Shown: piece by piece, positions 1 through 64,000 of the stretch
Layout of the letters: each line of letters opens with the position of its first letter
Position numbering within the stretch: the first letter of the stretch is position 1
DNA from: Bacteroidales bacterium
GTDB lineage: Bacteria > Bacteroidota > Bacteroidia > Bacteroidales > UBA1715
Reading direction: 5' to 3'
Assembly: GCA_045615765.1 (NCBI GenBank)
Contig: JAZLFM010000047.1
Location: forward strand, 6,370 to 70,369
Length of the DNA: 64,000 bases
Program-made: the position numbers and the translations under genes
Notes under the pieces: model-generated
Told to the model about the DNA's origin: nothing
Databases searched by the model: none
What the model saw: the letters and a program-made list of their open reading frames with translations, nothing else

Positions 1-1
1 A

Positions 2-691
2 GCCCGCATACTTCGTGGCGAAATTCCTATGTCCCGTCTTGACGATGCTGTTGAACGCGTATGGGCATTGCGCGAGCGCTATAACCTTATCAACAAAGAA
101 AACAGAACGCCTGTGGCACAAGCAAAACCAGAAGGCTTTGAAGCATACACGAACGAGCAACTTACAAAACTTGCAGAAAAAGCAGTGACAATGGTTCAAA
201 ACAAAGGCGGTCAACTTCCTTTGGATACGAATACGACAAAGAAAATTTTGTTGGCAAACATCAGCCACAACGACTACACTGCTACTTTCGAGCCAATGAA
301 GAAAGAACTTGAAAGCAGAGGTTTCCAAGTTGATGTGAAACATAATCTTCACAAAGACGAATGGGAATGGCAATGGCACAGAATGCTTGAATACGACAAA
401 GTTATCGTATGTTTCGAAAACCATTATTTCTCTCCTATCGGTTCACCACTTTTGAAAGACTATGAAGCATACTGTTTATGGACTATGGTGAAATTGCCAA
501 AAGAAAAAGTTATTGGTGTTTCTTTCAGCAACCCATATTACAACAAATATTATTTGAATAAAAATTCTGTATTAATCAACGCCTACAGCAGCGACGAATG
601 GATGCAGAAAGCCGTTGTAAAAGTTCTTATGGGAGAATTACAACCAACAGCTACATCTCCTGTAAATTTGGATAATGCGATAATGAAATAA
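2..691 (+). CDS. glycoside hydrolase family 3-like protein, C-terminal part (5' end lies outside the window)
   Basis: The frame is open from base 2, upstream of the listed Met at 29. The C-terminal region (VIGVSFSNPYY...AYSSDEWMQKAVVKVLMGE) resembles the GH3 C-terminal domain. A hairpin terminator follows. Confidence 0.5.
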   Translation, partial: ARILRGEIPMSRLDDAVERVWALRERYNLINKENRTPVAQAKPEGFEAYTNEQLTKLAEKAVTMVQNKGGQLPLDTNTTKKILLANISHNDYTATFEPMKKELESRGFQVDVKHNLHKDEWEWQWHRMLEYDKVIVCFENHYFSPIGSPLLKDYEAYCLWTMVKLPKEKVIGVSFSNPYYNKYYLNKNSVLINAYSSDEWMQKAVVKVLMGELQPTATSPVNLDNAIMK

Positions 692-712
692 AGGATTTTT
701 GTAACGAAATAG

Positions 713-750
713 AAACGCAGAATTCTCCACAGGGTTCTGCGTTTTTTGTT
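713..750 (+). terminator. rho-independent terminator (aacgcagaa...ttctgcgtt + T-run), also the 5' part of the REP family-1 repeat unit
   Basis: A 9-bp stem followed by TTTTTT sits directly after the stop at 691. A near-identical copy occurs at 8411-8447. Confidence 0.7.
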
Positions 751-761
751 TGTAAATATAA

Positions 762-985
762 GCTGCGTACCTACGGCACGCTATCATAACATAATTGTCA
801 TGTTCTACCAAGACGTCGCTCCTACGGAGCACATAGTTTTTTATGTATTTAAAAGCTCTGTTAGCACATTCATGATTATTGAAGAATTCCGCGAGGCTGC
901 GTTTTTTGTAAATATGCTCCGTTAGGAGCTAAGGATTGGTAGAATGCGTAACATTGTTGTTTTTTGCGTGCCGTAGGTACGCTGC
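762..985. repeat. REP family-1 composite palindromic element (forward half + conserved middle + reverse half)
   Basis: gctgcgtacctacggcacgc...gctcctacggagc at 762-836 is mirrored by gctccgttaggagc...gcgtgccgtaggtacgctgc at 912-985. Related copies lie at 8457-8610, 9113-9267 and 10522-10595. Confidence 0.85.
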
Positions 986-1415
986 TATATTTATTTTCGT
1001 TCAACGATTCTGTTTTACAAATATAGCCCGTAGGGCTTTAATATCAGTAGCAATAGCACTATCAGCTGTCAAAAACGGCATAATGGTAAAATAAGCCACG
1101 TACGGGATAGATTCGGATTTGTTTGTAGCAAAATATCAACTATCTTTGCCAAAGACAAATGATTTGAAACATTTGATAATGAGCAAATTTGAAAACACTG
1201 AAAAATAAAATTAAATACCTACAAACATCAATAGAGCAAAACAATAATTAACATATTACAATATACTCGTTCAGAGTCTGTCATTTAAAATTTCCGAAAA
1301 ATTTAACTACACAGATAATGACTGGGGCGCCCACAACGTGGGCTTCTTGTGTCTGTGTAGTAAGGTCCTCGGAAAACCCTAAATGGCGGACAATTTATAG
1401 AAGTCCACGTTTTTT

Positions 1416-1661
1416 ATGCCACAACCCGAGCCAATACATATAGGTCGTTTAATACAGGAAACCCTTGAAAAACAAGGGAGAAGCGTTACATGGTTGGCCA
1501 AACAACTAAACTACACACGAGAAAATATGTACAACATTTTCAAAAAATCGTGGATAGACACCGAAACACTCATGAAAATTTCCCTCGCATTAGACTACAA
1601 TTTTTTCCTCCTATACATTGATTTTTACAAAAAGTGTAAAGAAAATTTTACGGAAGTGTGA
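1416..1661 (+). CDS. small XRE-family helix-turn-helix protein
   Basis: 81 aa. IGRLIQETLEKQGRSVTWLAKQLNYTRENMYNIF has the form of an HTH_XRE motif. Confidence 0.6.
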   Translation: MPQPEPIHIGRLIQETLEKQGRSVTWLAKQLNYTRENMYNIFKKSWIDTETLMKISLALDYNFFLLYIDFYKKCKENFTEV

Positions 1662-1747
1662 AACAAACGGTCATACATCTTCAAGTAGATAAAAAACCTT
1701 ATTTATTTTCTTGCATAATTAATTGACGTTTTATTAAATACAATTTT

Positions 1748-2860
1748 ATGAAGAAATTTTTACTATTTGGGGTAGCCTTATTGGCTATGGTATCGTGTGA
1801 AAAATACGATGATTCAGACGTTTGGAATGCAATCAATGATTTGAAAGCAAAACAAGAAAATGCAAGTAAAGAGGGTGTAACACCAGTTGTAAAAACCGTA
1901 AACGAAGAAATGTTCATTTCGTATGATAATGGTACAACATGGACGAAAATGTCGAATGGAATGTATTCGGAAATATCGTATGACGAACGATATGTGGTTT
2001 TCACATTAACAGATGGAACAGAATTAAAAGTTTTGAATGCTAATTATGTAGTTCCAATTGAAAAAGGAGCCATAAAAGCAGCATTCTCGGTTGGTGAAGG
2101 AAAACAAGTTTACTTCTCTCAAGGAAACTTGCAATATCAAGCAAGCACTGGAATATGGCGATTTGCAACAAATCAATGGGAAGCTATTGGAGAAGGTAAT
2201 GCTAATATAGCTCCTGATTATGATGGGTGGATTGACTTATTTGGTTGGGGAACAAGTGGTTGGAATAGCGGTGCTGTATGCTACCAACCTCATTCAACTA
2301 GCAATACAAATTCAGATTATTTTGTTGGAGGTTCTGAAACTACAAACCTAACGGGGGCTTATGCCAATGCTGATTGGGGAGTATATAATAAGATTGCTAA
2401 TGGTGGAAATCAAACTGGTATGTGGCGTGTATTGACAAACGAAGAATGTATCTATTTGTGTAACAATCGTGTAGGTGCAAAGGAAAAACGTGGTTGCGCA
2501 TGTGTAAATGGAATAAATGGATTAGTATTATTACCTGACAATTGGATTTTGCCAGAAGGACAAGCTTTTAATTCAGGATTTGCCAATGGTGAAGATGGTG
2601 GTTTATTTCAAACTATAAACAACTATAGTCTTTCTCAATGGGCAGAAATGGAAAAAAATGGTGCAATATTTTTACCTGCTGCAGGAACATTTGAGAAGAA
2701 GTTAAATTGTGATGGAAAGTATGGCAAGTATTGGTCTTCAACAAGAAATGACGAAAACTCTATTTATAAAATAGGTTTTAGTGCCGCTAATGTAAATCCT
2801 AAAAATGTTCAGATTTTTGTGGAGTCGTGTTCCGTTCGTTTAGTACAAGATGTAAAATAA
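1748..2860 (+). CDS. surface lipoprotein with FISUMP/DUF1566-like lectin-fold C-terminal domain
   Basis: Signal peptide plus lipobox (LLAMVSC). The C-terminus has GNLQY...DLFGWGTSGW...IFLPAAG...YWSST...SVRLVQD, typical of the Fibrobacter-paralogous/DUF1566 fold. Confidence 0.5.
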   Translation: MKKFLLFGVALLAMVSCEKYDDSDVWNAINDLKAKQENASKEGVTPVVKTVNEEMFISYDNGTTWTKMSNGMYSEISYDERYVVFTLTDGTELKVLNANYVVPIEKGAIKAAFSVGEGKQVYFSQGNLQYQASTGIWRFATNQWEAIGEGNANIAPDYDGWIDLFGWGTSGWNSGAVCYQPHSTSNTNSDYFVGGSETTNLTGAYANADWGVYNKIANGGNQTGMWRVLTNEECIYLCNNRVGAKEKRGCACVNGINGLVLLPDNWILPEGQAFNSGFANGEDGGLFQTINNYSLSQWAEMEKNGAIFLPAAGTFEKKLNCDGKYGKYWSSTRNDENSIYKIGFSAANVNPKNVQIFVESCSVRLVQDVK

Positions 2861-2873
2861 ATGATGCATTACT

Positions 2874-3080
2874 ATGGGATTGAGTTCGAATGTTTTATGG
2901 CATCAAACTAACAAAGATGCTTTATTAAAAATTCTAAAAGAGAAATGTATTCGTTTTTCTTTTAGTCGAGAATATTTTCCAACCTCGGGATTATCATATG
3001 CTTTTCCTATGATTAGTTTATCAGATTTACCTTTTTCTGAATTAGATTATAACCACGAAATTAAAAAGTACACGTTTTGA
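2874..3080 (+). pseudogene. AbiGi-like abortive-infection protein, N-terminal fragment (disrupted by insertion)
   Basis: SSNVLWHQTNKDALLKILKEK...FPMISLSDLPFSEL matches the conserved AbiGi N-terminus. The ORF stops after 68 aa, at the point where the conserved KYGxYGIGF core should follow. Confidence 0.6.
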
Positions 3081-3499
3081 ACTTACTTTTGCACTTTTTT
3101 AAAACTGCATTAAAAAGCAGTTAAATATTTAATTTACAATAAATTACAATGTTTTTCTATGTTTTTTTAGTTCCATTTTTTTAAAAAATGGAACTTATTT
3201 TTGTTTAAGTTATTGAAACTCAATAAAATAATATATATATTTAATGGAACTTTTTCCTTGTTTTGCACGTTTTTCCCTGTTAATAAAATCAAAAAGTACA
3301 GGTTTTAAAAATCTTGTTTAAATTCTTGTAACTTATTGATTTATATGTTTAAACAAATTTCAAACCTTGTATTTTATTGAAATTCAATCATTTACGCATT
3401 ATAAAAAATAGGCAAAAACACACATTATTTTATAAGTTGTTGATTTTAATGTTTAAACACTTGCTATTTAAAGTTTTTGTTTAACAATAACAAACAAGC

Positions 3500-3534
3500 A
3501 CAAAAAAACCAGCCTTGGGGGGGTGGGGCTGGTT
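3500..3534 (-). terminator. rho-independent terminator downstream of the capsid gene
   Basis: Stem aaccagcc/ggctggtt with a G-rich loop. On the minus strand it is followed by a T-run. Confidence 0.65.
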
Positions 3535-3563
3535 AAAACATTGTGTGCCGTCAATGTTTTATT

Positions 3564-4457
3564 TTATTCTTCTTGTGTTGCGTCCGCTTTTGAAACCAAA
3601 GCCCCAACGCCTTTCCCCCTTATTGGTGCGGCTATAAAACGTTTGTCAAATCCTACTATGGTTCCTCTATAATGTGGGTCGTTTTGGCTTTCGTACATAT
3701 TGATTTCTCCGTCTGCCTTAAACACTTCGCCAGCCTGAAACGCAATACTTGCAAAAACATCACTATCTTCAGCATCAGCACCAAATGAAACCTTTGTCAA
3801 AACGTTTTCTACCATTCTATAAGTAGGCAAAAAATTAAATGTAAATATGCCGAAACCCGCGAATTTAAAAGGCTCTCCGTTCTTCAAATCCGTGATTTCC
3901 TTAAATAGTTTTGTGTCTTGGCGTAGCAAGTCCGAAACGTGTTTAGGGTGCAATACAATAAACCTGTTGTTTGGGTCTATAACTGCATCGTCAAAACGTT
4001 CTTTTAACGTCAAAATGTCGTCAATAGAAAGCGTTTTGCGTCCGTTTCTTGTTTCTCCTGTTACCTCCAAAACGGGCGTGTCGTTCGTGTCTTTAAGCGG
4101 TGCGAATGCGTGTATTGCTTTTTTTGCCGTTGCAAGTCGCAAAACGTTACGATAATGGCGTACTATACTTTCTACTTTGTCGTACGAGTATTCAACCGCA
4201 TCGGGAGCAATTACAAGCCCGTTTTCAGTTTCAAATTTATCAAGCGTAAATTCGTTGTCTTGGTCGGTTCTTTGCACTATGTCAATTGGGTAAGTAGTGT
4301 TATTTATCAACACTTTCGGGTCAATGCCTGTGCTTGGTAGGTGCAATTTATGCCCGTCCGTAAATGCCGAATAATCAACCACTTTTTTCAAAAAATTGTC
4401 TTCCGGGTAGAAATTTTCTTTAATTTGACCAACCCAAATTTCTTTGTTTAATGCCAT
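3564..4457 (-). CDS. phage major capsid protein (putative HK97-fold)
   Basis: 297 aa. The N-terminus MALNKEIWVGQIKENFYPEDNFL...PSTGIDPKVLINNTTYPI is typical of a Bacteroidales phage capsid family. It sits just downstream of a prohead protease in the same operon. Confidence 0.65.
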   Translation of the reverse strand: MALNKEIWVGQIKENFYPEDNFLKKVVDYSAFTDGHKLHLPSTGIDPKVLINNTTYPIDIVQRTDQDNEFTLDKFETENGLVIAPDAVEYSYDKVESIVRHYRNVLRLATAKKAIHAFAPLKDTNDTPVLEVTGETRNGRKTLSIDDILTLKERFDDAVIDPNNRFIVLHPKHVSDLLRQDTKLFKEITDLKNGEPFKFAGFGIFTFNFLPTYRMVENVLTKVSFGADAEDSDVFASIAFQAGEVFKADGEINMYESQNDPHYRGTIVGFDKRFIAAPIRGKGVGALVSKADATQEE

Positions 4458-4488
4458 TTTGTTTTTTGTTTAGTTAATAATATGTTAT

Positions 4489-4710
4489 TTATTTGTTTAT
4501 CATTACTTTATTACTGCCAATACCTATAAATCCGTCTATTTTTTGGGCTACTCGCAAGTATCGCCAAAACGTAGCAATAGAAATAAATTCCTGTTTTTCT
4601 ATATTTCGTTTAAAAATTGCGGTGCGTGAAAACTTTTGATTTGTTGGTTCAAAATGAACGTCAACTATATGTTTTATTTTCAAAGCCTTATTTATGGTGT
4701 TTGCGTGCAT
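4489..4710 (-). CDS. hypothetical protein between protease and capsid genes
   Basis: 73-aa ORF, tightly packed in the head-gene operon. No recognisable motif. Confidence 0.35.
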   Translation of the reverse strand: MHANTINKALKIKHIVDVHFEPTNQKFSRTAIFKRNIEKQEFISIATFWRYLRVAQKIDGFIGIGSNKVMINK

Positions 4711-4718
4711 ATTTATTT

Positions 4719-5687
4719 TTATTTGCGTTTTTCCTGTTCTAATAAATCGTTGAATAATTGAGGGTTATTTTTAAGCGTTTCGGGTTCGTGCTTGCGATAC
4801 CAATTTAAACCGCCCTTTATTTCTTTGTTTGCCTCTTTAATTAGTTTTGCCAAACTAACTCTATTTGGTAGCATTTCAATCACTTTTTCAAGCGTTGCAA
4901 GCCCCATACGTTCGCCAATAGAAACAAGAATTGGTTTTTGTTCTCCTCCAAATGTTTTTGTTGATAAAAAGGCGTTATTTACGGCAACGACAACACGGCT
5001 TTTATTTTGCTCCGCCCTATCTTTTAAAAGGCTTTCAAATGCTTTTTTATCGGCGTTTGCAAGGCTTAAAAATGCCTGTCTTTCGCTATGCAAAATAAAT
5101 CCTTTTTTACAGGCGTTATTTATTTTTATTTCGCTATCGTCAAGGCGTTTTTTTAACTCTGTCAAAATTTCGCTTTCGTCCGTGTTTTCGTCAAGCCCCA
5201 ACAACTCGCAAACGCTTTTTTCAAAGTTGTTTTTTTCGTCTTCCTCCTTCTGCATTTGCAATTTTAACAAGCCTTTAAAGTCCGTAACGGGTTTTTCTTT
5301 GTACGACAATTTCAATGCGTTTTCGTTGCTCGGTATGTCGCAAATTGAAACCTCCAAAAGGTTAGATTTTGTTATAGTATTGCCCTTTAATTCCACTATA
5401 TCAATAGATATGGAACAACCACGCAAAAAACCGCTTTCGACCTTTTCTTTTACTGCTTTTGCCCGTTCGTCCTTTTCATAAAAAACAGCGTCCGCAAATA
5501 GTGCGTTTTTTTCGGTGCGTATGTTTTCCCAACGACCTATATTTCCCCCCTCCGTGCTATGTGAATAAAGCATAACGGGGTTTTTAATAAATCGGTCTAA
5601 ATTTATGCCGTCAGTTTTTACAATTAAGCCGTAAGAATTTATACTTTCGTCCGACAATCTAAATGTGTTTTTGTTGTTGTGTTCCAT
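4719..5687 (-). CDS. HK97-family prohead serine protease (Peptidase S78-like) fused to a coiled-coil scaffold-like C-terminal region
   Basis: The N-terminal 130 aa (NPVMLYSHS...GRWENI...GFLRGCSISI) fit the S78 His/Ser context. The C-terminal 190 aa are K/E-rich and predicted helical, like delta/scaffold domains. Confidence 0.7.
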   Translation of the reverse strand: MEHNNKNTFRLSDESINSYGLIVKTDGINLDRFIKNPVMLYSHSTEGGNIGRWENIRTEKNALFADAVFYEKDERAKAVKEKVESGFLRGCSISIDIVELKGNTITKSNLLEVSICDIPSNENALKLSYKEKPVTDFKGLLKLQMQKEEDEKNNFEKSVCELLGLDENTDESEILTELKKRLDDSEIKINNACKKGFILHSERQAFLSLANADKKAFESLLKDRAEQNKSRVVVAVNNAFLSTKTFGGEQKPILVSIGERMGLATLEKVIEMLPNRVSLAKLIKEANKEIKGGLNWYRKHEPETLKNNPQLFNDLLEQEKRK

Positions 5688-6222
5688 TGTTTTACGTTTT
5701 TTTGCAATTATAAAACACTATCATTTTGACAAAAAAAAACACTGTCAATTTGATAGTATTTTTTTTTTTACTGTTGCCTGCTTGATTTTTATTTGTTTTC
5801 GGTTAATACTACATAAGTGGGTACACGTTGTTTTTCTTTTCTCTTTCATTTTCAACGTGTACTCTTTTTTGAAACAACGAAAATAAACGCCAAAATTTGA
5901 CACGCAAGGCAAAAACAACGACAAGACGAACAAATACTCACCAAAACAATAAAAACGTCCTAAAACGCAAGAAAACAGCAAAACACAAATTTTGAATTTT
6001 TGTACTTTTTTTATTTTGGTGCTTGTTTTTATAAAAAAATGTGTATTTTTGCATATCCTAAAATTTCATAGTTTGCATTATGCAATTATTTAACTTATTA
6101 AAAATCAATCTTTTACAAATAACGCAAAAATTTGCGTGCTTGTGGGTAGCGGTAACGCCCCAGCGTTTTACTATGAGACGTAGGACAAACACGCATTTTT
6201 TTCAACCTAAATTCATAGTATT

Positions 6223-6402
6223 ATGTGTAACACACAAACAAAAGGCGTAGAGTTGCAAGGCAACAAAAACGCAGTCGCAAACGTTAAAAACGTTGAAATC
6301 AAGCCCGAAATTTTAAAGTTACAGGAATTTATTATTGACTGGTACGGGGAGAACACAAAACAAGCATCAAACCATTTGAGGAGTATTTTTTTGAGTTCGT
6401 AA
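6223..6402 (+). CDS. hypothetical small protein (59 aa), possibly the upstream part of a frameshifted gene
   Basis: ATG ORF just below the track cutoff. It overlaps the open upstream part of the 6432 frame across a T7 run at 6386-6392. Confidence 0.35.
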   Translation: MCNTQTKGVELQGNKNAVANVKNVEIKPEILKLQEFIIDWYGENTKQASNHLRSIFLSS

Positions 6403-6431
6403 ATCAATCACTAAAAAATGACGCTTGTTTA

Positions 6432-6677
6432 TTGGCAACTTACGAAAATGAGTTGTTTTTGTTGCAAAATCTTATTGAAATTTTAGACGTTGAAACACAA
6501 ACATTTGTTTTCAACGAAAACGAACAACAAAGAACGATAAACAAACAAGAAAAAGAAATAACCGAGTTAAAAAAAACAATCCACTACAAAGAAGAGTTGA
6601 TACAGGCACAGGAACAAGAAATAAAAACACACAAACAATTAATTGAACTAAAAAGCAGTCTAAAAATAACTAAATAA
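6432..6677 (+). CDS. hypothetical coiled-coil protein
   Basis: 81 aa, Q/E/K-rich heptad-like sequence. The listed start is TTG, and the frame is already open from 6339. Confidence 0.4.
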   Translation: MATYENELFLLQNLIEILDVETQTFVFNENEQQRTINKQEKEITELKKTIHYKEELIQAQEQEIKTHKQLIELKSSLKITK

Positions 6678-6732
6678 CAAACCAAGCCCCAAACCGATAA
6701 AAAGCGGTTTGGGGCTATAAAATTTTATAGAT

Positions 6733-7419
6733 ATGGAAATAAACACGCTAAAATCAAAATTAAGATTTTTAAATGAACGCTGGACGGACGAACAAAAGAA
6801 ACTATTTAAAACGATAAGAGACGAAGAATATAAACACGTTTTAATAAATGCCTGTTACGAATACGCCAAAACCAACAAAACAAAAATTTCAATTGCGAAA
6901 AAATACAACGTAAACAAGAGATATTTTAAAACGCTAACAATGACAAAAAGACAAAGAGATAAAGCGATAAAGCAAACAAAATACGACCTATACACGTTTA
7001 TTGATACGCATTTAACAACAAGAATAAAAGGAGGTAAAACAACAAGAAACGCAATAGTTAAATTCGGTTTTAAAATGACCGAAACAAACTACAAACAAAT
7101 GATTTTTCGGTACGATTTTATAAACAAAGCAAGCGTGTTATTATATATGGCTGGTATATCTATTGAAAGTATTGAGGCTGGTTTGCACTCACGAAGAAAA
7201 AGTTTTAAAACAATCAACCAATTACTAAAAAACGAAATTTCTATTGAGGAATTTTTGGAATTTGCAAAAACAACCTTTGAAAATTTTAATTCTAATTACG
7301 GCGAGTATTTGACAACTGAAATAATAATTTGTGAAATGAAAAATTTTATATCACGAAAGAAAAAGAGTTTGTTTTATAATCCAACGATTGAAAATTTGAG
7401 TTTGTTTGACGATTTATAA
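6733..7419 (+). CDS. hypothetical protein with a possible HTH (KISIAKKYNVNKRYF)
   Basis: 228-aa ORF with good coding texture. No catalytic motif recognised. A role as DNA-binding, small-terminase-like or replication protein is only speculative. Confidence 0.45.
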   Translation: MEINTLKSKLRFLNERWTDEQKKLFKTIRDEEYKHVLINACYEYAKTNKTKISIAKKYNVNKRYFKTLTMTKRQRDKAIKQTKYDLYTFIDTHLTTRIKGGKTTRNAIVKFGFKMTETNYKQMIFRYDFINKASVLLYMAGISIESIEAGLHSRRKSFKTINQLLKNEISIEEFLEFAKTTFENFNSNYGEYLTTEIIICEMKNFISRKKKSLFYNPTIENLSLFDDL

Positions 7420-7581
7420 TTGTTAATAACTTTTTTTGTTTGTTTTTGTAACCTAAAATGAACACCCAAAGTAAAAAGTACAATTTTCAAAAAAACAACC
7501 CTTGATTTTCAATAACTTGCAAAAAAAAGTAATACCCAACACCGAGTAACCTATTAAAAAAAAGGTGTAACCTAAAATAAA

Positions 7582-7625
7582 AGAACGCCCAAGCGGAATT
7601 TTTAGCCGTTTGGGCGTTCTTTTTA
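7582..7625 (+). terminator. rho-independent terminator after the plus-strand genes of the mini-element
   Basis: 11-bp stem agaacgcccaa/ttgggcgttct followed by TTTT. Confidence 0.6.
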
Positions 7626-7679
7626 GTATTTATGGGCGTTTGAACGCTGTTTTAATAAATATAGCGTTAAAATCAGCAA

Positions 7680-7790
7680 AAAGAACTTAAATAGAACTTA
7701 AATAGAATATAAATGGAACTGAAATAGAACATTTTACAGCGTTTCAGTAGTGAAAAATAGAACATAAATAGAACTAAAATGGAACTTTCA
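7680..7790. promoter_or_regulatory. cluster of 8 AAAT(A/G)GAAC-type iterons with about 11-nt phasing
   Basis: GAAC cores lie near 7683, 7694, 7704, 7716 and 7727, then 7760, 7771 and 7782. The same motif forms a perfect palindrome at 3169-3196 and recurs at 3243-3251. Confidence 0.6.
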
Positions 7791-7838
7791 AAAACGTATG
7801 TCTCTCAGTAATAGTACTTTTCATTTTAGTGCCTATAA

Positions 7839-8390
7839 GATACATTTTTAGGCAAATATGGAGATTATATGATCGGTTTCTCACGAGAATGGGGTCATAA
7901 GAACCATTTCAATCCTGTGTTGTATTGCGAGCAATTTTCTTATGTAGATCAATGGGTTACGAACAATTTAAGTTCACAAACAAAGTGTTTTGACGTGATT
8001 TCTTACATAAAACCAGTTGAAGGTCCATTACCCAAACGAAACATGAAGGTTTATCGTTTTTATGACGAACGTGAAGTTAGATTAGTACTTCCACCAGAAA
8101 AGTTTACAGTATTATCAGATTCAGAATACGAACAATACAAAAAACAAAATAACGGTAATTCATGTACAAAGATGGCAATACCTTTTGATTTAAACGATAT
8201 CAAATATATCATTGTCTTAAATGAGAATAACATTGCCGAGGTAAAGAAAGTATTAAACAACTCAAACCCATCTAATTCACTTCCAATAATATTAACAAAA
8301 AAACAAATAGAAGATGATATTATTGGGAAAAATCACAATGTTAAGATATCAGATATTATGAATGATGATAACATTATGATTGTAGAATAA
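7839..8390 (+). pseudogene. AbiGi-like abortive-infection protein, C-terminal fragment
   Basis: The frame is open from 7839 (DTFLGKYGDYMIGFSREWGHKNHFNPVLY...). This is the conserved AbiGi core missing from the fragment at 2874-3080. Confidence 0.6.
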
Positions 8391-8410
8391 TAACAAGTAT
8401 ATGTTCTTTA

Positions 8411-8610
8411 ACGCAGAATTCCTCACGGGGTTCTGCGTTTTTTGTTTGTAAATATGAGCAGCGTACCTACGGCACGCAGTATTTTCGTGAGATTGTTGTT
8501 TTACCAAGGCATTGCTCCTACAGAGCTGATTGTAATAGCTCCGTTAGGAGCTAAGTATCGGTAGAAAACGTAATATTATTGCATTTTTTGCGTGCCGTAG
8601 GTACGCTGCA
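8411..8610. repeat. REP family-1 composite (terminator-like hairpin + forward half + reverse half) immediately upstream of the RAYT gene
   Basis: 8411-8456 is nearly identical to 713-760. The halves at 8457-8527 and 8537-8610 match those at 762-836 and 912-985. Confidence 0.85.
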
Positions 8611-8650
8611 ATATTTATTTTCATACATTTGTATAGCAACATCAATTATT

Positions 8651-9112
8651 ATGGCAAATACATTTACACAAATTCACATTCATATTGTTTTTGCTGTGCA
8701 AAATCGACAATCTTTAATTTTAGAAAATTGGGAATTTCGCCTACACAAATATATAACAGCAATTATTCAGGCAAAAGGTCATAAAGTTCTCGCAATTGGG
8801 GGTATGCCTGACCATATACACATTCTTATTGGTTGGAGACCTGAATATGCTATTTCCGATTTAATAAGAAAGGTAAAATCGGAAAGCTCTAAATGGATTA
8901 ATGAAAACAAATTTGTTTTAGGAAAGTTTTCTTGGCAGGAAGGATATGGTGCATTTTCTTATAGTAAGTCGCAAGTTCCTCGCGTTATAAAATATATCTT
9001 GCAACAAAAATTGCATCACAAAAGCAAAACATTTATAGATGAATACAAGAAAATTTTAACAGAATTGGGTATTCAATTTGATGAAAGATATTTGTTTCAT
9101 AATATAGAATAG
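8651..9112 (+). CDS. REP-associated tyrosine transposase (RAYT, IS200/IS605 Y1 HUH family), copy 1
   Basis: HUH motif DHIHILIG and the C-terminal YILQQKLHH Tyr motif. Flanked by inverted REP halves. The ORF-track start at 8579 lies inside the REP, so Met at 8651 (MANTFTQIHIH) is preferred. Confidence 0.8.
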   Translation: MANTFTQIHIHIVFAVQNRQSLILENWEFRLHKYITAIIQAKGHKVLAIGGMPDHIHILIGWRPEYAISDLIRKVKSESSKWINENKFVLGKFSWQEGYGAFSYSKSQVPRVIKYILQQKLHHKSKTFIDEYKKILTELGIQFDERYLFHNIE

Positions 9113-9267
9113 CTGCATACCTACGGCACGCGAACATAGCATTATCAGTTATGTTTTACCAAGACATTGCTCCTACGGAGCATATGGTTTCAATGGTATT
9201 TATAAAAGTTCTGTTTGTACATTTCTGATTATTGCAAAATTCCCCAACGGGGTTCTGCGTTTTTTTA
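9113..9267. repeat. REP family-1 forward half plus conserved middle segment and hairpin
   Basis: gctgcatacctacggcacgc...gctcctacggagc is followed by a segment homologous to 837-910, ending in ggggttctgcgttttttt. Confidence 0.8.
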
Positions 9268-10386
9268 TAGTAAAACCTCGTAATAATTTTCGGGAGTTAC
9301 TGTAACGATTTCTGTATTAGGATACGCGTTTAGAAATGTTTTGGAAATCTTTGCTTTTTTCTTTGGATTCCATTTAAATTCGTATGCTATTAATTTGCCG
9401 TCTTTGTCTTCTATATAGTCAATTTCTTGTTGTTGGGTGGTTCTCCAAAAGTAAGATAGTGCATAGCTGCCAGAATATTCTTTCTTTTTCTTTAACTCGC
9501 TAATCATATAGTTTTCCCATAGTTTTCCTTGGTCATCACGAAGTTCTATGTCATTGAAGTTGCCAATTAAAGCATTACGAATACCATTGTCGTAGAAATA
9601 TATTTTCTTGCTCATCTTTAATTCGTTGCGAAGATTTCTGCTAAATGAGCCTAATCGAAAAATAATCTGAATTTGCTCTAACAATGTTATGTATTTTTCA
9701 ACAGTTGCTTTATCCATGCTGATGGTATTAGCTAATTCTGTGTAGGAAACTTCGCTTCCCACTTGATATGCCAATGCCTGTAATAGTTTTACAAGTTTGT
9801 CAGGATGTTTTATTCTTTCCCATTCCAGGATGTCTTTATAGAGATAACTATTGGTTAGTTGCGACAAAATCGCTTTTTCATTACCTTTATTGTTTACAAC
9901 ATCAGGATAACAGCCATAAACTAATCGAAGAGGTAAATTTCTTATTTCCTCCAGCGTACCAAAATGTTGTTGCAATTCAGAAAAAGAAAAAGGATACAAC
10001 TGATATTCCCATTTCCTTCCGGTTAATGGCTCGTTTATTCGATTGGAAAGTTCAAATGCTGAGCTTCCTGTAATGAGCAATTGAACATTTGGTAAGTTGT
10101 CCGTTATCAGTTTCATTTGCAGCCCAATATTTTCAACTCGTTGGGCTTCGTCAACAACTATCAGATCGCAATTTCCAAACAACGATGGTAGTTTATTGAT
10201 AGTAAGATTTGAAATTAAGTTTCTTACTATTATGTCATCGGCGTCTAACCATTGGACGTTTTTCCCGTCTTTTGACAATTCTTTTAACAATGTAGTTTTT
10301 CCTGTTTGGCGTGCACCAATAAGAACAATAGCCTTGCCAGAGTTCATCAAGCTTCTTAATATGGGCAATAGTTGTCTTTGAATCAT
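9265..10386 (-). CDS. AAA-family ATPase with DUF4143-type C-terminal domain
   Basis: Walker A GARQTGKTT and Walker B LIVVDEAQ. The length and C-terminal EIDYI...EFKW pattern are typical of the AAA_14/DUF4143 family. Confidence 0.7.
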   Translation of the reverse strand: MIQRQLLPILRSLMNSGKAIVLIGARQTGKTTLLKELSKDGKNVQWLDADDIIVRNLISNLTINKLPSLFGNCDLIVVDEAQRVENIGLQMKLITDNLPNVQLLITGSSAFELSNRINEPLTGRKWEYQLYPFSFSELQQHFGTLEEIRNLPLRLVYGCYPDVVNNKGNEKAILSQLTNSYLYKDILEWERIKHPDKLVKLLQALAYQVGSEVSYTELANTISMDKATVEKYITLLEQIQIIFRLGSFSRNLRNELKMSKKIYFYDNGIRNALIGNFNDIELRDDQGKLWENYMISELKKKKEYSGSYALSYFWRTTQQQEIDYIEDKDGKLIAYEFKWNPKKKAKISKTFLNAYPNTEIVTVTPENYYEVLL

Positions 10387-10521
10387 ATTCAGCTTCTTTT
10401 AAAGCAAAGATAAAAAAATAATATTTCAACGAGTTAATTCTCCGAAAATTATAATATTCGGGGAATTGATTCTCCGAATGTTGCAAATTTACCAATTGTC
10501 TGCCCCAAATGACAAAGTCAA

Positions 10522-10595
10522 GCTGCGTACCTACGGCACGCAAACATAGCGTTATTATTTATGTTTTACCAAGACACTGCTCCTACGGAGCACAT
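10522..10595. repeat. REP family-1 forward half (solo)
   Basis: gctgcgtacctacggcacgc...atgttttaccaagacactgctcctacggagcacatag, nearly identical to 9113-9185. Confidence 0.8.
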
Positions 10596-10719
10596 AGTTT
10601 TTTTACACCCAAAAGATAACAAGAAAACCTGTTGGCTTCGTGATTCCAAAAGACAAAAACCAATAAACACTTTATTGCAGGAAAAATTCTATATTTGTAC
10701 GATTTTAATTCTAACAGTT

Positions 10720-11277
10720 ATGATAAAACCTATTATCGCTTACGGAAATCCTGTTTTACGAAAAGTTGCCGAAGACATCGACAAGACATATCCAGAAATT
10801 CAAACACTTATAGATGACATGTTTGAAACCATGTATGCGTCAGATGGCGTTGGTTTAGCTGCACCACAAATTGGGTTGTCGATTCGTTTATTTGTAATCG
10901 ATGCAGAAGCTTTTGTAGAAGATTACCCTGAAGCGAAAGGTTTCAAAAAAGCATTCATCAACCCACATGTAATTGAAACCAGTGGCGAAGAATGGCTTTT
11001 TAACGAAGGTTGTCTTAGCTTCCCTGGCATACACGAAGATGTTTCGCGCCAAGCTAATGTAACTATCTCGTACCTTGACGAAAACTTTGTTGAACATACC
11101 GAAACATTCTCTGGCATTTGTGCCCGCGTTGTTCAACACGAATACGACCACCTTGACGGCAAATGTTTTATCGACCATCTTAGTCCATTGAAACGCCGTA
11201 TGTTACAAAGAAGACTAAACGCTATTGCAGAAGGAAAAGTTCACCCAAAATACAAAATCAAATTTTTTAAAAAGTAG
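10720..11277 (+). CDS. def: peptide deformylase
   Basis: GVGLAAPQIG, EGCLSFPG and HEYDHLDG motifs. The start is moved to MIKPIIAYG because the upstream part of the ORF is REP sequence. Confidence 0.9.
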   Translation: MIKPIIAYGNPVLRKVAEDIDKTYPEIQTLIDDMFETMYASDGVGLAAPQIGLSIRLFVIDAEAFVEDYPEAKGFKKAFINPHVIETSGEEWLFNEGCLSFPGIHEDVSRQANVTISYLDENFVEHTETFSGICARVVQHEYDHLDGKCFIDHLSPLKRRMLQRRLNAIAEGKVHPKYKIKFFKK

Positions 11278-11287
11278 AGAAGACTAA

Positions 11288-12808
11288 ATGACATATTTGC
11301 TTGAGTTCTTGTCAAGTGCACGCAACACCATATTGACAAGAAACCCATGTGTTTGCATTACCATAGCATTCATTTGTGGAATAATTGGATATAGCATATA
11401 TCCACCTATGACAACTAAATCCACGCTGATAGGAATGATTTGCCTTTCTGCGCTTGCTTGTATTTGCCTATCACGAATCTTTAATTCTTGTCGAATACCG
11501 ATATTATTTCTTTGGTTTGTAATTGCCGGATATGCAACATCAGGATTGAAAAATTTACAATATGGGCAACTGCCTCAAGGAGATATTATTTATGCCACAA
11601 TAACCTCATCTTTAGAAGAAAAACCGAAATCATATAAAGCTACAATTCAAACGACAGAAGACACTCCATGTAAATCAATTGTTTACTTCAAAAAAGACAG
11701 TCTTTCTAGACATCTTTCTTGTGGTGATATTGTGCAAATAAAAGCACAGTTTAATTATATTGAAAACCAAGAAAATGCAACATTTGACTTCAAGCAATTC
11801 TTTAGTTTACAATACATCTATTCACAAGCGTATGTTTCAGAATGGCAAAAAGTAGGGGAAGAAACTAGCATTTCATCGGTTTGTATTGCACTGCGAGACA
11901 AAGCACTACACACACTACAAGAACTCGGTCTTTCCGATGAAAACCTACAACTTATAGCTGCACTTGCTTTTGGCGACAAGTCTCTCCTTGATGAAGAAAC
12001 AAAATACAATTTCTCAACTGCTGGAGCCATGCATGTTCTTGCAGTTTCCGGGCTACATGTAGGAATAATTAACGGTATATTATTTTTCTTGTTTTCGTTT
12101 ATTCGAAATAAAAAAATGCAATGGATAAAAATCATTTTATGCATTAGTGGGATTTGGGGATATGCCTGTCTAACTGGCATGAGTCCATCTGTACAACGAG
12201 CGTCCATCATGTGTTCCATGGTCTCTATTGCACTACTATTACAAAGGCGTACCAGTACCTACAACACATTGGCCGCAGCTGCATTTTTTTCGTTGTTGAT
12301 TTCTCCCAACGATATCTTTTCTGTAAGTTTCCAACTCTCGTATGCGGCTGTAATCAGTATCGTTTACTTTGGTCAAAAGATTCAGCATTTACACACGCCA
12401 ACAACACCAATTGGTAATTATCTTTGGGGAATAATTGCCGTATCTATTGCTGTGCAAATTGGCACCATGCCAATAACGCTTTACTATTTCGGGACCATAC
12501 CAACATACAGTTTACTGACAAACATAATAGTTATACCACTCGCATTTGTCATACTAATGTGCGTCATTCTTTCGTTAACAATATGCTGGCTACCTGTTGC
12601 TGCAAAAACAATTGTCTCTATACTAAATTTCACAACAGATTATATGCGTGACTGTATGTACGACATCACGACTTTCCCATATGCAAATATACAACTACAA
12701 ATAACTAATAATCACCTATGTTGTCTATATATACTTATAGCAATACTTATACTTGTAATTGAATACAATAAACGATTACAAATTCAAAAAGATTTGCTCA
12801 GGCTTTGA
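11288..12808 (+). CDS. ComEC/Rec2-family membrane protein (no metallo-beta-lactamase domain)
   Basis: Polytopic membrane protein with the competence-domain signature FSTAGAMHVLAVSGLHVGI. Confidence 0.75.
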   Translation: MTYLLEFLSSARNTILTRNPCVCITIAFICGIIGYSIYPPMTTKSTLIGMICLSALACICLSRIFNSCRIPILFLWFVIAGYATSGLKNLQYGQLPQGDIIYATITSSLEEKPKSYKATIQTTEDTPCKSIVYFKKDSLSRHLSCGDIVQIKAQFNYIENQENATFDFKQFFSLQYIYSQAYVSEWQKVGEETSISSVCIALRDKALHTLQELGLSDENLQLIAALAFGDKSLLDEETKYNFSTAGAMHVLAVSGLHVGIINGILFFLFSFIRNKKMQWIKIILCISGIWGYACLTGMSPSVQRASIMCSMVSIALLLQRRTSTYNTLAAAAFFSLLISPNDIFSVSFQLSYAAVISIVYFGQKIQHLHTPTTPIGNYLWGIIAVSIAVQIGTMPITLYYFGTIPTYSLLTNIIVIPLAFVILMCVILSLTICWLPVAAKTIVSILNFTTDYMRDCMYDITTFPYANIQLQITNNHLCCLYILIAILILVIEYNKRLQIQKDLLRL

Positions 12809-13621
12809 CGAAATTATTCCCTGTTTGAATGCATTATCATACAAAGTTTCTATAGCCTGCATTCCCTGTTCTCCTAAACTCAAACTAAAATCATTGACAA
12901 ACAAAGCGATATGTTTCTTTAGGACATCATCTTCTATTGCTTGAGCATATTCATGAATAAACGAATTAGATTCTTGTGGATGAGCATTTGCATACTCAAT
13001 ACTTTCACGAAGTAATTGATTTATAGTCAGTTTCAAATCTTCGGGCACATCACGACGTATAGTTATCGCACCAAGAGGTATCGGAGTATGAGTTTTTTCT
13101 TCCCAGAAATTTCCTAAATCCCGAAGTTTAGCAAAGCCTCGCTCTGCATACGTAAATCGATTTTCATGTATAATAACGCCTGCATCTGCCTCACCGCTCA
13201 TAATCTTAGACTCTATTTCCGAAAATAGGCATTCCTGTTTGTTCGTATATTCCGGATAAGCCATAGAAAATAACAAATTCGCTGTAGTTTCCCTGCCAGG
13301 AACTAAAATACGAGACGAAGGATGTATGTTTTGTTCATTACCTTTTTTACAGATAAACAAAGGACCGTTTGCAAAACCAAGTGCACTACCAGCGTCAAGA
13401 ATTTGATAGTTCTTATAAACTTGTGCATAGGCGAAATAACTCAATTTTGTCATTTGCAAGTCACCAATAAACGCACGGCGGTTCAATTCCTGCACATCGG
13501 CAACAACAACTTTAAAATCAATACCTTTCGTATCAATTTTCTTATGCACCAACGCATCAAATGTATATGTATCGTTGGGACAAGACGAGAATCCTAATGT
13601 TATTTCCATTGCATAATACAA
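12776..13621 (-). CDS. mqnD: MqnA/MqnD-family protein, likely 1,4-dihydroxy-6-naphthoate synthase (futalosine pathway)
   Basis: N-terminal LGFSSCPNDTYTFDALVH and an overall periplasmic-binding-fold pattern typical of MqnD. The start may be 13609. Confidence 0.55.
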   Translation of the reverse strand: MYYAMEITLGFSSCPNDTYTFDALVHKKIDTKGIDFKVVVADVQELNRRAFIGDLQMTKLSYFAYAQVYKNYQILDAGSALGFANGPLFICKKGNEQNIHPSSRILVPGRETTANLLFSMAYPEYTNKQECLFSEIESKIMSGEADAGVIIHENRFTYAERGFAKLRDLGNFWEEKTHTPIPLGAITIRRDVPEDLKLTINQLLRESIEYANAHPQESNSFIHEYAQAIEDDVLKKHIALFVNDFSLSLGEQGMQAIETLYDNAFKQGIISSKPEQIFLNL

Positions 13622-15318
13622 ATTATCGCATCGTTCGGTTTAATTGTCAAAGGTAACCCATTTACAAGGACATCTGACATTGCATACGACGACTTTTCTC
13701 CGTTTAACACATTAATTAAAGTCAATTCTCCATCCATCGGAGCATTCATAACTTCAAGCGCATGTTCGCCGATCGTAAGATTGAAAGTCTGTGAATTGTC
13801 AAAATCAAAATTCACGACAACCAACACCTTTTCTTCCTCAGTATGACGTAAATACGCAAAAATCTTATCGTTGTTTAAGTTACCTTGATTTTTCCACATA
13901 AGGTCATAGAATTGACCATGAGAGAACGTAGGATACTTAATTCGCGCATTTAACAAACCAGAATAAAATTCGCGAAGTGATTTTTGTTTTTCAGACAATT
14001 TTCCACCGTCAAATTTGCCGCCATTCACCCATTTGTTAAACTCTGGAAGACTCCAATAGTCAAAAATTGTCGTTCGGCCATCAACACCACTAAAGCCTTC
14101 TTTATCCATGCCTCGTTCACCAATTTCCTGACCGAAATATATCATAAGCGGACCTGCATTCAAAGTAGCCGTAAGAACCATCGCAGCCTTTGCTCTATCG
14201 CCATCGCCAGCGAAATAATCAGAAGCAATACGCTGTTCATCATGATTTTCCAAGAAACGCAATAATTTTCCCGCGAAATTTTCGGTACGCTTCCAATAGT
14301 CAGAAATAAATCGTGCAGAACTATGTCCTTCAATAATAAGACGCATGGTGTCGTATAAACCAACTTTATCGTACAAATAATCGAAATGGCCGATATTCAA
14401 ATAGTTCCAATAGGCATCAGGATTATAAATCTCCGCGATGAAAATAATATTTGGATTAATTTTCTTGATTTGTGGAATAACCCAACCCCAAAACTGAACA
14501 GGAACCATTTCTGCCATATCGCAGCGGAAGCCATCGACATTTTTCCCTGCCCAAAACGTCAAAATTTCACACATACGAATCCACGTATCTGGAATTTGAT
14601 CAAAATGCGTCTGCCAACAATTTTGATAATCAATTCCATAATTCAATTTTATGGTTTCATACCAGTCATTTTTCCCAGGATACGAAGAGAACACATCATT
14701 ACCCGTCACGCGAGCTGGATATTCATGATAAATTTCCGCATTTTCATTATAAGGGAAACTCACATCATTTGGCAAATGCAATTCTTCGTTCGGAATATAG
14801 TAGAAGTTATTGTTTGGAGAGAACGCCACATCAACATCATCATAACCGCCAAGCGTTGGAGCATACGAATAAGGACTATCAGACTTATATTCACGAGACA
14901 CATGATTTGGAACAAAGTCCATAATACATTTCAAGCCATTATTGTGAGTACGCTCGATTAATTGCTCATATTCTTGCATACGATTTTTCACATTCGTAGC
15001 CAAATCCGGATCAACATCATAATAATCCTTTATAGCATACGGCGAACCTGCACGACCTTTCACTACACGAGGGTTATCGACAGACAAGCCATACTTTGAA
15101 TAATTCGTACACGACGCATGGCGAATCACACCTGTGTACCAAACATGAGTCACACCTAATTTTTTAATTTCTTGCAAAGCAGTGTCGGTTATGTCGTTGA
15201 ATTTCGAACAACCATTTTCTTGCATCGTACCGAACTCTTTGTTCGTTTCATTCGCATTCGCAAAAAGACGCGTAAAAATCTGGTAGATATTTATTGTTTC
15301 ACCCATTTCTATAAGCAT
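13600..15318 (-). CDS. GH13 alpha-amylase-family glycosidase
   Basis: Conserved GH13 regions: DFVPNH, DGFRCDMAEMVP, FIAEIY, FLENHDEQR. Confidence 0.85.
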   Translation of the reverse strand: MLIEMGETINIYQIFTRLFANANETNKEFGTMQENGCSKFNDITDTALQEIKKLGVTHVWYTGVIRHASCTNYSKYGLSVDNPRVVKGRAGSPYAIKDYYDVDPDLATNVKNRMQEYEQLIERTHNNGLKCIMDFVPNHVSREYKSDSPYSYAPTLGGYDDVDVAFSPNNNFYYIPNEELHLPNDVSFPYNENAEIYHEYPARVTGNDVFSSYPGKNDWYETIKLNYGIDYQNCWQTHFDQIPDTWIRMCEILTFWAGKNVDGFRCDMAEMVPVQFWGWVIPQIKKINPNIIFIAEIYNPDAYWNYLNIGHFDYLYDKVGLYDTMRLIIEGHSSARFISDYWKRTENFAGKLLRFLENHDEQRIASDYFAGDGDRAKAAMVLTATLNAGPLMIYFGQEIGERGMDKEGFSGVDGRTTIFDYWSLPEFNKWVNGGKFDGGKLSEKQKSLREFYSGLLNARIKYPTFSHGQFYDLMWKNQGNLNNDKIFAYLRHTEEEKVLVVVNFDFDNSQTFNLTIGEHALEVMNAPMDGELTLINVLNGEKSSYAMSDVLVNGLPLTIKPNDAIICIMQWK

Positions 15319-15400
15319 TTCGCCAAAAGTAACCTTTTTTATGTTTCATTGAAATTCTTTGTGATATAATTATTATTTTTGCATTGATAGTTTTACTTCG

Positions 15401-16123
15401 ATGAAGGCATTATTTCAAAAAGAGTTAGCAAGTTTTTTCAGTTCACTCATAGGCTACTTGGTTGTCATTGTTTTTTTGTTGGCGACAGGACTTTCCCTAT
15501 TCGTGTTCGACAGTCAATTCAACGTATTGAATTCCGGCTATGCAAACATTGACGGATTGTTTATTTTGGCGCCATGGATTTTCCTATTTCTCATTCCTGC
15601 CATAGCAATGCGTTTCTTTTGCGAGGAGTCAAAAACAGGAACAATAGAATTATTGCTCACAATGCCTATTTCCGACATTGCTATCGTGTTAGGAAAATAT
15701 CTTGCCGGAATCGCTTTATTATTTTTCGCATTAATTCCGACATTATTCTACTTCTTTACCGCGTATGCGCTTGGAAGCCCAGTAGGAAACATTGATATGG
15801 GAGCAACCATTGGCGCATACATTGGACTATTCCTACTTGGCGGTGTATATTTAGCAATAGGAACATTTGTTTCATCGCTTACCGACAATCAAATTGTCGC
15901 ATTTATCATAACAGCAGTTGCTTGTTTTATTTTCTTTATAGGATTTGACTTTGTGGCCGACCTGCTTCCACAACTATCATTTCTAACAAATTTGGGAATT
16001 AACGAGCACTACAACTCCATAAGCAGAGGCGTCATCGACACAAGAGACTGTATTTATTTCGCTGTCGTTATCGTGTTATTCCTATATTTCACAACAATAT
16101 CAATTGCTAAAAAACGAAAATAA
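15401..16123 (+). CDS. gldF: ABC-2 type permease, GldF-like
   Basis: 240-aa six-TM ABC-2 permease directly upstream of, and overlapping, a GldG-like gene. Confidence 0.7.
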   Translation: MKALFQKELASFFSSLIGYLVVIVFLLATGLSLFVFDSQFNVLNSGYANIDGLFILAPWIFLFLIPAIAMRFFCEESKTGTIELLLTMPISDIAIVLGKYLAGIALLFFALIPTLFYFFTAYALGSPVGNIDMGATIGAYIGLFLLGGVYLAIGTFVSSLTDNQIVAFIITAVACFIFFIGFDFVADLLPQLSFLTNLGINEHYNSISRGVIDTRDCIYFAVVIVLFLYFTTISIAKKRK

Positions 16124-17853
16124 TGGCTACATCTACTCAAAAAACATTGATTCGATCTGCCATAGCAATTGTGGCAGGATTGCTCATTCTAACAATCAGC
16201 GGACTTATACACTTCCGTCTTGACTTAACTGAAGAAGGACGATACACACTTACACAAACAACTAAGAAAACGCTTCAAAATCTTGACGACACCATTCGCG
16301 TTACAGTATATTTAGAAGGCGACCTGCCAATGTCGTTCGTGAAAATGCAACGCGAGGTTTCCGACTTGTTAAATGAATTCCAACAAATTGCGGGGAAACA
16401 AAAATTTTTAATAAAATTTATTGATCCACAAACGATTGGCGATCCTAAAAGCTACAAGCATACTTTACAACGCCTACACGAGTCATACGGTTTGTCTCCT
16501 TACACTATTCAAGAAGAAGATGAAACAGGCAAAATGATTCAACGCTATGTTGTGCCGGGTATGATAGTGTCAACATCACAGAAATTTGTGACCGTAAACT
16601 TATTAAGCAACGCTCTTGGAAATTCACCTGAAGAACAAATCAACGAAGCTCTCAAAAATCTTGAATATCAATGTGTAAAAGCAATTGCACAACTTACGGC
16701 TAAAACGAGAAAGAATGTAGCTTTTCTTGTCGGTCACGGAGAACTTCCATTAGTAAATTGTTATAGCGCAACACTATCCTTATTGGATTTATACAATGTT
16801 GACCGAGTTTCGTCACAACAATTGTTGGACTCTATTCAAAAGTATGACGCTGTTATTGTGGCAGAGCCAACAAAAGCGTTTTCTGAGCAAGACAAATATA
16901 TTCTTGACCAATACATTATGCACAATGGCAATGTGCTATTCCTAACCGACAACATTGCTGTCAACATAGATTCACTCAAGACAAGTTCATACACTTTTGC
17001 GTTGCCAAAAGATTTGAACCTATCTGACTTATTGTTCAACTTAGGAGTACGAGTAAATCCAACTATTTTATTGGATAACCAATGTGCTAAAATTCCTATG
17101 AATGTAGCGCCATACGGCGAGCAAGCGCGTTTTGCTCCTGTTCCTTGGTTCTATTATCCACTACTTAAGCCAGCTAAAGAGCCACACATAATCACAAAAA
17201 ACATTGATGTGGTAAAAGCTGAATTTGCAAGTACTATCGATACATTGGAAGGAAATGGAGAATGTAAAAAAACTGTCTTACTTACATCTTCTGCTTACGC
17301 GCGAGTTCTTAACGCACCAAACACTGTAGGATTCCAAATCTTACAGAACGAACCAAACAAAGACTTTTTCAACAAATACTATGTGCCAACTGCTGTTCTT
17401 ATCGAAGGACAATGCAATTCATTGTATCAAACACGAAAATCGCCACTAGAACAAGAAGCAAAATCATTTACAAGAAAGAATCAATCCGACAGTAGCCGTA
17501 TCATTGTCGTTTCCGATGGCGACATTATTCGTAACGAAATAGAAGTAACAAACAACGACACTGTTCCAAAGCCATTGTATTTCTATAAATATTTCTCTTT
17601 CGACAAACGAGCATATACTGGCAATGCCGATTTCTTCACCAACGCTATCAACTATCTCTGCGGAGATGAAGACTTGCTTTCTGTTCGTTCACGAGAAATT
17701 ACAATCCGACTACTTAACAAGAACCGTATAATTGAAGAAAAAACATATTGGCAGATTTTCAACATCGCATTGCCAATACTTCTCATTTCATTACTTGGCG
17801 TTGTAATTTTCTTTGTTAGAAGATATAAATACTCTCAAAAATATGTTGGCTAA
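16123..17853 (+). CDS. gldG: GldG-family ABC transporter auxiliary protein
   Basis: 576 aa with N- and C-terminal TM anchors and a large extracytoplasmic domain. It has the conserved pairing with gldF (ATGA overlap). Confidence 0.7.
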
Positions 17854-18595
17854 ACGAATCATTCCTTGTCTCGATATAAAAGATGGTCGCACTGTAAAAG
17901 GCATTAACTTTTTAGGATTGCGTGACGCAGGCGACCCGGTAGAACTTGGCGCGATGTACGCGGAACAAGGCGCTGATGAACTTACTTTTTTGGATATCAC
18001 GGCAACAATAGAAAAGCGTGACACATTTGCCGAATTGGTAAAAAAAATAGCATTACATCTTAATATACCATTTACTGTCGGTGGCGGAATAAAATCCGTT
18101 CAAGATGTAGGCGTACTTCTTGCCGCAGGCGCTGACAAAATCACTATAAATTCTGCCGCAGTATATAATCCACAATTGATTACAGACTTAGCGAAAGAAT
18201 TTGGTTCTCAATGTATTGTAGTCGCAATTGACACAAAATTACACGATGATGTTTGGATGGTTCACACTCATGGCGGACATCAAGCAACAGACATTAAAAC
18301 CTTAGACTGGGTACACGAAATTTACGAACGCGGTGCGGGAGAAATTCTGCTCACATCTATGAACCACGATGGTACTAAAGGCGGATTCGCGAACGACATC
18401 ACACGACAAGTTTCAGAAATGGTCGATATTCCTGTAATTGCTTCAGGTGGCGCAGGGACAATGGAACATTTTAAGGATGTTTTCACCGAAGGGAAAGCAG
18501 ACGCAGCATTGGCAGCAAGTATTTTCCACTTCAAGGAAATAGCCATTCCTGACCTAAAAAATTACTTAAGAGCACAAAATATTCCGGTAAGATAA
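17843..18595 (+). CDS. hisF: imidazole glycerol phosphate synthase cyclase subunit HisF
   Basis: [17 protein letters not shown]...[10 protein letters not shown]...GGGI...[15 protein letters not shown]. Confidence 0.95.
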
Positions 18596-18610
18596 AATAG
18601 ACAAATAACA

Positions 18611-19216
18611 ATGGAACTAAATTTTTCTAAATACGCCGATGGTTTAATACCTGCAATTATTCAAGATGCCGATACTCTTGTAGTACTTATGCTTGGTTTT
18701 ATGAATCAAGAGGCTTATGATAAAACTATCAACACTGGCAAGGTAACATTCTACAGTCGTACAAGAAAAACATTGTGGACAAAAGGAGAAACTTCTGGCA
18801 ATTTCCTAAACTTTGTTGATGCCAAAGTTGACTGCGACAATGATACGCTTTTGATTAAAGTTCACCCTATTGGTCCAACTTGCCACACAGGAACAGACAC
18901 TTGTTGGGCAGAAGTAAATCAAAGCGACGTACAATTGCTTCACAATTTGCAAAGTGTCATTGATACGGAATTGAAGGACATGCCGGAAGATTCTGAATTA
19001 GCTAAATTAATTCGCAAAGGTGGCGTAAACAAAATAGCTCAGGAAGTTGGTGAAAACGCTATCGAAACTGTTATACAATCAACCAATGGCAGCGATGAAA
19101 AGCTGATAGAAAAAGGTGCCGATTTGCTATATCATTTTGTCGCTCTTATGTCGGCAAACAACATACGCATTGACGACGTTATTGACAAATTAAAAGAAAC
19201 TCGTCTAAACAAATAA
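18611..19216 (+). CDS. hisIE: bifunctional phosphoribosyl-AMP cyclohydrolase / phosphoribosyl-ATP pyrophosphatase HisIE
   Basis: LIPAIIQD...SRTRKTLWTKGETSGN...CDNDTLL...GPTCHTG, followed by a PRA-PH helical domain. Confidence 0.9.
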   Translation: MELNFSKYADGLIPAIIQDADTLVVLMLGFMNQEAYDKTINTGKVTFYSRTRKTLWTKGETSGNFLNFVDAKVDCDNDTLLIKVHPIGPTCHTGTDTCWAEVNQSDVQLLHNLQSVIDTELKDMPEDSELAKLIRKGGVNKIAQEVGENAIETVIQSTNGSDEKLIEKGADLLYHFVALMSANNIRIDDVIDKLKETRLNK

Positions 19217-19220
19217 CACT

Positions 19221-20678
19221 ATGTCTGAAATAGCAACACTACAACCTTTGTGTATTTGGAAATTCTTCGACGAAATTTGCCAAATCCCTCGTCCTTCGAA
19301 ACACGAAGAGAAAATAACTGCCTATCTTGTTGACTTTGCAAGAAAACATAGTCTTGCCTACAAACAAGATACTGTTGGAAATGTTTTCATTGAAAAACAA
19401 GCGACTCCTGGTTATGAAAATCTTGAAACTGTTGTGTTACAAGCACATGTTGACATGGTGCCACAGAAAAGAAACGACAGCAACCATAATTTTCTAACCG
19501 ATCCTATTGAAGCATATATTGACGGGAACTTCGTTCGTGCCCATGGCACCACATTGGGAGCCGACAACGGTATAGGTGTTTCAATGATTTTGGCGATTCT
19601 TGATTCAAAAGATATTCCTCACGGACCAATACAAGCAGTATTTACAATAGATGAAGAAACAGGAATGACCGGAGCTTTCGCTATGAAGCCAACGGACATT
19701 ACGGCAAAATATCTTATGAACCTCGACACAGAAAACGAGAACGAGATAACTATTGGCTGTGCTGGCGGATTAGATGCCAATTTTACTTTCGACCTTGAAT
19801 ACTCACATATTCGAGAAAATGAGAAAGTCTATACACTTTCACTTTCTGGTTTAACAGGCGGGCACTCTGGCTTTGAAATAATTTTAGGCCGTGCAAATGC
19901 AAACAAGGTTTTATGTGAGTTTCTATACGCAATTATGGAAAAGACCGACTTGCGTCTTATTTCTTTCAATGGTGGAAATATGCGTAATGCTATTCCTCGT
20001 GAAGCAACTGCAGTTATAGCATTCAACCGATCATTCGAGAATTTGTTCCATAAAATGTTTGAACGCTTTGTCGAAGACAAAATGTCGCAATTCTATCAAA
20101 CAGATCCTCATTTCTCTTGCATCGCTGCAGAGACAATTTCGGAAGCAGGCGCAATTTCACAAGAACAAACAGCAGGAATCATCCGCGCTATTATCAATTG
20201 TCCGAATGGTCCTGTGAAATACGAAAATCATAATTGTAAGATACTGAACACATCTACAAACCTATCGTTTGTAAACACAAAAGACGGCAAACTCGTTGTT
20301 GGCTGCTTATTGCGAAGCATAGACGACGACAACAAACATCAGTTGGCTGACGCACAAAAAGCTATCTTTGAATTATACGGAGCAAAAGCTTCTTTTTCAG
20401 GAGAATATCCAGGTTGGCAACCGGTATGGGATTCACAACTACTTACTGTTGTTTCTAACGCATGTAAAACTGTTTTCGAAACTGAACCAAAAGTTGACAT
20501 TGTTCACGCTGGTCTCGAATGTGGCATTTTTGCCGACACTTTCCCTTCGATGGAAGCAGTTTCTTTCGGTCCAAATATAAAAGGTCCTCATTCTCCAAAC
20601 GAAGTTGTTGAAATTGAATCGGTTGGAAAAGTCTGGGATGTATTACAAGAAGCGCTAAAAAATATTCCTAGAAAATAA
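19221..20678 (+). CDS. pepD: aminoacyl-histidine dipeptidase (M20C, PepD)
   Basis: 485 aa with IPRPSKHEE...LQAHVDMV...GADNGIGV...TIDEETGMTGA, typical of PepD. Confidence 0.85.
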   Translation: MSEIATLQPLCIWKFFDEICQIPRPSKHEEKITAYLVDFARKHSLAYKQDTVGNVFIEKQATPGYENLETVVLQAHVDMVPQKRNDSNHNFLTDPIEAYIDGNFVRAHGTTLGADNGIGVSMILAILDSKDIPHGPIQAVFTIDEETGMTGAFAMKPTDITAKYLMNLDTENENEITIGCAGGLDANFTFDLEYSHIRENEKVYTLSLSGLTGGHSGFEIILGRANANKVLCEFLYAIMEKTDLRLISFNGGNMRNAIPREATAVIAFNRSFENLFHKMFERFVEDKMSQFYQTDPHFSCIAAETISEAGAISQEQTAGIIRAIINCPNGPVKYENHNCKILNTSTNLSFVNTKDGKLVVGCLLRSIDDDNKHQLADAQKAIFELYGAKASFSGEYPGWQPVWDSQLLTVVSNACKTVFETEPKVDIVHAGLECGIFADTFPSMEAVSFGPNIKGPHSPNEVVEIESVGKVWDVLQEALKNIPRK

Positions 20679-20679
20679 A

Positions 20680-22095
20680 ATGAGAATAATTAAAGACATA
20701 CTATTGGTAACATTAGCACTTATTATTGTAAGTGTGTCTTCGGTTTCTGCACAAAAGAAAATAGAGATTGAAGCGCCAAATGTTATGCCTTTAACTCGAA
20801 TCCTATTTATTTTTGACGGTTCTTATAGTATGCTTGGAATGTGGAACAAAACGAGTAAAATGGAAGCAGCCAAAAGCATACTCATTCCATTTATCGACAG
20901 TGTTTCTAAAATTCCTAATGTGGAAGTAGGTCTTCGAATCTATGGAAACAGAAGTCCTTTCCCACCACAAGACTGTAACGATTCACACCTTGAAGTTCCA
21001 TTTGGAAAGAACAACTTACCTGAAATCGTAAACAAAATCCTTACATTGAATCCTAACGGAACAACGCCTATTGCATATTCTATCGAACAAGCTGGCAAGG
21101 ATTTCCCTAAGGATTCTACTGCAAGAAATATCATCTTCCTTATTACCGACGGCTTGGAAGCCTGCGATGGTGATCCTTGCGCTATTTCCCGACAATTACA
21201 AGAGAAAGGCGTGATACTTAAACCATTCATTATTGGCGTAGGCTACGATGTGGATTTCAATAAAGTTTTTGACTGCACCGGACACGTTTTCACTGCAAAA
21301 AATGAGCTTGACTTTTTGCCAATATTAAATTTTGCAATGGAACGGGCACTTATCACAACTCCTCTCCAAGTGTATTTGCTCGATGCTTATAAAAAACCTC
21401 GTGAAACTGACGTGCCAATTACCTTCTACGATAATTCTACCGGATTCATACACTATAATTTCGTTCATTCGGTAATAAAACCGGGCGAGCCAGATATTAT
21501 GTTCCTCGACCCTTTGATTTCATATAAAATAAAAGTTCATACGCTTCCGCCTGTTTATGCCGACAACATCAATCTAGAACCAGGGAAACATACAATTGTT
21601 AAAATTGATGCTCCACAAGGTTATCTTACAGTTGAACGTCCGTATGGATTTAATCTATCGACTCCTATTGAAACAATTGTGAGACAACAAGGAGATATGA
21701 ATACGCTCAATATTCAGCAGACAAATCAAAAAGTAAAATATATAGCTGGGAAATATGACTTGGAAGTTCTTACTTTACCTCGCACATATTATTATGATGT
21801 AGAAATCAAGCCTGACGAAGTTAAGACAATAAAACTTCCTTCACCTGGATATGTTACATTCACTCGGCCGCAATTTGGAGTTGGAGCTATCTATCTTGAC
21901 AGAAATACCGACTTGGAATTTGTTACAAATTTAAGCGAGGATAGTAGAAAGAACGAAGTTATTGCCTTACAACCAGGTAAATACGTGGTAATTTGGCGTG
22001 ATAAATTCGAAACTGACACAGAAAAATCTTACTCACAAGCATTTGAAATAAAATCTGGAGGAAACGTATTCATCTCATTACAAAAGAAACAATAA
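20680..22095 (+). CDS. secreted von Willebrand factor A domain protein
   Basis: Signal peptide. The MIDAS-like motif FIFDGSYSM and the later TPIAYSI...LITDGLE are typical of vWA. Confidence 0.65.
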   Translation: MRIIKDILLVTLALIIVSVSSVSAQKKIEIEAPNVMPLTRILFIFDGSYSMLGMWNKTSKMEAAKSILIPFIDSVSKIPNVEVGLRIYGNRSPFPPQDCNDSHLEVPFGKNNLPEIVNKILTLNPNGTTPIAYSIEQAGKDFPKDSTARNIIFLITDGLEACDGDPCAISRQLQEKGVILKPFIIGVGYDVDFNKVFDCTGHVFTAKNELDFLPILNFAMERALITTPLQVYLLDAYKKPRETDVPITFYDNSTGFIHYNFVHSVIKPGEPDIMFLDPLISYKIKVHTLPPVYADNINLEPGKHTIVKIDAPQGYLTVERPYGFNLSTPIETIVRQQGDMNTLNIQQTNQKVKYIAGKYDLEVLTLPRTYYYDVEIKPDEVKTIKLPSPGYVTFTRPQFGVGAIYLDRNTDLEFVTNLSEDSRKNEVIALQPGKYVVIWRDKFETDTEKSYSQAFEIKSGGNVFISLQKKQ

Positions 22096-22096
22096 T

Positions 22097-22954
22097 ATGA
22101 AAAAAATTAGTGTTCTATTCGTAGGAATTCTTTGTTCATTGTCGCTTTGGGCACAACGTCCTTCTGCTACAATCAATCAAGTTAACGACTTTGTTGCAAA
22201 CTCAACATTGTATGTGGTTTTAACAGAAAATCCTCTTTCTGACTACAATTCAGAAATCCGTAAGGCTGTTGAAAAAAACTGGAACGTAACTACTTGGAAA
22301 ACAGTCTATATGTCGGATTTGGAAAGTAAACTTACTAATCCGAAAAATGCCTTCCTTATCCCTGTGACAATGCAATTCGAGGAAGACAAGGATTCTGTTC
22401 AATATACTTTTATAAGCTTACTTCTTGGCGGAGAATACGAAACAATTAACGATCTTCCAGAAGTATTTACATTTCCTTTCAGCTACGAAGGTGGCGAAGA
22501 CGAAACAACATACCAGCTTCCTGCTATCATCAATTTCTTAAACCAACACGTAAAGAATATTCAAAACAACCCTAAACTATTAAAAGACAGAAAGTTCACT
22601 AACTATTCGTTCGAAAAGAAATCTATTGCAGACAAGACTATTTATCTTATAAAAGATGAACAAGATGCTGCTTTTGATGAAGAGAAAGAGATTCAAGCGA
22701 TTTTTCCTTCTGCTTCTGTGGCATTTACAGATACAATGACACTTGAAAAAATCATCCGTCGTAAAGAAGCAAATGCTCTGTTCTTCCATATTATTCGTCC
22801 GACTGATGAAGATATGATTCCTGGCAGATGCTACACAATTCTATTGGGAACTGACGGCAATCTATACTATTTTGGTTTCCATAAAATTACCGACAAAACT
22901 CCTGTTGGGGTGAATGCAAAAGATTGGAAAACAATTTCAATTAATAACAAATAA
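22097..22954 (+). CDS. hypothetical secreted protein
   Basis: Signal peptide (LSLWAQ). Translationally adjacent to the vWA gene. No motif recognised. Confidence 0.5.
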   Translation: MKKISVLFVGILCSLSLWAQRPSATINQVNDFVANSTLYVVLTENPLSDYNSEIRKAVEKNWNVTTWKTVYMSDLESKLTNPKNAFLIPVTMQFEEDKDSVQYTFISLLLGGEYETINDLPEVFTFPFSYEGGEDETTYQLPAIINFLNQHVKNIQNNPKLLKDRKFTNYSFEKKSIADKTIYLIKDEQDAAFDEEKEIQAIFPSASVAFTDTMTLEKIIRRKEANALFFHIIRPTDEDMIPGRCYTILLGTDGNLYYFGFHKITDKTPVGVNAKDWKTISINNK

Positions 22955-22972
22955 GTCTTCAACATCATTATT

Positions 22973-23728
22973 ATGGAAAAGAAAATAACTGACATTCAAA
23001 TACTTGTTAAAGATATCGATGCATATCTTAGCAATAAAACTGCTGGCGAAGAGTTTCCTCCTATTGTATTGGACATTCTATTAGAAAAAACAAGGCAACT
23101 TTACGATTCACTTACAAAGTTGAAAAACGCTCCTGTTGCTGAAACAAGACACGAAGAAACGATTATACAACAAGAGCCTGTAAAAGTTGAACCACAAATC
23201 GTTGTTCAACAAGAACCTCTTGCTGCAGAAAACGAACCTATTCAAATTGAATTTCAAGAAGAACAACCACAACAACAAACAATAATTGAAGAAATTGTTC
23301 CTCCTGTTGAACCAGAAACTGTTCATATAGAACCGAAACCGATTCAAGTTGAACCTGAGCCACAAGTTCAAATCCAACAACAAGAGCAACCAAAGGAACA
23401 AATTCATACACAAACAAATGAATCTCATCCACAGTCAATTGGAGAGGCTTTGCAGTCGCGGGCGACACAACAACAAGACCTTGGAAGTAAATTAAGCAAA
23501 AAACCTATTTCCGATATCAACACCGGTATTGCTCTTGGCGATCGTTTTTCTATTATCGCACAATTATTCAACCACAGCGAAGACAATATGCGCTCTACAA
23601 TTGCTGTATTGAATAAAGCTAAGAACTACGAAGAGGCTCTTCAATACTTAAAGGACAACTTCAATTGGGACTTCGAAGACCGTAAGGTTCAAAAATTTAT
23701 CAGTGTTGTCGAACAAAGATTTCTATAA
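22973..23728 (+). CDS. hypothetical protein with a central Q/E/P/V-rich low-complexity region
   Basis: 251-aa ORF. The central EPxxQ-type low-complexity stretch explains the two antisense ORFs in the track. Confidence 0.5.
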   Translation: MEKKITDIQILVKDIDAYLSNKTAGEEFPPIVLDILLEKTRQLYDSLTKLKNAPVAETRHEETIIQQEPVKVEPQIVVQQEPLAAENEPIQIEFQEEQPQQQTIIEEIVPPVEPETVHIEPKPIQVEPEPQVQIQQQEQPKEQIHTQTNESHPQSIGEALQSRATQQQDLGSKLSKKPISDINTGIALGDRFSIIAQLFNHSEDNMRSTIAVLNKAKNYEEALQYLKDNFNWDFEDRKVQKFISVVEQRFL

Positions 23729-23732
23729 AAAA

Positions 23733-24440
23733 ATGGGGAAATTAATTGTTGTACCTACTCCTGTAGGTAACTTACAAGATATGACTTTTCGAGCAATCGA
23801 TGTTCTTAAATCAGCAGACCTTATTCTTGCCGAAGACACTCGTACATCAGGCAACTTGCTCAAACATTTTGGTATCGAAACGCGAATGGTTGCGCACCAT
23901 AAGTTCAACGAACACGCGACTCTCGACCATACTATAGACATCATCAGAGAAAACACAATGACTGCACTCATTTCTGATGCTGGCACGCCATCAATCTCCG
24001 ATCCTGGATATCTTATCACCAAAAACTGCATAGAACAAGGTATTGAGGTTGAATGTTTACCTGGTGCAACTGCGTTTGTACCAGCTCTTGTAATGAGTGG
24101 GTTTACAACAGATAGATTTTGTTTTGAGGGTTTTCTTCCACACAAAAAAGGCCGTCAAACAAGATTATTATCACTAAAAGACGAAACTCGCACTATAATT
24201 TTCTACGAATCGCCTCATCGTATTTTAAAAACACTTACGCAAATACAGGAATTTATCGGGGAAAGAAATGTGGCTGTCGTACGCGAAATTTCTAAAGTAT
24301 ATCAGGAAGTTGTGCGTGGTTCTATTCCAACCGTAATCGAATTCTTTAAGAAGAAACAACCCAAAGGAGAATTTGTTCTTTTAGTGGCCGGAAAAGAAGA
24401 TCCTATCGTAATTGAAGACGATTCCGACGAAGATGAATAA
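23733..24440 (+). CDS. rsmI: 16S rRNA (cytidine1402-2'-O)-methyltransferase RsmI
   Basis: GKLIVVPTPVGNLQDMTFRA...AEDTR...SDAGTPSISDPG...FYESPHR. Confidence 0.9.
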   Translation: MGKLIVVPTPVGNLQDMTFRAIDVLKSADLILAEDTRTSGNLLKHFGIETRMVAHHKFNEHATLDHTIDIIRENTMTALISDAGTPSISDPGYLITKNCIEQGIEVECLPGATAFVPALVMSGFTTDRFCFEGFLPHKKGRQTRLLSLKDETRTIIFYESPHRILKTLTQIQEFIGERNVAVVREISKVYQEVVRGSIPTVIEFFKKKQPKGEFVLLVAGKEDPIVIEDDSDEDE

Positions 24441-25203
24441 TTTCATTATAAACACACATAGTCATATCTACGACGAGGCTTTCGATGCAGACCGAGAAGA
24501 AGCAATGCAACGGGCAATAAACCAACGCGTTACAAAAATCATATTGCCCGACATCGACTCGACATCCCGCGAACGAATGTTCAATCTTGCAAACCAACAT
24601 ACCGATGTCTATTTTCCAATGTTGGGAATACACCCAACTTCAATAAATGAAAACTATCAGCAAGAAGTTGACGCACTACTTGCTGAATTAGACAAACACT
24701 CTATTGTAGGCATAGGTGAAATTGGAATGGATTTATATTGGGACAAAACATTTATTGAACAACAAGAAATTGTTTTAAAACTTCAGATGAATATTGCCCA
24801 AGAACGAAATCTTCCTGTTGTACTACACGTACGAAAAGCTTTTAACGAAACTTATAATATTATTCGTTCTTTGCCCAAACAACAAAAAGGTATATTTCAT
24901 TGTTTTTCAGGATCTAAAGAAGAAGCATTTAAAGCAATAGATTTAGGTTATCATATTGGAATTGGCGGAGTGCTTACATTCAAAACATCGCATTTAGATG
25001 AAATTGTACGCGCCATTCCTCGCACTGCTATTGTTCTGGAAACAGATGATCCTTATTTGGCTCCAACGCCACACAGAGGGAAACGAAATGAACCTGGGTA
25101 CGTTTCTATTGTTGCAGAAAAATTAGCTGCCGACCTACACTGTTCCGTAGAAGAAGTTATTGACTTTACAACAGAAAATGCGAAAGGCATTTTTAATCTG
25201 TAA
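24433..25203 (+). CDS. TatD-family metal-dependent hydrolase
   Basis: INTHSHIY...GEIGMDLYW...LHVR...FHCFSG...LETDDPYL. Confidence 0.85.
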   Translation: MNNFIINTHSHIYDEAFDADREEAMQRAINQRVTKIILPDIDSTSRERMFNLANQHTDVYFPMLGIHPTSINENYQQEVDALLAELDKHSIVGIGEIGMDLYWDKTFIEQQEIVLKLQMNIAQERNLPVVLHVRKAFNETYNIIRSLPKQQKGIFHCFSGSKEEAFKAIDLGYHIGIGGVLTFKTSHLDEIVRAIPRTAIVLETDDPYLAPTPHRGKRNEPGYVSIVAEKLAADLHCSVEEVIDFTTENAKGIFNL

Positions 25204-25205
25204 GA

Positions 25206-25760
25206 TTACTTTCCAAACTCCATTTGTTTAACGGCTTCCCAAAGAACAATGCCGCATGTTACCGAAACATTAAACGAATGCTTCGTACCATATTGTGGTA
25301 TTTCCAAACATTTGTCACTCATAGCAATCACCTCATCAGCAACGCCATGAACTTCATTGCCGAAAACAAATGCATATTTCCTTTGTTTATCTATAGTAAA
25401 ATCCTGTAACATCGTGCTACCTTCTGCTTGTTCAACAGAAACGATTTCATAGCCTTGTGAACGTAATTCCATCAAAGATTCTTTCGTTTCCTTATAATAC
25501 GTCCATGGCACTGAAAGTTGCGCTCCTAACGCTGTTTTTTGCAATTCCTTATTCGGTGGAACACACGATATACCACAAATGTGCACAGCTTCTATTCGTA
25601 AAGAATCTCCGGTACGAAATGCCGAGCCTACATTACTTGCACTACGAATATTATCTAACACAACAACTATCGGATGTTTTTCCGATTGCTTGTATTCATC
25701 AACGCTAATTCGTTGTAACTCTTCGGTTTCTAATTTTCTAAAGTTTTCGTTCGATGACAT
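25206..25760 (-). CDS. SpoU/TrmH-family RNA 2'-O-methyltransferase
   Basis: VLDNIRSASNVGSAFRT...FVFGNEVHGV...EIPQYGTKHSFNVSV. Confidence 0.8.
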   Translation of the reverse strand: MSSNENFRKLETEELQRISVDEYKQSEKHPIVVVLDNIRSASNVGSAFRTGDSLRIEAVHICGISCVPPNKELQKTALGAQLSVPWTYYKETKESLMELRSQGYEIVSVEQAEGSTMLQDFTIDKQRKYAFVFGNEVHGVADEVIAMSDKCLEIPQYGTKHSFNVSVTCGIVLWEAVKQMEFGK

Positions 25761-26136
25761 AAGACTTTATTCGGATTTTATCTGCATCAAAAATGTCTAT
25801 AGTGTATTTTCCATCAAATGTTCCCTTTATATCAAGGAACACCACATTATCGTCAAAATCTCTAGTATATAATTTCGTATATCCTCTACGAAAAACAAAA
25901 TACATACCTTTTGGATTTGTTGCTGTTAAACGAATTGCGTTTGATTCAGGAATTACAATACAGGTAAATTCGCAATCTAAACTATCCATTGAATAAGCTT
26001 CTTCTACTTTTATGGTTCCCAATGGATTACCGACTTCTAATTCTTCCGGAGGACGAACATATCCACCTGCTGTTACTTGTGCATTTGCAACAAACGCACA
26101 CAACACAACAAAACATGCTAAAAAGAACTTTCTCAT
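25738..26136 (-). CDS. hypothetical secreted protein
   Basis: 132 aa with a signal peptide (FVANAQ). No motif recognised. Confidence 0.45.
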   Translation of the reverse strand: MRKFFLACFVVLCAFVANAQVTAGGYVRPPEELEVGNPLGTIKVEEAYSMDSLDCEFTCIVIPESNAIRLTATNPKGMYFVFRRGYTKLYTRDFDDNVVFLDIKGTFDGKYTIDIFDADKIRIKSYVIERKL

Positions 26137-28100
26137 ATTTCTGTAAAATTGGTTTCTATCTGTTTCACTATACTATCAAAATCGTAACCGCATAACTTAT
26201 ACAACTCCTGCTGCGTACCATGTGCAATAAATTCATCTGGAATGCCTAAACGAGTGACTTTTCCTGAAAAGTTCATCGTTTCCAACGCTTCCAATACTGC
26301 AGAACCAAATCCGCCTGCTATCACACCATCTTCTATCGTAATAATTGAAGTAAAGTTTGAAGCAACTTCTTGTAACAACATAACATCAAGTGGTTTAACC
26401 CAACGCATATTATACACTGCAGCTTGTTTATTCGTCTGCTCACCGACATAATCAGCGGCTTTTTTTGCCGCATTACCTACGGCTCCCACAGTTAAAATTG
26501 CAACTTTTTCGCCTTGTCGAATACACTCACCTTTTCCAATAGGAAGCATTTCCATATCTTTTTTCCATTGTAAAAATTCTCCATTTCCTCGCGGATATCG
26601 AATTACAAATGGTTGTGGCGTATTGTATGCAGTAAACATCATATTACGCAATTCTATCTCATTCATTGGTGCCCCAATAGTCATATTAGGAATTGCTCGC
26701 ATAAATGGTATATCAACTATACCGTGATGGGTAACACCATCAGCACCAACAAGTCCCGCACGATCAAGGCAGAATATCACATGCAACTTTTGTATCGCCA
26801 CATCATGAATCACCTGATCATAAGCGCGTTGCATAAATGTAGAATAGATATTACAGAATGGAATCATTCCCTCTTTGGCAAGTCCAGCCGACATGGTTAC
26901 AGCATGTTGCTCCGCAATCCCTACATCAAATGCGCGTTCCGGCATTGCCTTCATCAATATATTCATAGAACAACCTGTAGCCATAGCGGGCGTAACACCC
27001 ATTACTCTGGTATCGGATTGTGCAAGTTCCAACAATGTTTCACCAAAAACTTCCTGATATTTTGGAGGCATGGAATCTTTGTCTGGAAGCGGAACCATCT
27101 CGCCTGTATCTTTATCGAACTTACGAGGTGCATGCCATTCTGTTTGTTCCTCTTCGGCTGGTTTAAAACCCTTTCCTTTTTGCGTATGAATATGCAAAAT
27201 CTTTGGTCCGTGTATTTTCTGGATATCTTGTAATGTTCTTGTCAACTGGAACACATTATGTCCATCAACTGGTCCAAAATAACGGAAACCAAGCGATTCA
27301 AATAAGTTTGATTCTTTAAAGAACAAAGATTTCAAACCATGACCAATTTTTCTAAAAAAATCTTGTACATCAAGTCCAAGGTTACTCAACTTTGTTGAGA
27401 AATTCCACGTCTTATCACGAATACGATTATATGTCTGCGATGTGATTATATCTATCAAATATTGATGTAAACCACCAACATTGGCATCTATCGCCATATC
27501 GTTATCATTCAAAATCACAAGAATGTTCGCCTTACTTCCACCTGCGAAATCCAACGCCTCGAAGGCTTCACCACCAGTCAAAGCGCCATCGCCTATCACA
27601 GCAACGATTTGACGGTTTTCTCCTTTTGCATTTGCAGCCAAAGCCATTCCTGTTGCAGCAGAAATCGAGATAGAAGAATGTCCAGCGATAAAACTATCGT
27701 ATTCGCTTTCTTGCGGATTCGGAAAACCGGCCAAACCATTCAGTTTACGGTTGGTGTTGAATACCTTGCGTCTTCCTGTTAGAATCTTATGGCCATAAGC
27801 CTGATGACCAACATCCCATATAATTCTATCTTCCGGCGTATTAAACGCATAATGCAAAGCGACAGTTAACTCCACAGTACCAAGACTTGCGCCAAAATGT
27901 CCAGGATTACGACTTCCTTCGTCTATGATGAAATCGCGCAACTCCTTACAAACCTGCGGTAATTGCTCAATATGCAATTTTCGCAAATCTTTCGGTGTTT
28001 CTATGGTTTCAAGCAAGTTTTCCACTGTGTTAATTTGGTCTGTAAAATTATGAAATTCTTTGCAAGATTGCTTTTGCAAAATCATCAAGATGAGGATCAC
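26133..28100 (-). CDS. dxs: 1-deoxy-D-xylulose-5-phosphate synthase
   Basis: GHFGASLG...GHQAYGHKILTGR...GHSSISISAATGMA...GDGALTGGEAFEAL. The exact start is uncertain (28085-28100). Confidence 0.9.
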   Translation of the reverse strand: MILILMILQKQSCKEFHNFTDQINTVENLLETIETPKDLRKLHIEQLPQVCKELRDFIIDEGSRNPGHFGASLGTVELTVALHYAFNTPEDRIIWDVGHQAYGHKILTGRRKVFNTNRKLNGLAGFPNPQESEYDSFIAGHSSISISAATGMALAANAKGENRQIVAVIGDGALTGGEAFEALDFAGGSKANILVILNDNDMAIDANVGGLHQYLIDIITSQTYNRIRDKTWNFSTKLSNLGLDVQDFFRKIGHGLKSLFFKESNLFESLGFRYFGPVDGHNVFQLTRTLQDIQKIHGPKILHIHTQKGKGFKPAEEEQTEWHAPRKFDKDTGEMVPLPDKDSMPPKYQEVFGETLLELAQSDTRVMGVTPAMATGCSMNILMKAMPERAFDVGIAEQHAVTMSAGLAKEGMIPFCNIYSTFMQRAYDQVIHDVAIQKLHVIFCLDRAGLVGADGVTHHGIVDIPFMRAIPNMTIGAPMNEIELRNMMFTAYNTPQPFVIRYPRGNGEFLQWKKDMEMLPIGKGECIRQGEKVAILTVGAVGNAAKKAADYVGEQTNKQAAVYNMRWVKPLDVMLLQEVASNFTSIITIEDGVIAGGFGSAVLEALETMNFSGKVTRLGIPDEFIAHGTQQELYKLCGYDFDSIVKQIETNFTEI

Positions 28101-29418
28101 GGGCGCCCATCACTATCACAACATCATTTGGTTGAATCAACTCTGCAATACGTTGCAATGAATGTTCTTTCGACTCCACATATTCTGCACATTTTCCTTG
28201 TGCTGTTATTGCCTCGCTCACCACCGTTGACGAAATATTTCTGTCAACTGTTCCACCTGCATAATAAATGTCGTTAATCAAAAAAATATCTTGTTCACGA
28301 AGGGTTGCACCCACCATTTCCGACAGTTCTTTATGCATAAAACGCATAGGTCCGTAGCCATGAGGTTGAAACCATGCAATCACTCGCTGTCCTATTTGCT
28401 GACAAGCACGTATAACTGCGGCTACTTCTGCCGGATTATGTGCAAAATCATCAACGACATAACAGTTATCTTTCGTTTTTCCAACTAATTGTGCACGGCG
28501 ATATATGCCTCGGAATGTGGCAAGTGCCTTAGTACTTTCTTCTATGGAAATTCCAGCAGCTTTTGTTGCCGCTATAGCAGCCAACGCATTTTCCATATTG
28601 TGTTTTCCTATAGCTGGAATGGTACATGAAACACCATTTACTGTGAAAGAGATAGAAAATCCGTCTTGAACGAAATTGCTTCCGCAAATTCTCGCATATT
28701 CGTTTGTACCAAACACAAATTCATTTGCAACCGACAATTTTCTTGTCAGTTCATAATCTTGATTTGCAATAAAATATGATTTTGTGTTGTCACGGAATGT
28801 GGCAAACAATTGTTCTAATTCGTCAAATTCCTTATGGTCTCGATCTATGTTCAACAACAAAGAAATTTCTGGTTTATAGTTCACAATAGAGCCATCGGAT
28901 TCGTCGGACTCTATTACCAACCAATCACTCTTTCCTACCCAAGCATTTCCAGGAAGTCCTTTTTCCTGCAATACACTCAAACCCGCGCCAGTTATAAGCG
29001 AAGGAGATTTTCCGCATTGTTCCAAAATATGGAACACCATGGCTGTAGTTGTTGATTTTCCCGACGTACCGCCAACTGCAATAGTTCGCACGCTGTTCGA
29101 AATCTCCGCCAACAGCTGCGAGCGTTTCATTATCGGAATGTTCAAGCTCAATGCTTTCTGATATTCCACATTTGTTTCTTCTATAGCCGTCGAAACTACA
29201 ACCACATCAACATCAGGCGTAATCCCTTGTCCGTCTTGGAAATAGCAGTGCATTCCCAACGATTCGAATTGTGCTTCTGACTGAAGTTTTTGCGCCTGCC
29301 CGAACAATCTGTCGGAACCAGAAACTTTTTTCCCTATACCGTTCAGATATTGTGCAATCGCACTCATACCCGTACCGGCAATGCCAACGAAGAAGAAATG
29401 TGAATAATTGTCAAGCAT
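28048..29418 (-). CDS. Mur ligase family protein (MurC/Mpl-like paralogue)
   Basis: The N-terminal Rossmann FVGIAGTGMSAIAQYL..G..VSGSD and the P-loop GGTSGKSTT indicate a Mur ligase. It is not in a dcw cluster, so the precise substrate is unassigned. Confidence 0.7.
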   Translation of the reverse strand: MLDNYSHFFFVGIAGTGMSAIAQYLNGIGKKVSGSDRLFGQAQKLQSEAQFESLGMHCYFQDGQGITPDVDVVVVSTAIEETNVEYQKALSLNIPIMKRSQLLAEISNSVRTIAVGGTSGKSTTTAMVFHILEQCGKSPSLITGAGLSVLQEKGLPGNAWVGKSDWLVIESDESDGSIVNYKPEISLLLNIDRDHKEFDELEQLFATFRDNTKSYFIANQDYELTRKLSVANEFVFGTNEYARICGSNFVQDGFSISFTVNGVSCTIPAIGKHNMENALAAIAATKAAGISIEESTKALATFRGIYRRAQLVGKTKDNCYVVDDFAHNPAEVAAVIRACQQIGQRVIAWFQPHGYGPMRFMHKELSEMVGATLREQDIFLINDIYYAGGTVDRNISSTVVSEAITAQGKCAEYVESKEHSLQRIAELIQPNDVVIVMGARDPHLDDFAKAILQRIS

Positions 29419-29442
29419 AATTTTGCGTTTTATTCCGAGTTC

Positions 29443-30732
29443 TTAAATAGAAAACTTCTTATCTATCTTTTTATGTGTAAATGCTGACTTACCTGAAACA
29501 TAATCAGCAACAATTTGACCATTACCTTTTAATTTCCATTTGTAGATAGTCAAACCTTCCAAACCTACAGGACCGCGAGCGTGAATTTTATTGGTACTAA
29601 TTCCGACCTCTGCACCAAGTCCATAACGGAAACCGTCGGCAAAACGTGTACTACAGTTCCAGAACACATCGGCTGAATCCACAAGGTTCATGAATTTTTC
29701 TGCAGCTTGTGCATTTTTTGTAATAATAGCCTCAGTGTGACGACTACTGTAAGTATTAATATGTTCTATTGCATCTTCCAACGAATCAACAACACGTATC
29801 GACACTTTGTAATCCAACCATTCCATTTTCCAACTTTCGGCAGGAAGACAAGAAATGATTTGCTGTGTCTTTTCACATCCGTGAATTTCGACATTACGTT
29901 CTTCCAACGATTTTGCAAGTTTCGGTAACACCTCAGTTGCGATATTTTTGTGAATCAACATTGTTTCTGTTGCATTACAAACCGACACATATTGTGTCTT
30001 GGCATCAGTCGCAACTTTCACTGCCATTTCAACATCGGCGTCTTTGTCTATATACGTATGACAAATTCCATCGGCGTGACCCATCACGGCAATATTGGAA
30101 TTGTTCATAATGTATTGCACGAACGAATTTGAACCACGAGGGATAATCAAATCGATATACTTGTCGAGTTTCAACATCTCGTTTACATTCTCACGAGTTT
30201 CAAGCAATTGTATCCAGCCAGTTGGCACGCCACAAGCCTCAGAAGCCTCGCGTATAACCTTTGCCAAAGCACGGTTTGTTTCCAACGCCTCGCGGCCACC
30301 TTTCAACAACGTAGCATTACCACTTTTCAAACAAAGAGAAGAGATTTGCACCAACGCATCTGGACGAGATTCAAAAATTACACCGATAACGCCAATAGGG
30401 CAGCTAACTTTGTACAATTCCAAACCATTATCAAGTTCTGTAGCAGAAAGAGTTTCGCCTATAGGTTCAGGCAACAAAATCAAGCTCTTGATACCAGCAA
30501 CTACATCTTTGATTTTTCCTTCGTCGAATTTCAATCGTTTTAGAAGAGGCGCTGCCAAATTTTCCTCGGCACTACGTTCCAAATCCTTCTGATTTGCCGC
30601 GATAATTTCGCTTGTATGTTCAATTAAAGCATCAGCAATACGGGCCAAAGCTTCATTTTTCTTTTCCGTTGACAAAGCGGCAAGTTCTATCGATGCTTTT
30701 TTTGCCGCAACTGCTAAATCTACTGTTTGCAT
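29443..30732 (-). CDS. proA: glutamate-5-semialdehyde dehydrogenase (gamma-glutamyl phosphate reductase)
   Basis: GVIGVIFESRPDA...LLKGG...CNATETMLIH...HTEAIIT...NCSTRFADG. Confidence 0.9.
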   Translation of the reverse strand: MQTVDLAVAAKKASIELAALSTEKKNEALARIADALIEHTSEIIAANQKDLERSAEENLAAPLLKRLKFDEGKIKDVVAGIKSLILLPEPIGETLSATELDNGLELYKVSCPIGVIGVIFESRPDALVQISSLCLKSGNATLLKGGREALETNRALAKVIREASEACGVPTGWIQLLETRENVNEMLKLDKYIDLIIPRGSNSFVQYIMNNSNIAVMGHADGICHTYIDKDADVEMAVKVATDAKTQYVSVCNATETMLIHKNIATEVLPKLAKSLEERNVEIHGCEKTQQIISCLPAESWKMEWLDYKVSIRVVDSLEDAIEHINTYSSRHTEAIITKNAQAAEKFMNLVDSADVFWNCSTRFADGFRYGLGAEVGISTNKIHARGPVGLEGLTIYKWKLKGNGQIVADYVSGKSAFTHKKIDKKFSI

Positions 30733-30892
30733 ATTGTTACATTTTACAATACAAATGTACGGATTTTATGCAAGATTAACAAAGGGAATATCAGTGTCTA
30801 AAAGATACTGATTGTTCAAGGTTTCATTCGTGAAGTTGAATTTTACTTTTTCAACAGCTATAGCAAAATCTGCAAAAACCTTCAGTATAGAC

Positions 30893-30929
30893 AACAAAAA
30901 AGTTAGGATAACAAAATTGTTACCCTAAC
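30893..30929 (-). terminator. rho-independent terminator after rpmF
   Basis: Stem gttaggataac/gttaccctaac. On the minus strand it is followed by TTTTTT. Confidence 0.65.
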
Positions 30930-30954
30930 AATAGTTTATTTCAATAAATCAGAA

Positions 30955-31146
30955 TTAAGCTTCTACAGCTTTTTCTGTGAATTTCTTACCGTTATAATAT
31001 AACTCACCTTCTACTTCGTAAGCAGTGTGTCTGCGGTGGATAGTTCCTGTTGTAGGACATTTGCTCAATGTTGGAACAACTGCATTGTCGTGAGTACGTC
31101 TCTTGTCTCTTCTTGTCTTTGAGATCTTTCGTTTAGGATGTGCCAT
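30955..31146 (-). CDS. rpmF: 50S ribosomal protein L32
   Basis: MAHPKRKISKTRRDKRRTH, 63 aa. Confidence 0.95.
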   Translation of the reverse strand: MAHPKRKISKTRRDKRRTHDNAVVPTLSKCPTTGTIHRRHTAYEVEGELYYNGKKFTEKAVEA

Positions 31147-31158
31147 CTTATTATTATT

Positions 31159-31680
31159 TTAGTTTTTAAACATATTTTTTAGTGAATCCCATCGAGGATC
31201 CGTTTTTTCTTCTTTATTTTTTTTCGACTGATTCATATATGAAATCACATCAGAATTACAGTCTTTTTCGTCCGCATGAACTTTTCTCATCGGAATGGCA
31301 AGCATTATCATCTCGTAGATTTCGGCCGTCAACACTAATTCGGCTTCATCTGGCGCAATCAATATCACATCGTCACTTTCGCTCAACTCGTCATTTTCGT
31401 CACCAACCTTCACTATGTAGTCTTGCGTCATAGATATAGGCAGCAGGAAAATGTCCAAGCATCGGTCGCAGGCTACGGAAACGGTTCCATTTATCTGCAA
31501 CGAAAGGGTGTGGAAATCATTTTGCTTTACGAAATGTACTTTTGCAGTTACATCTGCATCGTACACGCCTTCCATTTCTTGATCTTCAACGAACGCTTTG
31601 TCAACTTTCCATTCTGCATCGAACATGCTTTCCTTTAGCAACTGCAACGGAATCGTATATAAACCTTCTGCTCGATTCAT
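31159..31680 (-). CDS. YceD/DUF177 family protein
   Basis: Conserved position upstream of rpmF. CDRCL motif and an acidic C-terminus. Confidence 0.8.
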   Translation of the reverse strand: MNRAEGLYTIPLQLLKESMFDAEWKVDKAFVEDQEMEGVYDADVTAKVHFVKQNDFHTLSLQINGTVSVACDRCLDIFLLPISMTQDYIVKVGDENDELSESDDVILIAPDEAELVLTAEIYEMIMLAIPMRKVHADEKDCNSDVISYMNQSKKNKEEKTDPRWDSLKNMFKN

Positions 31681-31799
31681 CTTGTAAAATTAGCACGCAA
31701 AAATAGACATTTTTTTACATTCCACAAACATTTCACAATTTATTAACAATCAAATTTGAAATTAGTACCTTTGTAATCTAACACAACTACTTAGAAAAT

Positions 31800-32252
31800 A
31801 TGAGCCACATAAACCTAACCTATCACATAGTATGGCGTACGAAGTGCAGTGAAAAAGTCATTACAGAATCTCACGAAAAAGAACTGTTAGCATATCTTGT
31901 AGGAATATGCAAAAAGAAAAACTGCAAAGTTTATCGTATCAATTCCATGCCAGACCATATACATTTATGTATTGAAATTCCGCCTATGATATCTATTTCA
32001 ACCTTCATGAAAGTTCTAAAACAAGAAAGTTCCAAATGGTTACGAGAACACAAAGAACTGTTTCCTGAATTTCGAGGATGGGCAAATGGATATGCCATAT
32101 TTTCATATTCAAAAAAAGAACGTCAAAAAATCATTGAATATATAAGAAATCAAAAGACACACCATCAAACAAAGACATTTAGACAAGAATATATCGAATG
32201 GTTACTGGAAATGGGAGAGAATCCAAGTGAAGATTTGTTCTTTAAAGACTAA
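31800..32252 (+). CDS. REP-associated tyrosine transposase (RAYT, IS200-like Y1 HUH family), copy 2
   Basis: HUH motif DHIHLCIE and the Tyr motif EYIRNQKTHH. A dedicated REP array starts at its stop codon. Confidence 0.8.
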   Translation: MSHINLTYHIVWRTKCSEKVITESHEKELLAYLVGICKKKNCKVYRINSMPDHIHLCIEIPPMISISTFMKVLKQESSKWLREHKELFPEFRGWANGYAIFSYSKKERQKIIEYIRNQKTHHQTKTFRQEYIEWLLEMGENPSEDLFFKD

Positions 32253-32936
32253 CAATGTATTGGCCTCCAGCCAATATAGTATCCCATACACCACTATCCT
32301 GAGACTGCGTCACAGGTTACTCAAACAATGGCTTTCAGCCATTTAAAACAAGAACTAAACGCCGAAAAGACATCAGGTCCATAGCCCTAAACATAGTATG
32401 AATATAACTAAAGACTTATACTTCTTAATATAATTGAGAACATAATATTGGCTTCCAGCCAATATAGCATTCACATACCGCTATCCTGAGACTACGTCAC
32501 AGGTTACTCAAATAATGGCTTTCAGCCATTTACTTAAACAAGGAAACCATTACAGATAAGAATAAGGACACATTCAAAAAAAGCAAATATTAATTGCTTG
32601 AAAACCAACAATTTGTAACAAAGAACAGTATCTCGGGAAGGTATAAGCAACTACCCCAAACGGCTGGAAGCCATTACTAATAAGAAATAAACTCTCTATT
32701 TCAAAAACAGAAAAAGCAAACATTAATTGCCTTTCAGGCAATAATTCCGTAACCCGGGACGGAGTCTCGGGAAGGTATAACTAAACTTCCCCAATGGCTG
32801 GAAGCCATTACTAATAAAAAAATAAACACTCTATCTCAAAAACAGTAAAAGCAAGTAACAATTGCCTGAAAGGCAATAATTCCGTAACCCGGGACAAAGT
32901 CTCGGGAACACATAAACCCTCACATAAATGGCTGGA
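32249..32936. repeat. REP family-2 array: two forward units (32249-32337, 32437-32523) and three reverse units (32583-32667, 32716-32802, 32851-32936)
   Basis: Each unit carries three short hairpins: ttggcYtccagccaa / cctgagacNNNgtcacagg / aatggctttcagccatt, and their reverse-orientation counterparts. The last three units are embedded in about 134-bp tandem repeats. Confidence 0.85.
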
Positions 32937-32957
32937 AGCCATTACAAAACTCACAGG

Positions 32958-33830
32958 TTATTTTTTCAAATTCGTAAATCGCGCTATAACGCCTAATGGC
33001 AATTTCTTCTTGAAATCATCTTCCAGATATACTTCACCAAATTCCTTATCGGCTTTGTGGTTCTTGAAGATTTCTGTCACGAGATTTTCGAGTATGAAAG
33101 CTGAAAATCCTAATGAATAGGTATTTAATATAAAGAAGAACTTATTCTTGTCGAGTATCTTTTCTACGTCTTTCAGCAAGGCATTCAAGTCTCGTTCCAA
33201 CTTCCAATCTTCACCATTGGCGCCACGACCGAATGCTGGCGGATCCATAATGATTCCATTATATACATTGCCTCGCTTGGCTTCTTTTGCCACAAATTTT
33301 CGTGCATCTTCTACTATCCAACGAATATTGTCCAAGCCGGAACTTTCCATGTTTTGTTTGGTCCACGAAACCACTTGTTTAACAGAATCCAAGTGAGTCA
33401 CTTCTGCTCCGGCGGCGCGTGCCGTTACCGATGCGATTCCCGTGTAGCCGAACAAATTCAAGACTTTCAAACCTTGGTTTGCCTTACAAATAGAATAAAT
33501 GTAATCCCAGTTTACAGCTTGTTCCGGAAAAATTCCTACATGTTTGAACGAAGTAAATTTCAAATTACATGTTACGTTCAAATGGTCGTATTTGATTTTC
33601 CATGCATCAGGAATATTTGCATGTTTAATCCAGTCGCCGTTGTTGCTCGAGCGTGCCACGAAGTCTATAGTAGAACGTTTCTGCCATTCTGCTTCACTCA
33701 ACGATTTATCCCACACCGCCTGTGGTTCCGGTCTGCGAGTAACAACCGGTCCGAATTGTTCTAATTTCTCAAAATTTCCTGAATCTATCAATCGATAGTC
33801 GTTCCAATGCGTTGGGGTTAAATAAATCAT
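32958..33830 (-). CDS. class I SAM-dependent methyltransferase (RlmI/RlmK-type, Methyltrans_SAM-like)
   Basis: VLNLFGYTGIASV...THLDS...IIMDPPAFGRG. Confidence 0.7.
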   Translation of the reverse strand: MIYLTPTHWNDYRLIDSGNFEKLEQFGPVVTRRPEPQAVWDKSLSEAEWQKRSTIDFVARSSNNGDWIKHANIPDAWKIKYDHLNVTCNLKFTSFKHVGIFPEQAVNWDYIYSICKANQGLKVLNLFGYTGIASVTARAAGAEVTHLDSVKQVVSWTKQNMESSGLDNIRWIVEDARKFVAKEAKRGNVYNGIIMDPPAFGRGANGEDWKLERDLNALLKDVEKILDKNKFFFILNTYSLGFSAFILENLVTEIFKNHKADKEFGEVYLEDDFKKKLPLGVIARFTNLKK

Positions 33831-33923
33831 CGTCGTAAAGTTTGACGCAAAAGTAATGAATAATAGTTGTTTTTTACTATAAAGTAATTTGTTATATTTG
33901 CACTCATTTTAATTTGAAACGAT

Positions 33924-34286
33924 ATGGGTAAATCTGACAACAACGCTTTTACAACAAACTTAATCACCTCTGGAACTGTCATCAAAGGTGACATTACCTG
34001 TAACGGCGACATGCGTATCGACGGTGTTTTGGAGGGTAACCTTTCTGCAAAGGGGAAAATCGTTGTCGGCAAAAATGGCGATGTAAAAGGCGAAATTGAC
34101 TGCCAAAACTGCGATGTAGAAGGAAACGTGAACGGAAAACTTACCATTAAGGATTTGCTTTCGCTTCGTGCTACTGCAAAATTCTTCGGCGACATTATTG
34201 CTTCAAAACTAGCAATCGAGCCAGGAGCAATTTTTACCGGTACGTGTAAAATGACAAATGAAAAAGAAAGTGCAGAAAAAAAATAA
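33924..34286 (+). CDS. bactofilin-family polymer-forming protein
   Basis: Repeating beta-helix pattern GTVIKGDITCNGDMRIDGVLEGNLSAKGKIVVGKNGDVKGEI. Confidence 0.8.
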   Translation: MGKSDNNAFTTNLITSGTVIKGDITCNGDMRIDGVLEGNLSAKGKIVVGKNGDVKGEIDCQNCDVEGNVNGKLTIKDLLSLRATAKFFGDIIASKLAIEPGAIFTGTCKMTNEKESAEKK

Positions 34287-34482
34287 TCTCGATTCTTTCA
34301 TTAAATATTCCAACATTGGCATACAAATGCTTGCCGTAATCGCCTTGGGCGTATTCGGCGGGCTAAAACTCGACGAGTTCTTTGGAAACGAAAATCCAAT
34401 CTGCCTCGTAATCCTTTCGCTTCTTTCGGTATTCGCAGCCATTTATTTGGCCATTAAAGATTTCATAAAACTTAACAAATGA
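34258..34482 (+). CDS. AtpZ/AtpI-like small membrane protein
   Basis: 74 aa with two TM helices. KYSNIGIQMLAVIALGVFGGLKLD resembles the AtpZ family. Confidence 0.5.
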   Translation: MKKKVQKKNNLDSFIKYSNIGIQMLAVIALGVFGGLKLDEFFGNENPICLVILSLLSVFAAIYLAIKDFIKLNK

Positions 34483-34877
34483 AATTCTTTATCTCCCGCG
34501 CAGCTATACACATTTGCATATTAGCAGTTAGCACAATTGCCTGTATGGCACTCATAAAATATCTATATGGAACAAGCGACTTGTATTGGTCTCTTTTCTA
34601 TAATTCTGTATATGTTGCTATTCCTATAATCGCCACAATCAATATACTCGGTGAAATTGCCTTTAGCCTTTTTGCGAACAAAGAAGAGAAAGAAAGTATC
34701 TTCAAAATTATGGCAATACGTACAGTGAAATTCTTGACCTACCTCATCCTTGCACTCTATTTCACCATTACTGCCGCTAATTACCAAGAGAAACTCTTCT
34801 TCGGACTTCTTATAGTAGTTTTGTTTTTTATTTATGCAGGAGTGGAATTGGGGTATTTTAGAAAGAATAGCATATAA
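34479..34877 (+). CDS. hypothetical integral membrane protein
   Basis: 132 aa with four predicted TM segments. ATGA overlap with the upstream gene. Confidence 0.5.
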   Translation: MKFFISRAAIHICILAVSTIACMALIKYLYGTSDLYWSLFYNSVYVAIPIIATINILGEIAFSLFANKEEKESIFKIMAIRTVKFLTYLILALYFTITAANYQEKLFFGLLIVVLFFIYAGVELGYFRKNSI

Positions 34878-35133
34878 CTGATTTTCAACAAAATCACAGT
34901 ATCCATTGACTTTCCATAAAATTTTATGTATAATTGCAAAAAATCGTCGGGGGTGCATAAGCATTCCGGACAGTCCCCCCAAATCTGAATAAGGTTTGGG
35001 GCTGTTTTTGAGATAATGCGAATTATTTAACAAAAACACTTGACAAGTTTCTATAAAAAAGTATCTTTGCAAAAAGGGATGGGGCGAAAGTTCCGTACCG
35101 CCAAAACTCAATCTTTTCAGGTTGAGTTTTTTT

Positions 35134-35616
35134 TTAGAATTCATACATCTCAATCTCTTTTCCTGTAATGAAATAATACCCGTGAAACTTCTTCCGTTTT
35201 AACTCATTTATTTTTCCTACAAATTTGTCGTTCCAATCATCAAATTGAAAAACTATAATTTTTGCATTTTGTTTTTTTATTGCCTCAGATGCATATTTTA
35301 TAATATTTCCAAAGCCCATAGTTCTTTTTAAATCAGCTGGTATTCCATTTAAATGAATATCGTATGTCCCATCTTTCTTTTCATCGGAAAGATGCTCGAC
35401 CCTAAAACCATGTTGTTTTAGCACAAGACACATAGTATGTTCTTTCTGATACTTCTCAATTTCTTGTGAATTTTTCTTGAAACGCAATCGCCTCCTCTGG
35501 GTAACCAAATACCCTCCATTTGAGAAATTAAAACCATACTTTTTCCAGAAAAGAGCACAATAGCAACAATAAATTTGGAATGAATACAATTTGTATCCAA
35601 AGTTTCTTTTTCTCAT
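35134..35616 (-). CDS. hypothetical protein with a possible PD-(D/E)xK nuclease-like core
   Basis: KEHTMCLVLKQHGFRVEHL...DGTYDIHLNGIPADLKRT follows the E...D-x(n)-D/E-x-K spacing seen in small restriction-endonuclease-fold toxins. The start is chosen at MRKRNF. Weak assignment. Confidence 0.3.
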   Translation of the reverse strand: MRKRNFGYKLYSFQIYCCYCALFWKKYGFNFSNGGYLVTQRRRLRFKKNSQEIEKYQKEHTMCLVLKQHGFRVEHLSDEKKDGTYDIHLNGIPADLKRTMGFGNIIKYASEAIKKQNAKIIVFQFDDWNDKFVGKINELKRKKFHGYYFITGKEIEMYEF

Positions 35617-35705
35617 GTTTTGCAATATTACGGCAAAACAAATATATAGAAATTCTGATATTGTTCCAACACGTACAATCCACAATACTATATCCCTTAT
35701 AAAAT

Positions 35706-35735
35706 AAAAATGCCCACTCTTATGAAGTGGGCATT
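35706..35735. repeat. hairpin aatgcccact-N7-agtgggcatt (variant of the 37211/43273 hairpin)
   Basis: It has the same 10-bp stem as the two identical 30-nt copies, but a different loop (cttatga versus ttgcaag). Confidence 0.7.
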
Positions 35736-35861
35736 AAATAAATCAAAACTAACAAAAAACTTATAATACACTTTAAAGTGTAAAAAAATAAAATAATATT
35801 TTGTTCTTTCATACAAAAGGTGTATTATTGCATCTCCACAAACACAAAAGCCATAATAACA

Positions 35862-36209
35862 ATGAAAGAGATCACGATAGATGATGTCAAGAAATTCTTG
35901 AATAGTATGAATGTCAAAATTGATATATACGGGATGGTCTTTGCTGAACGCCAACGATGTCAAGAAACCATGCGAATGCTTGGTATTAACGAGGTTGTTG
36001 CAAAAAGTATCATAAAGACTTTGGATGCAACAGATTTCTCAAAGTATTTTGACGACACCACACAATGGGGAAGCGACCTTTGGGCATTTGGCAAGGACAT
36101 AAACGGAGAAGAGATCTATATCAAAATCGGTTTAGGCTTGCCTAACAGGCAGACAGTTTGCGTTTCATTTCATAAAGCAGATTTTCCTATTCAATATCCA
36201 TTCAAATGA
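35862..36209 (+). CDS. MqsR-like type II toxin
   Basis: About 115 aa. LDATDFSKY...WGSDLWAF...EIYIKIGL...VCVSFH parallels the MqsR pattern (DFYK...DVY...VYLKI...VSFK). ATGA overlap with the downstream antitoxin-like gene. Confidence 0.6.
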   Translation: MKEITIDDVKKFLNSMNVKIDIYGMVFAERQRCQETMRMLGINEVVAKSIIKTLDATDFSKYFDDTTQWGSDLWAFGKDINGEEIYIKIGLGLPNRQTVCVSFHKADFPIQYPFK

Positions 36210-37183
36210 AAGAAGTTATTTTGAGTCCATTCAGAAATTGTGAGGCACACTTAAAGAGAGTGCCGGACACAATGGAATTCCGTGGTAAAACCTATCACTT
36301 CTTGAACCATTACTATGTGTGTGACGAGAGTGGTGAAGAGTTTACGGATGAGGCCACGGGCGAAATTAATTTTGCCCAAGTCTATAATCAATATCGCGAA
36401 GAAAATAATATTCCTTTTGTTAGCGAGATTATTAACCTTCGTGAGGTTTGTCAGTTATCAAAGGCGGATATGGGAAGACTATTGGGTTTCGGTGAAAATC
36501 AGTATTACCGTTATGAACTAGGCGAAATTCCTTCTCTTTCTAATGGTAAATTAATGCGTACGTTTATAGACAACCGAGAGGTCCTTATGTGTGCCATTAA
36601 TGATAGTAACATCAAAGATAGCAACAAAAAGAAAGCCTTGTTATCATTACAGAAACAAGCAGAAAAAGAAAGCAAGGATAAGGCGATTTTCAATCTTTTG
36701 TTCCCTACAAAACGTAGCATCTATAACGGATATGCTATTACAAATGTTAACAAGATTAGACAAATGATTCTATATTTCCTTGAACACATGAATGTAGGTT
36801 ACAAAACTGCATTGAACAAACTGCTGTTCTATGCAGATTTCTTGATGTACAAGGAACATTGTGTCGGTATTAGTGGATTAACTTATAGCGCACTCCCATA
36901 TGGCAATGTTCCAAACAATTTTAAGGTTCTTTATGGAATCTTTGATGAAGTTGAAGAGATTGACGACGAGAAACCGTATTTCAAGGCGCTTGTTGCATGT
37001 GATTTGAGCGTATTCAATGAAAATGAGATACAAGTACTTGAATCTGTGGCAGAGAAAATGGCGAAGCAAGCGAGTGCCACATTATCTGATACGAACCATA
37101 CCGAAGATGCCTGGCTGAAATATAAGCATGACACAAAGCTATTGGTTCCATTTAGCGAAGCTTTCTCACTAAAAGCCTTGTAA
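36206..37183 (+). CDS. MqsA-type (degenerate zinc-ribbon + XRE HTH) antitoxin fused to a C-terminal Panacea (DUF4065/SocA-like) domain
   Basis: The N-terminus has the MqsA-like beta-ribbon (EFRGKTYHF...YYVCDESGEEF). The HTH is LREVCQLSKADMGRLLGFGENQYYRYELGE. The C-terminal NKLLFYADFLMYKEHCVGISGLTYSALPYGNVP is the Panacea signature. Confidence 0.6.
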   Translation: MKEVILSPFRNCEAHLKRVPDTMEFRGKTYHFLNHYYVCDESGEEFTDEATGEINFAQVYNQYREENNIPFVSEIINLREVCQLSKADMGRLLGFGENQYYRYELGEIPSLSNGKLMRTFIDNREVLMCAINDSNIKDSNKKKALLSLQKQAEKESKDKAIFNLLFPTKRSIYNGYAITNVNKIRQMILYFLEHMNVGYKTALNKLLFYADFLMYKEHCVGISGLTYSALPYGNVPNNFKVLYGIFDEVEEIDDEKPYFKALVACDLSVFNENEIQVLESVAEKMAKQASATLSDTNHTEDAWLKYKHDTKLLVPFSEAFSLKAL

Positions 37184-37210
37184 AAGAGCCAACAATATCC
37201 TTTATAAAAC

Positions 37211-37240
37211 AAAAATGCCCACTTTGCAAGAGTGGGCATT
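37211..37240. repeat. 30-nt hairpin aaaaatgcccactttgcaagagtgggcatt (terminator-like), copy 1
   Basis: Identical to 43273-43302. With flanks, 37 nt match with 1 mismatch. It lies 28 nt after the stop of the antitoxin gene. Confidence 0.85.
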
Positions 37241-37267
37241 AAGTATAATGTTTTTCACATCTTACAA

Positions 37268-37470
37268 TTACATTTCCCCATAAACCTCTTCCATTGCATC
37301 AAGCATATTCTTCAGCAGGAAGTTGTTTGCCACACGTTCGTGGGCTGCTTGGGCGTATTGTTTGCGAAGGTTATCATCCATTACGAGGCGATCCACTGCT
37401 GCCGCATAATTTTCGTCTTGGTTCGCATCTTGGGGCACTTCCAAGCCGGTCTCCCCATGTAGGTTGACCC
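37268..37470 (-). pseudogene. remnant of the C-terminus of a GT1-family (GT4-like) glycosyltransferase
   Basis: GETGLEVPQDANQDENYAAAVDRLVMDDNLRKQYAQAAHERVANNFLLKNMLDAMEEVY is the typical last 65 aa of GT1 enzymes. No catalytic N-terminal part is present. Confidence 0.6.
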
Positions 37471-37782
37471 AGTTGACACCACATTTTAATCGTATATATA
37501 TTTGGTTAAGTGAAAAAAAATCATTCCTTTCCATAAAGAAGTTTAGTCCTTTTCAATTGAACGGGACTATTTCTTTTTAGCTTCACTTGCATAATATTTT
37601 GTTCTTGTATCATCTATCTCATGTTCGCTAGGTATAAAACTCCAATGTCGTGCAACACATTTCTCCGTCTCACCTACAAGGTTGAAGGTATTAAAGATGG
37701 CATCAACCTGCACATCGAACATATTGCCTGTAGAAAAACGTATCATAAAATATAAATTCCTTGCAAAAAAATTTTGATTTAA

Positions 37783-40194
37783 CTAAGCTTCAACAGGTAT
37801 TGCAATTCCAATTTTGTTTGCAATCTCACTAAAGATTTCTTGTTCAGGAGTTTCCAAGGAAACAATAAGTGAATATTTAACCCGAACATGTTCATATTCA
37901 AGATAATTCCTGAACCATCCACTCGATGGGTAAATTGCTATTTTATTACAGCTGGCCAACTGAGCAGACGTCATCTCAATACTATCAGATATTATACTTC
38001 CTTGATTACGCATCTGCTTTCCTATAGTCCACCTTGTATTGAGTTCTGAATTGGCCACACGCTCTTCTTCATTCTCTCGAATTTTTTTGATTCTATTTTC
38101 AAACGCATGGACATCTTCTGTTGGACCATTTACATCAAAGTTGAGACGTAAAGATTGATACGTATATTTTTTCAACATGCCACGAGCTCCTGGTGAAGGA
38201 CAAATATAGTACGATAGTGTTATTTTCAATCTAACATTTATTCCACTCATCTGTAATAACGTATCTTTCGGCCAAGGCAATTCATATAGGTTCATACGCC
38301 CAAACTTCAAATTGTTGCTAGCCCCTCTAACGTATGGCTCAATGGTATCTTCCGCAATAAAAGTAACATAACTATCGGAAGAAGCAAGCGCCTTTCTTTC
38401 ATTGGGTACACCATATCCACAAGTATGTAACAAAGCCAATTTGTTCAAATTGCCATTCTCTTCGAACAGTTCCTTCATCTTATCCGTCCATTCTGCAGAA
38501 TGAACGAGCAAAGCCCTTATTGATAGCGGACTGAGATCAGGATTGGTATTCTTAATCTTTCCAGCTAATCTTGCAGCCATTGCTGTAGCTGCACTTGTTG
38601 CATTTGACGTTGTAAACTTTCGTCGGATTGGCTGAGCATCTGCACAAACCAACGACAAATCATCAACAGCATCTATCGTATTGCCATTCAAGATGCCATT
38701 TCCACCTTCCATCAATATCTCTGGCTTGATGATGGATTTGCCCCACTGAGTTGAAGTACGGCTAAAAGGACTTATGCCTTCACAAGGAGCAATAACTTGA
38801 GCATTTCTGTATTCAGGATTAGCTATTGCGATCTTTCTCGTATATGCTCCTACTGTAATTGCATTCCATGCCTGTGCAGGATCGTCTATTTGATGAGTAT
38901 GAAGATAATCAGGATAATCGACTCCCCCTGTTTCTTCAATATTGCCAGCGGATATGAACATTATAGAGTCACAGGAGCCATCATTGTAGAGCGACAAATC
39001 AATCGCGGAAGATGTAGAAGATGGAATACCTTCATCAGCATGATAACCTGATGTAACAGCCGAGCATAGTATTTCTGCATCATCTTCTCTTCCCTTCACA
39101 ATTGCATCTTCTGTAACAACTGCATACATTTCAAGCTCGTTCTGAGGTTCGTTTTCCCCTGGAATTATCTTGACAGATGACAAATCACTATACACCTCAA
39201 CTTGTCCTTGATTGTATATTACATCCGTTAGATCACCATACAATACCAAAGAAGCTAACCCTGTACCATGGTTCCTAAAATCGCGAATACTTTCATTAAT
39301 AGTCACCGAATGACAACGATCATCAGGTAGAAAATCCTCAATAAGCGGATGATGATTTGTGACGCCCGAATCAAGAATGGCAATTCTATTAGGGTTATTC
39401 GCAATGACTCTATCCGCTTTTATAAGATCTACCCATTCGTTTTGTTCTCTCATGCCATTTGCTTGAGTTAGAACATTAGGTCTTCTGTAAACGCGTATTT
39501 CTGACACACCCTTTATTGAATGGATTACTTGACTCAGTTGATTTTGATTGGCAGCCACCAAATAGACAACAACATCATTAAAGACTATATTTCTCATGCA
39601 TCTGGTAACTCCAATCGCATCAAGAGAGGCTTCAACACCTTCGGATTCAAACAATTCCTTGTCTATCCAAAGTTCATATTCAGCCGTGTTCCTCGAAAGA
39701 GAATCAAAATCTTCTCTCTTCGGAAAGAAAGAACTTAAATCCGAGCAACGTATGTTTGAAATAGAGTTCACCAATGTTGCATTCGCTCTATTCATACCTT
39801 CTTCTGGTTCAAGGTTATATTTGCCCAATCTGCCACTCAACCAATTAGATTGATTAGTAGGAAGGAATACAGTTAGACGTTCTTCCTGCTCGTTCTCAGA
39901 AGGGCCAATATTCATTACACGAGGCCCTTTCTTGGTATCAAACTTGTCTGTAGCATTTGCCGATTTCTCAACAGTAATATCCATATAAGTGCCCTCGACA
40001 CGAGAGATTTGCTCAGGCAACTAATCTGAAACTTGAGCAAATAAATCTATAGCACTAGAATACTGACTATTAAGCATGGTACTATGAGCCAACGCGTTTC
40101 CACGATCTATTATTTTTGAACGAGGAAATCCAGTTGGCTCATAATCTACCTGTGAAGATAGACCTTTAAGAATAATGTGTTGATGATCTGCCAT
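37783..40194 (-). pseudogene. ietS: IetS-like S8 (subtilisin-family) serine peptidase, interrupted by a single in-frame TAG (40021-40023)
   Basis: S8 triad contexts: AILDSGV (Asp), NHGTGLAS (His), SNATSAATAMAA (Ser). An ATG at 40194 overlaps the upstream stop (TAATG). From there, 57 sense codons lead to TAG and then 745 codons in the same frame. Confidence 0.65.
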
Positions 40195-41168
40195 TAACCT
40201 ATCTGTTTCAGAATACTACATCTCTGATTAATAGCATCCTCTATCATTTTGTTGTTTAGTGGTTCATCGTTTAACAACGAATCCTTGACAGCATCCACAC
40301 ATGCTGATGTGATTTCAGCATGGCTCATACCCTTTAACAAAGGCAATAATTTTTCAAGCGATACCTTGGTAGCATCAAAGCCATATAAACAATTTGACAA
40401 CAATGTTTGAATTTCATTCTCTTCGGGAAGAGAATACTCTATTACATCATCAAATCTGCGAAACAATGCTTTATCCAACTGTTCTCCACAATTTGTTGCG
40501 GCAACAATGATACTATCTGATTCAACTCTCTCCATCATCTGCAAAAAAGAGTTTAAAATTCGTCTCATTTCTCCGACCTCATTGTCATGACCTCTTTGCA
40601 AGCCAATAGCATCAAACTCATCAAAAAGATACACACCCCTTATATTCGAAATAAGTTCAAATACTTTACCTAATTTCAGACTAGACTCACCCATGTATTT
40701 AGTTATGACACGTTCCATTCTCACCACATAAAGCGGGATGTGAAGTTCGTTAGCCAAGATAGAGGCCGTCATGGTCTTTCCCGTACCTGAAGGACCAGAA
40801 AGCAAAACTTTGCTTCTATTTGTCAGATTATTTTTGAATAAAATGTCTCTCTGAACGTACTCCCGAATAATCCTCTTCAACTTATTCTTTACCTCATCCT
40901 TACATACGATATTTCCCAAGCCAACCGAATCATCAACCTCCATAACAAATTCTGATAGTTCGGAATTGATAGAAGTCAGACTCCTTGTGAAGAAACGAGG
41001 TTTCTGATTATTCACTAGATCCGTTATATTTCGAGACAAAACCACATGACCAGCCTTTGCCTCCACAGCAGCCATTTGAAGGGCAATCTCTCTGAAACGG
41101 TTATCATCCGCCTCAACGTGACTCTTTACGAGAGCTAATATTTGATTTGCGTTTGGCATAAGCAACAT
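40194..41168 (-). CDS. ietA: IetA-like AAA+ ATPase
   Basis: Walker A GPSGTGKTM and Walker B VYLFDEFDAIG, with AAA lid-like helices. It is paired with an S8 protease, as in the IetAS defence system (Gao et al. 2020). Confidence 0.65.
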   Translation of the reverse strand: MLLMPNANQILALVKSHVEADDNRFREIALQMAAVEAKAGHVVLSRNITDLVNNQKPRFFTRSLTSINSELSEFVMEVDDSVGLGNIVCKDEVKNKLKRIIREYVQRDILFKNNLTNRSKVLLSGPSGTGKTMTASILANELHIPLYVVRMERVITKYMGESSLKLGKVFELISNIRGVYLFDEFDAIGLQRGHDNEVGEMRRILNSFLQMMERVESDSIIVAATNCGEQLDKALFRRFDDVIEYSLPEENEIQTLLSNCLYGFDATKVSLEKLLPLLKGMSHAEITSACVDAVKDSLLNDEPLNNKMIEDAINQRCSILKQIG

Positions 41169-41345
41169 CGGTTTAATAACAGAAAAACACTAACACACCT
41201 ATTCGTAACTTGCAAAAGTAAACTTTTATTTCCACAAAGGCAATTTTCGTACATGCAAAAACGTAATGTAAAACTTCCCTTTTTTTAGACAATATAAAAT
41301 TAGACATTTTTTGAATTAATCATTATTAGCATAAAATTTATTTTC

Positions 41346-41505
41346 TCAAAAATCATAGGGAGTTTGATTATTAAAGGATTTATGGGGTCGTTGCTTGTTG
41401 TAGAATGTCATCCAAAGTTCCGTAATCTCTCTTGCTTATCCTATAGTTCTGAATATATATGCATCAAGCACAGTCCTCCGATAACTACCATTAAAGTGCT
41501 CTAAA
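41346..41505 (-). pseudogene. remnant of the C-terminus of a DDE (rve-type, IS3/IS481-like) transposase
   Basis: The minus-strand translation is EHFNGSYRRTVLDAYIFRTIG*AREITELWMTFYNKQRPHKSFNNQTPYDF*. This is the characteristic end of rve integrase-core transposases, here with an internal stop. Confidence 0.6.
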
Positions 41506-41671
41506 TTCTTGTAAATACAACATTTATCTACTTACGTAATTACACTTTCCCCCAAAAAACCAGCAAATCATTCGTGTTTTCTTCCGTTTTTGCAAAACAA
41601 ATGACTTTGACAGACAAACTCTCCTATTATTTTCACTATCAATAGTGAATTTATTATATCTTCGTACCCAA

Positions 41672-43252
41672 ATGAAAAAACGAATCGCACTATTATTGAC
41701 ACTGTTTCTTCCTATTCTTACAATAGGACAAAATAATAGTGTATTCAATTGCCATTCTTATCAGCCATACGATAGATATTTATATAAACAAGAAAACCGA
41801 TTTCATACTACAATAAAGCCATACAATTTGCAAGATGTTAACGAAATCGTACATATAGATACTCTTTACAACAAGCCTTGTAAAAACAAGGTTATAAATC
41901 ATATTCTAAACAATAACCTTATTTCCTATAACTCAGAGGATCTTAATTTTACAATTAATCCTTCGTTTAATTTTGAACTCTCGCAACATACAGGAGAGAA
42001 CAACGACAAATTAGGCTGGATAAACGACCGTGGTATTTTCATAAAAGGAAACATAACTGACAAAGTACATTTTTACACCTGTTTTCATGAAATTCAATCT
42101 AATTTTTCAGATTATAGAAACGACATCATCAGCAAAAATAGTTTCTTCGTACCTGGAATTGAATTTGCTCGACATTTAGGCGAGCATAAAGATCTTGATT
42201 ATGCATACGTTGAAGGCTATGCTTCATATACCCCAAATAAGATTTTCAATTTCCAGTTAGGACATGGAAAGAATTTTATAGGTGACGGCTATCGTTCCCT
42301 GTTGCTTTCCGACAATTCATCCAATTACCCATATTTTAAAATTACTACAAACTTTAAGAATATACGATATCTACTACTGTACTCACAACAATACTATAAA
42401 CCTTATGGACGTAAAATTTTTGTTAGATATTCTGCTAAATGGAATTACACTCATTATTTAGATTGGAGTATTACGAAATGGTTTACCATAGGACTATTTG
42501 AATCTATAATTTCTGCCAGCGATTCCACCAACACTCACACGTTCGACATTAATTACATTAACCCTTTACCTATCGTTATCCCAAGAGAAAGAGATGAAAG
42601 TTATAGAGATAATTGCATAATCGGCATTACGGGTAAAATAACGCCGTTCGTAAACCATATTTTCTATGGTCAATTCTTTGTAAATACAAATGAATTCAAA
42701 CTACAAGAGATGTTTACCAACTATTGGGGCAATAGAATTGGCTATCAATTGGGATATAAAACGTTTGATATCGCTAAAATTAAGCATCTTGACTTTCAAA
42801 CAGAATTCAATTACGTAAAACCTTTCACCTATTCCCATAATACGACTTCAGGCTCTTACACCCATGCTCAGCAAACTCTTGCACATCCGTACGGAGCAAA
42901 TTTCTACGAATCGGTTTCTTTTTTGCGTTATAATTGGAAACGAATATTCTTTGCTACCTCTTTCGATTATATTGTATATGGAGCTGACACAGCTTCTGCA
43001 AACAATGGCAACAACATTAAGAAAACTTTTATCACAAGAAACACCGATTACCCAACTAAATATATTAATGGAGACATAAATAAAAACATAAAAACTGACT
43101 TTTCCATCTCCTATCTTTTGAATCCTCTGTATAATATGAATATAACACTAGGAACAACATACTATTGTAAACATACATCTTCTACTAAAGAAAAGCAATT
43201 GATTTACTATATAGGATTTAGAACTAACTTAGGAAATTTTTATTACGATTAA
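41672..43252 (+). CDS. Wzi-like capsule-assembly outer-membrane beta-barrel protein (putative)
   Basis: Signal peptide MKKRIALLLTLFLPILTIGQ. GHGKNFIGDGYRSLLLSDNSSNYPYF resembles the Wzi motif. Aromatic C-terminal residues (NFYYD) are consistent with an outer-membrane barrel. Confidence 0.45.
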   Translation: MKKRIALLLTLFLPILTIGQNNSVFNCHSYQPYDRYLYKQENRFHTTIKPYNLQDVNEIVHIDTLYNKPCKNKVINHILNNNLISYNSEDLNFTINPSFNFELSQHTGENNDKLGWINDRGIFIKGNITDKVHFYTCFHEIQSNFSDYRNDIISKNSFFVPGIEFARHLGEHKDLDYAYVEGYASYTPNKIFNFQLGHGKNFIGDGYRSLLLSDNSSNYPYFKITTNFKNIRYLLLYSQQYYKPYGRKIFVRYSAKWNYTHYLDWSITKWFTIGLFESIISASDSTNTHTFDINYINPLPIVIPRERDESYRDNCIIGITGKITPFVNHIFYGQFFVNTNEFKLQEMFTNYWGNRIGYQLGYKTFDIAKIKHLDFQTEFNYVKPFTYSHNTTSGSYTHAQQTLAHPYGANFYESVSFLRYNWKRIFFATSFDYIVYGADTASANNGNNIKKTFITRNTDYPTKYINGDINKNIKTDFSISYLLNPLYNMNITLGTTYYCKHTSSTKEKQLIYYIGFRTNLGNFYYD

Positions 43253-43272
43253 AATTACTACCACTATAAAAT

Positions 43273-43302
43273 AAAAATGCCCACTTTGCAAGAGTGGGCA
43301 TT
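43273..43302. repeat. 30-nt hairpin aaaaatgcccactttgcaagagtgggcatt, copy 2
   Basis: Perfect copy of 37211-37240. It lies between the convergent Wzi-like and tagA-like genes. Confidence 0.85.
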
Positions 43303-43344
43303 TTTATTGCTGCAACTATCTTAATTTTTGTTTTTTATACCTAT

Positions 43345-44148
43345 CTACTTTTCTGAAAAAGGATTCTTATATACTCCTATTATTTGTTTCAAAAAATACC
43401 AAAAGAACACTAAATCACAAAAATAACGTTTTGCCATGCGTTTTGGTTCACACCATATACGATAAAGCCATTCCAAAGCAAATTTCTGGAAAAACTTTGG
43501 CGCTCTCTGTACCGAACCTGCTTCAAATTCTATCGTTGCTCCAAGAGCCATCCAGATTTTTACATTCGGCATTTCATTCTTCCAACGCATTATCCATTTC
43601 TCCTGTTTTGGAGCACCCACACCTACTAACACCACATTGGCACCACTCTCACGAATCATGCGAACAATTTCATGGTTTTCTTCATCATTCTTCTCAAAAC
43701 CAAATGATGGACTATATGCGCCAATTACCAATTGACACCCACATTTTTCATTGATTCGATTCATAGCAAGCTCTGCAATCTCTTGTTTAGGTGATCCTAG
43801 AAGAAAAATTCGAGCCTGTTGTTCTCCTATTTCTTTATTTTTTTCTGCATGATACAGGTAAAAATGTGTAAAAAAAGAACTTCCTGGTATTGGTTCAGGG
43901 AACGATTTTTTTAGCATCTTCGAGCATAGCCACAAAATCTTTGAATCACATATTACCCATTCTGCACTTTTGTAGCATTGATAGAATTCTTCATCTTTCT
44001 GCAACTTTACCAAATGGTCTAAATTCGGAGTAATTAATACACCGTTACCTGTATCTGAAACTCCCAGGAGCTTCCTATCTAAGCCCTTTAACAACTCATT
44101 CTCTGTAATGCAAAGTGCCTCTATATTTAAAACCCTTATTTTATTCAT
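43345..44148 (-). CDS. WecB/TagA/CpsF-family (GT26) glycosyltransferase
   Basis: ITPNLDHLV...FLLGS...VGVGAPKQEKW...GATIEFEAG...RAP...LEWLYR...EPKR. Confidence 0.8.
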   Translation of the reverse strand: MNKIRVLNIEALCITENELLKGLDRKLLGVSDTGNGVLITPNLDHLVKLQKDEEFYQCYKSAEWVICDSKILWLCSKMLKKSFPEPIPGSSFFTHFYLYHAEKNKEIGEQQARIFLLGSPKQEIAELAMNRINEKCGCQLVIGAYSPSFGFEKNDEENHEIVRMIRESGANVVLVGVGAPKQEKWIMRWKNEMPNVKIWMALGATIEFEAGSVQRAPKFFQKFALEWLYRIWCEPKRMAKRYFCDLVFFWYFLKQIIGVYKNPFSEK

Positions 44149-45166
44149 TTCCTATAAATCGTCCTTTTCAATAACCAACTATACAACCAAGCAATTACAT
44201 AAGCAATTACGAATGTCATAACAATCCATAATGGAAGAAAAAGAACTTCTTTCAACAAATAGCCCATCACGACATACACCAACAAATGTACTAGGTATAA
44301 TTCATATCCAAAGCCACTTGCCCACATAAAGAAATTCTTTATACAAGCAAGACATTCGAAAGAGCAACTAACCTTATATACAATCAACAAACAAGATAGA
44401 TATGCAACTAAAGAAGGAATATCATTATACAATTTCAGTATGCCCCCTTTCCATCCCATAAAGCCAGTCAAGCCCATGCCAACTACCGCACCAACTAACA
44501 ACCAAATCCATTTCACTCGGTTGATGTCGAAACATTCAGATTTTTCAACATATATCTGCGCCAACCACATTCCCAATACAAACTCCCACAAATACTGAAG
44601 AAAACAACTACCCCAAGGTCTCATGTCCTCATACCCCAGCAATCCAACCACCGTTGCCCATCCAATGCTAATCAATCCGCTAATCAATAGCCCATAACCG
44701 CTGACCGAGGAATTACCCCCCCGACTCGTGCTATTCGCACTATCAAAGGCCAGCAGATATAGAACTGAATAATCGTGCTGATAAACCAGAAAGGATAGCA
44801 AAGACTCACATCCAACTCAGCGTCAAACATCTTGTACAGCAACAGGTGACTCAACCCCTCACACCATAAAAAACTGCCACTCGATGCCAGAAACCATAGC
44901 ACCCATGCCATCACCATAATAGCATATGGCCAATACACCTTACCGAATCTCTTTTTCAGGAACTCACCATACCCCACCGGTTTACGCAGATAACTCAGAT
45001 ACAAACCGAACCCACTCACCAGAATAAACACATGTACACCAGCACCTCCAAAAGCTACAACTTTATTTAATACACCAGAAAGACATCCTTGCACCAAGTG
45101 CATCAACGCAATAGTAAAGATGGAAAATCCACGGAGGTAATCTATTAGTTCTAGTTTCTTATGCAT
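44145..45166 (-). pseudogene. acyltransferase-3 family O-acyltransferase, frame broken at a G7 tract (plus-strand C7 at 44716-44722)
   Basis: The N-terminal ORF (MHKKLELIDYLRGFSIFTIALMH...) and the C-terminal ORF overlap. They switch frame exactly at gtc ggg ggg g. With G8 the two read through as one protein of about 340 aa. Confidence 0.7.
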
Positions 45167-46187
45167 ATTTATTCTTTCTTATTGCTTTAATTCTATTAAC
45201 AACAATAGAATAGATAAAAAAAAACAGAATAATAACTAATGCTTCATATTTTATCAACGAACCTATGGATACAACATGAGCAAAAATAATCACAAAGGCA
45301 TAATGAACATAATATATATTTGTAGAATGTTTTTTCCCTAGATCTTCCAAAAGACCGGCTCCTGCATTCTTATTTTTAAGGCACAAGGAAAACAGACACA
45401 CCGATACAGGAATTGTACAAAGTACAATATTACCATTTGCTTCAGGAATGCCAATATGGCGAAGAAATAAACTCTCTATATATAAAAGCGTGATTGATAT
45501 AATAAGAATTACTCCTAGATGTCTAATCTCACATACAATACCATTATGTTTTTTCAGTAACATTCCTATACCTAAACATGGCAGTCCCACAGTAACAACA
45601 TTTCTTGAGAATGATTGCTGTAAATCGGTAGGTAAGCCTAAAACAAAACCATATTTCCCTAATATCAAATTAAGAAATAATCCTATTGGTATAAGAATAT
45701 AAAAGATGGATTCTCCATATCTAAAATTCTTTAAAACTAGCAATACTACGAGTGCTTGAACATAAGCATTAAGGTACCAAGCCTGATAAACTAATTTTCC
45801 TCCAAATACAAATACGCTTGCCCAATAACTTATTTTCAGCATATCTTTATCAAAAAAACCATTGAAAAGATAGATACAGAAATACAAAAGCAAATACAAA
45901 GTATTAATTATAATAATTATTTTTACTAACTTGATGATGTTTTCTTTTGTTTTTTGAGTATTAAACCATACATCATCTTCGAAAGTGAAATATCCTGTTA
46001 TCATAAAAAAAATTGGAACCGCTAATCTGCACAAAGGCATACAGTACTCTTTCCCAATAAGATTACTATGAATGATAACTATAGCCGAAGCACAAATTAA
46101 CCGAAGTGACCATAAAGAAGGAACATTTTGTTTGCCCTCATTTGTTATTAATTGTGCTTTGTTTGTAGAGTCTTTCATTATCGACAT
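45159..46187 (-). CDS. acyltransferase-3 family membrane protein
   Basis: 342 aa with about 10 TM helices. The N-terminal LRLICASAIVIIHS is typical of the family. Confidence 0.6.
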   Translation of the reverse strand: MSIMKDSTNKAQLITNEGKQNVPSLWSLRLICASAIVIIHSNLIGKEYCMPLCRLAVPIFFMITGYFTFEDDVWFNTQKTKENIIKLVKIIIIINTLYLLLYFCIYLFNGFFDKDMLKISYWASVFVFGGKLVYQAWYLNAYVQALVVLLVLKNFRYGESIFYILIPIGLFLNLILGKYGFVLGLPTDLQQSFSRNVVTVGLPCLGIGMLLKKHNGIVCEIRHLGVILIISITLLYIESLFLRHIGIPEANGNIVLCTIPVSVCLFSLCLKNKNAGAGLLEDLGKKHSTNIYYVHYAFVIIFAHVVSIGSLIKYEALVIILFFFIYSIVVNRIKAIRKNKYA

Positions 46188-47239
46188 TACGATTCTCTTA
46201 CGAAGGAAGTTAGCAAATTCAACAATTTCTTAGCACTAATATCCCAACCATATCTATCGAGAACAAGTTTTGCATCACAGACCTCACGACAGAGCACCTC
46301 ATCCAAATCAATATCAGTATCGTATGCATCAATGTAATAGGCACTTCCTTGGTAGATCTCTGGCAAACATGTAGTATTTGCTACTACGACCTTAGCCCCA
46401 TGACACAGTGCTTCCATTGGTGGTATTCCAAAACCCTCATGGATGCTTGGAAATATAAAGGCTTTGCAATTTGCATACAATGCCACAATCTCTGAATCAG
46501 ATAGAAAACCCAAATAATGAACATTGGGCGTGTTATCGATATCAATACTGCTATTTTTTACACGAACACCACTTAACACAAATGTGTCGTTAGGATGTTT
46601 TTTAGCATAATCTACTACCCATTTGGTATTTTTGTTGTAATTGATATTTCCTAATGTGAAATAGAAATTCCCCTTCTTGAGATTGAATCGTTCCAAAACA
46701 GTTCCATCAGCCACCATACCTTTCATGTGCTGCCATCCATTGCTAACGACATTCACGCGACTTGGCTCTATACCATAAGTATCAATAAGGCTATACTTTG
46801 AGAAATACGATACTGTCAGAATCGGATATTTAGTATGTTTCGTTGCTTGCCAATACACCAATTGATGCCATGCGACAGACAACTTACCATGAAGAGTTTT
46901 GAAATATTCAGGATGTGTCTTGTAGGCTGCATCATGAATACAAATAATGCCAGGATGAAGAAGAGGCTGGCTGTTGCATAGATTCACAGTCGTATAACTA
47001 TGCTTCTTTGCAAACATAGGCAGATCCCATTGTTCCCATATCAAACCGCTATGAGGTCCCATCTCTATCACCTCAAAGTTATTGTATGCTGGTACGTCTG
47101 TAGTTCCTTTTGGAACGGCAACTGTCAAAAGTCCCTTAGGTGCTATATTGTCCAATTCGAGCATTAACTCTCTTGCGAACCTATGTACGCCTGTCGTTTT
47201 CTGAGAATACAGCAAGCCGTTTAATAATAATTTATTCAT
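46187..47239 (-). CDS. GT1-family (GT4-like) glycosyltransferase
   Basis: C-terminal FIFPSIHEGFGIPPMEALCHGAKVVVANTTCLPEIY (E-x7-E region). The start is set at MNKLLLNG. The longer track ORF overlaps the upstream gene. Confidence 0.8.
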   Translation of the reverse strand: MNKLLLNGLLYSQKTTGVHRFARELMLELDNIAPKGLLTVAVPKGTTDVPAYNNFEVIEMGPHSGLIWEQWDLPMFAKKHSYTTVNLCNSQPLLHPGIICIHDAAYKTHPEYFKTLHGKLSVAWHQLVYWQATKHTKYPILTVSYFSKYSLIDTYGIEPSRVNVVSNGWQHMKGMVADGTVLERFNLKKGNFYFTLGNINYNKNTKWVVDYAKKHPNDTFVLSGVRVKNSSIDIDNTPNVHYLGFLSDSEIVALYANCKAFIFPSIHEGFGIPPMEALCHGAKVVVANTTCLPEIYQGSAYYIDAYDTDIDLDEVLCREVCDAKLVLDRYGWDISAKKLLNLLTSFVRES

Positions 47240-48146
47240 TATTGTTTCTTTTGTCGTTGATAAATTTTTTGTTTTGAAGCATACCCCATACTTTTTTTGC
47301 ATGAAGTAGTTTAGATACTCCAATAAACGGGTTTGAACCATTTTTTAAGATTACCCATAGAACATGAAAAATATATCCGAAACCATATTGGTAAGCACCT
47401 CCAATGTAATAAAGGACTGACATTTGATATTTCCCATACCCATATTTTTTCAAAACTTTATTAGTACGTATTACAGATTGTAGTCTTGATTCAAGACGAT
47501 CCTTAGACAAAGTATTAGTAATGCTACCTTTTGCTACAGTAATCACATATAACGGGTCAGACTCACAGAGGACTTTATTTGACTTGCAGGCTATCATAGC
47601 ATTAAACATCAAGTCGTTAGCTGCAATGATTTCTTCGTACCATATATTGTTATTAAGTACGAAATCTCTATTTACCATTTTGCTCCATGGAGCCAAGAAT
47701 CTACATTTAATTTCTTTGGCATCTCTTGTTTTTTCATACCGACTAAATAATTCGTTTATGTGTTCAGCACGATAGGCAGGCTCCAATGTATCACTATAAC
47801 AACTCTCTACATTGAAGTAAACGACATCCGCATCTGTATCTTGGTATTTATCTACAAGTCTTTCAAAATTTCCCGTATAGAAATCATCAGAATCAGCAAA
47901 AAGTAACCATTTACCAATTGCTTTTTTTATTCCCGTATTCCTAGCACCTCCTGCATAAACACCTTCATTTTGATATAACTCAAAATTATAGTGTTTTTTA
48001 TAAGAGCATACTGTATTTAATTCATCTGTTGAACTACCATCGTCAACAACAACAACTTGAATTGTTTCCAAGTTTGGTATACTATCCAACAATCTTTTCA
48101 ATAGGAGTGATGAATTTTTATGAGGAATAATAATTGAATACTTCAT
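47232..48146 (-). CDS. GT2-family glycosyltransferase
   Basis: YSIIIPHKNS...VVVVDDGSS...ADSDDF. Confidence 0.8.
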   Translation of the reverse strand: MKYSIIIPHKNSSLLLKRLLDSIPNLETIQVVVVDDGSSTDELNTVCSYKKHYNFELYQNEGVYAGGARNTGIKKAIGKWLLFADSDDFYTGNFERLVDKYQDTDADVVYFNVESCYSDTLEPAYRAEHINELFSRYEKTRDAKEIKCRFLAPWSKMVNRDFVLNNNIWYEEIIAANDLMFNAMIACKSNKVLCESDPLYVITVAKGSITNTLSKDRLESRLQSVIRTNKVLKKYGYGKYQMSVLYYIGGAYQYGFGYIFHVLWVILKNGSNPFIGVSKLLHAKKVWGMLQNKKFINDKRNNNE

Positions 48147-49039
48147 ATAGTTTTTTTGTTTGGATATTCAATTTTAGGAGAAAAAAAGAAATAAGATTTA
48201 TATACCCTTAATAACAATCTCATTCTATAAAAGTCTAATTTTAATAACGATTTTACAAATAGGTTCAATTGATAAATATATTCAATCACCACACTTTTTT
48301 TCTTTTCATATTTCCGTCTATTACAAATAGTATTCCTCAACTGGTAGTAGTAATTTTTTAGTCTTTGAGAACTCTTTTCTGTCATAAAATTCAAAACTTC
48401 TTGTTGTTTCCTTTTATGAATAACTTTACTATCCCACACCAAATAAGAGTCATATTTTTCAGATATACGTTGAGTATACTCCATATCATCTCCCCAAATA
48501 AAATATTCTTTTATAGGAAGACCCAACTCAAATGCATGTTTTAAAGGAAAAAGTATAGACACAAATGTTGCGGATTTTACTTGAATCATTTTATCATCAA
48601 TTCTTTTCATCCAAGACGAATATGACCCATTTTTTTGTCTATCATCAACTTCTGGAACATTCATCAAGTTTCCATCCGTTCCAAAGACGCGACTACACAA
48701 AAAGCCGATTTCTTCTTCTCTTTCGGCAACATCCACTAGACATTTCAAAGCATTAGCAGAACACTCAACATCATCATCCATCAACCAACAATATTCATAG
48801 CCTTGCTCCGCAAAGAATTTTATTCCTGTAAAAAAACCACCTGCACCTCCTAGATTTTCTTGTGTAATGTACAACAAATCCTCTTGTTGTTTTAACCAAT
48901 CTTCTGTTCCATCTGTAGAGCCATTATTCACAATCAAAATATCAAAATCTTTATAAACTTGATTCCTTAAAGATTTTATCTCTTCTTTTAATAACTCCAA
49001 TCTATTATACGTAACAACTAATATTCCAACTTTCTTCAT
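48143..49039 (-). CDS. GT2-family glycosyltransferase
   Basis: VGILVVTYNR...ILIVNNGSTDGT...WLMDDD. Confidence 0.8.
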   Translation of the reverse strand: MKKVGILVVTYNRLELLKEEIKSLRNQVYKDFDILIVNNGSTDGTEDWLKQQEDLLYITQENLGGAGGFFTGIKFFAEQGYEYCWLMDDDVECSANALKCLVDVAEREEEIGFLCSRVFGTDGNLMNVPEVDDRQKNGSYSSWMKRIDDKMIQVKSATFVSILFPLKHAFELGLPIKEYFIWGDDMEYTQRISEKYDSYLVWDSKVIHKRKQQEVLNFMTEKSSQRLKNYYYQLRNTICNRRKYEKKKSVVIEYIYQLNLFVKSLLKLDFYRMRLLLRVYKSYFFFSPKIEYPNKKTI

Positions 49040-49042
49040 ATA

Positions 49043-50269
49043 CTAAAATTTAAACAAAGGATTATAACTGCCTATTGTACTACCCATATCCCAAATGAAC
49101 ATCTGTCCCTCAAACAAGAACAAACCTTTTGTAACATGATAAGCGAAAACATAAAGCATCATATAAACAACTATCATACGAAAACTTAATCGAGACACTC
49201 GATTTTTCATACATTGCAATACATGTATTTTCTTATACAATAAATAAACAAATAAAATTGGCCACATTGCATAAAATGGCACGACCAAACGACGCAACAG
49301 TTGCACATTCATAAATAACTGTAACCCTACAATTCCATATACAATTAAGTTATACATTGCTATCATTGTCTGTTTCCTTTGCGAATCGGACTCTCTCTGT
49401 ATTGCACAATAAGAAAAGGCTACTAGGGAAATATCAAATATTCCCATAGCTACGCAAGACAAAATACTTTGGGAATAGATTTCATCTACTGCATTCTGTC
49501 CGAACCAACTCAAACTATTTTCTGTATATACGGAAAATGCTGTTCCTGCAAACATACCAACTAAATACTCACTTATAAAATTAGAGATAAAATCTAAAAA
49601 AGATAATTTTGACACAAATGCAAATAAGACATATAAACAACAAGAAACATATGGCGAAAAAGCTTTTTTAGGATATACACAGAAGAAAATAATAATTTGC
49701 AAAACAAAAGCAACTGTATGAAACATTGTCGCAATAGCACTCAAAAAAATAAAAGCACTCCATTTCCTATCCAAACAATAAACAATAGAGACAAGAGAAA
49801 AAGAAAATGCAACATATTGTCTTATAAAATTTTCTGAATAATAAAATTGAGAAACAACTAGCAGTGGCAACAAGTAACATGCATAATTTGGAAGACGCCG
49901 AACAAGAAACAACAAAGCAACAATAAATAAAAAGTCATAAACAACAAATGCACCATAAAATTCAACATGCATTAGTCTCAAGATACCATTAAGATAAGTA
50001 AATAGCAACTCATTTCTTACCTCATATCCTTTATATACATACACATAGACAAGGTAATCGATACCACGTAAATACCGTAAACCTTCTATTAAAGAATAAG
50101 AGAGAACTAAAGGTACACATGATCTCCAATACAATTTCAACGAAAGGTTTGATTTTTCCACTTTTTGTATCTTTTTACCTGTCCAAAAGGAAAGACACAA
50201 TAAATACAAATACAATATGACAAAATCAACCTTTACTCCCGATGCACCTAACTCAAAAATATTATACAT
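49043..50269 (-). CDS. EpsG/Wzy-type polysaccharide polymerase-like membrane protein
   Basis: 408 aa with 10 or more TM helices, located among glycosyltransferases. No enzymatic motif can be verified by eye. Confidence 0.5.
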   Translation of the reverse strand: MYNIFELGASGVKVDFVILYLYLLCLSFWTGKKIQKVEKSNLSLKLYWRSCVPLVLSYSLIEGLRYLRGIDYLVYVYVYKGYEVRNELLFTYLNGILRLMHVEFYGAFVVYDFLFIVALLFLVRRLPNYACYLLPLLVVSQFYYSENFIRQYVAFSFSLVSIVYCLDRKWSAFIFLSAIATMFHTVAFVLQIIIFFCVYPKKAFSPYVSCCLYVLFAFVSKLSFLDFISNFISEYLVGMFAGTAFSVYTENSLSWFGQNAVDEIYSQSILSCVAMGIFDISLVAFSYCAIQRESDSQRKQTMIAMYNLIVYGIVGLQLFMNVQLLRRLVVPFYAMWPILFVYLLYKKIHVLQCMKNRVSRLSFRMIVVYMMLYVFAYHVTKGLFLFEGQMFIWDMGSTIGSYNPLFKF

Positions 50270-50270
50270 A

Positions 50271-51302
50271 CTAACCTACAAAATTTAGCATACAATCTAA
50301 ACTTTTAACAATAATCATATATATACTATTACGATTATATGAACTTCTCCAGTATCTTACATAACGAAACATTTTACATTTTCTAACTTCCTGTCCTATC
50401 TTTTCATACAAATTAGAGTCATAATTTTTAAGTCTTTTATCAAATTCAATCATTTTATTCCTATTGTTTTCTGAGCTAAATCTTAAAAGATATGCAGTAT
50501 AAACAGCTCTTATTCTATGATTAAGCCTAATGTCAAGATAATTAACAGAATCATCAGGAACATTTTCATATAAATTATGCCTTTGCTCCATCATTACATA
50601 CAAACCATCTAACTCCATCCAAAAGTTTTTATCCCACACACAAGGATCTACAGTTTGTCCATCTCTTCCTACAAGATAATTATATACAACACGATTAAAA
50701 TATGTGATTTTTTTACATGTTGACATCGGCAAAAAAAGCCACTCCTGATCTGTATATGAAATCCCTTCTGTTTGTTTATAATTTATTGATCTCAAATTAT
50801 CTGTCAAATAGCAAACACAATGCATCCAAATATTATCCGCAACATTTAAAAACTCTTTCATTGAAACAATATCAAGTGGAGGCAAATCAAACGATATGGT
50901 TGAGAGTATTTTCTTCTTATCTGTCACTTTTACCATATCTGATATAATACAATCGGCTTCAGTGGTCAAGAGGAAAGTCAAGAAAGATTTAAAATTCATT
51001 GTATCAAACCAATCATCAGCATCCAGCACCTTGATATACTTACCAGTAGCTTCCTTTAGACCTCGATTTATACAAGAACCGTAATTCCCATTTTCTTTAT
51101 CAATCACCCTAAATGTATCTGGGTATTTATCTTGATAAACATGAGCAATCTCACTAGATCTATCCTTTGCCCCATCAATAACGACAAGAACTTCAAGGCG
51201 CTTCAGCAACTCTTGATCATTAATTATAAGAGAAGTAAGACATTTATCGAGATACTTCTCCATGTTGTACGTTGGGACAACAATTGTAAGAATCTTTTCC
51301 AT
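50271..51302 (-). CDS. GT2-family glycosyltransferase
   Basis: LTIVVPTYNMEKYL...VLVVIDGAKDRS...LDADDW. Confidence 0.8.
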   Translation of the reverse strand: MEKILTIVVPTYNMEKYLDKCLTSLIINDQELLKRLEVLVVIDGAKDRSSEIAHVYQDKYPDTFRVIDKENGNYGSCINRGLKEATGKYIKVLDADDWFDTMNFKSFLTFLLTTEADCIISDMVKVTDKKKILSTISFDLPPLDIVSMKEFLNVADNIWMHCVCYLTDNLRSINYKQTEGISYTDQEWLFLPMSTCKKITYFNRVVYNYLVGRDGQTVDPCVWDKNFWMELDGLYVMMEQRHNLYENVPDDSVNYLDIRLNHRIRAVYTAYLLRFSSENNRNKMIEFDKRLKNYDSNLYEKIGQEVRKCKMFRYVRYWRSSYNRNSIYMIIVKSLDCMLNFVG

Positions 51303-51305
51303 TAA

Positions 51306-52460
51306 TTATATATTCTCAAGTTTTAGTACCTGTTCAATCACCGGTGCCATGTCATAATACTTATACTGCCCCAAACGACCTCCGAAGATTACACCGTCTT
51401 CCTTCTCTGCCAATTTACGATACTCTTCAGCCAATGCATTGTTACGATCATCATTCACAGGATAGTATGGCTCCATACCATCCTTATACTCTGTAGAATA
51501 TTCTTCAGAAACTACAGTCTTTGGACAATCATAAACTTCCTGACCGAACATTTCAAAGTGTTTATGCTCTATCACGCGAGTATATGGTTCATTATGCGAT
51601 GTGTAGTTTACTACAGCATTACCCTGATAATTTGGTGTATCCTCCACACGAGTCTTGAACGACACAGTACGCCAATCCAGCTTTCCAAGTGAATACCCGA
51701 AGTACTCATCTACAGCACCTGTATAAACAAGTTTATCAGCATACTTATGCCAGTTATCTTTTAAAGAACACGAATCGCTCGAATCTAATGTATCCTTAAA
51801 AAAATCGAAATTTACTTTTGTTTCGACTCCTTCTAAAAGTCCATCTATAAGTTTGTTATAACCACCAACAGGAATGCCCTGGTACTTATCGTTGAAGTAG
51901 TTGTTATCAAAGATCATACGTACAGGCAGACGTTTGATGATGAATGCCGGCAGTTCCTTGCAATCACGCCCCCACTGCTTTTCGGTGTATTCCTTAATCA
52001 ACTTCTGGAAGATGTCCTTACCCACAAGAGTCAATGCCTGTTCCTCCAGATTCTGAGGTTCACGACCACCAAGTGCAGCTACAGCCTCTGCCTTCTGCTC
52101 ATCAATGCGAACTTGTGCCTGCACTGGTGTATGAACATCTGGCCACATCTTATTGAACGTGTTCATATTGAACGGCAAGTTATACAACTCGCCCTTGTAG
52201 TTTGCCACTGGACAATTGGTGTAACGATTAAACTCCACAATTGAGTTTACGAAATTCCACACTTCCTTATTAGATGTATGAAAAATATGGGCACCATACT
52301 TGTGCACATTAATACCCTCCATCTCCTGACAGTAAATATTGCCGCCAAGTTGTGGTCGCTTGTCTATCACCAAACATTTTTTTCCTGTTTGCTTCGCTTT
52401 ATATGCGAATGTTGCTCCGAATAATCCAGAACCAACTATTAGATAATCGTATCTATCCAT
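51306..52460 (-). CDS. glf: UDP-galactopyranose mutase
   Basis: YDYLIVGSGLFGATFA (FAD GxGxxG), GGNIY, HKYGAHIFHT, YYPVND, GRLGQYKYYDM. The ATG at 52460 is preferred over the TTG at 52472. Confidence 0.9.
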   Translation of the reverse strand: MDRYDYLIVGSGLFGATFAYKAKQTGKKCLVIDKRPQLGGNIYCQEMEGINVHKYGAHIFHTSNKEVWNFVNSIVEFNRYTNCPVANYKGELYNLPFNMNTFNKMWPDVHTPVQAQVRIDEQKAEAVAALGGREPQNLEEQALTLVGKDIFQKLIKEYTEKQWGRDCKELPAFIIKRLPVRMIFDNNYFNDKYQGIPVGGYNKLIDGLLEGVETKVNFDFFKDTLDSSDSCSLKDNWHKYADKLVYTGAVDEYFGYSLGKLDWRTVSFKTRVEDTPNYQGNAVVNYTSHNEPYTRVIEHKHFEMFGQEVYDCPKTVVSEEYSTEYKDGMEPYYPVNDDRNNALAEEYRKLAEKEDGVIFGGRLGQYKYYDMAPVIEQVLKLENI

Positions 52461-52502
52461 AAATAAACTCAATTTTATAGCTTACTAATAAAGTTTCTAA
52501 TC

Positions 52503-54692
52503 TTATATTTCTATATGCCCGATTTCTTTCAATTGGCTTTCTGAACGTTCCCGTCTGTCCACATCCAGTCGTACAAATTTAAAATCTTTCTTGACAGGAG
52601 CACAAAAACGAATCTCGCGCATTATTGCCAATCCATAATACTCACCCATATCCTTGAGATTAAGAATGTTTGAATATATTTTATTGACAGGGTCTATGAG
52701 TTTGTATTCAGGATTATCACATTCATACTCCTTTACTTCACATCTTGGCAGTTTATCCACCTTCATGATAATCATGAAATCCTCATGAGATGGGACGTGA
52801 TAGATACTCATCCCATTATAGGAATACCCAAAGATTGTCTTCACCATCGGGGCTTCGCCACCGTATAGATCGTCAAACGTATTAAGATGGAATGAAGTCA
52901 CCACAGCATAAGTATCATCCAATCCTAATCGGGCAAAAGTATCCTTAATTTCACAAAAATTAATCTTAAAACTTGCAGTAGCAGGAGCCAACCACCATTG
53001 TGCATTATAGTTCATCCATATATCGTGCTGTATCTCGTTTAAGTACAAATCAGGTGTCATACACACCCAATCCGTTCCTGCTTCGAAGTACTTCTTTTCA
53101 TGCTCGTAACTTGCCTGAAAGCACTTAGCCTCTTGATGTATCAGCGTTGACGCATAACGCTCACTCATAGGTGGAAGTTGAAGAGGATAGTTTCCAACAG
53201 TCTCGCGCATTTCTGCTATGAATCGTTGTACCTTCTCTGCATCTACAGCTGATGGTTGAGCACATGTGCGATTTAAGCGCGTCACTACTGCGATACCCAT
53301 CTCGGTAAGATAATACTTTTGTTTCGGACTTTTGGGTTTATCAGGCAAAGTACGAGCAACAAGCCCCTTTTCGAGTGCAGGGGTGAGGATATCTGCTCGA
53401 AAATACTCTCTTTGACTTAAGCCCATCATATGCATAATATCTTTGGCAAGCAACTGTTCTGTTTTGATGACTTTCAGCATATTTAGCACTTGCTCGGTAA
53501 CTTGCTCGGTAACTTGCTCGGTAACTTGCTCGGTAACTTGCTCGGTAACTTGCTCACTTACCCTAAAAAGGGTAGTCATAAACTGGCTGTTTGTTGATTT
53601 GAACACAGGTTTGAACTTATCAACATATCCTTTTAGCTCTTTTGTAGCAAGGTAGATTTTCTTCAGTCCCGACCCCCGTTTTTCCATATAGTCAAGTTGT
53701 GCCATCACATCAGCCAGAATAGGGTTACGTCTTTCGGAAGAGACATCTTTTATGTCCATATCCTGAATCATTCCACCATTGTACATACCACCAGGAGAAG
53801 TGACAGTCAAACGATCATCATAGATATCAAGATGTACTTCTCCACCCATAACTGTATAGTCGCGATGTATAAAATGGTTTACCAACACTTCAAGTACGGC
53901 ACGCTCTGCATATTCTGTCTTATACTTCTTGCCATTAGGCTGCTTTTCCCACCCTTTACGAGTGTTTGACTTGACAAAATTAACAGCTTCGCGCAAAAGC
54001 ATCAAGATATTGCCTTTGAACTCAGCATCGTTGATAGCATCACCTTTCTCTACACCATCCCATCTCGTACAATAAAGTCTTGATTGCGGTAACACAATAT
54101 TGTCAGAGAACAAAACACCTGCATTGGAAAGCAAACCTCTTTCTGTGACAAGTCCAAACGATTTTAGATACTTCTCGTCAAATTCCTGACCAATGCGTTC
54201 ATGAAAAGTAGAAGCCAAAATGCTGAACGAAGATTTCTCTCTAAGAATGTCAGTTATCAGCGAGTCGTAAGTCTGATTCGACCCCTTCAGCACCAGTCTC
54301 ACCATCCGTTCGGCAGATGCCTGCACACTCTCGTCACCCATACGGACAAACGCTATTCTCTGACCATCACCCACGTAGTAATAGGGAGTGTACTTACCTG
54401 AGTGAATCTTCAGCTCCAGCACCCTCACATCACCATCCTTATGAGGAATAGCCTCCACATCTGGGAGTGGATCCATTCGTTCCTTGATGGCTGTACTTAT
54501 CTTTTCAGTCACCATCTGCACATCATCAAGACCCTGCACGGAGCCATCATTATCCACACCGAAGAACAGCGAGCCACCCTCGCCATTGGCAAAAGCACTC
54601 ACACTCTTCAGCCAACTCTTAGGTTTCTTTTCCTCCAGCATCAGCTTGAAGTCATACGCAGTACATTCTGATATAAGATCCTCGATATTCAT
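52503..54692 (-). CDS. AlbA_2 (Schlafen-like divergent AAA) + HATPase_c_4 + wHTH protein with an extra C-terminal domain of about 290 aa and unknown function
   Basis: The N-terminus has WLKSVSAFANGEGGSLFFGVDNDG (AlbA_2). The middle has LVNHFIHRDY...LDIYDDRLTVTSPGG (HATPase_c_4). This is followed by a VTEQ x5 linker, a wHTH (PDKPKSPKQKYYLTEMG), and then unassigned sequence to residue 729. Confidence 0.6.
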   Translation of the reverse strand: MNIEDLISECTAYDFKLMLEEKKPKSWLKSVSAFANGEGGSLFFGVDNDGSVQGLDDVQMVTEKISTAIKERMDPLPDVEAIPHKDGDVRVLELKIHSGKYTPYYYVGDGQRIAFVRMGDESVQASAERMVRLVLKGSNQTYDSLITDILREKSSFSILASTFHERIGQEFDEKYLKSFGLVTERGLLSNAGVLFSDNIVLPQSRLYCTRWDGVEKGDAINDAEFKGNILMLLREAVNFVKSNTRKGWEKQPNGKKYKTEYAERAVLEVLVNHFIHRDYTVMGGEVHLDIYDDRLTVTSPGGMYNGGMIQDMDIKDVSSERRNPILADVMAQLDYMEKRGSGLKKIYLATKELKGYVDKFKPVFKSTNSQFMTTLFRVSEQVTEQVTEQVTEQVTEQVTEQVLNMLKVIKTEQLLAKDIMHMMGLSQREYFRADILTPALEKGLVARTLPDKPKSPKQKYYLTEMGIAVVTRLNRTCAQPSAVDAEKVQRFIAEMRETVGNYPLQLPPMSERYASTLIHQEAKCFQASYEHEKKYFEAGTDWVCMTPDLYLNEIQHDIWMNYNAQWWLAPATASFKINFCEIKDTFARLGLDDTYAVVTSFHLNTFDDLYGGEAPMVKTIFGYSYNGMSIYHVPSHEDFMIIMKVDKLPRCEVKEYECDNPEYKLIDPVNKIYSNILNLKDMGEYYGLAIMREIRFCAPVKKDFKFVRLDVDRRERSESQLKEIGHIEI
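53488..53557. repeat. perfect 12-nt tandem repeat (acttgctcggta x5 plus a partial unit) encoding (VTEQ)n
   Basis: Read directly from the sequence. It is in frame within the 729-aa ORF. Confidence 0.95.
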
Positions 54693-54971
54693 TTGGATAA
54701 ATTTATGTTTGAGGGGTTCTGTACTATAGTAAAAATTTTAAAACGCAGAGTAACATTTTTCCTTCATCAAGAAAACCAATCACTTTAACATTACATTTAG
54801 CACTTTCAAGCTGCACATCGTGCCATTTTTAGTATCAAATCGGTAGTATGCTAATAGTTTTGAAGCTACTTTAACCAGCTTAGTCCATAAACCTTCATCC
54901 GATCTTCGGTCTCCTTCTCTACTATCTCACCTATGACGTTTTGTTGTATTGGATTCATATATATATATGAT

Positions 54972-56036
54972 TTATTCTTTAGTTTCTTTTAATTCACGCC
55001 CAGAGAATGTCCCATAGCTTTTGCCTGAGACTTCTCCTTTTTTATAGTAATCACATAAAGCCTTTATCATCGTTTCAAAATCTTTTCGTTCCTTTATCTT
55101 TATATGACCATCCGCACCGACTGTTATATTATCACCATAACGCTTACAAACAGTCTTCATTTTCTTGATTCGATTAGCATCAAGGTTCGCAAGACCTCCA
55201 GTTTGGTGTAATTTGACAAGTTTCTTGTGTAGTGTGGTATTGGTCTTCAGTTCTTCATCCATAATATCCAAGCCATCAATCATGCCAGTAGATTTCATAT
55301 CATCAACTACTTCTTCAGCTTTTGCATGATATTCTTCTTGAAGTCCGACAATCTGCTCGAATGGAACTTTCTTCAGCACGTAGAATGTATCATCACAGTA
55401 GAGACAGTCTATCTGCTTGTCAAGTGTGACAGCCTCACCTTTCATCAAAGTAAGCTTCTTTGACTTCGAATTGAATATAGTTCGAACTTGACGTATTATC
55501 AGATTCTTGTCTGGATCTTTATTCTCATCAATAGCTATCTTGCTAACCATAATCTTTCTGAATGTGTAGATCCAACTCGAACTTTCAACATCTAAGAATC
55601 CGATGCAATATGCCCACAATTCCTCACTATCAGATATAATACCATCTATGCTTTCGACTTTGGGAAGTTCCTTTCCGAGTTGGTTTATGACAACATCTGA
55701 GAATGAGGATGTTTCCGCTTTCAACTTGTAAGAAAACAAATGGTCTGTGTCATCAGAGATTGGGTCATAGTCAATCAACGAATAATCTTTGGACAGTGTA
55801 CGTTCCAGTTCTTTTATAGAAAGGTCATACAGATACTGTCGAATTTCGTCGTCAACATCAATCTGATAAACCTTGAACAAATACTTATCAAGGGTCTTAT
55901 CACGCTTACCTACACCATCACGTAAGATGCGAGTAATGAAGTGAAGCTTCACATCCTCTTCGTTAGTCGACTTTATTGTGCCCAGAACCTCGTCCAATTT
56001 TGAAGGTTCCTTAATCTTTTCTTCTTTCTTTGCCAT
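54972..56036 (-). CDS. kwaB: KwaB-like (DUF4868) protein, putative Kiwa component
   Basis: 354-aa soluble protein immediately downstream of, and overlapping (26 nt), a 4-TM protein. Size, order and general sequence character fit Kiwa. The DUF4868 match is not verifiable by eye. Confidence 0.5.
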   Translation of the reverse strand: MAKKEEKIKEPSKLDEVLGTIKSTNEEDVKLHFITRILRDGVGKRDKTLDKYLFKVYQIDVDDEIRQYLYDLSIKELERTLSKDYSLIDYDPISDDTDHLFSYKLKAETSSFSDVVINQLGKELPKVESIDGIISDSEELWAYCIGFLDVESSSWIYTFRKIMVSKIAIDENKDPDKNLIIRQVRTIFNSKSKKLTLMKGEAVTLDKQIDCLYCDDTFYVLKKVPFEQIVGLQEEYHAKAEEVVDDMKSTGMIDGLDIMDEELKTNTTLHKKLVKLHQTGGLANLDANRIKKMKTVCKRYGDNITVGADGHIKIKERKDFETMIKALCDYYKKGEVSGKSYGTFSGRELKETKE

Positions 56037-56640
56037 AATATAATTTGAATCCTATTTGGTAAATGTCATAGTTGACATGCTCCTTATAATCCTTTGTATC
56101 AGTTATAATCAATGCGTCATGAGTATCGTTAGATGAGTCACCAACAAGCGAATACTCAATTTCCAACAACGAATATCTCAAACTCAACAAAGGATTTATC
56201 AGGATCATGTTTGAGTTAACGTATATCGTATAGATTAAAGCCATAACAATTACAAATATTCCACACTCGATAGGTGACGAAAAGTCACTTGCAAAGAATG
56301 GCACTATATATGTTGCAATATAACCGATAGCTTCACTATTTCTGTTACTAATCTTCTTGACATCTACTATATTGCCACTTTTAAGGTTCCTGTCAAAGTT
56401 GCTAAGAAGAACAGACATTCCTACCAATCCGATAATAGAGATAATCGCCAGCAAACATGACATCCCGAAATGTATTAGGAAACAAATGACGGCCGCTTTG
56501 TTAACCCCTGCCCAATGCAGAAACTCAATGTTATCACTTAGTTGCTTAACAATAATGATTAGGAATAACGGTATATAGGATGTTACAAAAAGCGAGAACA
56601 AAGCGCCAGTTCTGAGCCCATTATTATTATTCGATTTCAC
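56011..56640 (-). CDS. kwaA: KwaA-like four-TM membrane protein, putative Kiwa component
   Basis: 209 aa with four hydrophobic helices, upstream partner of the KwaB-like gene. Confidence 0.5.
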   Translation of the reverse strand: MKSNNNNGLRTGALFSLFVTSYIPLFLIIIVKQLSDNIEFLHWAGVNKAAVICFLIHFGMSCLLAIISIIGLVGMSVLLSNFDRNLKSGNIVDVKKISNRNSEAIGYIATYIVPFFASDFSSPIECGIFVIVMALIYTIYVNSNMILINPLLSLRYSLLEIEYSLVGDSSNDTHDALIITDTKDYKEHVNYDIYQIGFKLYYGKERRKD

Positions 56641-56651
56641 TTTTTATGTTT

Positions 56652-58298
56652 TTATACATTATATTCTTTCCTTAATGATTGCAAGCTATTCATATTGAGC
56701 AACACGGATGGCTTTGACCTCTTCGTTTCACCATTCTTGTTTGTCCTATAGCTTGTTGTAATCAAAAAGCATTGAGATTTTGCTCTGGTTACACCTACAT
56801 AGTGGAGGTTCAAATCCTGCTCAAAATCATAATATATAGGATTATTGAAATCTCCATTTTCTACTTTCTGATATGGCAACTCCCATTCATTAAGATTCAT
56901 GTGAAAAACAACTTCAAATTCAAGCCCCTTTGATTTGTGAAGAGTCATCAACACTATTTCATTGTCATTTAATGGTCTATATGTATTATAAAACTTCTCA
57001 TTAGCAAGAACGGCCTTTAACTTTGCATTAGATCCAGAATCCTTAGAATGCGGTAGTAACAAGTTTGCTATGGCTACAAAAAGTTCATAAAGCAATATGA
57101 CGTTATCCTCTGGAACTTCCTTAACTTTATGTTCCAACTCCAAGAGTCTCTGCCGTATAGATAATGGCAGATTACCATAATCCACATATTCATCAATCAC
57201 TTGCAAAAAGGGCATTTTAGAATCGAAATAATACGTAAGAAGTTGTGAATACAATCTTGACCGTAAATTCATATCCATTTCAAGTATCGTGGTCTCAAGC
57301 ACGCGGTGTGGAATTGCCAATGATTCATCCAAAATCTGTAATGTTCTTGAATTTCGAACCAAAATAGCAATATCGGATAGATTTCTTACACAATGTTGGT
57401 TACATAGTTCCGGGACACATGCACTGATAACATCTGCAGCTCTTTCTTCCGCACCATCTACGTGCAATAAATATACGCCGTCTTTATCTGTAGGGATGAT
57501 GGTTGAATTCTCATCAAGTAACCTATTTGAATAGTTTATTATAGGTACGGAACAACGATGGTTTTCATTTAAAGCATAGTATGTAAAAGAAGGATCAAGT
57601 TGTAAATTTGTCAAGTACTTGCTTACCTTATGCGAAAATCCAAAGATAGACTGATTGGCATCCCCAACAGCAACTCCAATCATCCCCATGCCTATGAGTT
57701 CACGAAATACGCCGTCCGTATAACAGTCGGCATCCTGATATTCATCTATGAAGATATAGCGATAACGCGCGGACAGATAACGACGACAAGCAATGCTCTG
57801 TCGTATAATATGAAGAGCCAGCAGCTCTAAGGATTCAATAAGAACATAGCCATCGGTATATAATAGTTTCAAATTATCCCAAGCAGCAGTTTCAATACTT
57901 TCATACTCAGGATGAAACTTATCTATCCATTCGAAATCAATCCGCCTATCCTCAATAAGGTCTTGGACAAATAGCGGAACGACTTCTCGTACGGAATTCC
58001 CAAATACGTATTTTCCAAAAGGCAGCACTATCTGCGTCAAACAAAAGCTGTCTATCGTACCAAAGTATGAATAACTTGAATTTGTACCCTTTGCCAATGT
58101 GCGTCTTTTAAGGTTTGCAGAAGCCTTACGAGTATAAGACAATGCAATAACTCCTTGGTAATCGAGCAAGTCCCCACCGCCCAGGACTTTTCTAATCTTC
58201 TCTGACATTATAAATGTTTTTCCACTACCAGGAGAAGCTAACACAACCGTATTGCCAGGATTAGCTATAATGTCGCTCTGTATATCAGTAGGCTCCAT
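56652..58298 (-). CDS. gajB: GajB-like UvrD/PcrA-family (SF1) helicase
   Basis: Walker A ASPGSGKTF, motif II IFIDEYQDA, and C-terminal TLHKSKGLEFE and VGVTRAK. It overlaps gajA by 14 nt. Confidence 0.75.
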   Translation of the reverse strand: MEPTDIQSDIIANPGNTVVLASPGSGKTFIMSEKIRKVLGGGDLLDYQGVIALSYTRKASANLKRRTLAKGTNSSYSYFGTIDSFCLTQIVLPFGKYVFGNSVREVVPLFVQDLIEDRRIDFEWIDKFHPEYESIETAAWDNLKLLYTDGYVLIESLELLALHIIRQSIACRRYLSARYRYIFIDEYQDADCYTDGVFRELIGMGMIGVAVGDANQSIFGFSHKVSKYLTNLQLDPSFTYYALNENHRCSVPIINYSNRLLDENSTIIPTDKDGVYLLHVDGAEERAADVISACVPELCNQHCVRNLSDIAILVRNSRTLQILDESLAIPHRVLETTILEMDMNLRSRLYSQLLTYYFDSKMPFLQVIDEYVDYGNLPLSIRQRLLELEHKVKEVPEDNVILLYELFVAIANLLLPHSKDSGSNAKLKAVLANEKFYNTYRPLNDNEIVLMTLHKSKGLEFEVVFHMNLNEWELPYQKVENGDFNNPIYYDFEQDLNLHYVGVTRAKSQCFLITTSYRTNKNGETKRSKPSVLLNMNSLQSLRKEYNV

Positions 58299-60054
58299 AA
58301 TGACTAACTATATAATCACGTGCAACAATAAGTGGTTTCGCAATATTGTCCACTGCTAATATATTAAGCTTTTCTTTGTTCGCTTTGAGGAATTCATACA
58401 TATTTATGGCTTTTTGATCCTTCATCGCTGCTATAACTTCTGCATCTGAAAGGTCATCCCCATAGAAAGATTGTAAATCCTGTTTCAGAGGTGTATTGAA
58501 TAAATCTGTTTCGAGATCAACTAAAGCCAATAATATATGATACTTTTCCATTAACGTTATTATGCTATTTGCTGCTGTTTTGTTTACAGCGGGTATATTG
58601 GCATCGTCTGAAAAGCCTCTCAGCAGAGGTTTGTTTGTGCCTATTATCGCTTGATCTGCAGGTTCTATATCGTAGTAACTTTCCATAAGATCCAAACACC
58701 GTTCAACACCTGCGTAGCGATACTGGTCTTTCTTTGGTATCTTAAAAATATCATTATCTGTACGCAGTACCCAAGGTATTTCCAAAGACCCAAGGATATT
58801 AGTAAACACCCCGAATTGTACACCTTCCACACTTAGAACTGATATATTAAGCCTATCCAAATCAATTCCTATCTGCTTGGATAGTGTTTTGTAGAACAGC
58901 ATTTCAGATTGTCCTTCTACCAGAACAACGAAATCGGAGAAGAATGCCTCTGCTGGTATAACGCTCATTCTATATCCAAAGTCCCCTATATTGTCAGCTA
59001 TAATTTTTGAACAACCGTCAGAAGCGACAAGAGTTTCATTGCTTTGATTCTTATAAAGTCGAACTATTGAGTTGGGAGAAAATTCGCTTACAATATATGG
59101 AGAATGGCTTGTCAGCATTACCTGCCCCTGTAGAGTTCCACCTAAATATGAAGCCAACTCTCTTTGCTGGTGTGGATGTAAATATGCTTCAGGTTCTTCT
59201 ATGACAATGATTGAAACCTCGTTAGAAGTCTCTGTCTGCTGATTTTGAGATGCCCATAAGGAAAGATAAATCTGATTTATACGTCCCTCACCACCTATAA
59301 TCAAACTCTTTTCTCCGTGCTTTGAGGAAATAGAAACACTTGATATGACTCTGTCAATATCAGTAGAGGAAGTATCAAAAACTATTCTCTGTTCTCTATT
59401 GTGGATTGCCAGTTTGTTCAGCTCTTCATTGATTTTGTCTGTTGCATTCTTCACATACGAAAGTTCTGGAATCTTTGAATCGACGTATTGAAGTTTTTCC
59501 TCTATATCCGCATATAATACATCATCAGCCGCCACCGCATCATCTCCACGGTCCTCCTTTGCTTGATTAAGCAAAAGATTCTTTGATTTGTTGATGTATG
59601 ACCAAAAATCCCGCCTACTGCTTATATACTTCAAATTAAGGAATTTCCGATAATATGGACTTTGTATTTCTGCCAAATCCTCCTCAGTATCACTCTTTCC
59701 ACAGGCAAAAGAATATTCCACTTTTCCTGCATTTCGAGACGCTTTGTACTGCAGTACTAACTTATTATCGTCACTTATGCACCCAGGCATACGCGCAACA
59801 ACACAACCTTCTGTGACATCAACAAGATATGCACGGATTTCTACTTCATTCGTCTCTTCAAACGCATAGAAATCAGAATCAGACAACTCATAATCATAAT
59901 CAGAGAATCCTCGGTCAAGCAACAACCTCAGAGCATATATCAAGTTGGTTTTGCCAACATCATTTGCACCTATAATCAAGGAATGCTTTTCAAAGTTCAC
60001 CGTGGCTTCTTTGAAATTCCTAAAACCTTTAATATAAAGCTTTTGTATTTGCAT
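58285..60054 (-). CDS. gajA: GajA-like OLD-family ATPase/TOPRIM endonuclease
   Basis: The N-terminal IQKLYIKGFRNF...IIGANDVGKTN is an ABC-type P-loop. IIVIEEPEAYLHP is Walker B. VVLVEGQSE is the Toprim glutamate. Confidence 0.75.
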   Translation of the reverse strand: MQIQKLYIKGFRNFKEATVNFEKHSLIIGANDVGKTNLIYALRLLLDRGFSDYDYELSDSDFYAFEETNEVEIRAYLVDVTEGCVVARMPGCISDDNKLVLQYKASRNAGKVEYSFACGKSDTEEDLAEIQSPYYRKFLNLKYISSRRDFWSYINKSKNLLLNQAKEDRGDDAVAADDVLYADIEEKLQYVDSKIPELSYVKNATDKINEELNKLAIHNREQRIVFDTSSTDIDRVISSVSISSKHGEKSLIIGGEGRINQIYLSLWASQNQQTETSNEVSIIVIEEPEAYLHPHQQRELASYLGGTLQGQVMLTSHSPYIVSEFSPNSIVRLYKNQSNETLVASDGCSKIIADNIGDFGYRMSVIPAEAFFSDFVVLVEGQSEMLFYKTLSKQIGIDLDRLNISVLSVEGVQFGVFTNILGSLEIPWVLRTDNDIFKIPKKDQYRYAGVERCLDLMESYYDIEPADQAIIGTNKPLLRGFSDDANIPAVNKTAANSIITLMEKYHILLALVDLETDLFNTPLKQDLQSFYGDDLSDAEVIAAMKDQKAINMYEFLKANKEKLNILAVDNIAKPLIVARDYIVSHYGAY

Positions 60055-60285
60055 AACATTACATTTTTATTATTTGCTCCATCCGGCAGTATCGAGATTT
60101 GTCAAAGAACCACTGGACGAAGGGAGGTAACTGCAAGCATTGCTACTTCACTTGTGCGGATAGCAGTTCTAATCTTATTCCGCAAATTGCAGACTACTAT
60201 ACATCGTTCACAACATTGGTTTAGAACGCTAATAATACTTACTTTTCAACAACACTCATTAATTAAAAACAGTATAACGACCTCT

Positions 60286-60393
60286 CTACAAACATTTCCT
60301 ACCTATAAATTCTTCTAAGCCTGTTTGCTTCGCTTTATATGCGAATGTTGCTCCGAATAATCCAGAACCAACTATTAGATAATCGTATTTCAT
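60286..60393 (-). pseudogene. truncated duplicate of the glf 5' end (35 codons)
   Basis: 60320-60387 is identical over 68 nt to 52384-52451 inside glf. It translates MKYDYLIVGSGLFGATFAYKAKQTG, then diverges to a stop. Confidence 0.85.
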
Positions 60394-60497
60394 TATATCT
60401 TAAATATTTATTCATTACCACAAGATCTTCGGAATAACTATAGCATTTAAGAGAACTATTGATTGGTTTCTATTCATCATATTATAATTTCAATCAT

Positions 60498-61427
60498 TTA
60501 TCCCAAAATCCTTTTCTTTAGCATCCCCGCTTTAACTCGTAACCACCACAAGTGATATGGCAACAAGAAAGATGCATCTTTGGATATAATATTGTACGCA
60601 GTTCGATCGTTCAACATACATGACTCATACAACTTATATTTCAAGAATTCCATTCTCATTTCCTTCAACCGTACCTCGCAAAAGGCATCCTTGCCTATAA
60701 AGAAATTCTGAAGTATACCTATAGAAGCCAAATCAGATTGATATCGTTTTATGTTTATTTTCTCAGAAGCTTGAGACATGTATGAATTAGGATTCATACA
60801 ATTGTAGTGGTAAACTACTTTGTCCAACGTTACTACTTTTTTCGCATAATATGCCAATCTAGGAAGGGTATGATGATCTTCTCCAACATTCACGCCTTCT
60901 ATAGCAGCAATGTTATTATCTGTATACAACGACTTTCTAATTAGTCTTCTCCAAATAACATGGTCAAGCGTCATTTCAATCGTATTATGCACCATTTCCA
61001 TATTAGATGCATATTTGGGTTCAGTCATTATATCTTCTCCATCATTTGAATGTCGTAACGCATTCCCCGAAACAATATCGGCATCAGTCTCCACTTGTTT
61101 CTTAACAAGTAATTCAATTGCATCAGGCTCTAACCAATCATCAGAATCAAGATGGAAAACAAAATCCCCCTTTGCCGCTGCGACTGCGGTATTGCGGGCT
61201 GCCGCAAGTCCTCTGTTGTGATCGTGGTGTATGATTCTAAATTGGATATCACCTTTATATCGCATAATAAAGTCTTCTACAACCATTATACTACCATCAT
61301 TTCCACAATCATCCACAATGATGCACTCTATCGACTCTTTTGCTGTCTGTATAACTACCGACTCAAGGCAACGATTTATATATTCTTTTACATTGTAGAC
61401 CGGTATGAGAATAGAAACTTTATTCAT
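60498..61427 (-). CDS. GT2-family glycosyltransferase
   Basis: VSILIPVYNVKEYI...CIIVDDCGNDGS...LDSDDW. Confidence 0.8.
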   Translation of the reverse strand: MNKVSILIPVYNVKEYINRCLESVVIQTAKESIECIIVDDCGNDGSIMVVEDFIMRYKGDIQFRIIHHDHNRGLAAARNTAVAAAKGDFVFHLDSDDWLEPDAIELLVKKQVETDADIVSGNALRHSNDGEDIMTEPKYASNMEMVHNTIEMTLDHVIWRRLIRKSLYTDNNIAAIEGVNVGEDHHTLPRLAYYAKKVVTLDKVVYHYNCMNPNSYMSQASEKINIKRYQSDLASIGILQNFFIGKDAFCEVRLKEMRMEFLKYKLYESCMLNDRTAYNIISKDASFLLPYHLWWLRVKAGMLKKRILG

Positions 61428-62367
61428 TGGAAATAAATTTTATGCTATCGTAGTCACTCAACCAGGAATCATAAAATGATCGATTCTTTCCATAACTATT
61501 GTCAAAGAAAGTAATATCCTTTCCTAATAGAACTCCAAGAATTGCTGCATGAAGTCGAGTCGTATAAATGTGTGTGTGGGTATTCAATAGTTTAACACCC
61601 TGCTTAATTAAATACGAACGATAATACATCCGAACAAACAAGTCAGCCAATCCCAAACTTTTTAATCGACCGTCTCTTAATTTAAGCATTAGTTTGGTAA
61701 TACAGTCATCTCCATTCTGCATTGTTTGCCAATCAGAAATGGTAATTCCAGGTATCGCCTCAACATCAGATAGAGCCTTTGTCATTTTAAGTTCACTATC
61801 CTTTCTTTTAAGTAGAAGCGGAGAAGATGCAGAATAGTTTTTCTCCCACTTACTCATGTCCATACAGAAGGCCATATCTGGGAGTAAAAGAATTCTATTC
61901 TTAAAATTCTTATCTAAAATTTCAAAAGATGTTGTATCACGCGCACATATAGTCACATTAGAGAATTTTGACATAAAAGCTGCACACCCCAACATATTCT
62001 CTTCTCTTTGGAACCAAACTGTTTGAGGAAAGAAAAGAAAATTGCAACTAGGATATTCTTCCATGACACTCATCTTGAAATCATGATGTTTTGTCCATAA
62101 ATCTCCAAAATTACCACCTCCTTGGAATAACACAAGAGCTCCTTCTTCTATTGTTCGATGAGTATTCCTAAATGTTTCAAGAGAGTACATTCCTTTGCAT
62201 TTATACGGAAGGCATTTCAATAAATCTAATTCTCCTTGCCATATAAGCGTATCACCAATATTAGTATAATACGGAACCTCTAACAAATAATAGTCTCTAT
62301 CGATTAACGGTGCCAAGGCATCTATGAGCATTTTTCTGAGCTGTGATACTTTTTCTTTTGCATTCAT
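61420..62367 (-). CDS. polysaccharide pyruvyl transferase family protein
   Basis: YYTNIGDTLIWQGELDLL...FQGGGNFGDLW...TTRLHAAILG fits the PS_pyruv_trans pattern. Confidence 0.7.
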   Translation of the reverse strand: MNAKEKVSQLRKMLIDALAPLIDRDYYLLEVPYYTNIGDTLIWQGELDLLKCLPYKCKGMYSLETFRNTHRTIEEGALVLFQGGGNFGDLWTKHHDFKMSVMEEYPSCNFLFFPQTVWFQREENMLGCAAFMSKFSNVTICARDTTSFEILDKNFKNRILLLPDMAFCMDMSKWEKNYSASSPLLLKRKDSELKMTKALSDVEAIPGITISDWQTMQNGDDCITKLMLKLRDGRLKSLGLADLFVRMYYRSYLIKQGVKLLNTHTHIYTTRLHAAILGVLLGKDITFFDNSYGKNRSFYDSWLSDYDSIKFISNE

Positions 62368-62369
62368 AT

Positions 62370-63503
62370 TTATTTCTTTCCGAAAATTCTTTTCACGATA
62401 TTTTTCACCTTACCCTTTATAGTTTGCTTCTTTGCTTTTAGTTTCTTCCTCTTTTCTAGAATAGCCATTTCTTTATCAACCACCTGTTTCATCTCGTCAG
62501 AATACTCTTCATTAGAATTCTTCAATCTCTGCTCCATAAATGCTTTCATCCTAGGTTGGAGCCATTCCGTGCCATCCACACACACACGGTTACGGATAGC
62601 CGCATAGGTTGGTGCAACATGCTCTGGAATAGCACCAAATGTAAGGAAGGCATGGGCATTATAACAATGAGGTTGCTGGCAATGATGCCCGATAGCTTTG
62701 AATACAATAGTTTTAGTCACATCATCCATAATATTTTGGCTGAACAGAGAGCAATAGCATTGATGCAAATCTCCTGTACCCATATTATAGAACAATGTCC
62801 AATCTCCTGCATAGCAGAACTCCGTACGCTTCTTTGTGAATACAGAGAACTTGTAATCGAAGAATTCGGATTTAAATGTAGACCACGTCTTCTGATATTC
62901 CTCAGGTGTCATTTTTGTTAAAATCGGTATGACACTCATATCATGTTCGTCACGCCCAACAGTTACATGATTCACAGCTCCAACTTCCTTGACTGCTAAT
63001 TCCTTCATTTCGTCAATATATGGAATGAGTTCATCAGAAGGTGTAGCTTCTAACGTAAAAGAAGCTCCCGCTTCACGCATTTTACGGATGTTATTAAAGA
63101 AACGATCGAACAAGTTTTTTTCTTTCAACTCTAAATAATGATAAGAAAACTTAAAGAACAGACGTTCCAAATATTCTTTAGGGAAAGTTGCTATTTCATC
63201 AAAAGCACGATCAACCGTGGCATTGGTTACAACCATTACATAATGACCTTCTGCCAGTAATGCTTCAATGTACTTCGGCATCTCCGGTGGCAATAACGTC
63301 TCACCTCCACCACAAAAGTTAATCATACAAGTACCTCCGAGACGTTCTTTCGAAAATCCTCTACGGAAAGTATCCACATCATATTTGAACTTGGGTAGAG
63401 GACCTCCAAAGAGACGATTGTGAGTAATGTAACAGTAATGACAACGAAGTGTACACGTTGTTACTGGCACCCAGATATCAATAAATCTTTTAAACTTCTC
63501 CAT
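62370..63503 (-). CDS. radical SAM protein
   Basis: CTLRCHYCY (CxxxCxxC) near the N-terminus, a GGGE motif, and additional C-terminal Cys residues. Confidence 0.75.
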   Translation of the reverse strand: MEKFKRFIDIWVPVTTCTLRCHYCYITHNRLFGGPLPKFKYDVDTFRRGFSKERLGGTCMINFCGGGETLLPPEMPKYIEALLAEGHYVMVVTNATVDRAFDEIATFPKEYLERLFFKFSYHYLELKEKNLFDRFFNNIRKMREAGASFTLEATPSDELIPYIDEMKELAVKEVGAVNHVTVGRDEHDMSVIPILTKMTPEEYQKTWSTFKSEFFDYKFSVFTKKRTEFCYAGDWTLFYNMGTGDLHQCYCSLFSQNIMDDVTKTIVFKAIGHHCQQPHCYNAHAFLTFGAIPEHVAPTYAAIRNRVCVDGTEWLQPRMKAFMEQRLKNSNEEYSDEMKQVVDKEMAILEKRKKLKAKKQTIKGKVKNIVKRIFGKK

Positions 63504-63509
63504 ACTGTT

Positions 63510-64000
63510 TTAATTTACATATTCTATATTTTCAAATGATAATCTCCAGATAAGATATTCAAGTTTTAGACTGTTTACTTTGTTCATTGCCCATTCATGT
63601 GTAAAAATCACGAGAGAAGGCTCTTTTATATTTTTTAAAAGTGCAATATTAGGAAACGTCACCTTCTCTACACGTATGTCTGTTGATTCATAACACATAC
63701 CATTTGCTGACAGAAACTCTTCACACAAAAGCTCGTCATTTAATTTCCCCAGAGAATAACTCTCTCTGTCATCGTCAGCCGATAAAAGCTTTTTTACCCC
63801 CCCCATGCCAGAAATTCCACTTCTTTTTCTGTAGCATAGAAGTAATGAAGTCTTAATATATTGGAAACAGAATTTTCAGAAGCAAACCTTTTTACCTCAC
63901 TAGTCACTCTATTGAAATCCCTTACAAATGAAGTCATATTTGCTATACTATCTTTTGAAACTGAAGGATTAGAAGAATGAAAACCTATCTTAAGCCAATC
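63510..64000 (-). pseudogene. hypothetical polysaccharide-locus gene broken at a G8 tract (plus-strand C8 at 63797-63804); 5' end outside the window
   Basis: The minus-strand ORF entering from 64000 ends ...EVEFLAWGG* at the tract. The 98-aa ORF (MGGVKKLL...) starts inside the tract. With G9 the two read through. Confidence 0.55.

Follow-up and report, generated by a model that had tools for sequence, protein, structure and literature searches.

The 64,000-nt window analysed here comes from a Bacteroidales bacterium (GCA_045615765.1, contig JAZLFM010000047.1, forward-strand positions 6,370-70,369; all coordinates below are those of the window), and it contains a 4790-bp element that entered an AbiGi gene by transposition, as seen from its terminal inverted repeats, subterminal repeats and 4-bp target duplication. 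The element has ends of the type found in Mu-like transposable phages of Bacteroidota, and purifying selection acts on its capsid and protease genes, strongly in the case of the capsid. We consider it probable that the insert is a non-autonomous mini Mu-like element with its own head-shell genes, moved by a helper and acting as a capsid-forming satellite of transposable phages.

Transposition into an AbiGi gene

The initial annotation had proposed that two fragments of one AbiGi gene are separated by an insertion of about 4.8 kb, and both claims were borne out. The N-terminal fragment (2874-3080) aligns with phrog_13416 (positions 1-60), while the C-terminal fragment (7839-8390) matches the C-terminal part of the same family (8e-20) and Pfam AbiGi (5.6e-12, profile positions 47-184). 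The 5' part of the gene (2874..3047, forward strand) comprises 58 codons and ends in the left copy of an AGAT duplication (3044..3047); the right copy, likewise read off the sequence, lies at 7838..7841. Excision of the insert and one AGAT joins the 5' part in frame to the 3' part (7842..8390, forward strand), yielding a single 240-aa ORF. This restored ORF matches Pfam AbiGi (PF10899; 1.1e-17) in a single stretch spanning the join (residues 42-183) and PADLOC AbiGi (6.6e-23) in a single stretch covering residues 4-210. Its alignment with full-length homologues of 257-285 aa is gap-free at the junction (PMISLSDLPFSEL|DTFLGKYGDY in the restored protein, PMISLCDLPFSEMSDYLGKYGDY in a homologue). 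The best intact homologues in the protein database are 45-48% identical, with no near-identical intact allele representing an empty site. The exact extent of the element (3048..7837) follows from the flanking AGAT copies, from the edge of homology to L005, a relative at a different locus that is 94.9% identical over 3.7 kb and whose similarity ends exactly at 3048, and from a position weight matrix (PWM), which selected the same ends independently.

The element is bounded by imperfect 24-bp terminal inverted repeats. The capsid-side repeat (TATAACCACGAAATTAAAAAGTAC; 3048..3071, forward strand) corresponds to a phage right end, as judged by its likeness to the right ends of Porphyromonas gingivalis phage012a (TATAATCGGCAAAACGAAACGGG) and of the relative L079 (TATAATCACGAAATTAAAAACAAC), and the opposite repeat (TATAGGCACTAAAATGAAAAGTAC; 7814..7837, reverse strand) corresponds to a phage left end, resembling that of phage012a (TATAGGGCACAAAACGACACGGG). 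The ends of phage012a (TATAGGGCACAAAACGA.. and TATAATCGGCAAAACGAAACG..) and those of hankyphage (TAAGGGGGGAGAAACGA.. and TAAATCCGGAAAAACC..) represent two types that both recur among the mini-elements, and the end consensus of the window element is common to the autonomous relatives L079, L073 and L060. The end motif recurs subterminally at 3279..3305 (..AAAATCAAAAAGTACAGG; forward strand), likely as a second transposase-binding site, and again at 7461..7487 (..AAAGTAAAAAGTACAATTTT; forward strand), and an end-like copy lies internally in the divergent intergenic region (AAGCACCAAAATAAAAAAAGTAC; 5990..6027, reverse strand). The heptamer AAAGTAC occurs five times in the element against a mean of 1.0 in 500 shuffles, the highest of which also reached five. 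An array of about eight iterons (AAATAGAAC) with an 11-bp period lies 50-160 bp inside the end (7678..7790), and equivalent arrays occupy the same position in nearly all relatives, in the Porphyromonas phage and in hankyphage. The terminal inverted repeats and repeated subterminal motifs thus match those of known Mu-like phages, the length of the duplication speaking against a strict likeness to Mu, as it is 4 bp and not the 5 bp that Mu itself generates. The initial annotation had suggested defining attB, attL and attR sites, but this Mu-type element with its target duplication has no attL or attR of a site-specific recombinase to define.

The AbiGi locus is a small defence island adjoining a PDC-S01 candidate gene. 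As to an adjacent AbiGii partner, as in the two-gene AbiG system, four other nearby proteins were scanned (29-691, 1416-1661, 1748-2860 and 9265-10386); one matched PDC-S01 and none matched an AbiG component, while the IS200-like ORF was covered by a Pfam scan only. The suggestion that a phage-defence gene had been hit to the advantage of a helper phage found no support in the insertion sites of related elements. Half of these (15 of 30) interrupt genes, in that excision of the element and one duplication restores junction-spanning ORFs of 100 to >1000 aa; as read from these ORFs, the interrupted genes include those for SusC-like receptors, glycosidases, a sialidase and an IS30 transposase. 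The remaining 15 present no junction-spanning ORF of at least 100 aa, and the duplicated 4-mers show no consensus. Given these assorted sites and the lack of a consensus, AbiGi looks like one more non-essential gene struck by near-random transposition, and the hit looks incidental. The same results bear on the possibility of an integrase-less, site-specific island of the cf-PICI type that targets AbiGi in order to disarm defence for its helper. Such an island would fit the presence of capsid and protease genes, the missing integrase and the inactivated defence gene, but we regard it as highly improbable: the 4-mers and flanking genes differ at every locus examined, AbiGi being hit in the window copy only, the ends are Mu-type inverted repeats rather than direct att repeats, and the portal, connector and integrase hallmarks of these islands are absent.

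Head genes, small genes and c4-2 RNA

The 297-aa product of 3564..4457 (reverse strand) is a major capsid protein of the HK97 fold, an assignment on which profile, homology and structural evidence agree with the initial annotation. It matches phrog_267 (major head protein, 1.2e-17) and, by tblastn, proteins annotated as major capsids in phages of Porphyromonas, Winogradskyella and Flavobacterium. Its AlphaFold model (pTM 0.71, pLDDT 69) returned 239 PDB matches in Foldseek at E<=1e-3, the top ones being phage capsids with probability 1.0, and the best 50 of the 239 are all HK97-fold shells, nearly all from tailed viruses, plus GTA and encapsulin shells. The capsid has 831 homologues at E<=1e-10, and none of the best 120 clusters falls below 60% identity. 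Its dN/dS relative to L005 is 0.13; the values obtained span 0.02-0.16 (capsid) and 0.08-0.22 (protease).

The gene at 4719..5687 (reverse strand) encodes a 322-aa protein that combines an S78-type prohead protease with a scaffold-like C-terminal half, as initially proposed. It scores 24.7 bits against Pfam Peptidase_S78 (cut-off 21), its scaffold-like half matches Mu-like_Pro, and it matches phrog_80 (head maturation protease, 7e-15) and shares 35% identity (E 4e-29) with the prohead protease of the Mu-like phage012a. The scaffold half carries a C-terminal motif common to all mini-elements and absent from phages. In L005 the protease gene is broken.

In agreement with the initial annotation, the insert yielded no gene for an integrase, portal, terminase or tail protein on ORF inspection or in Pfam, PHROG and tblastn searches, and it does not have the terminase, portal, tail and lysis modules of a complete Mu-like phage. 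An HK97-fold shell protein encoded outside a phage, with encapsulins among its weaker fold matches, could also denote a transposon-borne nanocompartment, an encapsulin-like shell with a cellular role apart from phages. We give this reading hardly any credence, since phage capsids lead the fold matches, Mu-like phage capsids are closest in sequence, the fusion of prohead protease and scaffold is a virus-assembly feature, and no cargo gene is present.

The element had been described as encoding four small ORFs with no recombinase, portal, terminase or tail function. The lack of such functions stands, but the count must be revised, because the ORFs at 6223-6402 and 6432-6677 form one frameshifted 151-aa coiled-coil gene (6223..6677, forward strand) that is intact in L005. 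The frameshift is a 1-base deletion in a T-run (T7 in the window copy, T8 in L005); with one gene frameshifted the window copy may be defective, or the T count may reflect a mistake in the assembly. The 151-aa protein has no Pfam or PHROG match. A conserved 73-aa protein (4489..4710, reverse strand) has tblastn matches in relatives (L005-L007, L020, L022, L027, L032, L040, L041, L043, L047 and L080), in which its gene lies 5' or 3' of the capsid gene. The fast-evolving, all-helical 228-aa protein (6733..7419, forward strand) aligns with a tandem helix-turn-helix (HTH) family of the relatives and has only two homologues among 1.8 billion representatives. Its structure model is poor and its fold search was empty; it has no PHROG match, weak matches to terminase-small-subunit or regulator PHROGs being confined to relatives. 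Compared with phage small terminases, only the HTH motif aligns, and this comparison disclosed no tie to packaging. A hairpin with an 18-bp stem 3' of the 228-aa gene (7579..7623, forward strand), identified as an inverted repeat, is likely a terminator.

The operon directed towards 7837 has at its 5' end a c4-2 RNA (RF02944, c4 antisense clan; 6130..6200, forward strand) that passes the gathering score of the Rfam covariance model marginally (41.4 versus 41 bits), and 19 further transposase-less relatives carry it at the same position with 56-72 bits. The RNA is thus present in 20 of 23 transposase-less elements, in none of the 11 elements with a transposase and in neither of the two phages. 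The c4-2 class was defined purely by comparative genomics (PMC5737381).

The family of mini-elements and its mobility

The capsid clade, comprising about 140 loci, splits cleanly into three groups by capsid identity. Loci at or above 56% identity, elements of 4-5 kb like the window copy, encode no MuA, MuB, TerL or portal, with the sole exception of L082 (58%), which carries MuA and MuB. Those at 47-58% mostly carry MuA and MuB (Pfam rve, Mu-transpos_C and AAA_22/TniB) and never TerL or portal. Those at or below 44%, the highest capsid identity of any real phage to the element, carry TerL and mostly a portal too, and derive from contigs of up to 20-40 kb. No portal or TerL was found by tblastn in about 100 mini-element loci. 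The window element lacks a MuA-type DDE (rve) transposase and a MuB-type ATPase, and is therefore classed as a non-autonomous derivative. The more distant 7-8-kb relatives carry, beside the same capsid module, genes for a MuA-like transposase (rve) and a MuB-like ATPase, such that the reported lack of a recombinase holds for the window element but not for these relatives. The elements keep within narrow size limits, 3.9-5.7 kb and 7.5-8.3 kb.

Ends chosen by PWM alone are flanked by a perfect 4-bp duplication in 30 elements, 11 of which, the window copy included, contributed no end sequence to the matrix; only two loci with good PWM ends lack one. In these 30 elements, as well as in L073 and L074, the duplication is 4 bp long and variable in sequence at many sites, as in Mu-like elements. 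L073 and L074 are 94.7% identical over about 8.3 kb and reside in different genomes with distinct duplications (AACT and CATG). One complete genome contains a pair of identical 7610-bp copies whose GACG/TATT flanks are swapped. A contig of a Phocaeicola oris isolate consists of exactly one element, end to end, at 443x coverage. The window element thus has the ends of its autonomous relatives, no transposase and evidence of recent movement, as expected for a non-autonomous transposon.

Further copies, envisaged by the initial annotation in related genomes, amount to about 30 with the same ends and variable 4-bp duplications. In other genomes, about 50 relatives match the small size of the window element, carry intact genes and are flanked by housekeeping genes, which upholds a discrete mobile mini-element and rules out the stump of a larger decaying prophage. 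An inert remnant, namely an internally deleted Mu-like prophage whose ends and two head genes were left by chance and are decaying, would be consistent with the absent transposase, the frameshifted gene of the window copy and the broken protease gene of L005. It is largely refuted, however, and very unlikely: the compact architecture recurs at about 50 loci whose capsid and protease genes are intact, dN/dS is 0.02-0.16, the phages lack two class-specific parts, namely the c4-2 RNA and the C-terminal scaffold motif, the capsids form their own clade with no real phage above 44% identity, and the near-identical L005 occupies a different site. We found no published description of this element family, in line with the initial annotation, which was aware of no described satellite class of such architecture in Bacteroidales.

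Proposed life cycle and known systems

That the cargo of capsid and protease-scaffold is conserved and selected, and that the class has an RNA of its own, argues for a life cycle beyond mere transposition. The same lineage is spread across many genera and families with differing flanks, implying horizontal transfer, most simply by particles, and the bounded sizes are those expected under a packaging limit. The family probably parasitises Mu-like phages of gut Bacteroidales. In the satellite model, MuA and MuB of a helper (a Mu-like phage or an autonomous relative) would move and replicate the element in trans. During the helper lytic cycle, the element capsid and protease-scaffold would build their own, probably smaller, shell on the helper portal; the helper terminase would fill it by way of a packaging site close to the left end, for which the iteron array is a candidate, and the filled shell would be joined to helper tails. 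By analogy with the c4 RNA of P1/P7, which controls an antirepressor, the c4-2 RNA may restrain the downstream 151-aa and HTH genes. The model is limited in that a transposase-less element needs a transposase in the new cell. No helper phage lies within the 64-kb window, and viral contigs searched with the terminal motif gave a chance match only; contigs of viral collections are metagenome predictions and do not prove encapsidation.

We regard as unlikely, albeit less so than the other alternatives, that the element interferes with phages, spreading only by hijacked transposition while its capsid and scaffold act mainly as decoys that poison Mu-like phage heads and the host retains it as a defence. 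A capsid and scaffold akin to those of Mu-like phages, yet forming their own clade and bearing their own scaffold motif, would suit such decoys, as would the lack of portal and terminase and the location in a defence island beside the PDC-S01 candidate; purifying selection is compatible with any protein-level function. The spread of the lineage among differing flanks, most simply by particles, and the size bounds (3.9-5.7 and 7.5-8.3 kb), which fit a packaging limit, argue against it. Known satellites (SaPI, P4, PLE) combine interference with satellite spread, and the two are compatible.

Like the cf-PICIs of Proteobacteria and Firmicutes, the element is small and chromosomal, encodes its own HK97-type capsid and prohead protease and no tail genes, and is presumed to borrow the remaining virion parts from a helper. 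cf-PICIs are 10-15 kb long and have their own integrase acting at att sites, a portal, head-tail connectors and a small terminase, whereas the element is 4.8 kb, has inverted Mu-type ends and a 4-bp duplication, and shows no integrase match in any ORF, no recombinase of its own, no portal or connectors, and resemblance to small terminases over the HTH alone. Of the initial comparison, the likeness in capsid and protease holds, as do the differences in size and in portal, connector and terS genes, but the element is of another kind, with Mu-type ends rather than site-specific integration.

The Bacteroidota Mu-like phages compared (hankyphage p00, 'Ca. Mubacviridae' and the phage012a group) have the same type of termini, subterminal repeats and iterons at the left end, have capsids about 29% and proteases 35% identical to those of the element, and encode the transposition functions whose MuA/MuB-like counterparts occur in its relatives. 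They differ in being 34-43 kb long, with their own transposase and terminase, portal, tail and lysis genes, whereas the element has shell genes only and a separate capsid clade. The annotations of phage012a and hankyphage include transposase, MuB-like, portal and terminase genes, with a Gam-like gene also in phage012a. A Mu-like lifestyle has been documented in Bacteroidales (PMC12135933; bioRxiv 10.64898/2026.05.11.724261).

As in laboratory mini-Mu and MITE-like elements, ends are kept for a transposase supplied in trans, and autonomous relatives with the same ends exist; unlike these, the element retains a conserved protein cargo under selection, together with the RNA of its class. P4, SaPI and PLE parasitise helper virion machinery with, possibly as here, smaller heads fitted to a small genome; they integrate site-specifically and redirect the helper capsid protein with external or internal scaffolds, whereas the element supplies its own capsid protein. 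The c4-2 RNA is an Rfam-clan relative of the P1/P7 immI c4 antisense RNA and likewise heads an operon of small regulatory genes, although its target pairing and the antirepressor role of the downstream gene are only putative. Eukaryotic Polintons/Mavericks, as transposable elements with capsid and maturation-protease genes, offer a conceptual likeness only: they occur in different hosts, and their double jelly-roll capsid, adenoviral-type protease and protein-primed polymerase are unrelated to the proteins of the element.

The split AbiGi gene and the content of the insert

Removal of window positions 3048-7841 restored a 240-aa ORF that matches AbiGi across the join, in agreement with the initial annotation, which had proposed that an insert of about 4.8 kb splits an AbiGi-like abortive-infection gene. 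The C-terminal fragment, in the frame open from 7839, matches Pfam AbiGi (5.6e-12, profile positions 47-184), and the N-terminal fragment (2874-3080) aligns with positions 1-60 of a PHROG family that the C-terminal fragment also matches. Because the restored ORF matches AbiGi in both Pfam (1.1e-17) and PADLOC (6.6e-23) as one stretch spanning the join, and aligns with full-length AbiGi proteins without a gap at the junction, we conclude that these fragments derive from a single gene. This in silico restoration stands in for a true empty site, as no near-identical uninterrupted AbiGi allele was found in the protein database.

Mapping of the ends and of the target duplication refined the size of the insert to 4790 bp. 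Its ends are imperfect inverted repeats, reading TATAACCACGAAATTAAAAAGTAC at 3048-3071 and, as the reverse complement, TATAGGCACTAAAATGAAAAGTAC at 7814-7837, and each is adjoined by one copy of the target duplication AGAT (3044-3047 and 7838-7841). A second copy of the element, at locus L005, carries a 96%-identical capsid and aligns with the window over 3.7 kb at 94.9% identity; homology ends exactly at window position 3048, past which the flanks are unrelated. A 373-aa ATPase nearby (9265-10386, minus strand) is assigned by PADLOC to the candidate defence family PDC-S01 (3.3e-161), and the AbiGi gene therefore sits in a small defence island. The same neighborhood contains an IS200-like Y1 transposase gene (8579-9112, plus strand; Pfam Y1_Tnp, 6.6e-28) surrounded by partly palindromic repeats of 60-290 bp and 80-93% identity (714-1003, 8410-8627, 9111-9205 and 10521-10615), an arrangement that resembles REP/RAYT systems. 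These repeats account for peptide strings that recur among spurious ORFs.

ORF listing and profile searches upheld the parts list originally read from the sequence. The major capsid protein (297 aa; 3564-4457, minus strand) matches phrog_267 (1.2e-17), and its AlphaFold model (30 homologues, pTM 0.71) retrieved 239 PDB chains at E ≤ 1e-3, the 50 best of which are all HK97-fold shells, nearly all of them tailed-virus capsids, together with GTA and encapsulin shells; the predicted structure thus supports the capsid assignment. The prohead protease (322 aa; 4719-5687, minus strand) matches Peptidase_S78 above the Pfam cut-off and phrog_80 (7e-15), shows a Mu-like_Pro match in its C-terminal half and shares 35% identity (E 4e-29) with the protease of the Mu-like Porphyromonas phage phage012a, matches that sustain its assignment. 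A 73-aa ORF lies between the capsid and protease genes, and the opposite strand carries two short ORFs and one of 228 aa. The small ORFs initially described are present, except that the two short ones are a single 151-aa gene split by a 1-base deletion, the T-run at 6386-6392 being T7 in the window and T8 in L005. In L005 it is the protease gene that is broken instead, and both lesions may represent real inactivation, slippage or assembly error.

The 228-aa protein (6733-7419) had no family match in the profile searches and, in a word-indexed search, no match but itself; exhaustive HMMER searching of 1.8 billion representatives returned only two homologues. It is a member of a fast-evolving tandem helix-turn-helix family encoded at the corresponding place in many elements. 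Of 19 members, ten show weak matches to a small-terminase PHROG, and three match phrog_4151, the family of the small terminases of phage012a and of hankyphage p00, a Mu-like phage of Bacteroidota. Profile comparison of the 228-aa protein with phage small terminases, however, aligns the helix-turn-helix motif only (24 columns), and the structure prediction suggested for this region was uninformative, yielding a poor AlphaFold model (pLDDT 64) with no fold match below E 0.3. We therefore designate it a putative DNA-binding protein and do not claim a small terminase.

A c4-2 RNA, from the Rfam clan of the P1/P7 c4 antisense RNA, is predicted at 6130-6200, just upstream of the operon toward 7837. 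Its score in the window only just clears the threshold (41.4 vs 41 bits), with most relatives scoring 56-72 bits at the equivalent place; the RNA is present in 20 of 23 transposase-less elements, in none of 11 transposase-bearing ones and in neither of two phages. If it works as its P1 immI counterpart does, this RNA may control whether the 151-aa gene downstream is translated. The c4-2 family, which comparative genomics identified as probably a distant homologue of c4 (PMC5737381), is an orphan in Rfam to which these elements give a genomic context. Across elements, the gene content of the left arm (the 7837 side) is variable, and only the protease and capsid genes are universal. Elements L020 and L022, whose capsids are identical at the protein level (dS 0.005), differ in the small gene beside the c4-2 RNA (94+82 aa vs 158 aa), which indicates modular exchange inside the left arm. 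Some elements carry an extra gene of about 300 aa between the capsid and the right end (L073, 9244-10203; L051, 6840-7739).

A dispersed family of elements and its target sites

Searches with the capsid returned 831 homologues at E ≤ 1e-10, the best 120 clusters all being at least 60% identical, and the contigs bearing them present the same compact module amid housekeeping genes, at positions that differ between genomes. Further copies, which the initial annotation had proposed to look for in related genomes, were found by scanning one genome per species, which identified 79 loci across Bacteroidales and other Bacteroidota. Since the arms of some ends are separated by an indel, an ungapped scan for inverted repeats and duplications missed both the window copy and L007, and both were recovered with a weight matrix built from element ends, with which each end was then picked independently. 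Thirty elements of 3.9-8.2 kb show a perfect 4-bp direct repeat flanking the matrix-chosen ends, including 11 (the window copy among them) whose ends had not been used to build the matrix; such a repeat is missing from only two loci with good ends. The repeats vary by site (ATTT, CATG, CGAT, GATC, GCCG and others).

In half of the cases (15/30), a reading frame of 100 to more than 1000 aa runs through the junction once the element and one repeat are taken out, a result that independently validates the boundaries and shows that insertion is near-random. On our reading of the sequences, the disrupted genes include those for SusC-like receptors, glycosidases, a sialidase and an IS30 transposase. 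AbiGi is hence one target among many, and the idea that it had been targeted on purpose was not borne out.

Eight element contigs (L014, L029, L035, L042, L048, L050, L056 and L073) are binned in MAGs labelled as Ruminococcus, Christensenella, Acutalibacteraceae, Gastranaerophilales, Bacillota and Rhizobium; these off-lineage occurrences of Bacteroidota-type elements are probably a mis-binned multi-copy mobile element. At L007-L011 the element is flanked by metK, and a SAM-II riboswitch upstream of that gene (L007, 5498-5557) is unrelated to it. Four small virome records labelled 'Bacteriophage sp.' that carry a related capsid (L001-L004) were discarded as element relatives, being fragments of ordinary higher-GC phages.

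Relationship to autonomous elements and Mu-like phages

All loci from genomes and from a viral-contig collection were screened by tblastn for MuA, MuB, the large terminase and the portal, and capsid identity to the window separated them into three classes. Loci with capsids at least 56% identical (about 50) contain no MuA, MuB, terminase or portal, with the single exception of L082 (58%), which has MuA and MuB. Most of the roughly 55 loci at 47-58% identity, many of them on 5-9-kb contigs, encode MuA-like and MuB-like proteins about 5 kb upstream, and never a terminase or portal. At 44% or less, a terminase and mostly also a portal adjoin the capsid, on contigs of up to 20-40 kb. Pfam searches of the middle class identified rve and Mu-transpos_C in proteins of 600-700 aa and AAA_22/TniB in proteins of about 280 aa, together with a cI-type repressor and a ClpP-type protease-scaffold.

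The boundaries of the middle class were set by comparing copies with one another. The complete genome of Gaoshiqia hydrogeniformans (NZ_CP186334.1) harbors two transposase-bearing 7610-bp copies, L065 at about 4.49 Mb and L066 at about 4.96 Mb, that are 100% identical, lie in inverted orientation and have 5'-TG...CA-3' ends and exchanged flanks (GACG/TATT vs TATT/GACG), indicative of two 4-bp duplications followed by an inversion of about 460 kb of chromosome through recombination between the copies. Likewise, L073 and L074 are the same element of about 8.3 kb (94.7% identical) with duplications AACT and CATG. From these boundaries and the three-class split it follows that the window element, which has no transposase of its own, derives from autonomous mini-Mu elements of 7-8 kb. 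Judged by sequence, the shell genes of both mini-element classes are one clade, carried by no complete phage in the collections examined. In a Cyclobacteriaceae MAG, five copies of a repeat of about 1.5 kb (L083, L085, L087, L089 and L090; 98-99.8% identical) each combine the C-terminal two thirds of the capsid gene with a MuB-like fragment next to it, and look like a decayed or rearranged derivative that itself multiplied.

The nearest real phages by capsid (about 29% identity) are those of Porphyromonas gingivalis, annotated with a transposase, a MuB-like activator, a Gam-like protein, terminase, portal and tails. The record of phage012a starts with TATAGGGCACAAAACGACACGGG, and its last bases, when reverse-complemented, read TATAATCGGCAAAACGAAACGGG; these are the two end types of the elements, and the motif is repeated subterminally. 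The ends of hankyphage p00 (TAAGGGGGGAGAAACGA and TAAATCCGGAAAAACC) represent a variant also seen in elements such as L040 and L052. Furthermore, phage012a, hankyphage and nearly all elements have iterons of 8-11 bp arrayed 65-200 bp inward from the left end, with TTTACAT-type units common to the phages and some elements and TTCTATTT units in the window. The element thus has ends in common with Mu-like phages and with its autonomous relatives, and it entered the AbiGi gene by Mu-type transposition. At the DNA level, the whole insert had no match among 50,697 phage records, and a helper search for the terminal motif in viral contigs gave a single chance match inside a tail gene; a sigma-70 promoter scan was uninformative for Bacteroidales.

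Selection, activity and a possible satellite life style

The shell genes are under selection: between element pairs, dN/dS is 0.02-0.16 for the capsid and 0.08-0.22 for the protease, with 0.15-0.58 for the helix-turn-helix gene. The C-terminus of the protease-scaffold has a motif, W-x-L-E/D-D-Y-R-K-Y/F-A-P..L..N-P-x-L-Y, that is common to both mini-element classes and not evident in two phage proteases. A 3967-bp contig of a Phocaeicola oris isolate (L021, NODE_44) consists of precisely one complete element and has 443x coverage, as is characteristic of a repeat that is present in multiple copies or is actively transposing. The alternative that the insert is a decaying remnant was rejected on these three grounds. 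A Parabacteroides distasonis isolate contig (L067, NODE_100; 3962 bp, cov 1520) is a fragment of a transposase-bearing element. Isolates with an element include P. oris 14-104 and Prevotella koreensis KCOM 3155.

We see even odds that these elements constitute a new class of satellites, or transposable satellites, that replicate and integrate by hijacking the MuA/MuB of Mu-like phages through end mimicry, that encode only the shell of a small head (capsid and protease-scaffold), completed with the portal, terminase and tails of the helper, and that in their transposase-less forms use a c4-like RNA switch. In such a cycle, helper MuA/MuB would mobilise the element in trans, its own heads would assemble on the helper portal and be filled by the helper terminase starting at a left-end site, and helper tails would be used. 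In the main rival explanation, the shell proteins would serve above all to disrupt assembly of the helper, a role that does not conflict with life as a satellite. A rough geometric estimate for HK97-type shells, based on packed-DNA density, gives about 5 kb for T=3 and 11 kb for T=4; elements of the two narrow size classes, 4-5 and 7.5-8.3 kb, could fit into small heads, which does not amount to evidence for such heads.

To our knowledge, known phage satellites integrate by their own recombinases, and a satellite that is a Mu-type transposon, in its commonest form without recombinase and portal, would widen the definition. The transposable-satellite reading would also account for many unannotated Bacteroidales capsid genes (831 homologues at E ≤ 1e-10). 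Both transposable Mu-like phages of Bacteroidales (PMC12135933; bioRxiv 10.64898/2026.05.11.724261) and capsid-forming satellites (PMC10085698) are already known. Full-text literature searches, of incomplete coverage and hence giving absence of evidence only, returned no description of Mu-type capsid-bearing mini-elements or transposable satellites, in line with the initial annotation, whose author was aware of no described satellite class of this architecture in Bacteroidales. The elements fit among phage satellites and capsid-forming islands, from which they are distinguished by a transposon life style, and there is a realistic chance that they form a class of their own.

The satellite reading also suggests a concrete partner for hankyphage-type phages, a group that ranks with the most widespread phages of the gut and has an incompletely understood life cycle (PMC12135933). 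If it is correct, the elements, present in gut Bacteroidales in the hundreds, could influence the biology of these phages and could move flanking host DNA through headful packaging. Through random insertion, the family is furthermore a source of host gene inactivation, affecting AbiGi in the window and SusC-like and glycosidase genes elsewhere.

What the first reader, a model, noticed from the sequence alone, without database searches (positions are those of the whole stretch)
52384..60393. A 7.9-kb defence island (Gabija + Kiwa-like + Schlafen-like gene) is embedded in the capsule operon, bounded by a perfect 68-bp duplication of the glf 5' end
- 52384-52451, inside functional glf, is identical to 60320-60387, which belongs to a 35-codon glf stub (MKYDYLIVGSG...).
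- Everything in between is co-oriented with the capsule genes: gajA, gajB, the kwaA-like and kwaB-like genes, and the 729-aa AlbA_2 protein.
- The island therefore carries its own replacement glf start, as site-specific elements that target a gene end do. No recombinase is present.
- The direct repeats would allow precise loss by homologous recombination.
- Defence genes transcriptionally embedded in a capsule locus could couple phage-receptor variation with immunity.
Basis: partly seen in the sequence, partly recalled or inferred. Interest (0 to 1): 0.65.

Follow-up and report, generated by a model that had tools for sequence, protein, structure and literature searches.

The report
Defence genes inserted in capsule operon
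A 7.9-kb patchwork of anti-phage genes (Gabija, Kiwa and a Schlafen/AlbA_2-domain gene) sits inside a capsule-synthesis operon between two perfect 69-bp copies of the start of the glf gene. It looks like a recombination footprint rather than a self-mobile element, and the same Gabija-Kiwa cassette turns up in polysaccharide loci of other Bacteroidales.

Summary
A perfect 69-bp direct repeat (52384-52452 = 60320-60388) flanks 7,867 bp, and everything is on the minus strand inside a polysaccharide operon. PADLOC confirms Gabija and a true Kiwa. The 729-aa AlbA_2/HATPase_c_4/wHTH protein belongs to no named system, although its full-length relatives sit beside defence genes.

The upstream repeat copy is a 35-codon glf stub (MKYDYL...). 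The downstream copy heads an intact glf (MDRYDYL...).

The insert is not one element but a patchwork:
- The 5.2-kb Gabija-Kiwa cassette occurs at 90-94% identity in at least five other contexts, several inside polysaccharide loci, and never with a glf fragment or the AlbA_2 gene.
- Two further gene 5' remnants mark other junctions.
- The window contains no tyrosine or serine recombinase.

The 5' edge of the repeat falls where glf alleles begin to be homologous. Its 3' edge is an abrupt junction.

Best reading (about 0.45): one-sided homologous recombination anchored in glf plus one illegitimate join, which duplicated the 69 bp and kept glf intact. A site-specific element that uses a recombinase encoded elsewhere is not excluded. 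Recombination between the repeats would restore an intact MK-glf.

The systems are ordinary. The recurrent embedding in capsule loci is moderately interesting.

The parts
60498..63503 (-). Upstream capsule genes: radical SAM (62370-63503), polysaccharide pyruvyl transferase (61420-62367), GT2 glycosyltransferase (60498-61427).
   Evidence: Pfam. 99.3% identical to contig L087 over 62663-60438.
60415..60477 (-). Remnant of an Acyl_transf_3 gene: a 20-codon ORF, MNRNQSIVLLNAIVIPKILW*. Identity to L087 drops from 99% to about 70% at 60438.
   Evidence: In L087 the GT2 gene is followed by a full acyltransferase gene starting MNRNQSIDLLKVIAML.
60286..60393 (-). glf stub: a 35-codon ORF. Codons 1-26 are glf (MKYDYL...KQTG), followed by 9 unrelated codons and a stop.
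60320..60388 (-). Upstream copy of the 69-bp direct repeat.
60151..60319 (-). Unassigned left-end piece of the insert. It has stops in all frames within 11 codons and no match in any fetched locus.
60055..60150 (-). Conserved leader of the Gabija-Kiwa cassette (CyATCCGCACArGTG ... CTGCCGGATGG, a possible hairpin). This is the left edge of the cassette shared with L002, L091 and L101.
58285..60054 (-). gajA (589 aa; AAA_15 ATPase + OLD-like TOPRIM).
   Evidence: PADLOC GajA 1.2e-205; Pfam.
56652..58298 (-). gajB (548 aa; UvrD-type SF1 helicase). It overlaps gajA by 14 nt.
   Evidence: PADLOC GajB 1.7e-176; Pfam.
56011..56640 (-). kwaA (209 aa; hydrophobic, about 4 predicted membrane segments by eye).
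   Evidence: PADLOC KwaA 4e-65. NCBIfam KwaA 74.8 bits, below the cut-off of 100.
54972..56036 (-). kwaB (354 aa; DUF4868/KwaB).
   Evidence: PADLOC KwaB 8.5e-106. Pfam KwaB 72.4 bits, above the cut-off of 26.3.
54915..54958 (-). First 14 codons of the 112-aa gene that follows kwaB in L002 and L091. Homology stops abruptly at 54915.
52503..54692 (-). 729-aa protein with SLFN_AlbA_2 + HATPase_c_4 + Fic-like_C wHTH domains, a (VTEQ)6 linker and an unknown C-terminal domain of about 270 aa.
   Evidence: Pfam. No PADLOC system and no NCBIfam match. Full-length relatives (56-58% identity) sit next to OLD+UvrD-like or STAND-type genes.
52574..52606 (-). Match to the Bacteroidetes promoter consensus (TTTG N17-23 TAnnTTTG), about 115 bp upstream of the glf ATG and inside the 3' end of the AlbA_2 gene. 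Candidate only.
   Evidence: 12 matches in the window against 5.7 expected.
52384..52452 (-). Downstream copy of the 69-bp direct repeat.
51306..52460 (-). Functional glf (UDP-galactopyranose mutase, 384 aa, starts MDRYDYL). The start codon and 5' leader come from the insert side.
   Evidence: TIGR00031 379.9 bits, above the cut-off of 303.75. 95% identical to L100 from 52451 onward.
43345..51302 (-). Downstream capsule genes: GT2, EpsG-type polymerase, GT2, GT2, GT1, Acyl_transf_3, a split Acyl_transf_3 and WecG/TagA.
   Evidence: Pfam.

Best explanation
The region is a patchwork defence insertion inside a Bacteroidales-type capsule operon. It was assembled by ordinary recombination, not by a self-mobile element.

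The most likely origin of the 69-bp repeat is a one-sided homologous event (homology-facilitated illegitimate recombination):
1. Incoming single-stranded DNA carried [left piece - Gabija-Kiwa - AlbA_2 gene - MDR-glf].
2. It paired with the resident glf from the point where glf alleles become homologous (codon 3, TACGATTAT).
3. Its heterologous far end was joined illegitimately to the resident strand 69 nt inside that paired stretch.

This leaves a resident 26-codon stub (MK...KQTG), then the insert, then an intact glf. The start codon and leader of that glf come from the donor.

What is shown:
- the repeat and its two kinds of edge;
- the gene identities;
- the mosaic make-up of the insert;
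- the independent mobility of the Gabija-Kiwa cassette.

What is inferred:
- the order of events;
- the single-strand intermediate;
- that the donor carried the same glf 5' allele, or was corrected to it.

Functionally, Gabija (an OLD-type nuclease plus a UvrD-type helicase acting on invader DNA) and Kiwa (a membrane sensor, KwaA, plus a DNA-binding effector, KwaB) should act as in the characterised systems. They are probably transcribed with, or from within, the capsule operon. The 69-bp repeats allow rare RecA-dependent loss of the whole insert, which would restore MK-glf.
For: 1. The 5' edge of the repeat (52452/60388) coincides with the point where independent glf loci become alignable. 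L100 (95% identical over glf-GT2-EpsG) and L086 both start matching at 52451, and each has an unrelated upstream sequence. N-termini before YDY vary freely among 120 Glf relatives. That edge is therefore a homology boundary between two glf contexts.

2. The 3' edge (60320/60319) is abrupt, with no residual similarity. That edge is an illegitimate joint.

3. The first ~100 bp of glf is hypervariable: 32 mismatches in 100 nt against L100, compared with 0-5 per 100 nt over most of the rest, apart from a second divergent patch. A 69/69 match therefore means both copies derive from one allele and the event is recent, or the copies were corrected to match.

4. The insert is a mosaic with scars:
- The Gabija-Kiwa cassette is 90-94% identical to L002, L091-L099, L101, L102 and L103 between the same left edge and the kwaB stop, or 14 codons beyond it.
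- An acyltransferase remnant lies at 60415-60477, where the 99.3%-identical L087 has the whole gene.

5. None of the other cassette contexts has flanking repeats, a glf piece or the AlbA_2 gene.

6. The window contains no tyrosine or serine recombinase.

7. The insert has a higher GC content (0.33-0.45) than the downstream capsule genes (0.27-0.39).

8. The in-silico deletion product is an intact 383-aa Glf.
Against: - No donor arrangement (AlbA_2 gene or this insert directly upstream of an MDR-glf) was found. AlbA_2 relatives in 80 metagenome loci never neighbour glf, and none of 120 Glf relatives starts with MDR.
- No empty site (GT2 - remnant - MK-glf without the insert) was recovered. The closest relative, L087, diverges before the site, and L100 has a different upstream sequence.
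- The model needs the donor and recipient to share a hypervariable 69 bp, or needs mismatch correction.
- That illegitimate joints can fall inside the homologous anchor and so produce a duplication is my inference. I did not find a paper that documents this outcome.
- The contig may come from a metagenome assembly, so the two junctions are not independently verified.
Confidence: 0.45

Rival explanations
1. It is a site-specific integrative island that has lost its recombinase or uses one encoded elsewhere. Its attP contains 69 bp of the glf 5' end plus a replacement start (ATGGATAG). Integration then splits glf but rebuilds it, and excision is precise.
For: - Perfect direct repeats sit exactly at the ends of the insert, and the rebuilt gene has a different start codon and leader.
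- The repeat edge at the start of glf conservation would also be expected if the element once captured a glf 5' end.
- The precise deletion product is an intact gene.
Against: - No tyrosine or serine recombinase lies in the insert or anywhere in the 64 kb.
- The insert is a mosaic with an internal truncated gene.
- Its Gabija-Kiwa part occurs in at least five other contexts without glf fragments or repeats.
- No second instance of the island or its junctions was found in the genome, metagenome, viral, plasmid or phage collections.
Confidence: 0.17
2. A linear DNA fragment was inserted into a staggered break, or by replication template switching. The 69 bp is then a filled-in target-site duplication, and the in-frame ATG at the insert's right end is fortuitous and kept by selection for a working glf.
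For: - Both copies are the same allele, as a true target duplication requires.
- By my estimate, an in-frame start codon before a stop just upstream of a random junction has a chance of roughly 25-50%.
Against: - It does not explain why the duplication starts exactly at the boundary between the variable leader and the conserved glf core.
- To my knowledge, no bacterial insertion process is known to give target duplications of about 70 bp.
Confidence: 0.12
3. It is an assembly artefact. A de Bruijn-graph assembler threaded a chromosome with an uninterrupted glf and a second molecule or strain through the shared 69-mer.
For: - The repeat is in the length range at which short-read assemblers can mis-thread.
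- The window's own contig is a 95.9-kb record of unknown type.
- The near-identical strain L087 has a different gene after the GT2 gene.
Against: - A real molecule must still carry the 69-mer followed by CTTAGAAG and ATGGATAG followed by the 69-mer. A glf 5' fragment therefore really abuts both insert ends.
- A 7.9-kb circle without replication or mobilisation genes is implausible.
Confidence: 0.1
4. It is an old duplication. The stub is the decayed remnant of an earlier glf copy, and its first 69 bp are kept identical to the functional gene by gene conversion.
For: - After a 22-nt stretch the stub reads GRKCL, where glf reads GKKCL (AAATGTTTG is shared).
- Gene remnants are common in this locus.
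Against: - The residual similarity is not significant (p about 0.07).
- Conversion limited to exactly 69 bp with sharp edges is unlikely.
- The relatives found do not share the arrangement.
Confidence: 0.08

Closest known systems
Gabija (GajA/GajB) anti-phage system
   Same: It has a two-gene operon with overlapping ORFs. GajA has an ABC-type ATPase plus an OLD-like TOPRIM domain, and GajB is a UvrD-type SF1 helicase. The PADLOC models match full length.
   Different: It is only 64-94% identical to any relative found. It is fused into a conserved cassette with Kiwa and sits inside a capsule operon. Activity is untested.
Kiwa (KwaA/KwaB) anti-phage system
   Same: A small multi-pass membrane protein is followed by a DUF4868/KwaB protein, with overlapping ORFs. 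PADLOC and Pfam KwaB score above threshold. In the characterised system, KwaA senses membrane perturbation and KwaB binds DNA and is blocked by lambda Gam (PMC11785009).
   Different: It falls below NCBIfam's equivalog cut-offs, so it is a divergent subfamily. It is always linked to Gabija in this lineage.
Integrative islands or prophages that duplicate and replace the end of their target gene (for example e14 and phage 21 in icd; from my own knowledge)
   Same: The insert is flanked by direct repeats made of target-gene sequence. The target gene stays intact with an element-derived end. Precise excision would restore the original gene.
   Different: Here it is the 5' end, so the insert must also supply the start codon and transcription. 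There is no recombinase, the content is a mosaic, and no second instance was found.
Homology-facilitated illegitimate recombination, and duplications generated during uptake of DNA
   Same: One end shows homology and the other is an abrupt joint. Foreign DNA is trapped next to a conserved anchor gene. Recombination during DNA uptake is known to create duplications that keep an intact copy of a needed gene next to a disrupted one (PMC3784515, a different mechanism in pneumococcus).
   Different: A 69-bp duplication of the anchor is not the usual reported outcome, which as I recall is a deletion of recipient DNA. No experimental system exists for this organism.
Bacteroides capsular polysaccharide loci and their role in phage susceptibility
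   Same: It is a long co-oriented operon of glycosyltransferases, a polymerase, acyltransferases and sugar-nucleotide enzymes. In B. fragilis, capsule type and defence systems including Gabija jointly determine phage survival (PMC13139388).
   Different: In that work the defence systems are separate loci. Here they are physically inside the operon. The start of this locus (UpxY, possibly an invertible promoter) lies outside the window.

Membership tests
Gabija | GajA with an N-terminal ABC/AAA ATPase and a C-terminal OLD-type TOPRIM nuclease domain | tested here: met
   PADLOC GajA PDLC00066, 1.2e-205, covering residues 1-579 against profile positions 1-560 of 567. Pfam AAA_15, AAA_21 and OLD-like_TOPRIM.
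Gabija | An adjacent GajB that is a UvrD-like SF1 helicase | tested here: met
   PADLOC GajB PDLC00123, 1.7e-176, full length. Pfam UvrD-helicase + UvrD_C. The ORFs overlap by 14 nt.
Gabija | Protection against phage | not testable with these tools
   This needs expression and plaque assays.
Kiwa | KwaA, a small multi-pass membrane protein | tested here: met
   PADLOC KwaA PDLC00212, 4e-65, full length. Hydrophobic segments are visible in the sequence. NCBIfam KwaA scores 74.8 bits, below the cut-off of 100.
Kiwa | An adjacent KwaB with a DUF4868 domain | tested here: met
   PADLOC KwaB PDLC00223, 8.5e-106. Pfam PF16162 KwaB 72.4 bits, cut-off 26.3. NCBIfam scores 42.8 bits, below the cut-off of 200.
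Site-specific integrative element (genomic island or prophage type) | Encodes a tyrosine or serine recombinase (or a DDE transposase) at one end | tested here: not met
   Pfam scans of the ORFs of 120 aa or more that were checked in the insert and across the window found none. The only transposase is an IS200 Y1 transposase at 8651-9112.
Site-specific integrative element (genomic island or prophage type) | Direct repeats (attL/attR) at both ends, made of target sequence | tested here: met
   69-bp perfect repeat.
Site-specific integrative element (genomic island or prophage type) | The same element with the same ends at the same target in other genomes, alongside empty sites | tested here: not met
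   No second instance was found in the collections searched. The Gabija-Kiwa part occurs in other contexts without these ends.
Site-specific integrative element (genomic island or prophage type) | Excision to a circular form | not testable with these tools
   This needs raw reads or PCR.
Known Schlafen/AlbA_2-containing defence systems (for example pAgo-associated effectors) | A match to a defined system model together with its partner genes | tested here: not met
   PADLOC gives only partial domain hits to pAgo/Aga proteins (1e-12 to 1e-16), and no partner is present. NCBIfam gives nothing. Neighbourhood evidence only.
UDP-galactopyranose mutase (Glf) | A full-length match above the curated equivalog cut-off | tested here: met
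   TIGR00031 379.9 bits against a cut-off of 303.75, residues 4-380. Pfam GLF + NAD_binding_8.

The most novel reading that the evidence does not exclude
Capsule operons of rumen and gut Bacteroidales may be preferred landing and expression sites for defence cassettes. Under this reading, the Gabija-Kiwa cassette (and Gabija alone) repeatedly enters them co-directionally, using conserved capsule genes such as glf as recombination anchors. Immunity would then be transcribed with, and possibly phase-varied together with, a particular capsule type, and could be shed precisely through the flanking repeat. The fixed Gabija-Kiwa pairing might also be functional. Kiwa is blocked by a phage Gam protein (PMC11785009), while Gabija is licensed by phage end-binding and anti-RecBCD proteins (PMC12407980).
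Probability: 0.15. Interest if true: 0.7.

Novelty: new member of a known kind. Interest (0 to 1): 0.4.

Why it matters
- **A footprint of acquisition.** The arrangement shows how a defence cassette can enter the middle of an essential-for-capsule operon without destroying it. The target gene's 5' end is duplicated and the intact copy receives a new start. The same repeat offers a built-in route to lose the cassette.
- **Possible coupling of capsule and immunity.** If the recurrent placement of this Gabija-Kiwa cassette in polysaccharide loci is more than hotspot coincidence, it would physically link receptor-masking capsules with intracellular immunity in Bacteroidales. Capsule type is already known to decide phage susceptibility in that group.
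- **Otherwise ordinary.** The genes themselves are ordinary members of known defence families.

Tried and rejected
- **Residual glf similarity beyond the 69 bp.** None was significant. This rejects a longer decayed glf pseudogene.
- **A chimeric functional glf whose first 69 bp were pasted in from the stub.** Rejected. The divergent 5' patch relative to L100 extends about 30 bp past the end of the repeat.
- **glf stubs or flanking repeats next to Gabija in other loci.** None found.
- **Exact-protein look-ups of the window's GT2, Glf, stub and AlbA_2 protein.** None is on record.
- **Genome scan with GajA.** It returned only a 64%-identical Fibrobacter locus.
- **Plasmid, phage and viral collections.** No match to the island or to the 69-mer. 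One unrelated AlbA_2 N-terminal hit turned up.
- **Rfam on 50-64 kb.** Nothing.
- **The hairpin in the Gabija leader.** It is weak (z-scores -0.5 to -1.9).
- **Sigma-70 and terminator scans.** Not informative for this phylum.
- **Single-sequence AlphaFold of the AlbA_2 C-terminal domain.** It failed (pLDDT 34), so no fold search was run. There is no PDB sequence match either.
- **The 31-nt intergenic repeat of L101.** Absent from the window.
- **Literature searches.** No report of defence systems embedded in capsule loci was found.

Full report
**Observation**

All relevant genes are on the minus strand. A perfect 69-nt direct repeat (52384-52452 = 60320-60388) is the only long repeat of this region in the window.

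- The upstream copy lies in a 35-codon ORF, 60286-60393. It reads MKYDYLIVGSGLFGATFAYKAKQTG, then nine unrelated codons and a stop.
- The downstream copy heads a full-length glf, 51306-52460, which starts MDRYDYL. This gene passes the curated UDP-galactopyranose mutase model: TIGR00031, 379.9 bits against a cut-off of 303.75.

Nothing beyond the 69 nt is similar between the two places. The alignment score was 54 against 49.6 +/- 6.3 for shuffles. A shared AAATGTTTG (GRKCL against GKKCL) just after each copy has p about 0.07.

**Gene content**

PADLOC models match across their full length:

| Gene | Coordinates | E-value |
|---|---|---|
| gajA | 58285-60054 | 1.2e-205 |
| gajB | 56652-58298 | 1.7e-176 |
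| kwaA | 56011-56640 | 4e-65 |
| kwaB | 54972-56036 | 8.5e-106 |

Pfam agrees. These are Gabija and a true Kiwa, although a divergent one by NCBIfam cut-offs.

The 729-aa protein (52503-54692) has SLFN_AlbA_2, HATPase_c_4 and a Fic-like_C winged helix, then a (VTEQ)6 linker and an unassigned C-terminal domain of about 270 aa. It fits no PADLOC system or NCBIfam family. Its C-terminal domain has no PDB sequence match, and a single-sequence structure model was unusable (pLDDT 34).

Its full-length relatives are 56-58% identical and come mostly from metagenome records that look like rumen samples. They sit directly beside an OLD-family ATPase-TOPRIM plus UvrD-like pair (L008, L010) or beside STAND-type NTPases (L011). 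The protein is therefore defence-associated by neighbourhood only.

**Setting**

- Upstream lie a radical SAM enzyme, a pyruvyl transferase and a GT2 gene.
- Downstream lie glf, GT2, an EpsG-type polymerase, three more glycosyltransferases, acyltransferases and WecG.
- All are co-oriented with short gaps, so the insert is inside a polysaccharide operon.
- The start of the operon lies beyond the window end.
- No tyrosine or serine recombinase is encoded anywhere in the 64 kb. The only transposase is an IS200 Y1 transposase at 8651-9112.

**The insert is a patchwork**

The closest relative of the upstream flank is contig L087. It is 99.3% identical from 62663 to 60438. After the GT2 gene it continues into a complete Acyl_transf_3 gene. 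The window keeps only a 20-codon remnant of such a gene (60415-60477), with identity dropping to about 70% at 60438.

The stretch from about 60150 to 54915 is a Gabija-Kiwa cassette. It recurs at 90-94% nucleotide identity, with the same left edge (a conserved leader, CyATCCGCACArGTG ... CTGCCGGATGG), in the following contexts:

- **L002:** QueC and PfkB upstream.
- **L091-L099:** one context, indexed in 42 blocks of the collection.
- **L101:** after GT1, Acyl_transf_3, GT4, PIN_12 and a ParA-like gene.
- **L102:** after AbiC-like and PD-T7-3-like genes.
- **L103:** a short contig.

In L002 and L091 a 112-aa gene follows kwaB. The window keeps its first 14 codons (54958-54915) and then breaks off. 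The AlbA_2 block that follows, and the roughly 155 bp at the left end (60151-60319), match nothing else fetched.

The 7.9 kb therefore contains at least three unrelated pieces. Including the acyltransferase remnant just upstream of the stub, the region carries three truncated gene starts. None of the other cassette contexts has flanking repeats, a glf fragment or the AlbA_2 gene.

**What the two edges of the repeat say**

Contig L100 is 95% identical to the window across glf-GT2-EpsG. Its match begins at 52451, the 5' edge of the repeat, and its upstream sequence is unrelated to either window context. L086 behaves the same way. Among 120 Glf relatives, the residues before YDY vary freely. The 5' edge is therefore the point where different glf loci begin to be homologous. 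It is a homology boundary between two glf contexts (an MK leader and an MDR leader).

The 3' edge of the stub is an abrupt, illegitimate joint.

The first ~100 nt of glf are hypervariable: 32 differences from L100, against 0-5 per 100 nt over most of the rest of the block, apart from a second divergent patch. Hence 69/69 identity means both copies come from one allele, recently or after correction. The divergent patch extends past the end of the repeat, so the functional gene is not a chimera made at that edge.

**Mechanism**

The combination of one homology edge, one illegitimate edge, a donor-derived leader on the intact copy and no recombinase fits a one-sided homologous event best. Incoming DNA that carried the defence genes upstream of a glf paired with the resident glf. 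Its heterologous end was then joined to the resident strand 69 nt inside the paired stretch. This step is inferred, not shown. I could not find the predicted donor arrangement or an empty site.

A site-specific island that uses a recombinase encoded elsewhere remains possible, but nothing beyond the repeat itself supports it. Also not excluded are a staggered-break duplication, mis-threading by an assembler, and an old duplication homogenised by conversion.

Whatever the origin, recombination between the repeats would give an intact 383-aa MK-Glf. The insert can therefore be lost precisely.

**Recurrent capsule-locus context**

- **L091-L099:** the same cassette lies between capsule-type genes (Bac_transf, ATP-grasp and Lactamase_B on one side; NTP_transf_5, PIG-L and DUF6016 on the other), co-oriented.
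- **L101:** it follows glycosyltransferases.
- **L003 and L005:** a 77%-identical Gabija lies between PIG-L and an epimerase in L003, and near Glycos_transf_4 and DegT in L005.
- **L001:** the 64% Fibrobacter homologue has GT2 genes upstream.
- **The window itself:** an Iet system (IetA 40194-41168, IetS 37783-39984) lies just past the 3' end of the capsule locus.

This is suggestive of a real association, but it has not been tested statistically. L003 and L091 share a locus type and may not be independent. I found no paper that describes defence systems inside capsule loci. Work in B. fragilis shows that capsule type and separate defence loci, including Gabija, jointly set phage survival (PMC13139388).

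**Expected function**

By homology, Gabija should attack invader DNA. Recent work links its licensing to phage end-binding and anti-RecBCD proteins (PMC12407980). Kiwa should sense membrane perturbation through KwaA and act on DNA through KwaB, which lambda Gam blocks (PMC11785009).

Transcription of glf and the nine downstream capsule genes now has to come either from read-through across 7.9 kb or from a start inside the insert. A match to the Bacteroidetes promoter consensus lies at 52574-52606. It is only a candidate.

**Verdict**

- The defence assignments are confirmed for Gabija and Kiwa.
- The reading of a site-specific element with its own replacement start is not supported as stated.
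- The most likely explanation is a recombination footprint in a mosaic, recombination-prone capsule locus.
- The systems are ordinary members of known families.
- The repeated capsule-locus context of the Gabija-Kiwa cassette, and the gene-preserving duplication, are the points worth following up.

Noticed in passing
window 37783-41168 (-): A complete Iet defence pair sits about 2 kb past the last capsule gene, on the same strand: IetA (40194-41168, PADLOC 2.4e-66) and the IetS subtilase (37783-39984, 9.2e-37). It is separated from the capsule locus by an opposite-strand 526-aa ORF with no family match.
   Followed up: partly
window 9265-10386 (-), 7869-8390 (+), 8651-9112 (+): A PADLOC candidate system, PDC-S01 (AAA_14 + DUF4143, 3.3e-161), an AbiGi-like protein and an IS200-type Y1 transposase lie together. 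A Caudovirus prohead protease-like ORF is at 4719-5687.
   Followed up: partly
window 34563-37183: A SocA/Panacea-domain antitoxin-like gene (36206-37183, +) lies near a small protein with a weak CdiA_C toxin-domain hit (35134-35616, -).
   Followed up: no
window 44145-45166 (-): An Acyl_transf_3 gene in the capsule locus is split into two overlapping ORFs (160 aa and 218 aa). This is probably a frameshifted pseudogene.
   Followed up: no
window 53476-53567: A perfect 12-nt tandem repeat (ACTTGCTCGGTA on the + strand, about 6 copies) encodes (VTEQ)6 in the linker of the AlbA_2 protein. Relatives have imperfect QVxTK-type repeats at the same place. The repeat is in frame, so it would change linker length rather than switch the gene off.
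   Followed up: partly
window 60055-60150 (-); L002 3085-3217; L091 8165-8244; L101 about 5860-5980: A conserved leader lies upstream of gajA, with arms CCATCCGC ... GCCGGATGG around an insert of variable length. It folds as a hairpin in L002 and L091 (z about -1.9) but less clearly in the window, where the 5' arm has a C-to-T change. There is no Rfam match.
   Followed up: partly
L008 12215-14796 and L010 4217-6798: The closest full-length relatives of the 729-aa AlbA_2 protein are followed, with no gap, by an OLD-family ATPase-TOPRIM protein (522 aa) and a short UvrD-like helicase (342 aa). This is a Gabija-like pair, which hints at a functional link between this protein family and OLD/UvrD systems.
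   Followed up: partly
L101 2240-2270, 2442-2472, 3661-3691: A 31-nt element (AAAAAGCAGGCAAAAGGCGCGATGCTG core) is repeated in the intergenic regions flanking a PIN_12 gene, between the glycosyltransferases and the Gabija-Kiwa cassette. It is absent from the window.
   Followed up: partly
window 51671-51870 and 52355-52451: Relative to L100, glf shows two sharply divergent patches (25-37% differences) within an otherwise 95-100% identical block. glf alleles are therefore themselves recombination mosaics.
   Followed up: partly
window 60415-60477, 60286-60393, 54915-54958: All three gene remnants in this region are 5' ends (about 20, 26 and 14 codons), each sitting just after an intact gene. 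If breakpoints were random along genes of about 1 kb, this would be unlikely. I have no explanation for it.
   Followed up: no
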